Shown here: positions 1-64,000 of the stretch, piece after piece
Layout of the letters: each line of letters begins with the position of its first letter
Position numbering within the stretch: position 1 is the first letter of the stretch
Assembly: GCA_950097015.1 (NCBI GenBank)
Contig: CATNEN010000001.1
Span: forward strand, 26,846,001-26,910,000
DNA: 64,000 nucleotides
DNA from: Macrostomum hystrix
Taxonomy: Eukaryota > Animalia > Platyhelminthes
Direction of reading: 5' to 3'
Program-made: the position numbers and the translations under genes
The notes under the pieces: generated by a model
What the model was told of the DNA's origin: nothing
The model's database searches: none
What the model saw: the letters and a program-made list of their open reading frames with translations, nothing else

Positions 1-72
1 GGGAGGATGGCTGCTCAGCTTGAGGATCTGGGAGGATGGCTGCTCAGTCTGAGGATCTGGGAGGATGACTCA
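1..72. repeat. End of a 29-bp minisatellite (same unit as 1455-1725)
   Basis: gatggctgctcagtctgaggatctgg(g/t)ag units. Confidence 0.8.
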
Positions 73-504
73 GAGCAGCAGTCGGCTTGCAGAGGTAGTA
101 TCAATGAGTTCGCCAGAGGTTAATGAAGTGAAAGCCGAGCAACTATTTTTTCAGGCCAGACGCACAGGAAGTACTTTCTGCTGCACAGAGCTCGGAGGCA
201 TCGAAAGGTTGATTGTTCGCTATTTTTTCAAGATGAAGTCACTTGAGAGGGCCTGTAAAGAAAGACTTTACAGAGGCGGCTTAGAAGTCAGGCTAGAAAA
301 ACACAGGCACCTTTACGATGTTTCGCTTGCTTGGGGCAGCGACTGGCTTGAAGAGCCACTCCGCAATAACACTGGCTGGGTGAATGAGGCATTGTGACAA
401 TGTGGACTCCGTGTAGAATTTTTGACAATTTATTTTTAACTTTTTACCACTCTCACTCTGGCCTGGTTGGAAATTTGTGTTGCAATTCGGGGACAGGGCG
501 TGAC

Positions 505-945
505 AGAGAGGAAGAGGGCAGGGAGAGGGTAGGAGAAGAAGACAGGTAGAGGGCATGAGAAGAAGACAGGTAGAGAGTAGGAGAAGAAGACAGGGGAAGG
601 GTTGGGGAAGAGGATAGGGGAGAGGGTAGGGGACGAAGATACCGGAGAGAGTAGGGGAAGAAGACAATGGGAGAGGGAAGGGGGAGAGGGCAGGAGAAGA
701 AGACAGGTAGAGAGTAGGAGAAGAATACAGGGGAAGGGTTGGGGAAGAAGATAGGGGAGAGGGTAGGGGAAGAAGATAGGGGAGAGGGTAGGGGAAGAAG
801 ATAGGGGAGAGGGAAGGGGAAGAAGATAGGGGAGAGGGTAGGGGAAGAAGATAGGGGAGAGGGTAGGGGAAGAAGATACCGGAGAGAGTAGGGGAAGAAG
901 ACAATGGGAGAGGGAAGGGGGAGAGGGCAGGAAGCAGAAGCACTT
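505..945. repeat. Purine-rich degenerate ~25-bp tandem repeat
   Basis: ggggaagaagataggggagagggta-type units. Confidence 0.8.
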
Positions 946-1454
946 GCAGATGGGAAAAGCAGAATGCTAAGAAGATTAGACGCGCAAAATAAGAAACGAT
1001 GTTTTCGAAGACGATTAGGAAAGTTAGGAAGGCTTGAGAAAGATCAAGGCAAAGGAGGGCAATGAGTAAATAGTAACTGCGGGTGACGTTAACACAAGCA
1101 GCTCAAAAGGAAGTGAATTGCAGAAAATAATGGAAAAATAGGTATCTTCTCAGTCAAGAAAAAAATATCCCAGTAGCTAAGAAAACTAGAAAGACTTCTA
1201 AATTGTTGCTGTAGCAACGCACCTCACTATCAGTTCTATCAAGACTCACAGTCAGACCGTGCCAGCTTGATCAGGTTTCCAGGAATGCTCATAGAAAACT
1301 AAACCAACAAGCACAAGAACGCAATTTTCTCCACTGTTTGACATTTTATGTTTTTCTTTCAACGTTTTTCTTGTGCGAAACTCTGGCATTTTGCTTGTCC
1401 GCTTCCTGAAAACTGACGGGTCTTTTTAAAAGTCAGGAATATACTTTTCAGCAC

Positions 1455-1725
1455 AAGCTGCTCAATCTGAGGATCTGGTAGGATGGCTGCTCAGTCTGAG
1501 GATCTGGTAGGATGGCTGCTCAGTCTGAGGATCTGGTAGGATGGCTGCTCAGTCTGAGGATCTGGGAGGATGGCTGCTCAGTCTGAGGATCTGGGAGGAT
1601 GGCTGCTCAGTCTGAGGATCTGGTAGGATGGCTGCTCAGTCTGAGGATCTGGGAGGATGGCTGCTCAGTCTGAGGATCTGGGAGGATGGCTGCTCAGTCT
1701 GAGGATCTGGTAGGATGGCTGCTCA
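1455..1725. repeat. 29-bp minisatellite
   Basis: gatggctgctcagtctgaggatctgg(t/g)ag, ~9 copies. Confidence 0.9.
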
Positions 1726-2244
1726 AGCTATTGAGACTATCATGAGATCGCTATTAGTTTATAAAAAGAGAGAGGAATTCTGAAGCAGAAATTAATCAAG
1801 CCAGCCAGTCACCCTGAAACAATGGCAGTGTTTTGGAAATCAGAGTAATTAGACTGTGGCTCTATCTGAATAGCCAGCAGCCAGACGGTCACGAACGGAA
1901 GACTAAATAGAAAAATTCACACAATCGGGAAGCCGTCTTCGAATTGGACTGCATTTTGGCTAATTTAACAGTCGTTATCAAAGAATGCCTGATAAGAAAG
2001 CAAGCGTGATAAGAACAATGCTGTGCAAACTTATGCGAGAATGAGCTGACAAAGAAATCCTGCGAGCTTAATTTCATATTTGGCATTGATGATGAAGCTT
2101 TTATCCTAATTAAACTGGTTCTAATTAATTCCTAAAAGAATGACGCTCAATCTCAATACCTTTCTGGGTCGGATTGTATCAGAGCACGGACTGGAAAAAT
2201 CCAACATCAGAATACAATACGGAAAATTTATAGTCTGATATATT

Positions 2245-3237
2245 ATACCTGATATCTAACACCTGATAACTAACACCTCATATCTAACACCTGATATCTA
2301 ATACCTTATATCTAACACCTGATACCTAACACCTGATATCTAACACCTTATATCTAACACCTTATATCTAACACCTCATATTTAACACCTGATATCTAAC
2401 ACCTGATATCTAACACCTTATATCTAACACCTGATATCTAACACCTGATATCTAACACCTAATATCTAACACCTGATATCTAACACCTTATATCTAACAC
2501 CTGATATCTAACACCTGATATCTAACACCTTATATCTAACACCTTATATCTAACACCTTATATCTAACACCTTATATCTAACACCTTATATCTAAAACCT
2601 GATATCTAACACCTGATATCTAACACCTTATATCTAACACCTTATATCTAACACCTTATATCTAACACCTGATATCTAACACCTGATATCTAACACCTTA
2701 TATCTAACACCTTACATCTAACACCTCATATCTAACACCTGATATCTAACACCTCATATCTAACACCTGATATCTAACACCTCATATCTAACACCTGATA
2801 TCTAACACCTGATATCTAACACCTGATATCTAACACCTGATATCTAACACCTGATATCTAACACCTTATATCTAACACCTTACATCTAACACCTCATATC
2901 TAACACCTGATATCTAACACCTCATATCTAACACCTGATATCTAACACCTCATATCTAACACCTGATATCTAACACCTGATATCTAACACCTAAATATCT
3001 AACACCTGATATCTAACACCTTATATCTAACACCTTACATCTAACACCTCATATCTAACACCTGATATCTAACACCTCATATCTAACACCTGATATCTAA
3101 CACCTCATATCTAACACCTGATATCTAACACCTCATATCTAACACCTGATATCTAACACCTGATATCTAACACCTCATATCTAACACCTGATATCTAACA
3201 CCTCATATCTAACACCTGATATCTAACACCTGATATC
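2245..3237. repeat. 14-bp minisatellite
   Basis: tatctaacacct(g/t/c)a. Confidence 0.95.
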
Positions 3238-3268
3238 CAAGTCAAAAAATCCCAGTCAGCTTACTCAC

Positions 3269-6200
3269 CTTCAACATTGGCATCTGTGGTCAGGGAGGAA
3301 TCCAAATAGGACGGTGTAAAGAACTCGGCCAGCTCCTTGAGGTAGCCCATATCAACGCACAGGTAAACGCTGGCCAGGATGATGTCGCACTGCTGATTGC
3401 CGTCAGCTTCCGAGGTGAGGGTGAGCAGCATGAGCGGGGGTCCGGTTGAGGCCGGAGTATTGGCGGTGCTGGACTTGTGACTGTTGCGCTTGTGAAGAAT
3501 TCTAAAATTTACGACAGGTGAAAAATAAACAGATTTATAGGTGAATTTGAAACAAGAGATCAGAGATGTTAAAATATAGTGCTTAGACATTAGAATATTT
3601 AAATCAATTTTAAATCAATCAACATGTACTTTGGATTGATATATAAGATATCCCTAGATCTGTGGATCCCTAGATCTGTAAATCCCTAGATCTGTAGATC
3701 CCTACACCTGTAGATCCCTAGATCTGTAGATCCCTAGATCTGTAGATCCCTAGATCTGTAGATCCCTAGATCTGTAGATCCCTAGATCTGTAGATCCCTA
3801 GATCTGTAGATCCCTAGATCTGTAGATCCCTAGATCTGTAGATCCCTAGATCTGTAGATCCCTAGATCTGTAGATCCCTAGATCTGTAGATCCCTAGATC
3901 TGTAGATCCCTAGATCTGTAGATCCCTAGATCTGTAGATCCCTAGATCTGTAGATCCCTAGATAATAAATATTGTCGATTATGGACAAAATCAAAAGATA
4001 TTGGTATTTATGATCACAAAACGATGGATGTTGATGTGTTGTCTAATTTAGAATTAAAATTACATTAACTAAGTATATGAAATATGATTCATATATGACG
4101 TTTTATTAAATAATAAAATATTTCACCAACCTCCATTTCACCAACAAAAGCTATGCAACCAATGTCCACAGCTAACCTAGAAGCAACAAAGCAACTCACC
4201 CGTCTCGCCTGGAATCGAATTCAACTATCAATTAATTTTTTATCTATTATGTTTTTATTTATAGAATTAACTAAACCAACAGCTATACTAATATCGTCAT
4301 TTTGAATTACTATTTCTAAAACTAACACCTTGCGCTCATGCGTTAAAAGTTTTATTTATAAAAATTATGACTATACTACTATGAGGAGTAAGGTTTGGTA
4401 GTAGTATCTGTAGACTAGAACACTCATGCTTGAGTTGACCTGCTTGGCTTATACAATACAAGTCAGAAAAACCGCTAAACCCTATAACAAAAAATAAATA
4501 TAACGGACTTGTTAAACAAGCAAATAAGAAACAACTGTTAAAGCTGACTAAAAGCAAATGAGAAACCAAGTTTAGTCAAGCAAAACTATTGTTTAAACAG
4601 TTAGCGACATGCTCAAGAGTAAATTAGCAAATAAGTGCATCAGATTTCACCTACCTCATGATCACTCCGCTAAGCGATAAAAGCATTAGAAATGCAGGTT
4701 GGTGATTTTACAGTTTCGCAACGAAAGTAAGGCGCACTCTGATTTAAATAAAACTAACGTTAAAACTGCCGTGATTTCATTGGCTAAGAAAGTGCAAGTA
4801 ATATGCGAGCAATTGGCTAAAATATCAAAGCATTTCAAGTCACTTTGTAGTAATAAAGGTACCTTAGATAGAAATTGAGAACATGGATTCCTCTTTGAGG
4901 TTGGGATGTGGGATTCTTAAAGAATAGGATCTAGGATTCCTCACGGATAGTATCTTCTGGGACTCTACAAGAATGGGATCTAGGATTCTACAAGGATGGG
5001 ATCTAGGATTCTACAAGGATGGGATCTAGGATTCTATAAGGATGGGATCTAGGATTCTACAAGGATAGGATCTAGGATTCTACAAGGATGGGATCTAGGA
5101 TTCTACAAAGATGGGATCTAGGATTCTATAAGGAGGGGATCTAGGATTCTACAAGGATAGGATCTAGGATTCTACAAGGATGGGATCTAGGATTCTACAA
5201 GGATGGGATCTAGGATTCTACAAGGATGGGATCTAGGATTTTTTAAGGATGAGATCTAGGATTCTACAAGGATGGGATCTAGGATTTTACAAGGATGGGG
5301 TCTAGGATTGTACAAGGATGGGATCTAGTATTGTAAAAGGATGGGATCGGGGATACTACAAGGTTGGGATCTAGGATTCTACAAGGATGGAATCTAGGAT
5401 TCTACAAGGATGGAATCTAGGATTCTACAAGGATGGAATCTAGGATTGTACAAGGATGGAATCTAGGATTCTACAAGGATGGGATCTAGGATTCTACAAG
5501 GATGGGATCTAGGATTCTACAAGGATGGGATCTAGGATTGTAAAAGGATGGGATCTTGGATTCTTAAATTATTGGATCTGGGATTGTAAAAGGACTTAAA
5601 TTGGACAGAAAATAGGGATTCAACAAAATCAGTTCACAATAGAGAGGACCGTTAATTAATATTCGACACATTCACACTCAGCGATGGCCTGTTAAAAAAA
5701 GCAAGTTTTAGAAAGTGGCGCCACCAACCTGTTGATTTTCTGCTGAGCACCCGGCCTCTTGTCCATGAGTTTGAGATCGCTGACCTGCAGCAGTAGGCGG
5801 GTGATGCCGTTAGACATGAGGTGGCCGCCAAGCAGGAGCTGGTGAATCTTAGTTTTGCCCAGGGCCATTTTGCTCGCCCCGTCCGTCTCGTCATTGAATA
5901 GCGCCAGCGAGATGCCCTCGATGCGGAACTGGAAGTTGACGGTGCACACCAGATCGGAGGCGGCCCCCATGTCAGCGTCCGGGTCAGAATTCGTGGCCAC
6001 ATCGGCGGACACAAGAACCGGCTTCTGCGGCAGCTTGGGAGTTATCAACGGCCGAATTGGCATCTCTGTGCCGCGGGAAACATACGACTTCTTCAGGGCG
6101 GTGTCAGCCGACAGCTCTCTCTGCTTGGCTTGGCCCTCCTCCAGGTTTTTTACGAAGATGCCAACCAGAGCGTGATAGTCGGCCTTGGCCAGGTGCAGCT

Positions 6201-9200
6201 CGATACGCTGAATGCAGCCGTCCACAGACAGTGTGGGCAGGTCCACCCGGTGCCGGCTGAAGTGCCTGCGGAGATGGGCCTTCAGCTGGAACGGCTTCAT
6301 TACCTGTGCCTCGTCGCTGCTGGTGAGCTGAGAACGAACGCGGGATTTAAGATTGGTATTAAGGGATTAAAAACTTTTCTCAATGCAAACGACTTATGGA
6401 ATCAGATGGGATTCTGATTGGTTTTATGGGATTAGATGGGATTCTGATTTGTTTTATGGGATTAGATGGGATTCTTAATAGCTTTATGGGATCAGATGGG
6501 ATTCTGATTGGTTTTATGGGATTCTTAATAGCTTTCTGGGATCAGATGGGATTTTGATTGGATCTATGGGATCAGATGGGATTTTGATTGGCTCTATGGG
6601 ATCAGATGGGATTTTGATTGGATCTATGGGATCAGATGGGATTTTGATTGGCTCTATGGGATCAGATGGGATTTTGATTGGCTCTATGGGATCAGATGGG
6701 ATTTTGATTTGATCTATGGGATCAGATGGGATTTTGATTTGATCTATGGGATCAGATGGGATTTTTGATTGGCTCTATGGGATCAGATGGGATTTTGATT
6801 GGATCTATGGGATCAGATGGGATTTTGATTGGCTCTATGGGATCAGATGGGATTTTGATTGGCTCTATGGGATCAGATGGGATTTTGATTGGATCTATGG
6901 GATCAGATGGGATTTTGATTGGATCTATGGGATCAGATGGGATTTTGATTGGCTCTATGGGATCAGATGGGATTTTGATTGGCTCTATGGGATCAGATGG
7001 GATTTTGATTGGATCTATGGGATCAGATGGGATTTTGATTGGATCTATGGGATCAGATGGGATTTTGATTGGCTCTATGGGATCAGATGGGATTTTGATG
7101 GGCTCTATGGGATCAGATGGGATTTTGATGGGCTCTATGGGATTAGATGGGATTCTGATTGGTTTTATGGGATCAAAGGGAATTCTTAATAGTTCTATGG
7201 GATCCGATAGTATAGTGATTAGGTTGAAAGTGAGAGGAAGTAATTTTCTCACCTGGTCGCTATTGGCTTCCTTTTCAACAATGCAGCGCATCACCTTAAC
7301 ATCGAACAGTTCGATCTGCATATCCTCCATGTCAACTCCGCTCAGCTCAAGGTCACTGATTACCCCTAAGAGTCTGCAGGTTTTCCACTGCTTGAGGAAG
7401 CGCACAGAGTCCCGGCTGATGGGCAGCGCCTCATTGCCGTTGAGAACGGCCTCATCAACCGAGGCGGCCCGAGTGAACTTGTTGTAGACCCGAATGCAGC
7501 CCAGGTCGGCCCACAGCACAGTGCGCGACTTGCTGGATTGCGGAATCAGCACCACAGGCGCTTGGATCTCCACATCCATGCGCACCTTCAGGTTGCTGGA
7601 CTGCACGGCCTGGGAGCGGAAATGCGGGAAATAAACCATATAGGTCTATGATATAGGTCATTCTATGATATAGGTCATTCTATGATATAGGTCATTCTAT
7701 GATATACGAGCTAGGTCATTCTATGATATAGGTCATTCTATGATATAGGTCATTCTATGATATACGAGCTAGGTCATTCTATGATATAGGTCATTCTATG
7801 ATATAGGTCATTCTATGATATAGGTCATTCTATGATATAGGTCATTCTATGATATAGGTCATTCTATGATATAGGTCATTCTATGATATAGGTCATTCTA
7901 TGATATAGGTCATTCTATGATATAGGTCATTCTATGATATAGGTCATTCTATGATATAGGTCATTCTATGATATAGGTCATTCGATGATATAGGTCATTC
8001 TATGATTAAGGTCACTCTATGATATAGGTAACTCAATGAAAGAGGTCATTCTATGATATAGGTCATTCGATGATATAGGTCATTCTATGATATAGGTCAT
8101 TCTATGATTAAGGTCACTCTATGATATAGGTAACTCAATGAAAGAGGTCATTCTATGATATAGGTCATTCTATGATTTTTTGGGATTCTTATTAGTTCTA
8201 TGGGATTGGTCTTTTACGGGAATATGTCAATCTCTATAGTCATTCTATTGTCTGTTATAGCTGTTTGATTATTTTATGCACTGTCATAATACTGATATTA
8301 ATACTTCTACAAAAGAAAAAACTCATAAAAATGAAAAGTTACGATCACCAGAAAACTCCAAGCAAAAAATATGCAAATCCTACTGTCAGTAAGCAGTAAA
8401 GTAAATGGTAATGGTGCAATTCCGACATGCCCAGATAAGTTCAATTTCAAAAATAAAAATTAAACGAGAAAGAAAAAAAAACAACTAAGCAAAACTCTCG
8501 CACGATTTTCAACTCTTCCAACTCGGCCCCCGGAACAGACAGCAACATTCCGTGAAAATCCCCGACTAGGCTCGGAAGATTTGCTCTGCCGCTGGCAGCG
8601 CCAAGTAGCTAAGGTGGCATTATTTTCAAATGATTGGTCAATACTGACTGAGTACATTGAGTGGAGGCGGTGATTGGTTAATGAGGCCTGTGTACATTCA
8701 CTTGAAGCCGTGATTGGTTTAAGACGCCTGTGTACATTCACTTGAAGCTGTGGTTGGTTTAAGATGCCTGTGTACATTCACTTGAAGCTGTGATTGGTTT
8801 AAGACGCCTGTGTAAATTGACTGAAGCTGTGATTGGTTAATGAGGCCTGTGCACATTCATTTGAAGCTGTGATTGGCTAATGAGGCCTGTGTACATTGAC
8901 TTCAAGCTGTGATTGGTTAATGAGGCCAGTTTACATTGACTCGAAGCTGTGATTGGTGAATGTAACATGTGTACATTCGGATATTTTGAAGGCCTAAATG
9001 TTAATATATATGAAGGCTGCAGTTAACAGTAATATGAATAGCGCATGACAACTAAAAAATGCAGCACAAAGACAGCTAGTAACAAATACTTCACCGACCT
9101 TCTCCTTGGCAGACTGGGTCAGCTTCTGCGCTCCTTCGGCAATCTGGGTCTTCGCAGCTTGAAACGAGTCGAAGAAGTGCTAAAAATGAAAGATAATAAA

Positions 9201-12200
9201 CAGCATTGAGTAGTTGAGCTCGAGTTGAGCCGCCAATATTCAAGCAGTGGATGGGCAAAGCTTACCAGCATCTGCACCACAAAGCTATGCAAGACGACAC
9301 AGTTAATCTTAGCCAGCTTGACTTTCACAGCCATGTCAACGCAGTCGCTGTTTATCTGTACGGCCGGGCGGGGCAGATTAAAGACCGTCAGGTTCAGCTC
9401 AAACACCTGCTTCTGGCTGACCCAGATCACAGTGTCGTACAGCTCGCCGCATAGCGATGTGGTGACCTCCAGCTTCTGCAGCGCCACATTCAGGCTAGTT
9501 GTTGGCTTAGTCATCTCGGCGCCGACGCTGAGGCCGCGAACATGGGCCCGCATGATCTCCTTGCCAACCTGGCAGACAAACAGCTGCACAGCGGCGCAGT
9601 TCACTGTGCACTGTAGATCGACCAGTTCAGCGCTGGCTTCGTGGCCAGCGGAGCCAACCGCTGGAGTTTCTGCCAATGAATGACCGGAGCTGCTGAGCTT
9701 GGACTGCGAAGATGAGATACCGTTGGATCTGGGCGGCTCCTGGAAGACAAGGCGGGATGATTGATAAGATGATAGATGATAGCGGCGCATTCAAAAGCTT
9801 TGTACAGATTTTGAGTCCATGGACTGGGGACTACCCACATACTCGTTCCTTTTAGGCCGAGATACGAACTCTTGACCTCCCAGTTAGGAGTCAGAAACTC
9901 GAAGCACAGGGCTGCAACCTCCTTAATTGGTAAATCTTATTCCATCATTGCACTCGTAATTCCTTAAACATGATTTTCCAAACCTACCGGCTACCAAAAC
10001 CTACCGGCTACCAAAACCTACCGGCTACCAAAACCTACAGGCTACCAAAACCTACCGGCTACCAAAACCTACCGGCTACCAAAACCTACAGGCTACCAAA
10101 ACCTACCGGCTACCAAAACCTACCGGCTACCAAAACCTACCGGCTACCAAAACCTACCGGCTACCAAAACCTACCGGCTACCAAAACCTACCGGCTACCA
10201 AAACCTACCGGCTACCAAAACCTACAGGCTACCAAAACCTACCGGCTACCAAAACCTACCGGCTACCAAAACCTACCGGCTACCAAATCTACCAATTACC
10301 AAATCTACCAATTACCAAATCTACCAATTACCAAATCTACCAATTACCAAATCTACCAATTACCAAATCTACCAATTACCAAATCCACCAATTCTAAAAT
10401 CTATAAATTCCCAAATCTACCAATTTCCAAAGCTACCAATTCTAAAATCTATAAATTCCCAAATCTACCAATTTCCAAATCCACCAATTCTAAAATCTAT
10501 AAATTCCCAAATCTACCAATTCCCAAATCCACCAATTCTAAAATCTATAAATTCCCAAATCTACAAACCCTCAAATCTACAAATTCCCAAATCTCCTAAT
10601 TACTAAATCTAGCAGTCTCCCAATTCCCAGAAAAGCCGACCAACTCCCAGCATACCGACGGCCTATTTGCCGCGCTCTCTTCAACCGTGAGGCTTTCAAT
10701 TAAAGGCTGCAATGTCTGCGCGAACTGCAGGACGTCCAGCAGGCTCTCCTTGTGCATCTTGACCTTCACCGTCTGCAAATCAACGTCCAGACGCTGCAGA
10801 ACGCCACCGAAATCGCTGAACAGATAGGGAGAATTTCTCTCCACAATGGTGTACTCCAGATGTACCAGATGCCGGCCTTCTTCATGGCTGTCAGTTCCGT
10901 CAGCAGCCGAGTAGGCCAGCTCGCTGGCGATGAACTCCAGCGGCTGGCTAGAGTCGTGCAGATCGCGAAACTCGTGATGCAGCAGAGCCACGGAGTCCAG
11001 GCGGAACCTGACGCTCAGGTCGAATGTTTTCTTAGCAAGCATTAGCGACATGTGCGTCGCTCGGAACTCCAGGAACTGGGCGGCTCCGACGGCTTTGGTG
11101 AGCGAAATCGACGCCGAACAGATCTCGAACTGCATCTCAACCTCGATGACATTGTAGACCTTCTTTGTGCGAGATGAGCCTCTCTGCTGCTGCTTGCGCA
11201 GTTTGGAGACTTCTGTCGCCTGGCTACTGTCTGATGAAGACAGGACCAAGATGCTGCCCTGGCCTCCGCTGAACGAGGACTGGGTCTCCAAGGCATCCTA
11301 AAATAAATGAATGCAGCTACAAAAATGTTCACCAGGAACCAACTCAATGTACACATGAACTAGCCGATCGATAAACAACTCAATGCACACATGAACTAGC
11401 CGATCGATAACCAACTCAATGTACACATGAACTAGCCGATCAATAACCAACTCAATGTACACATGAACTAGGCGATCGATAACCAACTAATGTACACATG
11501 AACTAGCCGATCGATAACCAACTCAATGTACACATGAACTAGCCGATCAATAACCAACTCAATGTACACATGAACTAGGCGATCGATAAACAACTAATGT
11601 ACACATGAACTAGCCGATCAATAACCAACTCAATGTACACATGAACTGGCCGATCGATAACCAACTCAATGTACACATGAACTAGCCGATCGATAAACAA
11701 CTCAATGTACACATGAACTAGCCGATCGATAACCAACTCAATGTACACATGAACTAGCCGATCAATAACCAACTCAATGTACACATGAACTAGGCGATCG
11801 ATAACCAACTAATGTACACATGAACTAGCCGATCGATAACCAACTCAATGTACACATGAACTAGCCGATCAATAACCAACTCAATGTACACATGAACTAG
11901 GCGATCGATAACCAACTAATGTACACATGAACTAGCCGATCGATAACCAACTCAATGTACACATGAACTAGCCGATCGGTAACCAACTCAATGTACAAAT
12001 GAACTTGCTTCCTAAAAAGCACAAATAAAACCGTACCTCAAAATTATCGTCCTCATCTTCAGACAAGACATTGGCCGCCAGGTCCAGTCCATCCGATGGT
12101 CGGTTTTTCGGATCGAGCACGTCGGGCATTCTGGCGCCGGTGAACACCTGTGGCGAGGAGCTGAAAGCCGCGGTCTGGCTGGATGTCGTCAGCCTGGCGG

Positions 12201-15200
12201 AAGCGGTTGTCGAGACCAGCTGCGGTATCTCGGGAATATCCGAGCCGGGAGTTTGCTTCGGAAACTGGATGCCGTTAAATAGCTCGATGAGCTGGCGGGC
12301 CCGCGATTCGCTAATCTCCAGCATCAGCGAGGGCAGCTGGCCAACCATTTTCAGTCTGCAGGCACGGATTGGGCAGAATATTTTTGCAATTTCTGTTTAC
12401 CAGCTGCATAAATTGTTCTATTTGCTACTTACAGTAGGTAAGTTGAGATTTTCTAATGGGTTTTTAGTTTTATGCGAGACAACACAGGAAATTGAAAACA
12501 AACAATGGAAGAGAGAAAAACACAATGGCAGGAATTGTACAATGGAAATTTACCAGAGAATTCTGATCTCCGCAAAAACAATTTCCTTGCCCGCTCGACT
12601 CATTCCTACTCCGATTTTTGTTCTGTGCCAATTGTGCCGAGTAACAACTCAAACTCTAGTAGGCTACTCAACTCAAGCACAAGCGAAGAAGAATGTAGAA
12701 AAACAGAAATAGGGACAGAAGGAGAGAGGGGAAACTCCAGGCCAGTCTACTCAACCCCCAGTCCTCACCCCAATGACCTCTTTAGTTTTAGTTTATTTTT
12801 GTATAACAAATTTGAATAACAACAAATTTTAGCCCTGGTTAAGTAAAATGTAATAAAAAAGAAAAAACTGAAAAAGACCACGAGGGAATTTCAAATATCC
12901 ACATAATTCTTTTTTCTGTATCCCCCAAAAGACTAAACTAATCACCATAAAAATGCAGAACACGGGCTAAAATTGTTCGCTCTATCCGATGAAACAACTC
13001 CCAGAATCACAAAACGAGATATTCAACGATTCTCGTCGAAGTCCCTGGTGACAAGGCAGCTGAGCTTCTAAAGGGTGTGTACGGCTGTTCAGTCTATGAA
13101 GGTTGTAGCCTAGTATTTTGAGCGTCGGACTCACGACTTGACGGTCGGGGGTTCGATTCCTGACTCTACTGGAACAATTTGTGTCTTTAAGCAAGACACT
13201 GAACTCAGCATTGCTTCCGTTTGTCTATCTGTTAAATGTGTACCAGCATTATCTGGGGTAAATCAGGGGGTGTGACGTCCCCCCAGTCCATGGACTGAAC
13301 AGCCGTAAGCAGCCTTCAGATGCGCCGCGCAATAGCTGCGGCTGCACATCTGGCCCGATTGGGGCAGGTGTATCAATTATTATTAATTTATCAATTCAGT
13401 CATAGAAGTTCCTAAGGTCGATTCCGCGGCGAAGTGACATTTATTTGGGGCGCAGCCGCGAATAGAAGGCTTGGGGGCTTGTCGTGCAATTCACGCCTTT
13501 TTGAGGGCCAACCTCCAAGGCCCAGTGAGAGTGAAAACTGCCTGACGATGAGAAAGTCAGGGCAGATGTACACACCTGTGTAAGCGTGTGCCTGCGTACG
13601 GCATCTGTGTGCGTGTGTTTAGGAGTCAGTCATATGGGCAGAATTGCCTCCTCGCTGGCTGCGGGTCTAGTGTCACCAATTGATGTGCCATTGCCCGCAG
13701 CCCTCCTGCAATTGTTATTATTATTATATATGCACTCTAACCCACCAATGTTGGCATCTAACGCAAGTTGTTTCTAGAACTTTACAATTGAAACAATTTG
13801 AAATGTTAGAAGACACTCACTTGGGCATCCTGGGATCTGTGGTCACAATGCTCCTGTACAGTTGAAAGTCCAGCGCCAGCGGCTTCAACAGGTGGCTATG
13901 CGAGTGCGCCTGGTTGCGTAGCAGGCGCCAATCGTCACCACGGTCGGCAAACAGCAGCTGCATGGAGGACAGCCGCACCTTCAGGCAGTCGTAGGCGATG
14001 TACTTCATCTTGTCGAAGTCCAGCACTTGAGACTGGGTGCTCACTGTGGTATTCAGCTGTGAAACATTGGGCGGCGGCTCCGTGCGGATGCTCAGCTCGC
14101 CGAGGTCGAACACGAGCAGCCGCTTGCTGCTGCCCTCGCTCGGATGATAGCGCCCGGTCTCAGACAGGATCAGGTGGCTGGGCTTCAGGTCCACGCTGAT
14201 GTCACTATAGCTGCGCTGCTCAATCATGTGCTTCAGCCCGGTGGCCGTCATGTCCTTCACCGACTCAAGCTGGCTGCTCAGGACTGCCGACAGTTCGCGA
14301 AATCTGATCTCCTCCGAGGGCTCTAGGAAGTCCACGATCTTTAACACCGTGTCCTGAATAGTACAGTTCACGCAGAATGATATACAGCGAGTGACTGATG
14401 ATCATTGTGAGTCACTGAGGGTCAGTGTGTCACTGAGGGTCATTGTGTCACTGAGGGTCAGTGTGTCACTGAGGGTCAGTTGAGTCACTGAGGGTCAGTG
14501 TGAGTCACTGAGGGTCAGTGTGTCACTGAGGGTCATTGTGTCACTGAGGGTCAGTGTGTCACTGAGGGTCAGTTGAGTCACTGAGGGTCAGTGTGAGTCA
14601 CTGAGGGTCAGTTGAGTCACTGAGGGTCAGTGTGAGTCACTGAGGGTCATTGTGTCACTGAGGGTCAGTGTGAGTCACTGAGGGTCAGTGTGAGTCACTG
14701 ATGATCAGTGTGAGTCACTGAGGGTCAGTGTGTCACTGAGGGTCATTGTGTCACTGAGGGTCATTGTGTCACTGAGGGTCATTGTGTCACTGAGGGTCAG
14801 TGTGTCACTGAGGGTCATTGTGTCACTGAGGGTCATTGTGTCACTGAGGGTCAGTGTGAGTCACTGAGGGTCAGTTGAGTCACTGAGGGTCAGTGTGTCA
14901 CTGAGGGTCAGTTGAGTCACTGAGGGTCAGTGTGTCACTGAGGGTCAGTTGAGTCACTGAGGGTCAGTAACAGCACTCACGGCATCGTAGATAATCTCTA
15001 CTGGATTAGCGACCAATCGGATCCTGTGATTAACGAGTCGCAGCTCAGCGGGCTTGTCCTGGCTTGAGTCGGTCTCAGAATAAGTGCCGGTCACGCTTGT
15101 GTTGGTCCAAGTTGTTGGCGAGTCAAACGGATTCAAGTCGAAGTTTAAGCGGAACAGCCTGTCGCTGGGTCCATCGTTTGATATGTCGGAGGTGGCTGCA

Positions 15201-18200
15201 GTCCCCAGTTGCTGCTGCTGCACCAGGGTTTGAATTATGCAGGGAGCGGTCACAGCATCGCCTGAGCCCCAAAGTGACACGCTGGAGATGTCTGCCTGCA
15301 CTCTGTTGGGTTTTTGAGGATGTCAGATGGGTCATTGAGAATGTCAGATGGGTCATAGAGGATGTCAAGTTGGTCACAGAGGATTTCAATTTGGTCACAG
15401 AGGATTTCAATTTGGTCACAGAGGATTTCAATTTGGTCACAGAGGATTTCAATTTGGTCATAGAGTATGTATGTAAAATGTGTCTGGATGATGCCAATCT
15501 GGTCATAGAGGGTGTCAAGTTGGTCATAATGGATGTCGAGTTGGTCATAATGGATGTCAAGTTGGTCATAATGGATGTTATTGGCGACCAAAAAGCAAGC
15601 CAGAAAGCAATGAGAACTCACTTCAAGCAGTCAGAAGATGGGTACTGGCTCAGCTTAGCTGCGACACCCTGCAGCTGGAACTTCAGCACCTGCTGGCCGC
15701 TGTGAACGGTACAAATCTGTTATTTGTCTCATTGAAATCGTGCTAGTGTATTGTAGAAATATAGAAAAAATAAATAGGTATATAAATGCACAGAAAACAT
15801 ATACTATAGTATAGACAGTAGAATAGACTAGAGGATAGACAGTAGAGTAGATTAGAGAATGGACAGTAGAATAGACTAGAGAATGGACAGTAGAATAGGC
15901 TAGAGAATAGACAGTAGAATATACTAGAGAATAGACAGTAGAATATACTAGAGAATGGACAGTAGAATATACTAGATAATAGACAGTAGAATATACTAGA
16001 TAATAGACAGTAGAATATACTAGATAATAGACAGTAGAATATACTAGATAATAGACAGTAGAATATACTAGATAATAGACAGTAGAATATACTAGATAAT
16101 AGACAGTAGAATATACTAGATAATAGACAGTAGAATAGGCTAGAGAATGGACAGTAGAATATACTAGATAATAGACAGTAGAATAGGCTAGAGAATGGAC
16201 AGTAGAATATACTAGATAATAGACAGTAGAATATACTAGATAATAGACAGTAGAATAGGCTAGAGAATGGACAGTAGAATATACTAGATAATAGACAGTA
16301 GAATATACTAGATAATAGACAGTAGAATATACTAGATAATAGACAGTAGAATAGGCTAGAGAATGGACAGTAGAATATACTAGATAATAGACAGTAGAAT
16401 AGGCTAGAGAATGGACAGTAGAATATACTAGATAATAGACAGTAGAATATACTAGATAATAGACAGTAGAATATACTAGATAATAGACAGTAGAATATAC
16501 TAGATAATAGACAGTAGAATATACTAGATAATAGACAGTAGAATATACTAGATAATAGACAGTAGAATATACTAGATAATAGACAGTAGAATATACTAGA
16601 TAATAGACAGTAGAATAGGCTAGAGAATGGACAGTAGAATATACTAGATAATAGACAGTAGAATAGGCTAGAGAATGGACAGTAGAATAGGCTAGATAAT
16701 AGACAGTAGAATATACTAGATAATAGACAGTAGAATATACTAGATAATAGACAGTAGAATATACTAGATAATAGACAGTAGAATAGGCTAGAGAATGGAC
16801 AGTAGAATAGACTAGAGAATGGACAGTAGAATAGGCTAGAGAATGGACAGTAGAATAGACTAGATAATAGACAGTAGAATAGGCTAGAGAATGGACAGTA
16901 GAATAGACTAGATAATAGACAGTAGAATATACTAGATAATAGACAGTAGAATAGGCTAGAGAATGGACAGTAGAATATACTAGATAATGGACAGTAGAAT
17001 AGACTAGATAATAGACAGTAGAATAGACTAGAGAATGGACAGTAGAATAGGCTAGATAATAGACAGTAGAATTAGATTAGATTACAGAGAGGCGATAAAA
17101 GCCTATTAGAATTGAATAAACTTGAGCACACAATTTGAGCACAAACCCGTCGTGCAGCAGAAAGCCGAGGCTGCCCAAGTTGAAGAGCACAGACTTGGCC
17201 AGGTAGTCCTTGGGGAATGAGGTCACCTGCGGCGCGTTCTCCTTGTAGTTCACCACCGAGTACAGCTCAGACTTCTCCTCCGGCGTCATCCGCTCGAACT
17301 CAGCCCTGACTGAGTCAATGATGCTCTCCGATTGGCCATCAGCCGCGCCTGACTCCTCCTGCTTGGAGGAGCTGCTGAACCAGCCGCTGAACCAGCCGCT
17401 CTTGGAAGCTGGAGAGCTGTCCTTCTTCTTTGACGACTTGTCTTTCTTCACCTGGTTGATGTTCGATTTTTTATTGGGTCATTGTGCAATATTGGATTCA
17501 AACAAAATTTATGAGTCGCTTGAAAATTAGACTAAAATTGGTTTCCTGAGTGCATCTGGTGCAAATTGGGGTCATTGACATTCTGGAGTGAGTTTGTAAT
17601 GGGGTTCCTTACGGGTCACATATTGCGTATTATGGTCACAAGGATTATTTTTTAGTCACAAAAAACTAAAGTAATGAGGATCTGTATGCATGAGGATCTG
17701 TATGCATGAGGATCTGTATGAGACATGAGGATTTGTATGAGACATGAGGATCTGTATGCATGAGGATCTGTATGAGACATGAGGATCTGTATGAGACATG
17801 AGGATCTGTAAGAGACATGAGGATCTGTATGAGACATGAGGATTTGTAAGAGACATAAGGATCTGTATGCATGAGGATCTGTATGAGACATGAGGATTTG
17901 TATGAGACATGAGGATCTGTATGCATGAGGATCTGTATGAGACATGAGGATCTGTATGAGACATGAGGATCTGTAAGAGACATGAGGATCTGTATGAGAC
18001 ATGAGGATTTGTAAGAGACATAAGGATCTGTATGCATGAGGATCTGTATGAGACATGAGGATTTGTATGAGACATGAGGATCTGTATGAGACATGAGGAT
18101 CTGTATGAGACATGAGGATCTGTATGAGACATGAGGATCTATATGAGACATGAGGATCTGTATGAGACATGAGGATCTGTATGAGACATGAGGATCTGTA

Positions 18201-21200
18201 TGAGACATGAGGATCTGTATGAGACATGAGGATCTGTATGAGACATGAGGATCAGCATGAGACATGAGGATCAGCATGAGAGTCATGGAGATCTGTACGG
18301 ATCTACTACATATATGTTGCACAAAAATTGCAACTTCTAACTTGGAAGAACTAAAATATGCTTTAAAGGAACGCAGAAACTATCTAAAATGCAGTGCTTT
18401 AACTTTCGTGGTACGATTTCAGTGCAGACTATGATAAACCAGAAAAAAGGCAAAAAATGCTTTGGCTCTTGAAACTGGCAACTTTATTCTGAAGTTTTCT
18501 TGACTAAAAGACATATTTGGCATCACTGTTAATATGATAACGCAAAGTGGCAATTATCGATATTCTATTTCCTATCAAATTTCCACTTTAAATATTTTTA
18601 ACTGCACTGCTAAAGTTCGCCTGCACTAGTAAAGTTCACCTGCACTTAAATAGTTCATTTGCACTGGTAAATTTCGACTTTCTACATGCAAATAATTTTC
18701 CATTGATTTATTACTTCTTAGAAAGAAAACTTTATTACATAAATAAACACAGTATTAGTGATGAATCTACAATTTATCAATCGATAATATTTTCTTGTAG
18801 AAAAACTCTTCAGTTGAAAGTATGCTTCAAATTATAAAATTGTGAAAAAAATAATTAAAAATTTGGTGAATCTAAGAATTTAAAAAATTTAATCAAATAA
18901 TTGGTGCCACTAAATAGAAATTAAGTAATTCTATTCTGTGAAATGTACAATTTTTCTAAAATTCTAAAGCGTGCAAATTTTCTATTTACTAAGCAATAAG
19001 CAAACCAATTTTTTTTCTCAGAAAAGATAATTCAATAGATATTTTATAAGACGACAACATCGAGTCATACCTTGGTCTTCTTGCTCAACTATCATATTTC
19101 AAAGCGTCAATTTTTCATAATGGGAAGGGAGAGGGAGAAATAGAGGTAGAGCTTTGCGAGTCAAAAGTCACAGCATTCACAATAATTAACATATAAATAA
19201 TTTAATGAGGGTTACTAACTCTTAATAACTTAGCAAGGCAAATAGTTCTGGCACCAGACCAACTTGAAACCGCATTGAATAAATTTAATTTGAGGCAAAA
19301 CACCGGACCGACAAGTTTAAATAATTTATAGAGGACCTCAAAAGTGTCCCTGCTACCTGACAGAAAAAAAGAGTTAAAATATAAAGAAACTAGCCAGCTG
19401 CCCTCGCCCCTTCGCAGAACCAATGCAATGTCCTTGCAAACAGTTGTGGGCCCCTGGAAGGAACTAGTCCTCAGTTTTCTATTCTAAAATAGTCGGGGAC
19501 CACCTAGTGCAGACCGTCTTAACCGAGTGGTCGGAAGTTCGAATTTAGAAGTACCGATTTTTTTAAATAAAAAACTGTGGATTTTCATATCATCCAGGTT
19601 GCCAGAACTGCTTGTTCAGTGACTGCCCGAATGTGACCAAAAGCTCCTTGCACTTGTCCACTCCAAATACTGAATGAATTGACGATTGAATTTTAGCTAA
19701 AGCCGGGGTCGGCAAACTCCGGCCCACGGACCAGATGCGGCCCTCGAAACTCCCAAATCCGGCCAGTTGCTCCTTCCAACACTTATAGAATTCTGTCTCA
19801 TCTCTCATCTCTCCCCTGTCTCATCTCTCCCCTGTCTCATCTCTCCCCTGTCTCATCTCTCCCCTGTCTCATCTCTCCCCTGTCTCATCTCTCCCCTGTC
19901 TCATCTCTCCCCTGTCTCATCTTTCCCCTGTCTCATCTTTCCCCTGTCTCATCTCTCCCCTGTCTCATCTCTCCCCTGTCTTATCTCTCCCCTGTCTCAT
20001 CTCTCCCCTGTCTTATCTCTCCCATGTCTCATCTCTCCCCTGTCTTATCTCTCCCATGTCTCATCTCTCCCCTGTCTCATCTCTCCCCTGTCTCATCTCT
20101 CCCCTGTCTTATCTCTCCTGTCTCATTCTCCCCTGTCTCATCTCTCCTGTCTCATCTCTCCCCTGTCTCATCTCTTATCTGTCTCATCTCTCCTCTGTGT
20201 TATCTCTCCCCTGTCTCATCTCTCGCCTGTCTCATCTCTCCCATGTCTCATCTCTCGCCTGTCTCATCTCTCCCCTGTCTCATCTCTCCCATGTCTCATC
20301 TCTCCCCTGTCTCATCTCTCCTCTGTCTCATCTCTCCCCTGTCTCATCTCTCCTCTGTCTCATCTCTCCCCTGTCTTATCTCTCCCCTGTCTTATCTCTC
20401 CCCTGTCTTATCTCTCCCCTGTCTCATCTCTCCTCTGTCTCATCTCTCCCCTGTCTCATCTCTCCCCTGTCTCATCTCTTCCATGTCTCATCTCTCGCCT
20501 GTCTCATCTCTCCCCTGTCTCATCTCTCCCCTGTCTTATCTCTCCTGTCTCATCTCTCTCCTGTCTCATCTCTCCCCTGTCTCATCTATCCCATGTCTCA
20601 TCTCTCCCCTGTCTCATCTCTCCTCTGTCTCATTTCTCCTCTGTCTCATCTCTCCCCTGTCTTATCTCTCCCCTGTCTTATCTCTCCCCTGTCTCATCTC
20701 TCCTCTGTCTCATCTCTCCCCTGTCTCATCTCTCCTCTGTCTCATCTCTCCCCTGTCTCATCTCTCCCCTGTCTCATCTCTCCCGTCTCATCTCTCCCCT
20801 GTCTTATTTCTCCCCTGTCTCATGTTTCTACAATTAATGCGGCCCGCTAGCTAATAAGTTTACCGACCCCTAAGCTAAAGAATTGAATAATAAAAGATTG
20901 TGAAATCGATTGACAATCGAATGGAAGTTCATGATATGGTGTTGAAATAACGAAATAAAATAAAAGAAAATCAAATTGATGACAACATTTATCGAAATAT
21001 TTTCATTAAAATTTTATAATTCCTGTCTATCCCAAACTTGATTTTACGATAGTGAAATTCTCCCCGAATTCAAAAGATAAATTTTATCATTCAGGTTGGT
21101 TAGCTACTGGAACATTAGTCTGAATTTCTTGTTTTTTTGAGTGAGGAAAAAACAGAATGGGATGAGAATGTTTTAAGAAAACTAAATATGCGACGACAAC

Positions 21201-24200
21201 AGCAATTAGACATAATAGACGTGGATAATGTGTTAGGGAGCAATGGAGATGCACTTTTAACGCGCGCAGTAGTCACAGGCGGGCGGACACTGCGCGAAAG
21301 TCATTGATGGCTGCGGCATTAAGGGGCAGAGGGACGGCTTACCAGCAGCACCTTGCCATGAGCGGTGACTACCTTACTGTCCTTCATCTCTTTCATTGGC
21401 AGGATGTGCTTCTTAACAACTTTAACTGGCTTGCGCGAGTAGTGAATCTAAAACACAAACGCGAAACATGTCAAGCTTGAAGTTGCACCAGACAAGCAGC
21501 AAATTACTGTGCGGAGAAAATCACTTAGATGTGATTTTCTTCTAGATTAAATTGATCACGAAAAGCAATTAATTAACGAGTTATCCACCTATAAAAATAC
21601 CAAACATTCAGATTTGCGTAATCCAGATGATTAGCCAAACGAGAGAATGATTTGTCAGCTGAGGGAATGATTTGCGAAATGGGGGGTTGATTTGCGAAAT
21701 GGGGTGTTGATTTGCGAAATGGGGTGTTGATTTGCGAAATGGGGTGTTGATTTGCGAAATGGGGTGTTGATTTGCGAAATGGGGTGTTGATTTGCGAAAT
21801 GGGGTGTTGATTTGCGAAATGGGGGGTTGATTTGCGAAATGGGGTGTTGATTTGCGAAATGGGGGGTTGATTTGCGAAATGGGGGGTTGATTTGCGAAAT
21901 GGGGTGTTGATTTGCGAAATGGGGTGTTGATTTGCGAAATGGGGGGTCGATTTGCGAAATGGGGTGTTGATTTGCGAAATGGGGGTTCGATTTGCGAAAT
22001 GGGGTGTTGATTTGCGAAATGGGGGGTTGATTTGCGAAATGGGGGGTCGATTTGCGAAATGGGGTGTTGATTTGCGAAATGGGGGGTTGATTTGCGAAAT
22101 GGGGTGTTGATTTGCGAAATGGGGGGTCGATTTGCGAAATGGGGGGTTGATTTGCGAAATGGGGTGTTGATTTGCCATCTGTTAAGTATTTTTCTTTGAA
22201 ACAATATTCTCATAAACAAATGAAAGAGTTATCCGTTCAGGATTATAAAAGTTTTACAGAAAGAAAAACACAAAACGTACTGGAAATCACACAGTCAAAG
22301 GCAGTAGAATTAATATTCACAAGCGTTGCATGAGCACTATAAATAGAGACACAGCAAAAAATCAGAACTCTTCAATCAGGAAAGGTATTCGGGGCAATTA
22401 AAAAACATCGCAAGAACAAGGCATTACGGCTCTTACCTCACTAGCGACCTGTCTCAGAATTTGTTTCGGTGCATCAAAAATATTTGAATGAAGTTTAAAA
22501 TAATGATGAGACATTTTTCTCTGCTCAAGTAGAGTTTAGAAATGAGACTGCCAAGATATGTGCAAGTTGGTGTGCTCAAACTGGATTGCAACTGCTCACC
22601 AGTCCTTCAGCCAGCTGTCGGCACATGATAATGTTAAAAGCGTCCAGCTCCATCTCGTATCGATCCAGGGCGGCTGAGTCGTATTTCTCCTTTTTGAGTC
22701 GCTTCTTGCACAGCTTGGTGTAGCCTCGACATGCTGCTCGGTGGACCTGTTTTGCGTGTGAGTTTTGTTGACAGGTAAATATAGGATCCAGGTTCAAATT
22801 TACAGACAGATTAACACAAGAAATTTAGTATACAAGACTAGCAATGTTTGCCCCCTCTTAGAAAAGCACAGACAATTCTTTATCCTTGCTACTAAGTTTG
22901 CCTAATAGTTTACATTCGCAACTTTAGCAATTTTACCAAATTTCTGTTCAAATTTACAGACGGATTAACACAAGAAATTTGAATATACAAGACTAGCAAT
23001 GTTTGCCCCCTCTTAGAAAAGCACAGACAATTGTTTATCCTTGCTACTAAGTTTGCCTAATAGTCTACATTCGCAACTTAAATTTCAAGACCATCAAAAG
23101 ATTATGCACATCACTTGAAATTGAATTTTTTAAATTGACTTGTAAACTATAAATTTATACACAACAAGTTTACCGACTCCTTTATAATCTGGGAAACTAT
23201 TCGCCAGTTAGCAAGATTCGGTAAATTTACATTATTCGCAGACTTCTTCACAAAATTTGTCGACTTCCCAAAGCTGTAGAAATTTTTATCTTGCATGATT
23301 GCATTTCAGTGCAACAATCAGATTGCAGATTTGAAATAACTACATAGCAACTATACAATAACATCATTGCGATAATCTAATCGCACCATTCCCTAATCCT
23401 AAAGCAGCAATAATTGATGCTGACATGAGAATATATTGCTACATATTTACTATAATCTCATAGGAGCTTTGTGATACAGCTTCGCTATCACATATCAGAT
23501 TTTTACCTTTACAGTGAGTCCTTATTTGGGCCGTTTTATCACATACAGTTTTTATTCAGCTATTTCATCATTGGCTTAGAACAATACTGCCAAAACTGCG
23601 AAAATACTGCATAAATTCTCCTACAAACCAGAACTTCTCAAACAGAAAAGTTAAGCACCTTCATGCGCTCCCAGGACCACATGTTGCGTCGCCGGCGTAC
23701 AACCTCGCTGCAAACCACTTTGTAGGCAAACAGCCACTTCTCAACAGCTGTGAGTCGATCGCTTCCCGGCTTCATCCGGTACTTCCTGTACTTGTTCATG
23801 GTCACAATGCGATCAATGCTATCGCCAAACACAACCAGGGTTGTATACTGACTCTTGGAGAACTGCAGGTTGAGTTCGTTAAAGTCCAGATCGAGTGACA
23901 TTTGCGGATTGACATAACCGGCCTGCTCTGGGAAGGCCTCGTAGCGAAATTTAGCCCGAGCGGAAATGGGCTGAATGACTGCGGGTGCGGATGGGTGTGT
24001 TCTATCATGCCTATAAGGCCTTCTAAAAATATTTTTAAACACATTTTTGCTGCTTTAAATCCTTTCACATTGTAAAGTATCGATACTTTATTGATATCCA
24101 TATAAACCTCTATCGTCATATTAATGAGTCCCATTTTCATTACTTAAAATACCAAATTCTCGCTACATTTTTCATACACACTCAAAACTTTAACTATATG

Positions 24201-27200
24201 AGTACTTGTCTGTGGTACTTTGATAGTTTTAATGATTCTCGTTACTTTAATTATAACCTCGATCGTTTCTTTAAATATAACCTCGATCGTTACTTTCATT
24301 CAACTCTTTATCGCTATAAGTTAGTAAAATTTCTCATGAGCTATGATTGCCATTTCTCATGAGCTATGCTTACCATTTCTTATGAGCTATGCTTACCATT
24401 TCTCATGAGCTATGATTGCCATTTCTCATGAGCTATGATTGCCATTTCTCATGAGCTATGATTGCCATTTCTCATGAGCTATGCTTACCATTTCTCATGA
24501 GCTATGCTTACCATTTCTCATGAGCTATGATTGCCATTTCTCATGAGCTATGATTGCCATTTGTCATGAGCTATGATTGCCATTTCTCATGAGATATGAT
24601 TGCCATTTGTCATGAGCTATGATTGCCATTTCTCATGAGATATGATTGCCATTTGTCATGAGCTATGATTGCCATTTCTCATGAGCTATGATTGCCATTT
24701 GTCATGAGCTATGATTGCCATTTCTCATGAGCTATGATTGCCATTTGTCATGAGCTATGATTGCCATTTCTCATGAGATATGATTGCCATTTGTCATGAG
24801 CTATGCTTACCATTTCTCATGAGCTATGATTGCCATTTCTCATGAGCTATGATTGCCATTTCTCATGAGATATGATTGCCATTTGTCATGAGCTATGATT
24901 GCCATTTCTCATGAGATATGATTGCCATTTGTCATGAGCTATGATTGCCATTTCTCATGAGCTATGATTGCCATTTGTCATGAGCTATGCTTACCATTTC
25001 TCATGAGCTATGATTGCCATTTCTCATGAGCTATGATTGCCATTTGTCATGAGCTATGATTGCCATTTCTCATGAGCTATGATTGCCATTTCTCATGAGC
25101 TATGATTGCCATTTCTCATGAGATATGATTGCCATTTGTCATGAGCTATGATTGCCATTTCTCATGAGCTATGATTGCCATTTCTCATGAGATATGATTG
25201 CCATTTGTCATGAGCTATGATTACCAATTCTCATGGCCTTTAAAACCCTTCGTCAAACTCACCATACTGCATCTTTGGCTTTCTCGTTGAGAACACTTGG
25301 GACATTTTCGCCTGAAAAACGTAATAGAATTAGATTTAACAGGTGGGAGAGGATGGCGTGGAATATTTTGTGAATCAGTTATAATCATCTCACCTCGAGC
25401 ATCTGCTTAACGGTGAGCTTATCGTACTCATGCACCGAGATCTCTGAGTAGAAATCTGCCCTTAGCTCGGCTGGGGTCATGTTAGCCAACGAGTTGTGAT
25501 ACACCGACAGGCCCTTCAGGTCCAGCAGCTAAAGAATGAGGTATTAGAATGAACGGTCAAATAAACTACTATTAGTAGCACATAGAACTCCGAGTGAGAT
25601 TGCGATTCGATGCAGATGGGAATTATGGGGAGAGGGAGTTGGAAATTTGTATCTGGGTGAATGGGAAATTTTTTCCCATCGAACTCTGCAATGGCACAAT
25701 GACTGGGTAGCGACTGAAGGGGTGAGACAAGTATAATTATCATTTCAGTGCCCAGCTGAGAACTGCTCAATGCGTATTGGGAAATAGTGTTGGAGGAAGA
25801 CTGAGAGATTAGAAAATAAATAGTACTGAAGCAAACACAAACAGTGCCCCGTGGACTGGCGACTGAACCATTTTTTCGATGCTGAAACTGGGTCAGCAAA
25901 GAAGCAGGGAAAATTTGTGTATGTGACAGAACAGAACAGGGAAGGGGTAGAGGGAAGAGGGGTAGAGGGAAGAGGGGTAGAGGGAAGAGGGGTAGAGGGA
26001 AGAGGGGTAGAGGGAAGAGGGGTAGAGGGAAGAGGGGTAGAGGGAAGAGGGGTAGAGGGAAGAGGGGTAGAGGGAAGAGGGGTAGAGGGAAGAGGGGTAG
26101 AGGGAAGAGGGGTAGAGGGAAGAGGGGTAGAGGGAAGAGGGGTAGAGGGAAGAGGGGTAGAGGGAAGAGGGGTAGAGGGAAGAGGGGTAGAGGGAAGAGG
26201 GGTAGAGGGAAGAGGGGTAGAGGGAAGAGGGGTAGAGGGAAGAGGGGTAGAGGGAAGAGGGGTAGAGGGAAGAGGGGTAGAGGGAAGAGGGGTAGAGTCT
26301 TGAGCAAGCTTGCCTTATGAAACAGCTCAGTGACATTCTCCCTGACGGTCGTGGGCTTCCAGTCAGCGGTGGTGGTCTGAAAGCTGAATGACTCCATGCA
26401 GACACCAGTAGTGAACGGATAGTCCGGACAGGTCGCCCGGTCCTCATAGCGAATGTGCACATTGCGCACCCGCACCTGCAGATTCTTGATCACCTGCAGG
26501 GCCATTTTCTCGGCGAACCCGAGGTCCACCTTCTCCTTGGTTTCAGCCGCGGCGGCGAGGGCGGCCTGGGCCCGGCTGTCCTCAAACTGCCGGACTTTCT
26601 TCATCTTCGCCTGCACCGACAATGGAAGGAAATTTGCGATTGCCAACCAGATACATGACCTGATCTACCTGCCACTACATGACCTCATCTACCTGCCACT
26701 ACATGACCTCATCTACCTGCCACTACATGACCTGATCTACCTGCCACCACATGACCTGATCTACCTGCGACTACATGACCTTATCTACACTGCGACTTCA
26801 TCGACCTGATCTACCAGCCACTACATGACCTGATCTACCAGCCACCACATGACCTGATCTACACTGCCACTTCATGACCTGATCTACCAGCCACTACATG
26901 ACCTGATCTACCTGCTACTTTATGACCTCATCTACCTGCCACTAAATGACCTCATCTACCTGCAAGTCCACGACCTGATCTACCTGCCACCACATGACCT
27001 GATCTACCTGCGACTACATGACCTTATCTACACTGCGACTTCATCGACCTGATCTACCTGCCACTACATGACCTGATCTACCAGCCACTACATGACCTGA
27101 TCTACCAGCCACCACATGACCTGATCTACACTGCCACTTCATGACCTGATCTACCAGCCACCACATGACCTGATCTACCTGCCACTTCATGACTTGATCT

Positions 27201-29151
27201 ACCTGCCACTTCATGACCTGATCTACCAGCCACCACATGACCTGATCTACCTGCCACTTCATGACCTGATCTACCAGCCACCACATGACCTGATCTACCT
27301 GCCACTTCATGACCTGATCTACCAGCCACCACATGACCTGATCTACACTGCGACTTCATCGACCTGATCTACCTGCCACTTCATGACCTGATCTACCAGC
27401 CACCACATGACCTGATCTACCAGCCACCACATGACCTGATCTACACTGCGACTTCATCGACCTGATCTACCTGCCACTACATGACCTGATCTCATAAGCA
27501 CATGAGAATCTAACCTCAAAATCAAAGTGGCGCTCCTTGAGTGGGTCGAATTTCATGCCAAAGATAGGCACAGCCAAGATGTACAAGCCATCAACTTCAG
27601 CCACTGTGGGCTCTGTGTACAAATTCTTCCATGGAATCTTCAGCACCAGATTGGCAAGGTGGCCCTGCTTCACTTCAATGGGAATTTCTAGGCCCTCCAA
27701 AGCATTTGGCTTGATGTTAAGGTTTTCTAAGCGGACATCACCTGAGAAAGCATAGAAATTTCTTAGATAGAATCAAGTAGCAAATTTGTTGGTTAGTGTT
27801 ATAATCGAAAGATTTTATTAATATGTACACTTGAAAACAAAGCCAGATGATACAGTAAAAAATTGTAGGTTAAAAACTTTTAATAATAAACTCTACAAAA
27901 ATGCCAAACCATCCCATTTAAATAAAAAATGACTACAAGTACAATAGCTATTAAGCACCTAAATATAAAAAGAAGACACTTTAACACATGTATTACCCAA
28001 GTGAAAATCTCACTGATTTAAGCAAGAATTTTGTAAATAGTATACTATTCCTGATAACAAACTAACAAACATCTAAAAAATAGGGCCTTTTTATGACAAT
28101 CTATAGGACTGTATACATTCTGGTACTAGGGAATTTTGATTCTAGGAATTACTTTTGGTATATATATGACTAGCTTCTCTAATAGGATTAATTCATTTTT
28201 CTTTTCTAATTAGAATTTATTATATATATATACTCATGGATAAGTAATTTTAATATTGACATGGCAGTTTCTTAATTATGGAATAATTGAATAATTGTAT
28301 AAAGTACTTATATAATTCAAAGAAATCCTAGTCAATCAGACTATCATAATGGTGATACACATATGTCGATATATTTCAATACATTTTTACATTATCTGGT
28401 CTATTTGCATATCTTAACTTTAATTTATCTTCAAATGTAAATAATCTTTTTCGAAAAATGTAACCTATAGTTACATCACAAGTATAAAAGGTTTAAAACA
28501 AAAACTAATATAAAAGTTAGAAACACTTCACAAGAAACATATAATATATTTAGTTTACTATTAATCTAAATTGTGAAAAATATTTGTTCTTTATAACTAG
28601 TTTAAGCTTTAATGTAGCCATATAGTAAACTCAATAACAAGATGGTGTGTTCCTTTTTTATCTTACTTTGGTCTTGACATTATTTTCTTTTTACTAACAT
28701 TGTTTATTTATCCTGTTCAATTAAAGAAATAATAGCAATTTGATTAGTAATTTTTTACATTTTAATTAAAAAAGCAAAGATACATAATAAAAACTAATAC
28801 TTACAAATATATAAACAGCTTAAAAGGGATGTTTATTTTCGTAATATATATTATCCAGGTCTTCAATATGCAATAGCTCTTGAAGTCTAGCACATTGTCA
28901 AGATGACACGTTCCACAGAATGCATAACACATAATATTTTCATTCAAAAAGTTTATTTGCTGTGCATCTATAAATGATAGCCATAAATAAATATTACAAA
29001 GTTAAAATTCAGCTCAAAAAGAGTTTTCAATGTAAATGAAAATTTTATACCTACCTCGCCACAGCGAAAGATTTAACTGAGACGAATCAAGGTTTTCAAC
29101 ATAATCACCAAGTGCACGGTTGATTAAATCTACAACAAGCTTTTCAAACAT
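3269..29151 (-). CDS. VPS13: Vacuolar protein sorting 13 (VPS13A/C-like, chorein) lipid-transfer protein, 5' part; multi-exon, continues beyond the left edge of the window
   Basis: Spliced N-terminus [77 protein letters not shown] and [25 protein letters not shown] match the chorein-N domain; GWFSGWF motif present. Exons with matching splice phases: 29151-29055, 27741-27515, 26610-26314 (GC donor), 25528-25394, 25311-25263, 23978-23659, 22746-22600, 17451-17147, 15699-15622, 15302-14981, 14353-13821, 12355-12037, 11297-10656, 9739-9266, 9179-9099, 7609-7253, 6327-5729, 3501-3269 (5215 nt, open). Confidence 0.95.
3650..3962. repeat. 16-bp minisatellite
   Basis: gatccctagatctgta. Confidence 0.95.
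4200..4208 (-). CDS. VPS13: Candidate 9-nt microexon of VPS13
   Basis: ttcgattccag|GCGAGACGG|gtgagt; open in the phase-2 frame. Confidence 0.45.
4655..4669 (-). CDS. VPS13: Candidate 15-nt microexon of VPS13
   Basis: ttctaatgcttttatcgcttag|CGGAGTGATCATGAG|gtaggt; open in the phase-2 frame of the host intron. Confidence 0.5.
4965..5590. repeat. 23-bp minisatellite
   Basis: ggatgggatctaggattctacaa. Confidence 0.95.
6395..7205. repeat. 30-bp minisatellite
   Basis: atcagatgggattttgattgg(c/a)tctatggg. Confidence 0.95.
7638..8176. repeat. 17-bp minisatellite
   Basis: tatgatataggtcattc. Confidence 0.95.
8660..8980. repeat. Degenerate 40-bp minisatellite
   Basis: cttgaagctgtgattggtttaagacgcctgtgtacattca. 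Confidence 0.85.
9978..10595. repeat. Compound minisatellite: 17-bp unit grading into related 16-bp units
   Basis: ctaccaaaacctaccgg, then taccaaatctaccaat, then aaatctataaattccc. Confidence 0.9.
11337..12003. repeat. 36-bp minisatellite
   Basis: aactcaatgtacacatgaactagccgatcgataacc. Confidence 0.95.
13101..13385 (+). mobile_element. tRNA-derived SINE with a CORE/Meta-like central domain
   Basis: A-box-like tagcctagt, B-box ggttcgattcc, central tgtgtctttaagcaagacactgaactc...ctgttaaatgtgtacc, (att)n tail; related copies at 39553-39710, 49720-49878 and a degenerate minus-strand copy at ~9780-9920. Confidence 0.75.
14395..14968. repeat. 18-20-bp minisatellite
   Basis: cactgagggtca(g/t)tgtg(ag)t. 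Confidence 0.95.
15317..15580. repeat. Degenerate 21-bp minisatellite
   Basis: ggatttcaatttggtcacaga. Confidence 0.85.
15805..17075. repeat. 24-bp minisatellite
   Basis: gaatatactagataatagacagta and variant gaataggctagagaatggacagta. Confidence 0.95.
17674..18297. repeat. 19/16-bp minisatellite
   Basis: atgaggatctgtatgagac with atgaggatctgtatgc variants. Confidence 0.95.
19703..20872. mobile_element. Non-autonomous hAT (Charlie-like) element whose interior is a ~1-kb minisatellite
   Basis: TIRs ccggggtcggcaaact / agtttaccgaccccta; subterminal (t/c)cggccc motifs; perfect 8-bp TSD agctaaag at 19695-19702 and 20873-20880. Confidence 0.85.
19793..20823. repeat. 16-bp pyrimidine-rich minisatellite inside the hAT element
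   Basis: ctcatctctcccctgt. Confidence 0.95.
21343..21447 (-). CDS. VPS13: Candidate 105-nt cassette exon of VPS13 ([35 protein letters not shown])
   Basis: gtgttttag acceptor, gtaagc donor, phase 0-0 like the host intron, no stop. Confidence 0.6.
21668..22175. repeat. 20-bp minisatellite
   Basis: tttgcgaaatgggg(t/g)gttga. Confidence 0.95.
22792..23079. repeat. ~154-bp tandem duplication (2 copies)
   Basis: gttcaaatttacagac...cattcgcaactt at 22792 and 22946. Confidence 0.85.
24330..25235. repeat. 23/22-bp minisatellite
   Basis: ccatttctcatgagctatgattg. Confidence 0.95.
25938..26296. repeat. Near-perfect 15-bp G-rich minisatellite (~24 copies)
   Basis: agggaagaggggtag. Confidence 0.97.
26652..27492. 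repeat. 24-bp minisatellite
   Basis: catgacctgatctacc(t/a)gccac(ta/ca/tt). Confidence 0.95.
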
Positions 29152-30949
29152 TGTAAGATAATATTTGTATTCCTTTCCGAGTTAAGATTTCAAGACAGAA
29201 TTAAATATGGCTTCATGAAAGGCTACCACATTTAAAGTAGCCTTCGAAAGCTGCACTTTAAGCTAAACTAAATTTGCTACTGGTGTTCCAGCTAGAAAAA
29301 GCCTTTGAAAATTAGGTAGAAAAATTAATTCAAGTCTTTAAGCTCTCAGTTTAAGGCTGTACGTTGTTTCTTGTTAAGTGTTCAAATCTAAATTGTATCA
29401 AAATTCGTGTTCATTAAAGTTTCAAAGTAAAACAAGTAAAATAATACTTCCAGCAATCATTTTGAATGATTGTTTCATATTATTTTTTCGGTCATTGTTT
29501 TAGCTTTTACAGTATTTTATTTCATATTGCAGGAACAAGTTAAGTTTCGTAAATTTTACGTATGCTTTTATATATTTTTTTACGCTAACCACATTAGCGG
29601 AATTAATCAGTGAAGTTCAAATTAAGGGTTCATTCTTAAATTACTTTGAAAAATGTTATCAACTTAACTTGATCATTTCAGTAGCTCATTTTGACTATAC
29701 TGAAATAAATATTTATGACATATATTGAAAGTACTTTTATTTAAATAGCATGAACACCACTAGCTTCGAAATTTATGCATAATTGAATTAAATAATTGAA
29801 ATTCTTAACATATAACATTCAACTTCGATAAATTTGGTAGAGCATTTTGCATTAGCTTTTTTTATTGTTTCTGAGGTCATGCTGACAATGTGCATCTCAG
29901 ATTTTTGTGCATGTGCATCTAAAGTTTCCAGTTTGACTCAAAGATTAAGAGCTGTTGTACATCATTTTAAGCACATTCGCAAATAACTTATTAAATTATT
30001 ATGTTTAATAAATTCTTTATTCAAGTTAATGGAGATATCGATTCGATTTTTATCCAATCTCAGTTGTACATGTATACACATGTAACATATGTACATGCGC
30101 TATAGTCTAAATGGATTATATACGCGAGTATTTAGTTCGGCTTTTCCTTTCTGTTTTATGGGTTAAAATTAAAGTTGTCTCTGAAGTGCGCAATGGCACA
30201 CAAGGATTACTTAATTAAGATTATACTTTATCTACTTTGGTAGTCCTTTCTCTGCATTGGGATCAGGGAAACGGGTTGATCAGTCTGACGATCTGCGAGA
30301 CTGGCTGATTGAGGAATAATTTTTACGAAAGCTTTAAGTGCTGGCTGATACTAAAAATAGACGCAATTTCTCGCAATCTTGGGATTCCCCAAAGCCTGAG
30401 TCCCGCGCTTTTCATCGAAATTCCGCTCCGAGCATCAGTACTACTCACAGTAGTCTGTTGGGACATAATCTGCCTTGCAATCGCGCTGCAAGGCCAACCG
30501 ATTCCAAGAGAAAGTTCGGTCTGCCCTGGGAGAGAGCGGAGGCCGCAGTCTCAGTGCACGGCTCAGCCAATGAGGTGCGAGTTCTGTGCGGTCACATGAC
30601 TCCACTGCCCAGCCTCTCTTCTGCATCCGCGGCCGAGCCAGTGAGCAGAGAGTAACTCAGCCTCAGGCGTTTCTGAAAATGGAAATCTGTTCTCTCACCG
30701 GCTCTCAGCCCCCCCAGCTCCATCTCCGAGCTGTGTAGGGCTGGGAGGCCACTGCAGGCGCTGCTCTCTGTGCTTTCTGAACAAAAGAAGGCCGGCTGGA
30801 GAGGACGAGCTGCCCCGCCCGCACAGGGGAAGGAGCGCAGCGGCAAAGGCTGCCATCCACTCGGCCCATTGTGTGGCCTATCTGAACAGATGACAGAAAA
30901 ATATTAATTTAGCATTCAACAGGCTTGCTAAATTAGTACTGGCCTTCAA

Positions 30950-31628
30950 AGCTGCACCACAATCCCATCCTCACAGCTGCATCCCACACTCCAATCCCAT
31001 CCTCACAGCTGCATCCCACACCCCAATCCCATCCTCACAGCTGCATCCCACACCCCAATCCCATCCTCACAGCTGCATCCCACACCCCAATCCCATCCTC
31101 ACAGCTGCATCCCACACCCAATCCCATCCTCACAGCTGCATCCCACACCCCAATCACATCCTCACAGCTGCATCCCACACCCCAATCACATCCTCACAGC
31201 TGCATCCCACACCCAATCCCATCCTCACAGCTGCATACCACACCCCAATCCCATCCTCACAGATGCATCCCACACCCAATCCCATCCTCACAGCTGCATC
31301 CGACACCCCAATCCCATCCTCACAGCTGCATACCACACCCCAATCCCATCCTCACAGCTGCATCCCACACCCAATCCCATCCTCACAGCTGCATCCCACA
31401 CCCAATCCCATCCTCACAGCTGCATCCCACACCCAATCCCATCCTCACAGCTGCATCCCACACCCAATCCCATCCTCACAGCTGCATCCCACACCCCAAT
31501 CCCATCCTCACAGCTGCATCCCACACCCCAATCCCATCCTCACAGCTGCATCCCACACCCCAATCCCATCCTCACAGCTGCATCCCACACCCCAATCACA
31601 TCCTCACAGCTGCATCCCACACTCCAAA
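30950..31628. repeat. 31/32-bp minisatellite
   Basis: cccatcctcacagctgcatcccacaccc(c)aat. Confidence 0.95.
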
Positions 31629-32202
31629 TCCAACACCACAACAATGTCAAATGAAGAGCAATGCAGGTCGTACTTCGTGTTTTGTGTTAATGGCCAACGC
31701 TGGCAAAGGCGGGTCAGTTCAGGTAGAAATTGAAGATTGTAGTAAAAATTGACATCAATTTATTGACAGTGGTGTTAACTAAAATAGATTATTCGCACAT
31801 AAAAAGCAACAAAATCACAGTTTCAGTACAGTGGAATATATTCAATAGACAATAGGCATCCATCGATAGAAAATAGACAACAAGACAGGGAGCACGGAAA
31901 GCCAAGCAGACAGCTCAGCCATGAGCTCCTTTGGGTGAGCATAGAATGAGCAGAGTGAGCAGTACAAATGTGTCACATCAGTGAGTCAGCATGAGCTGAC
32001 AATACCGAACACAACTTGAAAATCAACAACAAAAGTTGATATGAAAGTGCAGTTTCAGCAAAGCTAAAGCTGGCCTTTCATCCATTGGAGCTGAGCCTCG
32101 GACTGAGCAGCTCTTGAGATGCCTCTGACCTGGGCCCTGCTGGGGTCGAGTAAGATTTTATAGGCCAGTTGGACACACAATCCAAATCCCATGACTACTA
32201 CT

Positions 32203-33470
32203 CGAGCAGTTACTGAGCTCAATGAGCAGTTACTGAGCTCAATGAACGGTTACTAGAGCAGCTCAATGAGCAGTTACTGAGCTCAATGAACGGTTACTAG
32301 AGCAGCTCAATGAGCAGTTACTGAGCTCAATGAGCGGTTACTAGAGCAGCTCAATGAGCAGTTACTGAGCTAAATGAGCAGTTACTGGAGCAGCTCAATG
32401 AGCAGTTACTGGAGCAGCTAAATGAGCAGTTACTGGAGCAGCTAAATGAGCAGTTACTGGAGCAGCTAAATGAGCAGTTACTGGAGCAGCTAAATGAGCA
32501 GTTACTGGAGCAGCTAAATGAGCAGTTACTGGAGCAGCTAAATGAGCAGTTACTGGAGCAGCTAAATGAGCAGTTACTGGAGCAGCTAAATGAGCAGTTA
32601 CTGGAGCAGCTAAATGAGCAGTTACTGGAGCAGCTAAATGAGCAGTTACTGGAGCAGCTAAATGAGCAGTTACTGGAGCAGCTAAATGAGCAGTTACTGG
32701 AGCAGCTCAATGAGCAGTTACTAGAGCAGCTCAATGAGCAGTTACTGGGCTCAATGAGCAGTTACTAGAGCAGCTAAATGAGCAGTTACTGGAGCAGCTA
32801 AATGAGCAGTTACTGGAGCAGCTAAATGAGCAGTTACTGGAGCAGCTAAATGAGCAGTTACTGGAGCAGCTAAATGAGCAGTTACTGGAGCAGCTCAATG
32901 AGCAGTTACTGGGCTCAATGAGCAGTTACTGGAGCAGCTCAATGAGCAGTTACTAGAGCAGCTCAATGAGCAGTTACTGGGCTCAATGAGCAGTTACTAG
33001 AGCAGCTAAATGAGCAGTTACTGGAGCAGCTAAATGAGCAGTTACTGGAGCAGCTAAATGAGCAGTTACTGGAGCAGCTAAATGAGCAGTTACTGGAGCA
33101 GCTAAATGAGCAGTTACTGGAGCAGCTAAATGAGCAGTTACTGGAGCAGCTCAATGAGCAGTTACTAGAGCAGCTCAATGAGCAGTTACTGGGCTCAATG
33201 AGCAGTTACTAGAGCAGCTAAATGAGCAGTTACTGGAGCAGCTAAATGAGCAGTTACTGGAGCAGCTCAATGAGCAGTTACTGGAGCAGCTAAATGAGCA
33301 GTTACTGGAGCAGCTAAATGAGCAGTTACTGAAGCAGCTCAATGAGCAGTTACTGGAGCAGCTAAATGAGCAGTTACTGGAGCAGCTAAATGAGCAGTTA
33401 CTGGAGCAGCTAAATGAGCAGTTACTGGAGCAGCTAAATGAGCAGTTACTGGAGCAGCTAAATGAGCGGT
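32203..33470. repeat. 24-bp minisatellite with 19-bp variants
   Basis: aatgagcagttactggagcagcta. Confidence 0.95.
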
Positions 33471-33531
33471 CACAGGAGTTTCCGGCCTATGAAATATGCC
33501 ATTAAAACACAAGCGAACTCACTCTGGCTGC

Positions 33532-35289
33532 TCAGGCGTCAAAATAGTTTTTTCCGTTGTACCTGAAAGCAGAGAAGAGAAATTCTATAAACTGAGGGGC
33601 TTTGAAATGGCTGAAAATGGCTGACACAGAAAGTGCTTCAAATAATATTATAAGCATTAACTGCATTTTATTGTTGATTAGCAAATTGAAAATCTTTCAT
33701 CTTCCTTGTCTCACCTCTCCATGTCTTATGTCCCCCCTGTCTCATAATATGGTACTGTGGTGCCAGGGCTCTGTGATTAGAATGGTCTTGAGAATGACTT
33801 GTACACCTGCAGCGGCCAAAACCACCTGCACCCACTCAGTGCGATAATGCTAGATGAGAGACATTCTCAGTCGCCATGGCAACTCACCCACGCAGCAGCT
33901 CGGCCAGTTCGCTCATTTCCTTCTCAGTGGCCAAATCCAGCGCAGTCTTGCCATGACTGTCCTTCAGGCTCCAGTCCGACCCTGCGGCCAGCAGAGCCCG
34001 ACCGACTGCGGCGGCGGTGGCGGGGGGCACCTCAGCTGCCTCCATGAGGGGCGTGGATTCCCACATGTAAATTCTGGTGTTGGCGGAGGCTCCGGCATGG
34101 AGCAGCTGGGAGACTGCGGCAGAATTGCCAGCCCCGGCTGCACAGTGCAAGCAACTGCGACCATTCACAAGAGCACAGGTGGGGTCCCCGAGCTGCAGCA
34201 GATGCCGCAGAGCTCCGTCAGAGCAGCCGATGTTCTCAGCTGCCAGCGCTACCGGTGTCTGGCCCCACATGTCCGGCAAGTCGCAGTTGCCGCGGGTCGC
34301 CGCTCGCCGCAGCCCCGCCGAGTCGCCCGCCTCGGCCAGACGCTCCAGTTCTTCTCGCTCTGCCTCCTCCTGCAAGGACGAGTGGAGAATTTGAGCACAG
34401 CTGCTCATCTGCATCCACATTGGCACCCCAGATGCCACTCACCGAGGCTGTCAGGCCGGAGATGTAGCCATCTCCATCCAGTCGCAGCCGCATCTCCCTG
34501 CGAATCAGAAGAAAACAAAGGTACACACACAATCGCACACAAACAGGCAGCAGTTTCAGACAAGCTCATTTTCGCTGCATCAGCAAAGCTTTGGGGTCGA
34601 GAAAGCACTGCGGTTTCAGCCTGCGGGCACAGCAGCGAACTGATCACTCACCGCTCAATGTAGCTGGCGAGCTCTGAGTGGCCGCTCTGCCTCGCCATGT
34701 CAAGCGCGGTTCGACCTTCGCTGTCCTGCAGGCCGAGCAGCTGATCCCTCCTAGAGTTGCCATGTTTCCTAAACTCATTATACCTCCACTGCCTCAGCAG
34801 ATGCAGCAGGTGTTTCGCGGCTGGCCAGCTGCCGACCCGAGCTGCCTCCATCAGCGGTGTCGCGCCTCGCTCGTTCTGCAGCCACTTCGCATCGAACGGC
34901 AGCAGCGCCAGCAGCCGCAGGTGGTTTCGCCTGACTGCCACGTGCCCAGCCGTGTCGCCCGCCCCGTCACGCGCTCCCGGATCCGCGCCAAGCTCTTTGA
35001 ATAAGTACAATACGCACTTCTCAGTCTCCACGGGAGTATCTGGAGCGTCGGCAACCAGCATCAAGACGGTCCATCCGTTTTCATTGGTGCTTGCCACCAG
35101 CTGTCGCGTCGCCAGCTGGCGCACCTGGAAAAAGTCGCCGTGGATTACCAGCTGGGCGAGTCTCTGCAACTGAGAGTCGGCAATGCAACAGTCAGTGGAC
35201 AGGTTCAGTCAATATTTGAGCAATAGAAAGAGCACTGTGATTGGCTGTGAGTTCCTCACCTGGTCATCGCTTTGGCCTCCAGCAGCCAT
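33532..35289 (-). CDS. Ankyrin-repeat protein, 5 coding exons, ~371 aa
   Basis: Exons 35289-35260, 35169-34652, 34497-34443, 34369-33888, 33562-33532 with consistent phases; ankyrin motifs GWTVLMLVA, GDTAGHVAV, GATPLMEAA, GRTALDMA, GQTPVALAA, GRSCLHCAA, STPLMEAA, GKTALDLA. Confidence 0.85.
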
Positions 35290-38200
35290 CGGCCTGATTA
35301 AAGTTAGAAGATAAACTGAGCGCTAAAAAACTATGCCTCTAGCCTGCTGCAGCTCGGAGAGGGCTTTAAATGTTTGAAATGGCTGCCAAGGCAACGGGCG
35401 GGCCAGTGTCTGCCGCACTCTCCTCTCTCCTGAGTGCTTTCGAATCGTGCTCTTTGGTGGCTACTCACAGGGCAGTAGAGTTAAGCGCATGCTGCAACTG
35501 TGGGTCATATTGCATTATAATTTAAAACCTAATTCATAATTCATTTAACACTAATGCACATAACATTCTCACTAGCTAAATCTTAAAGCTTATAAGCTTG
35601 TATATAAGAAATCTCTTGATGGCAGTGTGAATTAGCCTTAAGTCAACTAAGCTTCTGTGTTGAGTTGCAGTTAAACTAGCAAAAATAGTTTAAATTCTGA
35701 TTTGAAAGTGTGATTTCTTTAAATAATACAGATCTCCTTTCTGAAAAAAAATGAAATTTTTATTTTTATTTCTTAAGTTAACAACTTAAAAGGAACTGTA
35801 AATTTTCCAGACCTAACTGTATTGTAGGCAATGTAGCACTTTTACAAGAAAATGTGTATAATATTATTCTAACGAATAAATTTGCTACAATGCATGTTAC
35901 ATATTTATTTCAAAACAAAGTTGCAGGCTAACTGAGATTTTGGAGGTGTTACACATGTGTACAAATATTAATATGAAATTTGCCATTGTTAGAGATCTCC
36001 AACATAGACTAGCTAATGAACATGATCCTGCCTATTACAGACCAGATTATGTTCAGCAGATGCTGCAAAGCAAGTCAACAGCCAGCTGCAAAAGGCCTGG
36101 GCACATGGTTGCATTCTGTTTGTCAATGGTGTCCATCGCCAGGATTGTCTGTTTTGATGGACCTATGCAAGCTGGGACATGCTTCATGTGCTACTATCCC
36201 AACTGCAGTCAAGAGTCGCCTGGACAATTTTTCATAGGCCTGTCTAGTGCCTGTTTTGCCTGTTCTATGATTCCAATGCTAAGTTCAACTTCTGAGCAAC
36301 TTCCATACACCAATTTTGTGTGTACAAGCTCCTCAGAGCAGCCTCATCAGGTTGAGGTCTGCTGCTTTTAAACATTGCAAAGCAACAACTACAAGCCAGA
36401 CAAACCTGTCACTATGTTGCACTTTACTAACTGATTTTCTGCAACTGCCACTGTCTTGGGATTGACTCATTAAAGTCCAGTGACAAAATTGAGCAGTCAG
36501 CTATGCGCTCAACCTTGTCACCAACAAGGCTCCTAAGCCCAACTTTGATGAGTGGCTAAGGCTGTCTAGAGAACAACATAACTTACTTGTGGCTTAAGTC
36601 GCACACTCAGCTTATCTTTGCCCTAGTGGCTTCTGATTTTGGCGCTTTAGTTTGCCCTTTTGTATTTTATCCAGTTGTGAATCTGACTAAATAAACTTCT
36701 TTCCCTCCTTTCCCGCCCAAGTTGCAGGAACACTGGAAATTGATAAGCACTCTACTTTAAAGAGATTGTTTTGGTAGCCTGCAAGCTAAAGTTTTCGAAG
36801 AACAAGAGCTTCTATGCTGGCAATTACTGTCTATACTGATCTATGTCTATAATTACAGATTTTATACTACCAAGATTTCAGATTAAATTCTGCTGAAAGT
36901 TGGTGATACCTTTGAATAAGGGTCAGCACTACTTAGTTATAATGCACTGAACTGACATTAAAGTTAAGCAATCCTACTTCTAGCTAAAAAGTTAGGAGAA
37001 AATTGTTTTCCAAAAGACACATGATTTTTCTATGCCCACTCATAAAAACCTCCTCTTTGCAGCCCCACCCTTTCTGACCTTTCCTTGCCTCTTAATCCAT
37101 TTCTAGTCCCATTATAATGCTACCAACTCTCTTTCTTACTTTAGTCTTTAGTTTCTACTTGTGAATTTTAGATTCCAATCATTGCAGTCACAAAATATTT
37201 TATTTCAGCAGCATGTGAACATTTGGATACCTTGTCATTTGCACCCAATTAATCTTCACTGAATTAATTACTATTAGAGCTACTTTCCTTGTTCTCTTAA
37301 ACTGTTCTGTAACTGCTGAAAAGACAAATTACAGCCAGCAGTCACTTTTTATAAACTTATTCTTAGTGCTTTACAATACAATACTGAGACTGAGTTGTGG
37401 ATGCTTGTGGCCACATTTCAGCAGCAAATAGACACAGTGTGACCTTTCCATTAGAAAATACCATCTACACAAAGCCCTCGATCACCATTGATTAATTTGA
37501 TTTAGTCCTGGCCAGGACTGAATGCCCACATTATGCTTAAGAAATCCTGTACTCACATAGAAGAAGTTGTTCAGATGAGGCACAGTCTTGCACCTGGAGT
37601 TACAAAGAGGCTGAATTCTTAGTGACGCTTAGTATATGACACAGTGTGCATTGAGTTAACCTCAGTTGATATGCAAGCTGGTTCTGAAGCACACCAACTG
37701 ATATGGGGCATATATCTAGTGCATATGGAGTTGCTGCAAGTTACTGAAGCAGTTCGCAGTGTATATTGTTATTATTTTGTTTGCATGCTTCATTTGTAAT
37801 ATAAAATATTGTTTTATAAAGTCATCAATGATTGCATCTTTGAATTAGCATCAGGCAATTTACTTTAGAGGCCAAATTGTTTAGGCTTGACAATTGAAGC
37901 CTAAATTTAAATTCACGCAAACGACAGCGTTTTAAGCATTAGCTAGCAGGCTACGGAGCGGAGCGGGAAAGCTAGCTCTATGGCCACCTAGGACGTCTAA
38001 CTTATGCTCCTTACTTAGCTCCTAGCGTCCTTCCTAGGACGTAGGTATCCAAGTTTAATTTCATATTACCTTTTTCGAATTTGGCTTATACGTAATTAAC
38101 GACAATCGCCCAATCGCGCGTTTCAGACTTTTGTGCCCACTGTAGGTACGTTATGATTGGTTGGTTGTGCGTAAGCTGTCTTGTTCATCACGCCGTTTCG

Positions 38201-38519
38201 CTGTGTTTTTATACATTTAGCGCACTGCTCATATCGGCATCTCATTAATTCTCACCAGAATTGTTCCGCCTTTCCATATCCTTTCGATATCCTCTTAGAA
38301 TCCCATTTTAGCATTCTCAGGACGCATTGTCGTAAAAAAGAATCAGGCAGTTTAAAGACTTCATTTACCACTCATCCACTCAGTGGATCTCATTGTTTGA
38401 TGACAATTACTGCATAGCGTTTAAATCTCAACTTTAAAAAAAGAAATATCTAAGCAGACGCTAATAGATAGAATAATGCAATTTAACCCATTAGGTATGT
38501 ACGTGTTCAACAATAATCC

Positions 38520-38686
38520 TAGCCACGCAGGTAGTAGTCTCAGCCACGCAGGTAACAGTCTCAGCCACACAGGTAGTAGTCTCAGCCACACAGGTATTAG
38601 TCTCAGCCACGCGGGTAGCAGTCTCAGCCACACAGGTAGTAGTCTCAGCCACACAGGTAGTAGTCTCAGCCACGCAGGTAGTAGTC
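38520..38686. repeat. 21-bp minisatellite (~8 copies) whose first unit is the last six codons plus stop of WSC gene 1A
   Basis: Minus strand GAC TAC TAC CTG CGT GGC TGA repeated. Confidence 0.9.
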
Positions 38687-39384
38687 TCCAACAATTCCGC
38701 TAAGGCTGGCAGGTGGGTAGGCGAACTTGAGCAGGTGGCACAGCTGCTGCTGCTCAGAGAAGATCACAGCCTGGCAGTCATCAAACTTCGCCTCACAGCG
38801 AATCAGGCAGTCCAGATGACTGTTTGCATCAGCAGTCCAGGAAGTAGTCTGCGATGCCGCGACAGTCAGATTGGCCAGCTGGGACTGCTTGAAGCACTTC
38901 TGCTCTGAAAGTAGTCAGGCTGCAATGTTCAGGCAAAGGCAGGCAGGTACTGATAGATGAGCTCAAGTGAGAATGGTGGCTCACTCGGATAGACCAGGGC
39001 GAACACCGAGTTTCTCCAAGGCCCGCCACACATCTGAGCTGGGTCTCCGCTGCAGGTTGAGCTGCAGTCGCTCTCATTGCAAGCCCCCTGAGATCCGTAG
39101 GCATTGCTGCAAAAGCACTGCTTGCCAATCTGAACTCCAAAGTAGGGGAAGCCGCCCAGAGAGCAGATGCTGCCGCAGAACGCATGCGACATGAAGCTGC
39201 CATCGGAAATGTAGGAATTGTATGGACTGAACTCTCCCAGCTGGCTGATTCCAGTTAGCCCTCCCAGATCCCTGCTCCAGCTGTCAATGTAGCAGCCGAG
39301 GTAGGAGAACTGGAGCGCTCTGCCAGCAACGCAGGTGAGCAGAGCCAGGCTGAAGAACTCAATTAGCTTCAGAGAAGGAAGCAT
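38666..39384 (-). CDS. Secreted WSC-domain + PAN/apple-like protein (gene 1, copy A), 2 exons, 212 aa
   Basis: Signal peptide MLPSLKLIEFFSLALLTCVAG; WSC motif YLGCYID...CGSIC...YFGVQIGKQCFC...CSSTCSGDPAQMCGG; exons 39384-38985 and 38904-38666; exon 2 has CLIRCE...CQAVIF...CHL. Confidence 0.85.
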
Positions 39385-39437
39385 TTTGCGAGTTTTAGCC
39401 AGCGGTTTGAAGAATTCAGCGCACTAGAAGCAGCCAG

Positions 39438-39446
39438 TTATTTATA
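39438..39446 (-). promoter_or_regulatory. TATA-box candidate for WSC gene 1A
   Basis: TATAAATAA about 55 bp upstream of the ATG. Confidence 0.45.
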
Positions 39447-39552
39447 CTGTCTAGTTTTTGCTCCGTATATTTACGCTCTATATAGACACACAGCATGCTA
39501 CTGTGAGTAGAAAGAATGTAGAAGAGTCAGGGCACATGTGTCATTGACTGAA

Positions 39553-39710
39553 GGTCGGGTGTTCGATTTCTGACTTCTAGCGATACACTTGACTCTGCAT
39601 TTCATCAGCTCACCCCAGCTATTAAATATCAGTACCAGCATTTGCTATGGGGTAATTGAGGGTGGTGTGGCGTCCCCCAAGTCCATGGACTGAACAGCCG
39701 TACGCAGCTT
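39553..39710 (+). mobile_element. Truncated copy of the tRNA-derived SINE (duplicated at 49720-49878)
   Basis: gttcgatttc B-box remnant; gtccatggactgaacagccgta shared with 13286-13307. Confidence 0.65.
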
Positions 39711-39762
39711 TCATAACAGTTAACATCCTCCCAGTGAAGCCGGTTCATCAAGTTACCCAGCT

Positions 39763-40541
39763 TCAAGGCTTCATCCAGACAAACTGAGCTTCGCTGGCAA
39801 TCTCTGCTGGCACAGCGTAGAACCTGAGCAGTCGACAAAGCCGGAGCGATGGCACGAAGGCGCAGGCTAGGCAGTCGTGGCTGCGATGGCATGCAGCCGC
39901 GCATTGGATTGAGCTGCTTGCCACAGCGTTTCTGTGGCTGACGGAGCTGCTTGAGGATGACATTCTCGGCATGGAGGCTGCGGACTGCTTTGTCAAGCTC
40001 GAGCCGTCTGTAAAAGATATTTTCCTCGCTGTGAATTGAGCTCCTTTTATCGGAAAGCTATTTCCTATACAATAGGTTTAGTAAAGTTAGAGGAGCACAC
40101 ACATTTCTAGTGTAGAGAAGTCTCAAATATAAAAAAAATCGGCCTTCAAAGATTTAGTCACAGATCACAGCACTCACTGGCTCCATACAGTAGTTCATAG
40201 ATGGAGTTTCTCCACTGGCCGCCGCACAGTTGTGTCGCATTACCTGCGCAGGCCAGGTAGCAGGTGCCAGGGCCCGCTGCTCCAAGGGAGCCATAGGCCG
40301 AGCCGCAGCAGCAGTAGAACCCCGCCTGGACGCCAAAGTATTGAAACCGGCCGTTGGAGCAAATATGGCTGCACATTTCTAGGGTCATTGCGGCACGGTT
40401 CGTCACGAATGGTATTTCCGGATCCGTTGAGTAGTGCCCCAGAGCGGTCACTCCTCGCAGTCCAAGTAGATCTCTGCTGGCACTATCAACGTAGCAGCCA
40501 ATATAGCGATATCTAAGGGGCTGCTGAGGATCATAAGCCAT
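39763..40541 (-). CDS. WSC-domain + PAN/apple-like protein (gene 2, copy A), 2 exons, ~202 aa; N-terminus uncertain
   Basis: YIGCYVD...MTLEMCSHIC...YFGVQAGFYCCC...CYLACAGNATQLCGG; exons 40541-40178 and 40007-39763 (phase 1); exon 2 has CAAAC...CLACAF...CRL. Confidence 0.8.
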
Positions 40542-40767
40542 GCTTCTACCGATGCATAACTAGAGCTCACATTCGATGTATGTTCCAATTAATTCCACCA
40601 GTATAAGGACCGTGTTGACACTTGAGAGTAGAGGCGAAATCAAACAGTGTAAAAATTACATTGGGCGTATAGACCTTTCGTAATTGTAGTAGGGAAGCGA
40701 CGAGGATAAACCATCAAGGACTACTATAGTAGTGATATACGTTTATAAGTAACTTTAGTAGTCTTTG

Positions 40768-40955
40768 TCCCCAGACTGATCAGCCAGTCTCCCAGATCCC
40801 CAGACTGATCATGCAGCCAGTCTCCCGGATCCCCAGACTGATCAGCCAGTCTCCCAGATCCCCATACTGATCAGCCAGTCTCCCAGATCCCCAGACTGAT
40901 CAGCCAGTCTCCCAGATCCCCAGACTGATCAGCCAGTTTCCAAGATCCCCAGACC
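40768..40955. repeat. 29-bp minisatellite, ~6 copies (single unit at 50935-50971 in copy B)
   Basis: ccagactgatcagccagtctcccagatcc. Confidence 0.9.
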
Positions 40956-41226
40956 TATAGAAGCACCAAAGCACCGAAGATCTAAAAGCTTGACCTAGAA
41001 CGGGTACGCGTATTTGCTGCGATATTTTTACATAGCATTTATTGAATTGACTAATAGAAGACGAAAAACTTGTTCCAAAATTTCATCTTAGAATTATCAT
41101 AGGGATCTTGGTCCACTTTTATTAACCCAAGTTTAGTCTCATTACAATGAAGCACTGATTTGTTCGTAACGAAACTTCTCAGTTCACACACTGATCACGC
41201 CCTGGACCGTTGCAGCCTTCATCGCA

Positions 41227-42969
41227 TTAGCCGATTAGCTGTGGCACAGGCAGTTCACAATTCCCATTTACTTCAATCCTGCCCGACTCCGCACAGGTGG
41301 CATAGCAGCGGCCGTTCACTTTGAAGGTCCGACACGCCACGCACATGTCTGGACCGGGTCCCCAGCATTCGTCCTGGCACTGAGCATCGCAGGCAGCGTT
41401 CCGGCAAATCTCGCTGCTGTCATCAAAGCTCAGGTTTTCTATTGTAATTTGAAATTCTTTGGTGACTTCCTGGATTTCTCGGATTCGATTGCTTGGATAC
41501 CAGGCTCTGCAAAGATCACTAATATCCCTAAGCACAAGGTAACGAGTATATTCCAAGCTAGCTAGTCCGAGGTATCTCGTCTTGAGATAATATATCACAA
41601 AGGAATCAGTGACGTATTTGATATTACGTAGGAATCGGAGATTGTCTAGTAAGTATGCAGATGTCTCAATTATTAGACTTCCGTAAAAGTACTCTAAATT
41701 CTCCAATACTCTAAGGTTTTCTAAGCTTCTTAAATCACTAGCATCCGCGACTAGATAAGAATTGGCCCTCCAAATCGAACACTGCTCAGTCCTCAATGAG
41801 TATGCTAAATTGACTGACATTTTTAAGGACACATTGCATGATTTGCAGGGCTTAGAACTAATTTTGTCAATACACTTTGTGCAAACCCCTTTGATGAGGA
41901 CTTCTGCTGACGGACACTCGATTAAACAGCGCCTGCCGTCAGAGCTAACAACAAAGGGCAGTGAGCACTTCTCTACGCAGATGTTGCCGATCTGTCGCCA
42001 AACAGTCACGCCAGTGCCATTACCACTAGCGGTACTAGTATTCGACGGACAGGATTCTCTACAGACACCATTGAACAATACTCCTCTCCGACAGGCGAAG
42101 CACTCGTTGGGCCGGTTTGAGCATCCGCCAAGGCAGTCGTCGTGGCAGCAGTCTTCTTGGCCAGTGTTCGGGTTATGGAAGCATAGGTTCGTAAATTTAC
42201 ACTTGCGCTTACGACACAGATGATTACTTTGGCAGCCATCAACACCGTCGGACCAGCAAGTTTGGTTATAAATTGGAGTTTGAGTACAATTAGCGTGACA
42301 GGAAAGCTCACGATTGCAAGTACGCCTAATCCTACCAAAGTTCCATTTACTTTTAATTAATTGTCTGCCTTCTTTAGTAATAATATAATCCACTTCATGA
42401 TCCAAATAGCGCTGGTATGGTTCTTGAAACAGGCTTTTCCAGTTGATGCTGTAGGACAGGTAGCAGTACAAGGTAGACATCATTGGCCCACCAGTATAAA
42501 CATTACTCTTTGTGATAGCTGTCAACTTAGGCATTTCCAGCTTGCTCATGTTCGGCGACATCCATATTAAAAATGAGTCGTGTTTAAATCTATTAAAAGG
42601 ATAACCTCGGATGGTGCGCAAGTTGCGGAAGGTGACGCGCTCAAGGCTGATGTACTTGATCACCAGTGATCCTCTGATCTCCACAATGGAGTCAAGAAAG
42701 TCTGTTTGCATGCCTCGAATTGCATCGTCCAGCGGCTTGTACGTTGATGGGTTCATACCTATATTGCCCAACTCCAAGTTGCCGAAAACATACTGGCAGC
42801 CAGCTACATAAGCCGTCAACTCCGCCTGCAAGCGACTAACATTTCTGTGGGTCTCATAGCCCTTGCTGGTTATACGTAAGGATCTGCAGATCCGGGTGCC
42901 AGAAGCCACATCGTCGTGTAACAACGGAAGCAAAAGAAGCAACCGAAAAACAAGCTGCAGGAAATTCAT
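41227..42969 (-). CDS. Intronless secreted receptor-L-domain/furin-like protein (EGFR ectodomain architecture L-CR-L-CR, no TM or kinase), 580 aa
   Basis: Signal peptide; L1 GCQYVFGNLEL...FLDSIVEIRGSLVI...FRNLRTIRG; furin-like CCHDDCLGGC...CFACR...GVCRESCP; L2 LENLEYFYGSLII...LRFLRNIKYV...LGLASLE; domain-IV-like CDAQCQDECWGPGPDMCVACR; stop follows with no hydrophobic segment. Confidence 0.9.
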   Translation of the reverse strand: MNFLQLVFRLLLLLPLLHDDVASGTRICRSLRITSKGYETHRNVSRLQAELTAYVAGCQYVFGNLELGNIGMNPSTYKPLDDAIRGMQTDFLDSIVEIRGSLVIKYISLERVTFRNLRTIRGYPFNRFKHDSFLIWMSPNMSKLEMPKLTAITKSNVYTGGPMMSTLYCYLSYSINWKSLFQEPYQRYLDHEVDYIITKEGRQLIKSKWNFGRIRRTCNRELSCHANCTQTPIYNQTCWSDGVDGCQSNHLCRKRKCKFTNLCFHNPNTGQEDCCHDDCLGGCSNRPNECFACRRGVLFNGVCRESCPSNTSTASGNGTGVTVWRQIGNICVEKCSLPFVVSSDGRRCLIECPSAEVLIKGVCTKCIDKISSKPCKSCNVSLKMSVNLAYSLRTEQCSIWRANSYLVADASDLRSLENLRVLENLEYFYGSLIIETSAYLLDNLRFLRNIKYVTDSFVIYYLKTRYLGLASLEYTRYLVLRDISDLCRAWYPSNRIREIQEVTKEFQITIENLSFDDSSEICRNAACDAQCQDECWGPGPDMCVACRTFKVNGRCYATCAESGRIEVNGNCELPVPQLIG

Positions 42970-43035
42970 TTTCTTAAATCACCTCTGCAGTGCTTTCTTT
43001 CTATTTTGATTCCCAGCTCTGAAGCTTTTCACTTC

Positions 43036-43043
43036 TTTAAATA
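43036..43043 (-). promoter_or_regulatory. TATA-like element upstream of the L-domain gene A
   Basis: TATTTAAA about 65 bp upstream of the ATG; also present in copy B. Confidence 0.35.
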
Positions 43044-43414
43044 CCAATTGAATTAAATGCGACTCGTCGAAACAAAATTCTTTCGCAGGCAATTTTTTCA
43101 ACAAAAAATAACACCACTTTCCATATTTTGCCCGTTTCTCTGACTCTGCAGAAAAACTTACTTAAAGCATATTTGTGTCGCTTGCTTTTCAAAAAAGGAT
43201 ATATGAAAATCAATCAATAATCACAAGTCATATGACTTCAGCTTGCTTTTTTGGCTCTCAAATTCCAGGAGTTAACTGTGCTCAACTCGCAATGTAAGAA
43301 GCGACGAAAGACTAAATTAAAGTCAGACATTTTGTTTTAAAAATCAAGAAAATGAAATCCAATGGTTCTATTTATAGCTAAGATAAATAGAAGCTAAGAT
43401 AAGAGATAATATAT

Positions 43415-43806
43415 ATGGATCGTCGGTAACGCGCGCATCCTGGACGCCTTGATCGCTCGGGGACAACTCGACCTCGACGGTGTACCTGCAGCACAACGTA
43501 CGAATTGACGAGCTGGTCGAGGCAGGCTATGGCACCACGAGAATCATGCGATTCGACGACGCATTCAGAAGAGAGCAGCATGCCGGCATGCAGGACTGGG
43601 CACGACCGAGTTTCTTGCTAGTGACAAGGCACCTCATCGCTCCACAGCAGACCCAGCAACATGCCCGCATACGCCCGGAAAAGAATATTCCGGTAGTCCA
43701 GGGAGCACCTGTCTGTCTCAAGTTCAGTACCTGCGCTCAGATCGCGGCGAGGCGACACACTCGGCAAAAAACGAAATGCGGAGCCGCCAGTCATGGCTCT
43801 GGCTAT
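43415..43806 (+). mobile_element. Fragment of the DIRS/Ngaro-like relic (copy A; empty site for the LINE inserted in copy B)
   Basis: Near-identical to 53443-53740 plus 55253-55356, which is collinear with a DIRS/Ngaro-type RT fragment. Confidence 0.55.
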
Positions 43807-44357
43807 ATTGTTTTGAAGCATTCGAACTGGAGTCGTGCCGCTAGGAACTGAAATAACGCGGATCTTGACCATTAACAGTTCTCTTGAAATTATATATATT
43901 TTTACAAGGTCAGATTCCACTCGTTCGACGCAAAGAACTGAAATTTATAAAAAAGCGCTGAAAAGCAAACATCATGGATACTATAAAATTTCACTGACTG
44001 AGCCAGAGACTATTAACGTAATCCGTGCAAATTTTACTGGAGCAGCAACATGATGCAGCCCCATTCGCCAGTTCTAAACGGGTCCGAATCAAATGAGGAT
44101 CAGCTTGACGACATGAATCAAAAAATTGTTTCTGAACGAAAACACTATTGAAGAGGGTTGCACACATCATTTTAATTGTCATTATTACTCACAGACAGGA
44201 AAATTTTTAAAGGATGCCTTTGACTTTCCCACAATTGGCACCATTTTTCTACGATTGTTCTACTTTCATACTCTGGTCTGAGCTTACCTTATCTTATGAC
44301 GGATAGCTCGCACTCAAATTAATGAAAGCTTCAGACAGCAAAATAAAATTAGTTACA

Positions 44358-44990
44358 TGTAAGAGGAGGTTGTCAGAAAAGTTATTTGCATTTAATTATG
44401 ACTCACTATATGACCTCGTCCTCCGAGCTGAAACGCTGGCCACGCATGGTTTCCTTGATGCGAGGGAAAAGAAAGAAGTCGCACGGACTCAGATAATCGC
44501 AAGGCAACAATCCAGGAATTTCATGCCCTCTCGTCGGTTGGATGTGCACATGGCGACCCGCCGACCTCGCTGATCGTCGGTAAGGAGATGTGGGACCCAC
44601 TTGGCACAAATCTTGCGCATGTCGAGGTCCTCAACCAAGATCTTGTGAATTGAGTCGTGGGACACCCCAATGACGTCAGACAGCTGCCGTGTGGTCAGCC
44701 GCCGGTCCAGCACCACAGCTGCCTCCACCTGACTCACCAGGTTATCGGTCCGAGCACTTTTTGGCCTTCCAACGCGTGGCTCGTCTTCCAGGTCTTCCTT
44801 GCAGTTTTGAATGGCCATACACAACCCAGCGGCCAATTGTCTCATCCGATAGGCTTGAGTCTCCCAGGGTCTCGTTCGTTTCTTCAAAAATTTTGGTTGG
44901 CGAATGCCCCCTCGAAAAATTGGGGAGAAATAGGACAAGATACGGAAGAAATACGAGGCGATAAAAGTAAACGAAAAAGAATTTCAAGTA
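44358..44990 (-). mobile_element. Defective mariner transposon (frameshifted, most of the catalytic domain deleted)
   Basis: DLEDEPRVGRP...DRRLTTRQLS...KICAKWVPHLLT and LSPCDFFLFPRIKETMRGQRFSSEDEV in different frames; TIR-like gaggttgtcagaaaagtt near 44365. Confidence 0.9.
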
Positions 44991-45349
44991 AGCCTCACGG
45001 TCAATTTACACCCAAGGTTCACACAATGCTCCCATGAATGCAACCTCTTTTGAGCAGGTTTGGCAGGAGGGTGCCCTTGGCCTCCCGGTGCAGGAATCCC
45101 TCCACGCTGTCCCGTCAGCTGACCCATAGGTAAACGTCCCGCGAGTGTTCAAGGCTGACGGACAGAATGGGCTACAGCGCTGAACGACCCATCCAGGGCC
45201 TTGTGCCAAACTGGGTGCGGGGCAGTGTCTTATGTGTGTAGCATGCTAGATATCTCTGGCTACGGCTCTGCGGGAAAAGTGTCACCCTTTGACCTCAACA
45301 GAGTGACACGTTGCTGCGATGCCTGGCACTGCATTCTTATTGCCCTCTA

Positions 45350-45603
45350 GGCCCAAGGTCATACCGCGCCGCGGGGCGTTTGGCCGGGGAGTAGTCCGGT
45401 CGCTAGCGATTCTTTTTTTGCTGTAACTGGCTGGTCTCGCGTGTTCGGCCAGTCAGGTTTTTTACCTCGCTCATGAATAGACCCCGCACCTGCTTTCAGC
45501 TATGGCCTCTGAGCGGGTCTTCAGGGATTAGCAATATGGACGACTCCCGCCTCCCAGCTGCGTCTTTGGACCGCCCTGCAGCTAAGTCAAAGTAAGTCAA
45601 GTC
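45350..45603 (+). mobile_element. Non-coding retroposon (SINE or LINE 3' UTR remnant) sharing its 3' ~80 nt and taagtcaag tail with the LINE at 53741-55252; 5' boundary uncertain
   Basis: 45522-45603 aligns with the reverse complement of 53741-53825. Confidence 0.65.
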
Positions 45604-47320
45604 AGGGTTTGGCGGAAGCCACACGTTTTCTGCAGTCGAAAGAGCAGTCAATCTGGGTATCGGGCGCTTTGGCTCGATTTGGCACTCCCCTGGAAAGATT
45701 CCCCTTTCCCCTTTCCCCTTTCCCCTTCCCCAGTGTTTCCCCTGGAAACACTGAAGAGTTTGATGCAGACAATATGAGCTCCTTCGCAGCAACGGCCGGC
45801 AATGGGGAACATTGTACGCCGTGCTTCATCCTAGCCGTGGGCCCGCACGCTAGCGATGCTGCATGTTGCTCGAGCTTTTCAAAGACTCAGCCAGCCGGAT
45901 TGACAGCGTCCAACCTGTCAATTTGTTGTGCTGTTTGGTGAAATTTCATATTGCTATGAGCACAACTCCGAAACCAGCTGATGAGGTTTGCTGCCCTACC
46001 GATCAATTTTGTCAGCACATCCGAGAGGCAGGCGGCTGGCCGAATGAACTTGTTAAAAGTCGATGCTGCAGTGGATATTGGCCCGACTTAGTTGGCTACA
46101 CTGACTGCCTCTCTTCATCCCTTCCAGGTTGCCGCCATTAATCAAGAATGTCTTTGTTGTATCTGATGCCCTGCAGATGTAATGCCAGCTATAATTCAAT
46201 CTACTTTGAAAGCTTTTTAACAGGCTACTTATGTTTATCTGAGAGTCAGTCAGTCAAGGCCCATCTGACGGATATAAATAAAGTGCAATTTCGAAGTATA
46301 GAGTGATCTCTATAATAATTACATTTATTTTTACTCTTGTTTTAAAATGAGTTCTTGAATGCCTAAATTTTGCGTCTTGCTTGCTTACTAACAGTAGTAT
46401 TGAGTGTGAGAGTTTGAGCTTGAGCTCTTGTTCAGATCAAATCAGATGTATCCGACTTTTTAACGACTAAAGCATATTGTCTGTCCAGAAAAAGGAACAA
46501 GATAAGGAGAGGCAGACACAAAGAGCATTGAAGTACATAATTCAAGTTGCTCTGCTGATCTGTAGCCTTCTGTCTAGATCAATGTGTAAAGTAGCTCCTG
46601 CAAGTACGAGTACATAGTCGGTGTTTTCACTTGGTTGCTAAAAACTTTCCCTTGCATGCGGGGTTGAAAACATGACCACTAAAATGACAAAGATACGGAA
46701 AGCTTGGAAAACAATGTTTTTTATTGGTAAAAATCGGAATAAAATATTGTAGAGAGATTTTTTACTCATTTTAAGCTTAAAAGTTCCAAGAGACGTAGAA
46801 AACGTCTTTACAATTGGATTTCCTCCCTTTGTCTCACGACTCAGCATACCAAAGCCATTTTCTACCCATAGCAATGGAATAACGTTTTTACTCAGAACTG
46901 CTAATTTCAGCAGGGATCTGGAAGTTTAACATGCTAGCTTTTCAGAAAAAATTTTTTTTTCCGAATTTCTATGAGTTGCTTTTTTCTGGGCTTTCACTAC
47001 GCTTGCTGCCGAACCCAGGCACTGTTTTACTCACAATTGTTTGCCGAAAACAGCAAAAAATATGTTTTTTTCTATGGGATCATTATGCGTAAATTTGCTA
47101 GGTTTTTCAAACATTAACTGTAAAACTTCGATTCTACAAAAAAGTATCAGGCAGTTTAAAGACTTCATTTACCACTCATCCACTCAGAGGATCTCATTGT
47201 TTGATGACAACTACTGCATAGCTTTTAAATCTCTGCTTTTTTAAGAAATATCTAAGTAGACGCTAATAGATAGAATAATGCAATTTAACCCATAAGGTAT
47301 GTACGTGTTCAACAATAATC

Positions 47321-48853
47321 CTAGCCACGCAGGTAGTAGTCTCAGCCACGCAGGTAGCAGTCTCAGCCACACAGGTAGTAGTCTCAGCCACACAGGTAGT
47401 AGTCTCAGCCACACAGGTTGTAGTCTCAGCCACACAGGTAGTAGTCTCAGCCACACAGGTTGTAGTCTCAGCCAGACAGGTAGCAGGCTCAGCCACGCAG
47501 GTAGTAGTCTCAGCCACACAGGTTGTAGTCTCAGCCAGACAGGTAGCAGGCTCAGCCACGCAGGTAGTAGTCTCAGCCACGCGGGTAGCAGTCTCAGCCA
47601 CACAGGTAGTAGTCTCAGCCACACAGGTAGTAAACTCAGCCACACAGGTAGTAAACTCAGCCACACAGGTAGTAGTCTCAGCCACGCGGGTAGCAGTCTC
47701 AGCCACACAGGTAGTAGTCTCAGCCACGCGGGTAGCAGTCTCAGCCACACAGGTAGTAGTCTCAGCCACACAGGTAGTAAACTCAGCCACACAGGTAGTA
47801 AACTCAGCCACACAGGTAGTAGTCTCAGCCACGCGGGTAGCAGTCTCAGCCACACAGGTAGTAGTCTCAGCCACGCGGGTAGCAGTCTCAGCCACACAGG
47901 TAGTAGTCTCAGCCACACAGGTAGTAAACTCAGCCACACAGGTAGTAAACTCAGCCACACAGGTAGTAGTCTCAGCCACGCGGGTAGCAGTCTCAGCCAC
48001 ACAGGTAGTAGTCTCAGCCACACAGGTAGTAAACTCAGCCACACAGGTAGTAAACTCAGCCACACAGGTAGTAGTCTCAGCCACGCGGGTAGCAGTCTCA
48101 GCCACACAGGTAGTAGTCTCAGCCACACAGGTAGTAAACTCAGCCACACAGGTAGTAAACTCAGCCACACAGGTAGTAGTCTCAGCCACACAGGTAGTAG
48201 TCTCAGCCACGCGGGTAGCAGTCTCAGCCACACAGGTAGTAGTCTCAGCCACACAGGTAGTAGTCTCAGCCACACAGGTTGTAGTCTCAGCCACACAGGT
48301 AGTAGTCTCAGCCACACAGGTTGTAGTCTCAGCCACGCAGGTAGTAGTCTCAGCCACACAGGTAGTAGTCTCAGCCACACAGGTAGTAGTCTCAGCCACA
48401 CAGGTAGTAGTCTCAGCCACACAGGTAGTAGTCTCAGCCACACAGGTAGTAGTCTCAGCCACACAGGTAGTAGTCTCAGCCACACAGGTTGTAGTCTCAG
48501 CCACGCAGGTAGTAGTCTCAGCCACACAGGTAGTAGTCTCAGCCACACAGGTAGTAAACTCAGCCACACAGGTAGTAAACTCAGCCACACAGGTAGTAAA
48601 CTCAGCCACACAGGTAGTAGTCTCAGCCACACAGGTAGTAGTCTCAGCCACACAGGTAGTAGTCTCAGCCACACAGGTAGTAGTCTCAGCCACACAGGTA
48701 GCAGGCTCAGCCACGCAGGTAGTAGTCTCAGCCACGCAGGTAGTAGTCTCAGCCACACAGGTATTAGTCTCAGCCACGCGGGTAGCAGTCTCAGCCACAC
48801 AGGTAGTAGTCTCAGCCACACAGGTAGTAGTCTCAGCCACGCAGGTAGTAGTC
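47321..48853. repeat. 21-bp stop-codon minisatellite expanded to ~73 copies
   Basis: gtagtagtctcagccacacag units; ~8 copies at the paralogous site. Confidence 0.97.
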
Positions 48854-49551
48854 TCCAACAATGCCGCTAAGGCTGGCAGGTGGGTAGGCGAACTTGAGCA
48901 GGTGGCACAGCTGCTGCTGCTCAGAGAAGATCACAGCCTGGCAGTCATCAAACTTCGCCTCACAGCGAATCAGGCAGTCCAGATGACTGTTTGCATCAGC
49001 AGTCCAGGAAGTAGTCTGCGATGCCGCGACAGTCAGATTGGCCAGCTGGGACTGCTTGAAGCACTTCTGCTCTGAAAGTAGTCAGGCTGCAATGTTCAGG
49101 CAAAGGCAGGCAGGTACTGATAGATGAGCTCAAGTGAGAATGGTGGCTCACTCGGATAGACCAGGGCGAACACCGAGTTTCTCCAAGGCCCGCCACACAT
49201 CTGAGCTGGGTCTCCGCTGCAGGTTGAGCTGCAGTCGCTCTCATTGCCAGCCCCCTGAGATCCGTAGGCATTGCTGCAGAAGCACTGCTTGCCAATCTGA
49301 ACTCCAAAGTAGGGGAAGCCGCCCAGAGAGCAGATGCTGCCGCAGAACGCATGCGACATGAAGCTGCCATCGGAAATGTAGGAATTGTATGGACTGAACT
49401 CTCCCAGCTGGCTGATTCCAGTTAGCCCTCCCAGATCCCTGCTTCAGCTGTCAATGTAGCAGCCGAGGTAGGAGAACTGGAGCGCTCTGCCAGCAACGCA
49501 GGTGAGCAGAGCCAGGCTGAAGAACTCAATTAGCTTCAGAGAAGGAAGCAT
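48833..49551 (-). pseudogene. WSC+PAN gene 1, copy B, nonsense mutation
   Basis: TGG (Trp) of copy A is TGA at 49446-49444. Confidence 0.8.
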
Positions 49552-49929
49552 TTTGCGAGTTTTAGCCAGCGGTTTGAAGAATTCAGCGCACTAGAAGCAG
49601 CCAGTTATTTATACTGTCTAGTTTTTGCTCCGTATATTTACGCTCTATATAGACACACAGCATGCTACTGTGAGTAGAAAGAATGTAGAAGAGTCAGGGC
49701 ACATGTGTCATTGACTGAAGGTCGGGTGTTCGATTTCTGACTTCTAGCGATACACTTGACTCTGCATTTCATCAGCTCACCCCAGCTATTAAATATCAGT
49801 ACCAGCATTTGCTATGGGGTAATTGAGGGTGGTGTGGCGTCCCCCAAGTCCATGGACTGAACAGCCGTACGCAGCTTTCATAACAGTTAACATCCTCCCA
49901 GTGAAGCCGGTTCATCAAGTTACCCAGCT

Positions 49930-50707
49930 TCAAGGCTTCATCCAGACAAACTGAGCTTCGCTGGCAATCTCTGCTGGCACAGCGTAGAACCTGAGCAGTC
50001 GGCAAAGCCGGAGCGATGGCACGAAGGCGCAGGCTAGGCAGTCGTGGCTGCGATGGCATGCAGCCGCGCATTGGATTGAGCTGCTTGCCACAGCGCTTCT
50101 GTGGCTGACGGAGCTGCTTGAGGATGACATTCTCGGCATGGAGGCTGCGGACTGCTTTGTCAAGCTCGAGCCGTCTGTAGAAGATATTTTCCTCGCTGTG
50201 AATTGAGCTCCCTTTATCGGAAAGCTATTTCCTATACAATAGGTTTAGTAAAGTTAGAGGAGCACACACATTTCTAGTGTAGAGAAGTCTCAAATATAAA
50301 AAAAATCGGCCTTCAAAGATTTAGTCACAGATCACAGCACTCACTGCTCCATACAGTAGTTCATAGATGGAGTTTCTCCACTGGCCGCCGCACAGTTGTG
50401 TCGCATTACCTGCGCAGGCCAGGTAGCAGGTGCCAGGGCCCGCTGCTCCAAGGGAGCCATAGGCCGAGCCGCAGCAGCAGTAGAACCCCGCCTGGACGCC
50501 AAAGTATTGAAACCGGCCGTTGGAGCAAATATGGCTGCACATTTCTAGGGTCATTGCGGCACGGTTCGTCACGAATGGTATTTCCGGATCCGTTGAGTAG
50601 TGCCCCAGAGCGGTCACTCCTCGCAGTCCAAGTAGATCTCTGCTGGCACTATCAACGTAGCAGCCAATATAGCGATATCTAAGGGGCTGCTGAGGATCAT
50701 AAGCCAT
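49930..50707 (-). pseudogene. WSC+PAN gene 2, copy B; 1-bp deletion at the end of exon 1 puts exon 2 out of frame
   Basis: GGAGCA|gtgagt versus GGAGCCA|gtgagt in A; spliced frame reads ACG GCT CGA GCT TGA. Confidence 0.7.
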
Positions 50708-51237
50708 GCTTCTACCGATGCATAACTAGAGCTCACATTCGATGTATGTTCCAATTAATTCCACCAGTATAAGGACCGTGTTGACACTTGAGAGTAGAGG
50801 CGAAATCAAACAGTGTAAAAATTACATTGGGCGTATAGACCTTTCCTAATTGTAGTAGGGAAGCGACGAGGATAAACCATCAAGGACTACTATAGTAGTG
50901 ATATACGTTTATAAGTAACTTTAGTAGTCTTTGTCCCCAGACTGATCAGCCAGTCTCCCAGATCCCCAGACCTATAGAAGCACCAAAGCACCGAAGATCT
51001 AAAAGCTTGACCTAGAACGGGTATTTGCTGCGATATTTTTACATGGCATTTATTGAATTGACTAATAGAAGACGAAAAACTTGTTCAAAAATTTCATCTT
51101 AGAATTATCATAGGGATCTTGGTACACTTTTATTAACTCAAATTTAGTCTCATTACAATGAAGCACTGATTTGTTCGTAACGAAACTTCTCAGTTCACAC
51201 ACTGATCACGCCCTGGACCGTTGTAGCCTTCATCGCA

Positions 51238-52985
51238 TTAGCCGATTAGCTGTGGCACAGGCAGTTCACAATTCCCATTTACTTCAATCCTGCCCGACTC
51301 CGCACAGGTGGCATAGCAGCGGCCGTTCACTTTGAAGTTCCGACACGCCACGCACATGTCTGGGCCGGGTCCCCAGCATTCGTCCTGGCACTGAGCATCG
51401 CAGGCAGCGTTCCGGCAAATCTCGCTGCTGTCATCAAAGCTCAGGTTTTCTATTGTAATTTGAAATTCTTTAGTGACTTCCTGGATTTCTCGGATTCGAT
51501 TGCTTGGATACCAGGCTCTGCAAAGATCACTAATACCCAGAAGATTAAGGTCAGGAGTATATTCCAAGCTAGCTAGTCCCAGGTATCTCGTCTTGAACCA
51601 GCGAATGTCAAAGTAATCAGTGACGTATTTGATATTACGTAGGAATCGGAGATTGTCTGGTAAGTAATCAGTTGTCTCAATTATTAGACTTCCGTGAAAG
51701 TACTCTAATTTCTCGAATGCTCTAAGGTTTCCGAAGCTTCTTAAATCACTAGCATCCGCGACTAGATAAGAAAAATCGGCCTTCCAAATCGAACACTGCT
51801 CAGTCCTCAATGAGTATGCTAAATTGACTGACATCAGTAAGGAGTCGACATTGCACGATTTGCAGGGCTTAGAGCTAATTTTCTCAATACACTTTGTGCA
51901 AACTCCTTTGATAGGGACTTCTGCTAATGGACACTCGATTAAACAGCGCCTGCCGTCAGAGCTAACAACAAAGGGCAGTGAGCACTTCTCTACGCAGATG
52001 TTGCCGATCTGTCGCCAAACAGTCACGCCTGTGCCATTTCCACTAGCGGTACTAGTATTCGACGGACAGGATTCTCTACAGACACCATTGAACAATACTC
52101 CTCTCCGACAGGCGAAGCACTCGTTGGGCCGGTTCGAGCAACCTCCAAGGCAGTCGTCGTTGCAGCAGTCTTCTTGACCAGTGTTCGGGTTATGGAAGCA
52201 TAGGTTCGTAGTGTTACCCCCTTGCGCTTACGACACAGATGATTACTTTGGCAGCCATCGACACCGTCGGACCAGCATTTTTGGCCATAAATTGGAGTTT
52301 GAGTACAATTAGCGTGACAGGAAAGCTCACGATTGCAGGTACGCCTAATCCTATCAAAGTTCCATTTTTTGTTTCTAATTCTGCCATCTTTAGTAAAAAT
52401 ATAATCCACTTCATGATCAAAATAGCGCTGGTATGGTTCTTGAAACAGGCTTTTCCAGTTGATGCTGTAGGACAGGTAGCAGTACAAGCTAGACTGCATT
52501 GACCCCAATAGATATACATTACTCTTTGTGATAGCTGTCAACTTGGGCATTTCCAGCTTGCTCATGTTCGGCGACTTCCATATTAAAAATTTGTCCTTTT
52601 TAAATCTATTAACAGGGTAACCTCGGATGGTGCGCAAGTTGCGGAAGGTAACGCGCTCAAGGCTGATGTACTTGATCACCAGTGATCCTCTGATCTCCAC
52701 AATGGAGTCAAGAAAGTCTGTTTGCATGCCTCGAATTGCATCGTCCAGCGGCTTGTACGTTGATGGGTTCATACCTATATTGCCCAACTCCAAGTTGCCG
52801 AAAACATACTGGCAGCCAGCTACATAAGCCGTCAACTCCGCCTGCAAGCGACTAACATTTCTGTGGGTCTCATAGCCCTTGCTGGTTATATGTAAGGATC
52901 TGCAGATCCGGGTGCCAGAAGCCACATCGTCGTGTAACAACGGAAGCAAAAGAAGCAACCGAAAAACAAGCTGCAGGAAATTCAT
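51238..52985 (-). pseudogene. L-domain/furin-like gene copy B, frameshifted near 52211-52221 (or a sequencing error)
   Basis: ORFs 52985-52023 and 52095-51238 together cover the paralogue; 10 nt gtgttacccc replace 8 nt aatttaca of copy A. Confidence 0.75.
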
Positions 52986-53740
52986 TTTCTTAAATCACCT
53001 CTGCAGTGCTTTCTTTCTATTTTGATTCCCAGCTCTGAAGCTTTTCACTTCTTTAAATACCAATTGAATTAAATACGACTCGTCGAAAATAAAATTCTTT
53101 CGCAGGCAATTTTTTCAACAAAAAATAACACCACTTTCCATATTTTGCCCGTTTCTCTGACTCTGCAGAAAAACTTACTTAAAGCATATTTGTGTCGCTT
53201 GCTTTTCAAAAAAGGATATATGAAAATCAATCAATAATCACAAGTCATATGACTTCAGCTTGCTTTTTTGGCTCTCAAATTCCAGGAGTTAACTGTGCTC
53301 AACTCGGCAATTCGCAATGTAAGAAGCGACGAAAGACTAAATTAAAGTCAGGCATTTTTGTTTTAAAAATCAAGAAAATGAAATCCAATGGTTCTATTTA
53401 TAGGTAAGATAAATAGAAGCTAAGATAAGAGATAAGATATATGGATCGTCGGTAACGCGCGCATCCTGGACGCCTTGATCGCTCGGGGACAACTCGACCT
53501 CGACGGTGTACCTGCAGCACAACGTACGAATTGACGAGCTGGTCGAGGCAGGCTATGGCACCACGAGAATCATGCGATTCGACGACGCATTCAGAAGAGA
53601 GCAGCATGCCGGCATGCAGGACTGGGCACGACCGAGTTTCTTGCTAGTGACAAGGCACCTCATCGCTCCACAGCAGATCCAGCAACATGCCCGCATACGC
53701 CCGGAAAAGAATATTCCGGTAGTCCAGGGAGCACCTGTCT

Positions 53741-55252
53741 TGACTTACTTGACTTAGCGGCAGGGAGCCTCCATGACGTACGCAGCGAGGAGGCGGCCGG
53801 TGCCGCCCATATCGCTAACCCCTGGCAGCCGGACGGCCTCCAGCGAGGCGGTGCCGCTCAGGGTGGTCCGTCGGTCAGTTCCGCCGCGTGATCTCCCTCG
53901 CCATAGGCTGGGAAGAAATCAGCTCGGCCGGTATCGCGGAGGAAGTGGGCGAGCTGTGGAATGCTCTCGGGCGAGCAGGCTTCGACTAGGGTCGGCACCG
54001 GCCCGAGATGTTTTAGCCTAGCCCGGGTGAAGGTCGGGCAGTGGCAGATGAAATGCTCGGTGTTTTCACGTCCGGAGCAGCAGAAGGGACACGTTTCCTC
54101 AGGCACGTGGCCTTGGAGGTAGCGGTGTCTGGTGAAGCAGCCATATCCCGAAAGGGCCATAGTGACTGCTCTAAGGTCTCTGCGGTTAAGCCTGAGTAAG
54201 GCCTTACGCAGGTTACTAGAGGGGGTTGGCACCGCAGCCCTGGACTGGCGACAGTTCAGGGTGCTAGACCACCTCCTTCGGTGTTGGGTCTCCATCCAGC
54301 GGTTGATGTTGGAGTTTACCACAGAAATAGGGATCGGGGCCTCCGGGCCCGGGCCCAACAGGGAGCTGGCTGCTCCAGCCTTTGCAAGCTGGTCCGCCAT
54401 CTCATTCCCTGTGAGCCCGGCGTGCCCAGGGATCCACGTCAGCTCCACCTTGTTAGACTGTGCCAATCCGTTTAACTGGGTGTGGCAGTCTAAGGTGGTT
54501 CTGGAACGAGAGGTGCAGCGACTGAGGGCCTTGAGAGCTGCTTGACTGTCGGAGTGAAAGAAAATCCTTCGTCCAGTCAGCTGCCTCTGGCGCAGTTCAG
54601 CCGCACAGAGACTGATGGCGAGCATTTCGTTTTGGAAAACGCTTGAGCTCTTGCCACAGTGTTGGGAGTGGGTCCAGAGGACCTCAACTCCCGAGGCGAC
54701 GGACACTCCGAATCCCGAATTACCGTTCATCAGAGAGCCGTCAGTGTAGCAGTGGACTGCTGGGTCATCCCAGCAGTCCTTAACCTCATTGCGAGGAAGG
54801 ATGCTGACCTTGTACCTGTGGCTCCGGAGTAAAGTGGCCGGGGCCCCATCCGAGAGGATGTTGAGCCCTCCACACTCGCCCAGAGTTTTCAGGCATAGGT
54901 CAGAGTGAGGCAGAAGGGAGCGCTTCGGGAAGGCTCGCAGCTTCTGGAAGGAGACCCCCGCATCTAGAAGACGCCGGGTGGACTTTGCCGCTTCCCCTTG
55001 ATATAAATGTCAATGGGTGTAGCGTAGAGGAAGGCATTCATGCCTTCGAAGGGAGTGGAAGGTGGGGCGCCCAGCGTCATACGACAGGCTCTGCCCTGCA
55101 CCCTATAGAGTGCCTCCAGGTTTTTCTGGATGCCCATGGCACCGGCCCAGATGAGGCCAGCATACGCAACGGACGGTCTGATGATCGCCGTGTAAATCCA
55201 CCAAAGGTTCTTGGGGGTTAGCCCCCAAGTGGTGCCCACGGCACGCCTGACT
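53741..55252 (-). mobile_element. 5'-truncated RNase H-containing non-LTR retrotransposon (I-group, LOA-like)
   Basis: 14-bp TSD gggagcacctgtct (53727-53740, 55253-55266); TWGL..WIYTAIIRP thumb region; RNase H YTDGS...SVFQNE...SDSQAAL...[19 protein letters not shown]; CPFC..E..EH..C finger; taagtcaagtaagtca tail. Confidence 0.92.
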
Positions 55253-55622
55253 GGGAGCACCTGTCTGTCTCAAGTTCAGCACCTGCGCTCTGATCGCGGC
55301 GAGGCGACACACTCGGCAAAAAACAAAATGCGGAGCCGCCAGCCATGGCTCTGGCTATTACGCAACCGCAGGTCTTAACTCCAAGTTTTACTCCAGCTGC
55401 GACATCAGCTACAACCCGAGCGGCTCCCTGGACCCGAATACTTGGATGAAGGAGCTAGACGGCGACACTGATCCCGCCTTTTGAATCAGCGGGGTCAGCA
55501 ATGGCTTCGCGCTCACTTCCGAGATTGATTTTAAGCTTTCAGAAGTTGAGAACTACTCGTCTGCCGTTAAGTACAAGACGTTAGTCGAGGAGCAGCTGCA
55601 GCGTGAGGTGGCTAGTGGTCGG

Positions 55623-58600
55623 TGTTGTGGCTGCTAGCCAAATAAGCGAGGCGAGGCCAAGTCCAGTTAACCAAGGGTGAGGGTGCTCTCTCGCGTAGCG
55701 AGAGCCGTGTATATATATTATTGAACCTCACATGTACAATGATTACATAAGTACACTATGAGCAAATGTGCATTCACAACATCATCCCCCCTCCAAAGAG
55801 GTGACAGGCAACGGGCGGGATGGCATAGTTTGAGACATGCATTTAATCAGTTCGTATCGCATGTGATTGCTCTCTCCACAACAGTCACTTGAGTCACATG
55901 TCGGTTCACACTCAATCGTGGGTCACGACACTGCCGAACCATTGAGGCGGTGCACGATGCCTCTCAGAACGACGCAGCGGTGGCATTGGTGGCGCCGGGC
56001 TTGTCGGCGCACCCGCTGGCTGGGGTGGCAGCTCACCGTCACCGTCATCGTCGCACCAGCCGCGGCGGTTGTCTGGGATGCAGCGGCTGATGTGCCAGCG
56101 ACTGCCATCGGTTAGCGTCAGTGTGTTGCCGTTGCGACCGACGACCGTCATCGGCTCGGAGATGCCGCTGCCGAGTTTGCTTTTCTTCGGTCGGCGTACG
56201 CGGACACGACTGTCGACGGTCAATGCGGCGCTCCGCGGTTGCTGATTCTGCTTGGAAGGTTTCCGGCGACTTTCGGCTCGCTGCTGTTGTTCCTGGACGG
56301 TGCGCCGCAGCGCCTGGCTGGGCGCGGACTCAGGCTCGGCCGGTTGAAGCCGGTCAAGATGCAGGCGAAGCTTCCGCCCTAGCATCATCTCGGCCGGGGT
56401 CTTCTTGGTCAGCGCGTGTTCAGCCGATCGATACGCTAGCAGGAGTTCCTGCACAGCTTGCTTCATGGCCACGCCGTCGGCCAACAGGGCTCGTAGAGAA
56501 GACTTGATGAAGCCGTTGAACCTTTCGACTCCGCCGTTCTGCTGCGGACAAATGGAGTCCGGCGATGCTTGATGCCAAGTGAGCTGAGGAAGTCCGTGAA
56601 CTCGCTCGACACGAATTGTGGTCCGTTGTCAGTTGTGATCTCGTCTGGCAGGCCCCAGCGGACGAACAGGCTGCGAAGGGCCTCGATGCAGGCAGTAGAG
56701 GTTACGGATGAAGACGCGATGATCTCGGGCCACTTGGAGTAGAGGTCGTGGACTACGATGAGGAATCTGTGCGAATTTGGCGCTTCGGTTGCCGGGAGCT
56801 CTCCGACGATGTCGACTTGGAGCTGTCTCCACGGGCCGGCTGGTAGTTCCGTGGTTGACCAGGGCACCTTGATCGGCTTGAACGCCTTCTCCGACAGAAT
56901 GCAGGCACTGCAGTTCCTCACGAATGTCTCCACGTCGCTGTCAATGCGCGGCCACCAGACAGTTTCGCGGCATCGCGCCTTGACCTTCGCCACGCCGAGA
57001 TGTCCTTGATGCGCCTCCGTCAACACCAGGTCGCGGAGTGAGGCTGGGATGACCGCACGGCTGCCTCTCGCCAGACAGCGCCCGTCGTTCCACAGGCAGA
57101 GCTCGTGCTGCACCTGATGGAAACCCTTCAGGTCGCTAGGAGTCTCGGTGGGCCATCCGTTGAGCACGAACTGAACGACTCGCTGCAGTTGGTCATCGCT
57201 AGCTGTGGCCTCGGCGAGCTGAGCAACTGAAATAGGCTCGGAGCTCCTGGCAAGCACTAGGTTGATGTCTGACTCAGTTTGACGTTGATCAATCGATTCT
57301 TGGTCGATCTTTTTACGATCGTAGCCGTAGCGGGACAGAAAGTCAGGTTGGACGTTTAGCTTACCAGGAACATACTCGATGTCAAAATCGTAGACGAAGA
57401 GTCGCTCACACCAGCGTTGAAGCCGAAGAGGCCGCTGGCCGCTTCCGCGTGCTGATAGCAGGGTGGTCAGAGCCTGGTGGTCGGTCAGCAGCTTGAACTT
57501 CCGGCCGTACAGCAGAAGGTGCCAGTGCTCGCAGCTCCAGACGCAGGCCAGGGCCTCCTTCTCCGTCGCGGAGTAACGGCGCTCGGTGTCGGACAGAGCG
57601 CGCGAGGCGAAGGCGACTGGACGAAGTTGTCCACGCTCGTCAATTTGGCCCAGAGTAGCGCCCAGGGCGACGTCGCTGCTGTCACACGAGACGACTGTTT
57701 CGTGGCTCTGATCGAAGAATTTTAGGCACGGCGTGGATGAGATGAGCCGCTTGACCTCACTGAAGGCTGCCTCGCACTTCTTGTCCCAGTTCCAGGGCAC
57801 ATACTTGCGCAGGAGTGCTGTCAGCGGCTCGGCGACATGCGACAGGTTCTTGATGTAGAACTGGAGAAACTTTGCGAAACCGAGGAAGGAAGCAAGCTCG
57901 GACGCGTTCGTCGGTGCCTTGAGTTGCTCTACTGACTCAGCGTGGGACTGAAGCGGCTGGATGCCGGTGGCGCTGATCCGATGTCCGACGAACTGGATCT
58001 CTGGAACCTTGAAAACGCACTTCTTGAGGTTGATGGTGACTCGGTGATGCAGCAGCTTGTCCAGGACTCGGAAAAGGCGTTTGTCATGCTCGGCTTCCGT
58101 TGCCGCGTGCACCGCGATGTCATCTTGATAGTGCATGACGCCGTCGATGCCTTCCAGGATCTTGCCGACGACCTTCTGGAAGGCCGCCGGAGCTGAGCTG
58201 ATTCCGAATGGCATTCGCTTGAATCGGTACAGGCCGGATTCTGTGTGGAAGCAGGTCAGGTTCTTGGCGTCTTCGTGCAGCGGCAGTTGCAGGTACGACT
58301 GGTTGAGATCAATCCGCGAGAACCACTTGGAGTTGGAAAACTCGGTAACTAGGTCGGCGAATGTTGGCAGTGACATCGAGTCTGGGACAATCGCCTTGTT
58401 GACACTGCGCAGATCGACGCAGAGGCGAAGCTTCCCGTCAGACTTCCTGGCGCAAGTGACATTCGATTGCCAATCAGGAACGTCGCCTTCGGCGCGCTCG
58501 ATGATGCCTTCTTCCTTCCAGCGATGGATCTCCGCAGCACACTCTTGGCGCAGAGCGAGCGGCAGCCGGCGCATCCGCTGGGCTACCGGCGGCACGGTCT

Positions 58601-60253
58601 GGTCCACCCTGGGGCGGTGGCAGAAGCCCTTGATCTCGCCGAGACCGGTGCCTAAAGTGTGGTACTTGGCAGGAATCCAATCTGGCATAGGTGGCATACC
58701 TGAAGCCTCGTTACCCGAGCTAATAGTGAAGATTTGATGGCCGGAAGGTCCGAGGACCTTGCAGTCGAGTTTGTCCATCAGGTCGATGCCCATCAGGTCG
58801 TCGCCGTCCATCACAATTGTGAAGGTGAACAACGGAAGCTGAACGCCGTCGAACTCGACCCTGGCATCGATCTCGCCGGCGACGCTGATACTGGAGCCGT
58901 TGTAGGAAAGCAGCTTCTTGTCGCACGGGCGCAGAGGAATTTTAGATCCGAAGATTTTGCGGCTTGTCTCCATGCTGAGGATGGAGACTTTGGCGGCTGT
59001 GTCCACCAGTAACGGGATGCTGTGACCATTGATTCTTATGCTGGCCCTCTTGTATTGGCCTTTGTGGCTCGACCCGACAGCGAAGATACTCTGCTGTCTG
59101 GAGCTGTCTATCTCGACGCCTTGAATCTTCTTTTGGCCTGAGGTCGGTGCCGTCGTGCTGCTCTTGCACACCTTGGCGAAGTGGTTGAGCCTCCCGCACT
59201 TCGTGCACGCCTTGCCTCGTGCCGCACAGCGCGGATCACTGCCTGTGCGGTGGCCTCGCTGGCCGCAGTGCGAGCAGCAGAACTGGTTCTGCTGACCCGT
59301 CTGGCGCTGCTTGGCGTCGTAGGAAGCTCTCTTAAAGTTGATCTTCTTGATGCTGTCGTCGGCTGCTGTCTTGCCAGTCAGCGACTTCTCACTGTGGACC
59401 GCCATTTCCACCTGGGCTGCAATTTGGATTGCCCCGCCCAGCGTGAGCTCCTTCTCAAGTAGGAGTCTTTCGCGCACCTTTGAGGACGAGGTGCCAAAGA
59501 TCAGCTGGTCCAGGATGAGGTCGTCATGGAGGACTCCAAACTGGCAGTCCTTGGCGGCATGGCGCAGATTTGCCACAAAGGCTTGCACGCCTTCGGCGCT
59601 TCGCTGGACGCACTTCCGGAATTCGTGCCTCTTGGCATACACGCTCACTGCTGGCTGGAAGTGCTGCTTCAGGAGATCGCATGCCGCTGCTAGTGTTGTC
59701 GGAGCCGTTTCCTGGTCAGCCGAGAGAGTCCGGTAGATTCGTACTCCTTCGCGCCCAAGGCAGTGGGTGAGCAGCGCAATCTTCCTGGCTTCTTGCAGGC
59801 TATCGATTCCGGATGCTAGCAGGTAGGTGTCAAACTCAGCGGCCCAGATTTCCCACGAAACTGCAGGTGTTCCTGGGTTGTCCAGAAATGGTGGAGGTTC
59901 TCTGAGGTTCAGGCGTAGTGCTGGCGCTGTGGCATTCTCAGTGCTACCCATTTCCGATTGGCTCAACTGGCTGACTTGCAGTTGTGAGTGCCGTATGAGT
60001 GCGAAAGTCGCTTAGTGGGCCTGGCTGCCGTGAGTTGATTGGCTGGACTGCGCTGGTTTGGGGGGTTTGCTCTAACCCCTGCTTGCGATGCCAGTGTTGT
60101 GGCTGCTAGCCAAATAAGCGAGGCGAGGCCAAGTCCAGTTAACCAAGGGTGAGGGTGCTCTCTCGCGTAGCGAGAGCCGTGTATATATATTATTGAACCT
60201 CACATGTACAATGATTACATAAGTACACTATGAGCAAATGTGCATTCACAACA
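55623..60253 (-). mobile_element. Full-length Ty3/Gypsy (Mag-like) LTR retrotransposon, 4631 bp
   Basis: 159-bp TG..CA LTRs at 55623-55781 and 60095-60253 (identical by eye); 5-bp TSD gtcgg; PBS TGGCATCGCAAGCAGGG; PPT ggaggggggatga; PR-RT-RH-IN order. Confidence 0.96.
55912..59951 (-). CDS. Gag-Pol polyprotein of the Gypsy element, frameshifted in the integrase core near 56548
   Basis: Two CCHC knuckles, protease VDTAA, RT LRLCVDLR/MPFG/YQDD, RNase H CDSS/EKE/TDH, integrase HQGH..C..C, TDNGPQF; QQNGGVERFN continues in another frame up to LRRSERHRAPP. Confidence 0.9.
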
Positions 60254-60690
60254 GTCGGTATGTGAAAGTCCTTCAGCGCCCATGGAAAGTTTCTGCGCTC
60301 GGTGCCATCCCGAAAGAAGCCGGTGGAGTCGGCATCATCCACGATTGCAGTTGCTCCGAGGGCTGCGCAATCAACGGTCATTTTGCCGCCGACCACAAGA
60401 TCAAGTTTGTGACGGTGAGCGGATTTTGCGCGCGGCTCAAGACCGGTGACTTAACAGCCAAGATCGAACTCAAGAGGCGTATCGTTTGGTGGGTGTCCAC
60501 CGTCCTCTAACGATGCCTCTAACAGATTGAGAGCTGTGTCTAACAAATTGAGAGCTGTGTCTAACAGATTTGGTCTAGGTGATTCAAACTTGCACAGGTT
60601 TGAAGTGTATAAGTGTAGTAAAGTGTAGTAAAATTAACTATACAAGTTTCTCAAAGTTTATACTTGTAAATAACCAAGAGGTATTTTTAG

Positions 60691-60862
60691 AAAGGCTTAT
60701 TTTAATTGAAGAAATGACCGCCGCTTAAAATGCTAATGCTGCTGATCCGCAGGAATTCCAGCAGGTCCGCGTAGAAGACGACGATTGCGATGATGACGAG
60801 TCCGCAGTGCGTCCTGAAGCAGCCGAGCCGCGGAAGAGAGCGGCGAGCGTCAACGCCTGCGA
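60691..60862 (+). repeat. Direct partial duplicate of 62131-62285
   Basis: aaaggcttattttaattgaagaaatgac...gcggcgagcgt(c/t)(a/g)acgcctgcg in both. Confidence 0.85.
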
Positions 60863-61744
60863 TTGCACCATGGCGTGCAATATGACTCTGTGCGCAGACA
60901 GAGCTGAAACAAGAGAGAGAAAGAGGAGGGGTGGCGAGCAGAGATGAGTGTGCACGGGAAACCGCAGCCCTACCTACTCCCAAGCCCTCCCACAGAACTA
61001 GGGCTGCACTGACTCCACAGATTGCCTGGAGGCTGCTCAGCAGACTACAGCACATCAACAGGAACTTACGCTTTTCACTGTTGATGATAGAAGATTTGAA
61101 GAAAAAGAAGCAGTAACAAAACTGATGCTAAAAGTTGACCTACATTCCGCAAATTTATAAAAGTACTTTACTTCGAAACTAGATGACAAGAAAGCGGATC
61201 AATGATCGAAGTCGAGACAAGGTTTGACAATAAAAAGGCTGCAGTTTTATGGATAGAAAAGAGGAGGAGAGGTCTCGCTAGCGTTGAGCATCATAAAAGC
61301 CCAATCATTGAAATCTGCTGTGTACTTTTTCTTATTCAAAACAAATCACCTAAAGACAAATATATAAACGCACATACGGGTGCTAAGAGCAGTGAGGCAA
61401 TCCTATTCACTTGGCGGTATCGGGCCCTCTGTTCTGCTAGCACACTCGTGGGCGAGAAAAGCAGTGACGCAATCCCATTCAATTGAGAGAATCGGCTACT
61501 AACGCCCGCACGGGTGAGCAATAGCACCGATGCAATCAAATAAACTGGGCAGTTTCAGGCCCTATTTTAAAGATGAAAAAATTACCTTAAAATTATAGCA
61601 GAAAATGACTGCCTTTTCGAATATTATTTGTCTTTAGAATGAAGCGAATGCTTAGAAAATTAACGTGTACCATATCGTTAAGAAGGCGCATCTTTTAGTG
61701 ATGGAATCGCGAAAATCGGACTATATGATTGCCTGTCTTCGACT

Positions 61745-62118
61745 GGCGGCCGGCTGCGCTGCCTGGGCTGCTGCTGATGCTGCTGCTGGTGCTGCTGCTG
61801 GTCCCGCACTGACAGTGCTTGTCGGTGGAGACGGCGATCTGGGCAGGGTCAGGTCCAGCGCCACGGTCTCAGATGGCAGATCTGGCGAGCAGCCGCTGCT
61901 GGATTTGAGAGAATCGCGGGTTTCAGAGCTCAGAGGCGGTGCGAGAAACAGAAGCCACTGATTAGAGAGATTGTATTTGCACAGATACTCACCCGCTAAC
62001 ACCCGAGCCAGCTTCCTGCTGCTCCATCATCGGTTGCTCCTTCAGCTACTGCTTCTGCCGCCTTCGCTGCCGCAGCTGCAGCCGCTGCGGAGCCTCAGTC
62101 GAGTACTGCGCTGGGCTG
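61745..62118 (-). pseudogene. Inverted partial duplicate of the zinc-finger gene segment 62561-62920, intron included
   Basis: ORFs 61721-62002(-) and 62645-63118(+) share MLAGEYLCKYNLSNQWLLFLAPP...CSPDLPSET. Confidence 0.85.
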
Positions 62119-62152
62119 AGCTATCTATCAAAGGCTTATTTTAATTGAAGAA

Positions 62153-63118
62153 ATGACTGCCACCTAAAATGCTGAGGCTGCTGATCCGCAGGTCCGCGTA
62201 GAAGACGATTGCGATGATGACGAGTCCGCGGTGCGTCCTGAAGCAGCCGAGCCGCGGAAGAGAGCGGCGAGCGTTGACGCCTGCGGCTCCGACAGTCGGC
62301 TGGCCAAGACGCCGCGCCTGCAGATGGGCCGCGCCCAGCAGGCCGAAGCCGCCGTCCGCTCTCGGATCCGCAGCTACGCCAGGTGCGGCCTGTACTTCAC
62401 CTCGGCCTGGATGCTGCGCACCCACCGCCAGTTCCACGGCCTGTTCGACAGCGGCGCAGATGCGAAGACGGCGGCGACGACCGCTGCGCGACAGTCGGGC
62501 GGAGCTTGTGCTGGCGGCTCCCTCGCTCAGTGACTGGGGCAGCATCTCCTACGTGCCAGTCAGCCCAGCGCAGTACTCGACTGAGGCAGCAGCAGCAGCA
62601 GTTGGAGGAGCAACCGATGATGGAGCAGCAGGAAGCTGGCTCGGATGTTAGCGGGTGAGTATCTGTGCAAATACAATCTCTCTAATCAGTGGCTTCTGTT
62701 TCTCGCACCGCCTCTGATCTCTGAAACGCGCGATTCTCTTAAGCCCAGCAGCGGCTGCTCGCCAGATCTGCCATCTGAGACCGCGGCGCTGGAACTGACC
62801 CTGCCCAGAGCGCCGTCTCCGCCGAGGAGCACCGTCACTGCGGGACCATTGTTCAGAGCGGCCCCCAGCCTGCAGCAGAAGCAGCAGCAGCCCAGGCAGC
62901 GCAGCCGGCCGCCAGTCGACGGCCTCGACCAGCAGAGCCGCCCGGGCCCAGAGCAGTCGCCGAGTCCGAGTAAATCTCAGCCTTCTGCCGGCCCCGTGTC
63001 CAGCCTGATGAGTGTGTACAAGGACTGCAAGATCGGCTTCTTTAACTACAAAAACTACCTTGTGCACCGTTCTCTGTACTGCCAGAGCAGCCGCTTGAGT
63101 CGGCCGAGCCAGTGCTAG
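62153..63118 (+). pseudogene. Degenerate zinc-finger gene with a C2H2 finger and a FOG/U-shaped-type C2HC finger
   Basis: (Y)ARCGLYFTSAWMLRTHRQFH and (Y)KDCKIGFFNYKNYLVHRSLYCQSSR; intron ~62655-62747; frameshift after finger 1; TAA four codons after the ATG. Confidence 0.6.
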
Positions 63119-63149
63119 CAACGCGGCCGGGTTCGAGCCGAGGGCCGAA

Positions 63150-64000
63150 AGCGAGGGACACGGCGTGCCTAAAAGACGCGACCGCAGGTCTTAGAGGGCC
63201 GGGCAGTCGCACCACCAGTGCTCGACAGTAAGCGTGGCAAGCCCGCACTTGAAACAGGTGGGGTCGATGGCCATATCGATGAGAGCGGCGAAGGCTGAGA
63301 AAGCGCGGTGATGGCCAGATCGCACCTGGACAAGCAGGCGCTGATCGGCGCGATTGGAGATGACGCTCCAGTCGAGGGCTCGAACCCGATCGGCGTACAC
63401 GGCGCGGATGCGCTCGTTAGCGGGATGTGGGCCGGTGATGAGCCGCCTGCAGGTCGCCACTGCGGCGCAGAACGAAATGGGCTGCGGCTCCTCTGGCATG
63501 CGGCTGCCTTGCTGCGATCAGGCTCTGACTGTCCGAGCAGACCAGGAGCGGTGGCAGTGGAAGGAAAGTGCAGCTGGCGAGTTGAGCTCCCCACCAGAGG
63601 GCGCCAAGGAGAGCGTCCGTCTCCTCGTCGAAGGACTTGAAGGCGGAGCCTCGGCGCGCCATCTGATGCAGATCCTGCTGGCTGACGGGAGTGAACGGCG
63701 GTTCAGCCTTCAGGGCACGACCAAGGCGCTTCCTGGCGTAACGATTCACCGCGCGTTCGGCAGCATTAAAGGTCAGGTGGTTGACGGAGCTTTAGTGCCT
63801 CATGAAAACGTCGGCCTTAGCTCCGTTGGAGACGACCAACCGGTCGTTAACGGCTAGGGCGGCGTTAGGGGCCTTGCTGCCGGGATTGCCGCTTAGCGAG
63901 CGGATGACGCGCCAGGTCCTCTGAATGTCCGGGGAGCACTCCAGGTCGGCCAGAAAATCCGCCCTTCCGCCATTTCAATACATCAATAGGCTGCAGATGG
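63150..64000 (-). mobile_element. Internally deleted non-LTR retrotransposon fragment
   Basis: C-terminal QVRSGHH...DPTCFKCG....VEHWWCDCPAL finger; upstream linker-like WRVIRSLSG and PFT motifs, with stops and frameshifts. Confidence 0.7.

What the first reader, a model, noticed from the sequence alone, without database searches (positions are those of the whole stretch)
41500..42610. Hypervariable L-domain faces between otherwise near-identical paralogues
Seen: about 2 kb of WSC genes and spacers differ between A and B at only roughly ten positions by eye, and the first ~120 and last ~90 codons of the L gene are almost identical. The middle has clustered radical replacements and in-frame indels: PFNRFKHDSFLIWM/PVNRFKKDKFLIWK, YTGGPMMST/YLLGSMQSS, EGRQLIKSK/DGRIRNKK, NVSLKM/NVDSLLM, RANSY/KADFSY, TSAYLLD/TTDYLPD, DSFVIYYLK/DYFDIRWFK, RYLVLRD/PDLNLLG. 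Structural Leu/Ile/Phe/Cys are largely kept while the alternating positions change. Established: this alternation marks the exposed beta-sheet of L-domains (the ligand-binding surface) and is the pattern of diversifying LRR immune receptors. Inference: positive selection and/or patchwise gene conversion generates binding diversity on an EGFR scaffold. The paralogous region is 51520-52625.
Basis: partly seen in the sequence, partly recalled or inferred. Interest (0 to 1): 0.85.

Follow-up and report, generated by a model that had tools for sequence, protein, structure and literature searches.

The report
Variable secreted EGF-receptor ectodomain gene pair
Two neighbouring flatworm genes for secreted, kinase-less EGF-receptor ectodomains are almost identical except on their binding domains, because short stretches have been swapped among about twenty sister genes whose binding faces evolve under diversifying selection.

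Summary
Copy A (41227-42969, minus strand) and copy B (51238-52985) sit in a duplicated 5.4-kb unit. The unit's flanks differ by about 0.5%; CDS nt 336-1509 differs by about 8%, in clustered patches.

- One indel is 2 bp and breaks B's frame in this assembly.
- CR1 carries a mostly synonymous patch.
- A and B belong to about 23 single-exon copies, 17 of them intact besides A.

The contrast is not fast evolution since a recent duplication. Synonymous divergence in the tract (0.05-0.27) equals family level. 58 of 96 A/B substitutions have both states in other paralogues. L1, CR1 and L2 have incompatible trees (AU p≤1e-5). This is mosaic gene conversion plus a few local indel bursts.

Across the family, diversifying selection on L1/L2 strand positions is strong (ω 3.5-7.8). 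Five of nine mappable EGF-contact positions of human EGFR fall in the selected class.

B's tract sequences occur exactly in independent public runs, so it is not an assembly chimera. B's frameshift patch does not occur in them.

The closest public proteins are Macrostomum lignano EGFR kinases (47%). The scan had already noted this family from another copy (s1-262284). Function is unknown; I infer soluble variable binding proteins.

The parts
41227..42969 (-). Copy A: intact single-exon CDS of 580 aa. It has a signal peptide, L1, CR1 (furin-like), L2 and the first CR2/domain IV module, with no TM segment and no kinase.
   Evidence: ORF. Pfam hits Recep_L_domain 57-180, Furin-like 224-375 and GF_recep_IV 527-562. 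A family profile aligns residues 27-577 to ErbB4 ectodomain residues 4-542. Foldseek top hits are EGFR/ErbB4 ectodomains.
42325..42894 (-). A, L1 domain (codons 26-215). Selected sites are 32, 36, 54, 66, 68, 69, 72, 75, 103, 105, 106, 129-131, 134, 158-160, 192, 194, 203, 208 and 211.
   Evidence: M2a posterior ≥0.95. AF2 pLDDT is about 80-87 here.
41815..42324 (-). A, CR1 (codons 216-385). This is a family-wide near-invariant framework. Here A is identical to several other paralogues, while B carries a private, mostly synonymous patch.
41410..41814 (-). A, L2 domain (codons 386-520). Selected sites are 382, 383, 407, 409, 412, 433, 435, 458, 460, 461, 476, 479, 481, 482 and 511.
41461..42634 (-). 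Divergent mosaic tract in A (CDS nt 336-1509).
41179..41226 (-). Fossil of the next CR2 disulfide module directly after A's stop codon (reads CDEGCNGPGRDQC).
   Evidence: Translation after the stop, compared with RTK paralogue L021.
51238..52985 (-). Copy B: the same gene, 94% identical in DNA to A. In this assembly a 2-bp insertion splits it into two ORFs (52023-52985 and 51238-52095).
52218..52220 (-). Site of B's 2-bp insertion (GGGGG run) that shifts the frame. Contigs of 4 public runs do not show it; they lack the 2 bp here.
   Evidence: tables 3 and 4.
51472..52650 (-). Divergent mosaic tract in B.
   Evidence: Exact B-type contigs lie at 51637-51763, 52248-52449 and 52295-52628 in runs X2 and X5.
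38334..43714 (.). Duplicated unit A: minisatellite, two WSC-domain ORFs (38929-39384 and 40158-40541, minus strand) and the L gene.
47138..53740 (.). Duplicated unit B. It has the same content, with the 21-bp minisatellite expanded to about 1.6 kb (47241-48870).

Best explanation
A and B are tandem members of a macrostomid-flatworm-specific family. The assembly holds about 23 copies, of which 17 besides A are intact, on contigs C1, C15 and C39. The genes are single-exon and encode secreted EGF-receptor ectodomains (L1, CR1, L2 and the first CR2 module). They derive from the worm's own intronless EGFR kinases by a stop codon at a disulfide-module boundary.

The family keeps an almost invariant framework: signal peptide, cysteine-rich regions and the hydrophobic core of each L-domain rung. 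The exposed x positions of the Φ-x-Φ-x-x-Φ strands of L1 and L2 are hypervariable and under diversifying selection. Φ is a conserved hydrophobic residue and x an exposed one. These strands are homologous to the sheets that clamp EGF in EGFR.

The sharp A/B contrast is a mosaic of ancestries. A 5.4-kb unit was recently duplicated or homogenised, leaving flanks about 0.5% apart. Inside the CDS, tracts of tens to a few hundred bp have been exchanged with other family members by gene conversion. These tracts bring in synonymous and replacement differences alike. At least one patch (EGRQLIKSK/DGRIRNKK) arose locally by indels and multi-nucleotide change.

Shown: the anatomy, the mosaic, the ω>1 sites and the reality of B's tracts in other samples. 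Inferred: the proteins are soluble binders whose L1/L2 faces recognise diverse or fast-evolving partners. These partners could be EGF-like ligands as decoys or, more likely given the hypervariability, non-self or mate-derived molecules. Conversion among copies would shuffle binding-face variants.
For: Architecture and fold:
- RTK relatives have a TM segment and a kinase in one ORF. A fossil CR2 module follows A's stop codon.

Mosaic ancestry:
- A/B pS is 0.07-0.14 per domain and up to 0.27 per 30-codon window, against 0 in codons 1-86 and 551-580. There are 21 purely synonymous codon differences, all between codons 112 and 539.
- Of 96 A/B substitutions, 58 have both states in other paralogues, 22 are private to B and 16 private to A.
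- The sliding nearest neighbour switches along the gene. B is closest to L005/L002 at nt 451-537 and to L015/L013 at nt 655-892. A is 100% identical to L010/L014/L005/L003 at nt 685-1072.
- A GENECONV-like permutation test gives A-L014 and B-L002 fragments with p<0.0005.
- A PHI-like test gives 0 of 1000 permutations.
- AU tests reject each segment's tree on the other segments (p 1e-5 to 1e-7 between L1 and L2).

Selection:
- M2a against M1a gives 2ΔlnL of 104 for L1 (ω2 3.5), 139 for L2 (ω2 5.9) and 39.5 for CR1.
- All five L1/L2 sub-blocks of 55-76 codons, each with its own tree, stay significant (p 4e-7 to 1e-21, ω2 3.8-7.8).
- 41 sites have posterior ≥0.95, in an i, i+2, i+3 pattern on successive rungs.
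- A and B differ at 14 of 39 selected sites against 34 of 450 others (p=3e-6).
- Five of nine EGFR EGF-contact equivalents are selected (p=3e-4). The contact list is from PMC8838133.

Reality and taxonomy:
- B's L1 and L2 tracts are present exactly in contigs of runs from three studies.
- The closest public proteins are M. lignano EGFR kinases at 47%. No 580-aa relative exists among 1.84 billion cluster representatives.
- The RTK paralogue is 72% identical to M. lignano's EGFR.
Against: - Recombination and multi-nucleotide changes inflate site-model likelihood-ratio tests. My M1a/M2a code fixes relative branch lengths and is not codeml.
- I had no 3D coordinates. 'Same face' rests on strand register, rung periodicity and a profile alignment to ErbB4, carried over to EGFR by motif equivalence recalled from memory.
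- The AF2 model is only moderate (pLDDT 66) and CR1 is poorly modelled.
- For the densest strand patches (nt 1367-1384 and 1427-1445) neither the A nor the B version has a donor closer than 4-6 mismatches. Conversion there is inferred, not shown.
- Contigs were short, so the tracts are not physically linked to the flanks in independent data.
- Transcription is only suggested: three runs cover the CDS but not the flanks, and their RNA label is a guess.
- No binding partner, expression site or phenotype is known.
Confidence: 0.72

Rival explanations
1. Pure positive selection on new point mutations after a very recent duplication produced the A/B differences.
For: Differences are enriched at the family's selected sites. 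One patch, A 42349-42381, has no relative elsewhere in the genome. There are 38 private substitutions.
Against: Synonymous divergence in the tract is 0.05-0.27, against about 0.005 in the flanks. 60% of the differences are shared with other paralogues. pN/pS for the A/B pair is only 0.88-1.27. The CR1 patch is mostly synonymous.
Confidence: 0.05
2. A and B are old tandem paralogues. Their ends and flanks were recently homogenised by long conversion tracts, and selection removed conversions that would overwrite the binding faces. This is the reverse direction of the main history.
For: Central synonymous divergence equals or exceeds the family mean. Earlier notes on this genome's EGFR kinases describe homogenised cassettes under divergent ectodomains (not tested here). 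The densest patches have no extant donors.
Against: Inside the tract, A and B share stretches found in no other copy: nt 508-597 and 628-684 are 0.96-0.98 identical to each other against ≤0.85 to any other copy. These alternate with diverged stretches, which fits sister genes that later received patches. The first L1 strands (codons 29-75), hypervariable in the family, are identical in A and B, so binding faces were not spared there.
Confidence: 0.2
3. Assembly artefact: the centre of B (or A) was mis-joined or collapsed from another family member.
For: The family is repetitive. B's CR1 patch with the 2-bp insertion (52030-52260) is not seen in any of 4 public runs.
Against: Contigs identical to B over its L1 tract (52295-52628 in X5; 52248-52449 in X2) and its L2 tract (51637-51763) occur in runs of different studies. 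Part of the tract is A/B-specific and found nowhere else in the genome. The assembly is chromosome-scale, with 42 contigs.
Confidence: 0.05
4. Relaxed constraint: B is a decaying pseudogene and the differences are neutral decay.
For: B has a frameshift in this assembly. B-private changes (22) slightly exceed A-private ones (16).
Against: Differences cluster at exactly the positions that vary among the 17 intact copies analysed (A plus 16 paralogues), and cysteines and core residues are kept. A-private changes are almost as many. Decay would not be 20 times denser in the centre than in the flanks. Other samples carry B-type tracts with an in-frame, A-like CR1.
Confidence: 0.06

Closest known systems
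EGFR/ErbB receptor ectodomain (human EGFR, ErbB4, Drosophila EGFR) and its soluble isoforms
   Same: It has the same L1-CR1-L2-CR2 order. A profile match to ErbB4 runs over residues 27-577. The fold matches 3ltf, 3u7u, 5wb7 and 1ivo. The variable strands are those that bind EGF in EGFR.
   Different: - It has no TM segment and no kinase, and is truncated after the first CR2 module by a genomic stop codon, not by splicing.
- There are about 20 paralogues with hypervariable binding faces.
- The domain III loop that carries EGFR D355/F357 is absent in the profile alignment. Canonical EGF binding is therefore doubtful.
Macrostomum EGFR kinase paralogues (M. lignano PAA79361.1 and relatives; this genome's C9 and C3 copies)
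   Same: These are the closest relatives, at 47-49% identity over the whole ectodomain, and are also intronless. Barberán et al. 2016 (PMC4914847) report 8 EGFRs in M. lignano.
   Different: They keep CR2, the TM segment and the kinase. The secreted 580-aa family has no counterpart in public protein sets.
C. elegans IRLD / HPA-1, HPA-2 proteins (insulin/EGF-receptor L-domain family)
   Same: This is an expanded, clustered family of kinase-less L-domain proteins. Some members lie in hyper-divergent regions. HPA-1 and HPA-2 modulate EGF signalling (PMC9262388).
   Different: Its origin is independent: the flatworm family's nearest relatives are flatworm EGFR kinases and not nematode proteins. 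Per PMC9262388, IRLDs have only weak homology to InsR/EGFR. The flatworm proteins keep the full L1-CR1-L2 ectodomain.
Diversifying tandem receptor families built on leucine-rich β-solenoids (plant R-gene LRRs, lamprey VLRs)
   Same: Hypervariable x positions lie on a solenoid sheet over an invariant framework. The genes sit in tandem arrays and exchange sequence between copies. This comparison rests on established knowledge and was not tested here.
   Different: The scaffold is different (an EGFR L domain). No somatic assembly exists and no cassette donors were found in the genome. No immune role is known.

Membership tests
EGFR/ErbB ectodomain superfamily | N-terminal receptor L domain (L1) | tested here: met
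   Pfam PF01030 hit at residues 57-180, E=3e-16.
EGFR/ErbB ectodomain superfamily | Furin-like cysteine-rich region (CR1) between two L domains | tested here: met
   PF00757 hit at residues 224-375. The cysteines are invariant in 23 sequences.
EGFR/ErbB ectodomain superfamily | Second L domain (L2 / domain III) | tested here: met
   Pfam gave no hit, but the family profile aligns residues 386-520 to ErbB4 domain III. Foldseek aligns the full length to EGFR ectodomains.
EGFR/ErbB receptor tyrosine kinase (full receptor) | Complete domain IV, transmembrane helix and tyrosine kinase domain | tested here: not met
   The ORF stops after the first CR2 module and only a fossil of the next module follows. 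The RTK paralogues keep these parts.
EGFR/ErbB ligand-binding competence | Conserved EGF-contact residues (L14, Y45, L69, L98, V350, D355, F357, L382, Q384, F412, I438) | tested here: not met
   Five of nine mappable positions are hypervariable in the family, and the D355/F357 loop is missing in the alignment. The contact list is from PMC8838133.
Diversifying-selection receptor repertoire (LRR-receptor-like pattern) | ω>1 concentrated on exposed strand positions over a conserved framework | tested here: met
   M2a against M1a is significant in all L1/L2 sub-blocks with ω2 of 3.8-7.8. 41 sites lie in rung register. The caveat is that recombination inflates these tests.
Diversifying-selection receptor repertoire (LRR-receptor-like pattern) | Sequence exchange between tandem paralogues | tested here: met
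Diversifying-selection receptor repertoire (LRR-receptor-like pattern) | Demonstrated recognition of variable ligands or an immune or reproductive role | not testable with these tools
   No expression-site or binding data were available.
C. elegans IRLD/HPA family | Common descent with the nematode irld genes | tested here: not met
   An exhaustive HMMER search puts M. lignano EGFR kinases first (47% and 35%), with everything else at ≤32-38% over parts. The origin is therefore independent.
Processed or decaying pseudogene (copy B only) | Disabling mutation present and fixed | tested here: inconclusive
   The 2-bp insertion is in the assembly. The only contigs covering that site in 4 runs lack it.

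The most novel reading that the evidence does not exclude
Macrostomid flatworms have turned the EGF-receptor ectodomain into a germline-encoded repertoire of soluble recognition proteins. This would be functionally analogous to LRR-based variable receptors. Binding-face cassettes on L1 and L2 would be shuffled among about 20 loci by gene conversion and kept diverse by an arms race with pathogens or with mating partners.
Probability: 0.35. Interest if true: 0.8.

Novelty: new variant of a known kind. Interest (0 to 1): 0.62.

Why it matters
EGF receptors are normally among the most conserved signalling receptors in animals. Here the ectodomain was cut loose from its kinase, multiplied to about twenty secreted copies and diversified exactly on the ligand-clamping sheets. 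If confirmed, the L-domain β-solenoid has been recruited independently as a variable binding scaffold, as LRRs were in plants and jawless fish.

The family would offer a natural library of EGFR-fold binders with different specificities. It would also bear on flatworm biology, since EGFR signalling controls stem-cell differentiation there and Macrostomum is a model for sexual conflict.

The case is also a methodological warning. A 'hypervariable island between near-identical paralogues' can come from mosaic conversion and need not reflect accelerated evolution. Synonymous sites tell the two apart.

Tried and rejected
- **Word-indexed protein search.** It found only fish ErbB proteins at 23-25% identity. 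The exhaustive search showed the nearest relatives are M. lignano EGFR kinases.
- **Hidden donor cassettes, as for VLRs.** Only the known family copies match B's L2 patch, and only A and B match the L1 patch. I rejected a cassette mechanism.
- **Linkage of the L gene to WSC genes.** WSC ORFs lie within 1.5 kb only at A and B, with a weak match at L015. I did not pursue the idea of a conserved three-gene module.
- **Splicing of the L ORF to downstream exons.** No joints were seen, but short contigs cannot exclude it.
- **Mapping on 3D coordinates.** This was not possible. The structure tool returns no coordinates and CR1 is poorly modelled, so I used strand register and homology.
- **Domain III strand with EGFR F412.** My motif-based alignment and the HMM alignment disagree on the register, so F412 was left out of the contact test.
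- **Literature search on 'receptor L domain' with positive selection.** It returned nothing relevant.
- **Complex prediction.** I did not use it because no candidate partner is known.
- **Read laying.** It could cover only B, since one call was allowed, so A's tract was not checked in reads.
Full report
**What is there**

The window is a eukaryotic chromosome segment, G000:C1:26846001-26910000, from a 220-Mb assembly in 42 contigs. A 5.4-kb unit is present twice, as A 38334-43714 and B 47138-53740. Each unit holds a 21-bp minisatellite (much longer in B), two WSC-domain ORFs and, on the minus strand, one long ORF.

In A that ORF is intact (41227-42969, 580 aa). Pfam finds a receptor L domain at residues 57-180, a furin-like cysteine-rich region at 224-375 and the start of growth-factor-receptor domain IV at 527-562. 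A profile of the family aligns residues 27-577 to ErbB4 ectodomain residues 4-542. An AlphaFold2 model (mean pLDDT 66; L1 about 83, L2 about 75, CR1 poor) has EGFR and ErbB4 ectodomains as its best Foldseek matches (3ltf, 3i2t, 3u7u, 5wb7, 1ivo).

The protein has a hydrophobic N-terminal signal sequence, no transmembrane segment and no kinase. Directly after the stop codon the frame still reads as the next CR2 disulfide module (CDEGCNGPGRDQC). This matches the continuation in the kinase-bearing paralogues. The gene is therefore a truncated EGF receptor that encodes only a secreted ectodomain.

**Checking the observation**

- The WSC genes and spacers have 15 mismatches in 2285 bp.
- CDS codons 1-111 have one difference and codons 504-580 have three.
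- Between CDS nt 336 and 1509 there are 96 substitutions and four indels, grouped in 34 clusters.
- All quoted peptide pairs are present.

Three points were missed:
- One indel is 2 bp, inside a GGGGG run at B about 52218-52220. It breaks B into two ORFs.
- The first half of CR1 carries a patch whose differences are mostly synonymous.
- The pair is part of a large family.

**The family**

A six-frame search of the whole assembly finds 17 further full-length copies, 16 of them intact and one (L003) with a premature stop. They are 78-84% identical to A in protein. There are also four partial copies. All lie in several tandem clusters on C1, C15 and C39.

More distant relatives (47-49%) on C9 and C3 are complete EGF receptors with a transmembrane helix and a tyrosine kinase in a single ORF. 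The word-indexed search found only fish ErbB proteins at about 25%. An exhaustive HMMER search of 1.84 billion cluster representatives puts two Macrostomum lignano receptor tyrosine kinases first (47% and 35%) and finds no 580-aa relative.

The C9 kinase of this genome is 72% identical to the M. lignano protein. The organism is therefore a macrostomid flatworm other than M. lignano, as earlier notes of this scan also say. Barberán et al. 2016 (PMC4914847) list eight EGFRs in M. lignano and mention no secreted family.

**Why A and B differ in the middle**

If the differences were new mutations fixed by selection after a recent duplication, synonymous sites in the tract should be as similar as the flanks, about 0.5%. 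They are not.
- Nei-Gojobori pS is 0.073 in L1, 0.138 in CR1 and 0.074 in L2. It reaches 0.27 per 30-codon window, which equals or exceeds the family mean in the same windows.
- 21 codons differ only synonymously, and all of them lie between codons 112 and 539.
- pN/pS for the pair is 0.88, 0.23 and 1.27 in the three domains.
- Of the 96 substitutions, 58 have both states present in other paralogues, 22 are private to B and 16 private to A.

A sliding nearest-neighbour scan shows a fine mosaic:
- At nt 121-350, 508-597 and 628-684, A and B are nearly identical to each other and unlike all other copies.
- At nt 451-537, B is closest to L005/L002. B's YLLGSMQSS patch is one mismatch from L002.
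- At nt 655-892, B is closest to L015/L013, while A is 100% identical to L010, L014, L005 or L003.
- In L2, both copies have closer relatives elsewhere.

Formal tests agree:
- A GENECONV-like permutation test finds significant shared fragments for A-L014 (nt 849-1073) and B-L002 (nt 11-154), both p<0.0005.
- A PHI-like test gives 0 of 1000 permutations.
- AU tests show that L1, CR1 and L2 each reject the others' trees.
- Other neighbouring copies behave the same way. L004 and L005 are identical in L1 but belong to different clades in L2.

Not everything is imported. The patch EGRQLIKSK/DGRIRNKK (A 42349-42381) lies in a stretch that exists only in A and B in the whole genome. It looks like local indel and multi-nucleotide change in an A-rich run. 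The densest strand patches in L2 have no donor closer than 4-6 mismatches. No short donor cassettes exist elsewhere.

The direction of the history is not fully resolved. The two options are recent duplication followed by patch import, and old paralogues with homogenised ends. The A/B-specific stretches interleaved with diverged ones favour the first.

**Selection in the family**

I wrote M0/M1a/M2a codon site models (F3x4 frequencies, relative branch lengths fixed from IQ-TREE). I ran them on the 17 intact copies (A plus 16 paralogues) per domain, each with its own tree.
- M2a beats M1a with 2ΔlnL of 104 in L1 (ω2=3.5, 27% of sites), 139 in L2 (ω2=5.9, 13%) and 39.5 in CR1.
- Recombination inflates such tests, so I repeated them on seven sub-blocks of 55-85 codons with separate trees.
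- All five L1/L2 blocks remain significant (p from 4e-7 to 1e-21, ω2 3.8-7.8). CR1 is weaker.

41 sites have posterior ≥0.95. They fall in the register Φ-x-Φ-x-x-Φ on successive β-solenoid rungs, where Φ is a conserved hydrophobic residue and x an exposed one. In L1 these are 66/68/69, 103/105/106, 131/134 and 158-160. In L2 they are 407/409/412, 433/435, 458/460/461, 479/481/482 and 511. A and B differ at 14 of 39 such sites against 34 of 450 others (p=3e-6).

I mapped the sites to EGFR through the ErbB4 profile alignment and the EGFR/ErbB4 motif equivalence, which I recalled from memory. The EGF-contact list is as summarised in PMC8838133.

| EGFR contact residue | Equivalent in A |
|---|---|
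| Y45 | N69 |
| L69 | Y106 |
| L382 | I433 |
| Q384 | E435 |
| I438 | V479 |

All five of these are in the selected class, which is 5 of 9 mappable contacts against 40 of 491 sites overall (p=3e-4). L14 and Q16 equivalents are conserved. The loop bearing D355/F357 is absent. The variable faces are thus the homologues of the ligand-clamping sheets, but the canonical EGF-binding residues are not kept.

**Reality in other data**

Contigs of four public runs from three studies were laid on B.
- B's L1 tract (for example 52295-52628 in X5 and 52248-52449 in X2) and L2 tract (51637-51763) occur with no differences. The tracts are therefore real and fairly stable between samples.
- Over B's CR1 patch (52030-52260) every run shows only A-like letters and lacks the 2-bp insertion. 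The frameshift allele is either private to the assembled individual or an error.
- Three of the runs cover the CDS but not the flanks. This suggests RNA, but their library type is a guess.
- No splice joints were seen.
- The contigs are too short to link tracts to flanks.

**Comparison, novelty and mechanism**

The proteins work like a soluble EGFR ectodomain in architecture, but they fail the membership test for a signalling receptor and for conserved EGF contacts. The nearest analogue in concept is the nematode IRLD/HPA family of kinase-less L-domain proteins (PMC9262388). That family is of independent origin.

The evolutionary pattern matches that of LRR-type diversifying receptors: an invariant solenoid framework, hypervariable exposed strand positions, tandem arrays and inter-paralogue conversion. 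I found no description of such an EGFR-derived family in the paper searches I ran. An earlier follow-up of this scan had already described the family from another copy (s1-262284). I reproduced its main claims here: about twenty copies, variable binding faces and a fossil after the stop codon.

My best reading (confidence 0.72) is the mosaic-conversion plus family-wide diversifying-selection model given above. The function as a repertoire of soluble binders is inference.

Noticed in passing
window 38421-38703 and 47241-48870: A 21-bp minisatellite is open in several frames (for example ...LSHTGSS... repeats). It is about 280 bp in unit A and expanded to about 1.6 kb in unit B.
   Followed up: partly
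window 40806-40960: A has about 155 bp between the WSC gene and the L gene that B lacks. This is the only large indel inside the duplicated unit.
   Followed up: no
window 38929-39384, 40158-40541 and 49096-49359, 50321-50707: Two WSC-domain ORFs lie downstream of each L gene. Among the other paralogues, a WSC match within 1.5 kb was found only (and weakly) at L015, so the pairing seems specific to this duplicated unit.
   Followed up: partly
window 44406-44938; 53858-54730; 56463-59966: There are three transposon remains. A mariner-like HTH fragment lies between the two units. An RNase H (non-LTR type) ORF sits right after unit B. A 1167-aa Ty3/gypsy-type pol ORF carries protease, RT, RNase H and integrase.
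   Followed up: partly
window 6752-7639 and 25516-26646 (minus strand): These are exons of a VPS13-like gene, with Pfam VPS13_M and VPS13_N matches below the gathering score.
   Followed up: no
L004/L005 (G000:C1:26505334-26517072) and L013/L014 (C1:27351562-27362826): Other neighbouring copies repeat the pattern. L004 and L005 are identical in L1 but fall in different clades in L2. L013 and L014 are an inverted pair that is nearly identical throughout.
   Followed up: partly
L021-L024 (G000:C9:1.03-1.09 Mb), L026-L028 (C3:4.45-4.81 Mb): On C9 there are tandem intronless full EGFR kinases. On C3 there are copies with the ectodomain and TM segment whose ORF ends soon after the membrane. Their L-domain strand positions also vary between copies.
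   Followed up: partly
window 52030-52260: B's CR1 patch has seven substitutions plus the 2-bp insertion, several of them private and synonymous. It is absent from contigs of four public runs, which read like A there. It may be an individual-specific conversion from an unsampled donor or a local assembly error.
   Followed up: partly
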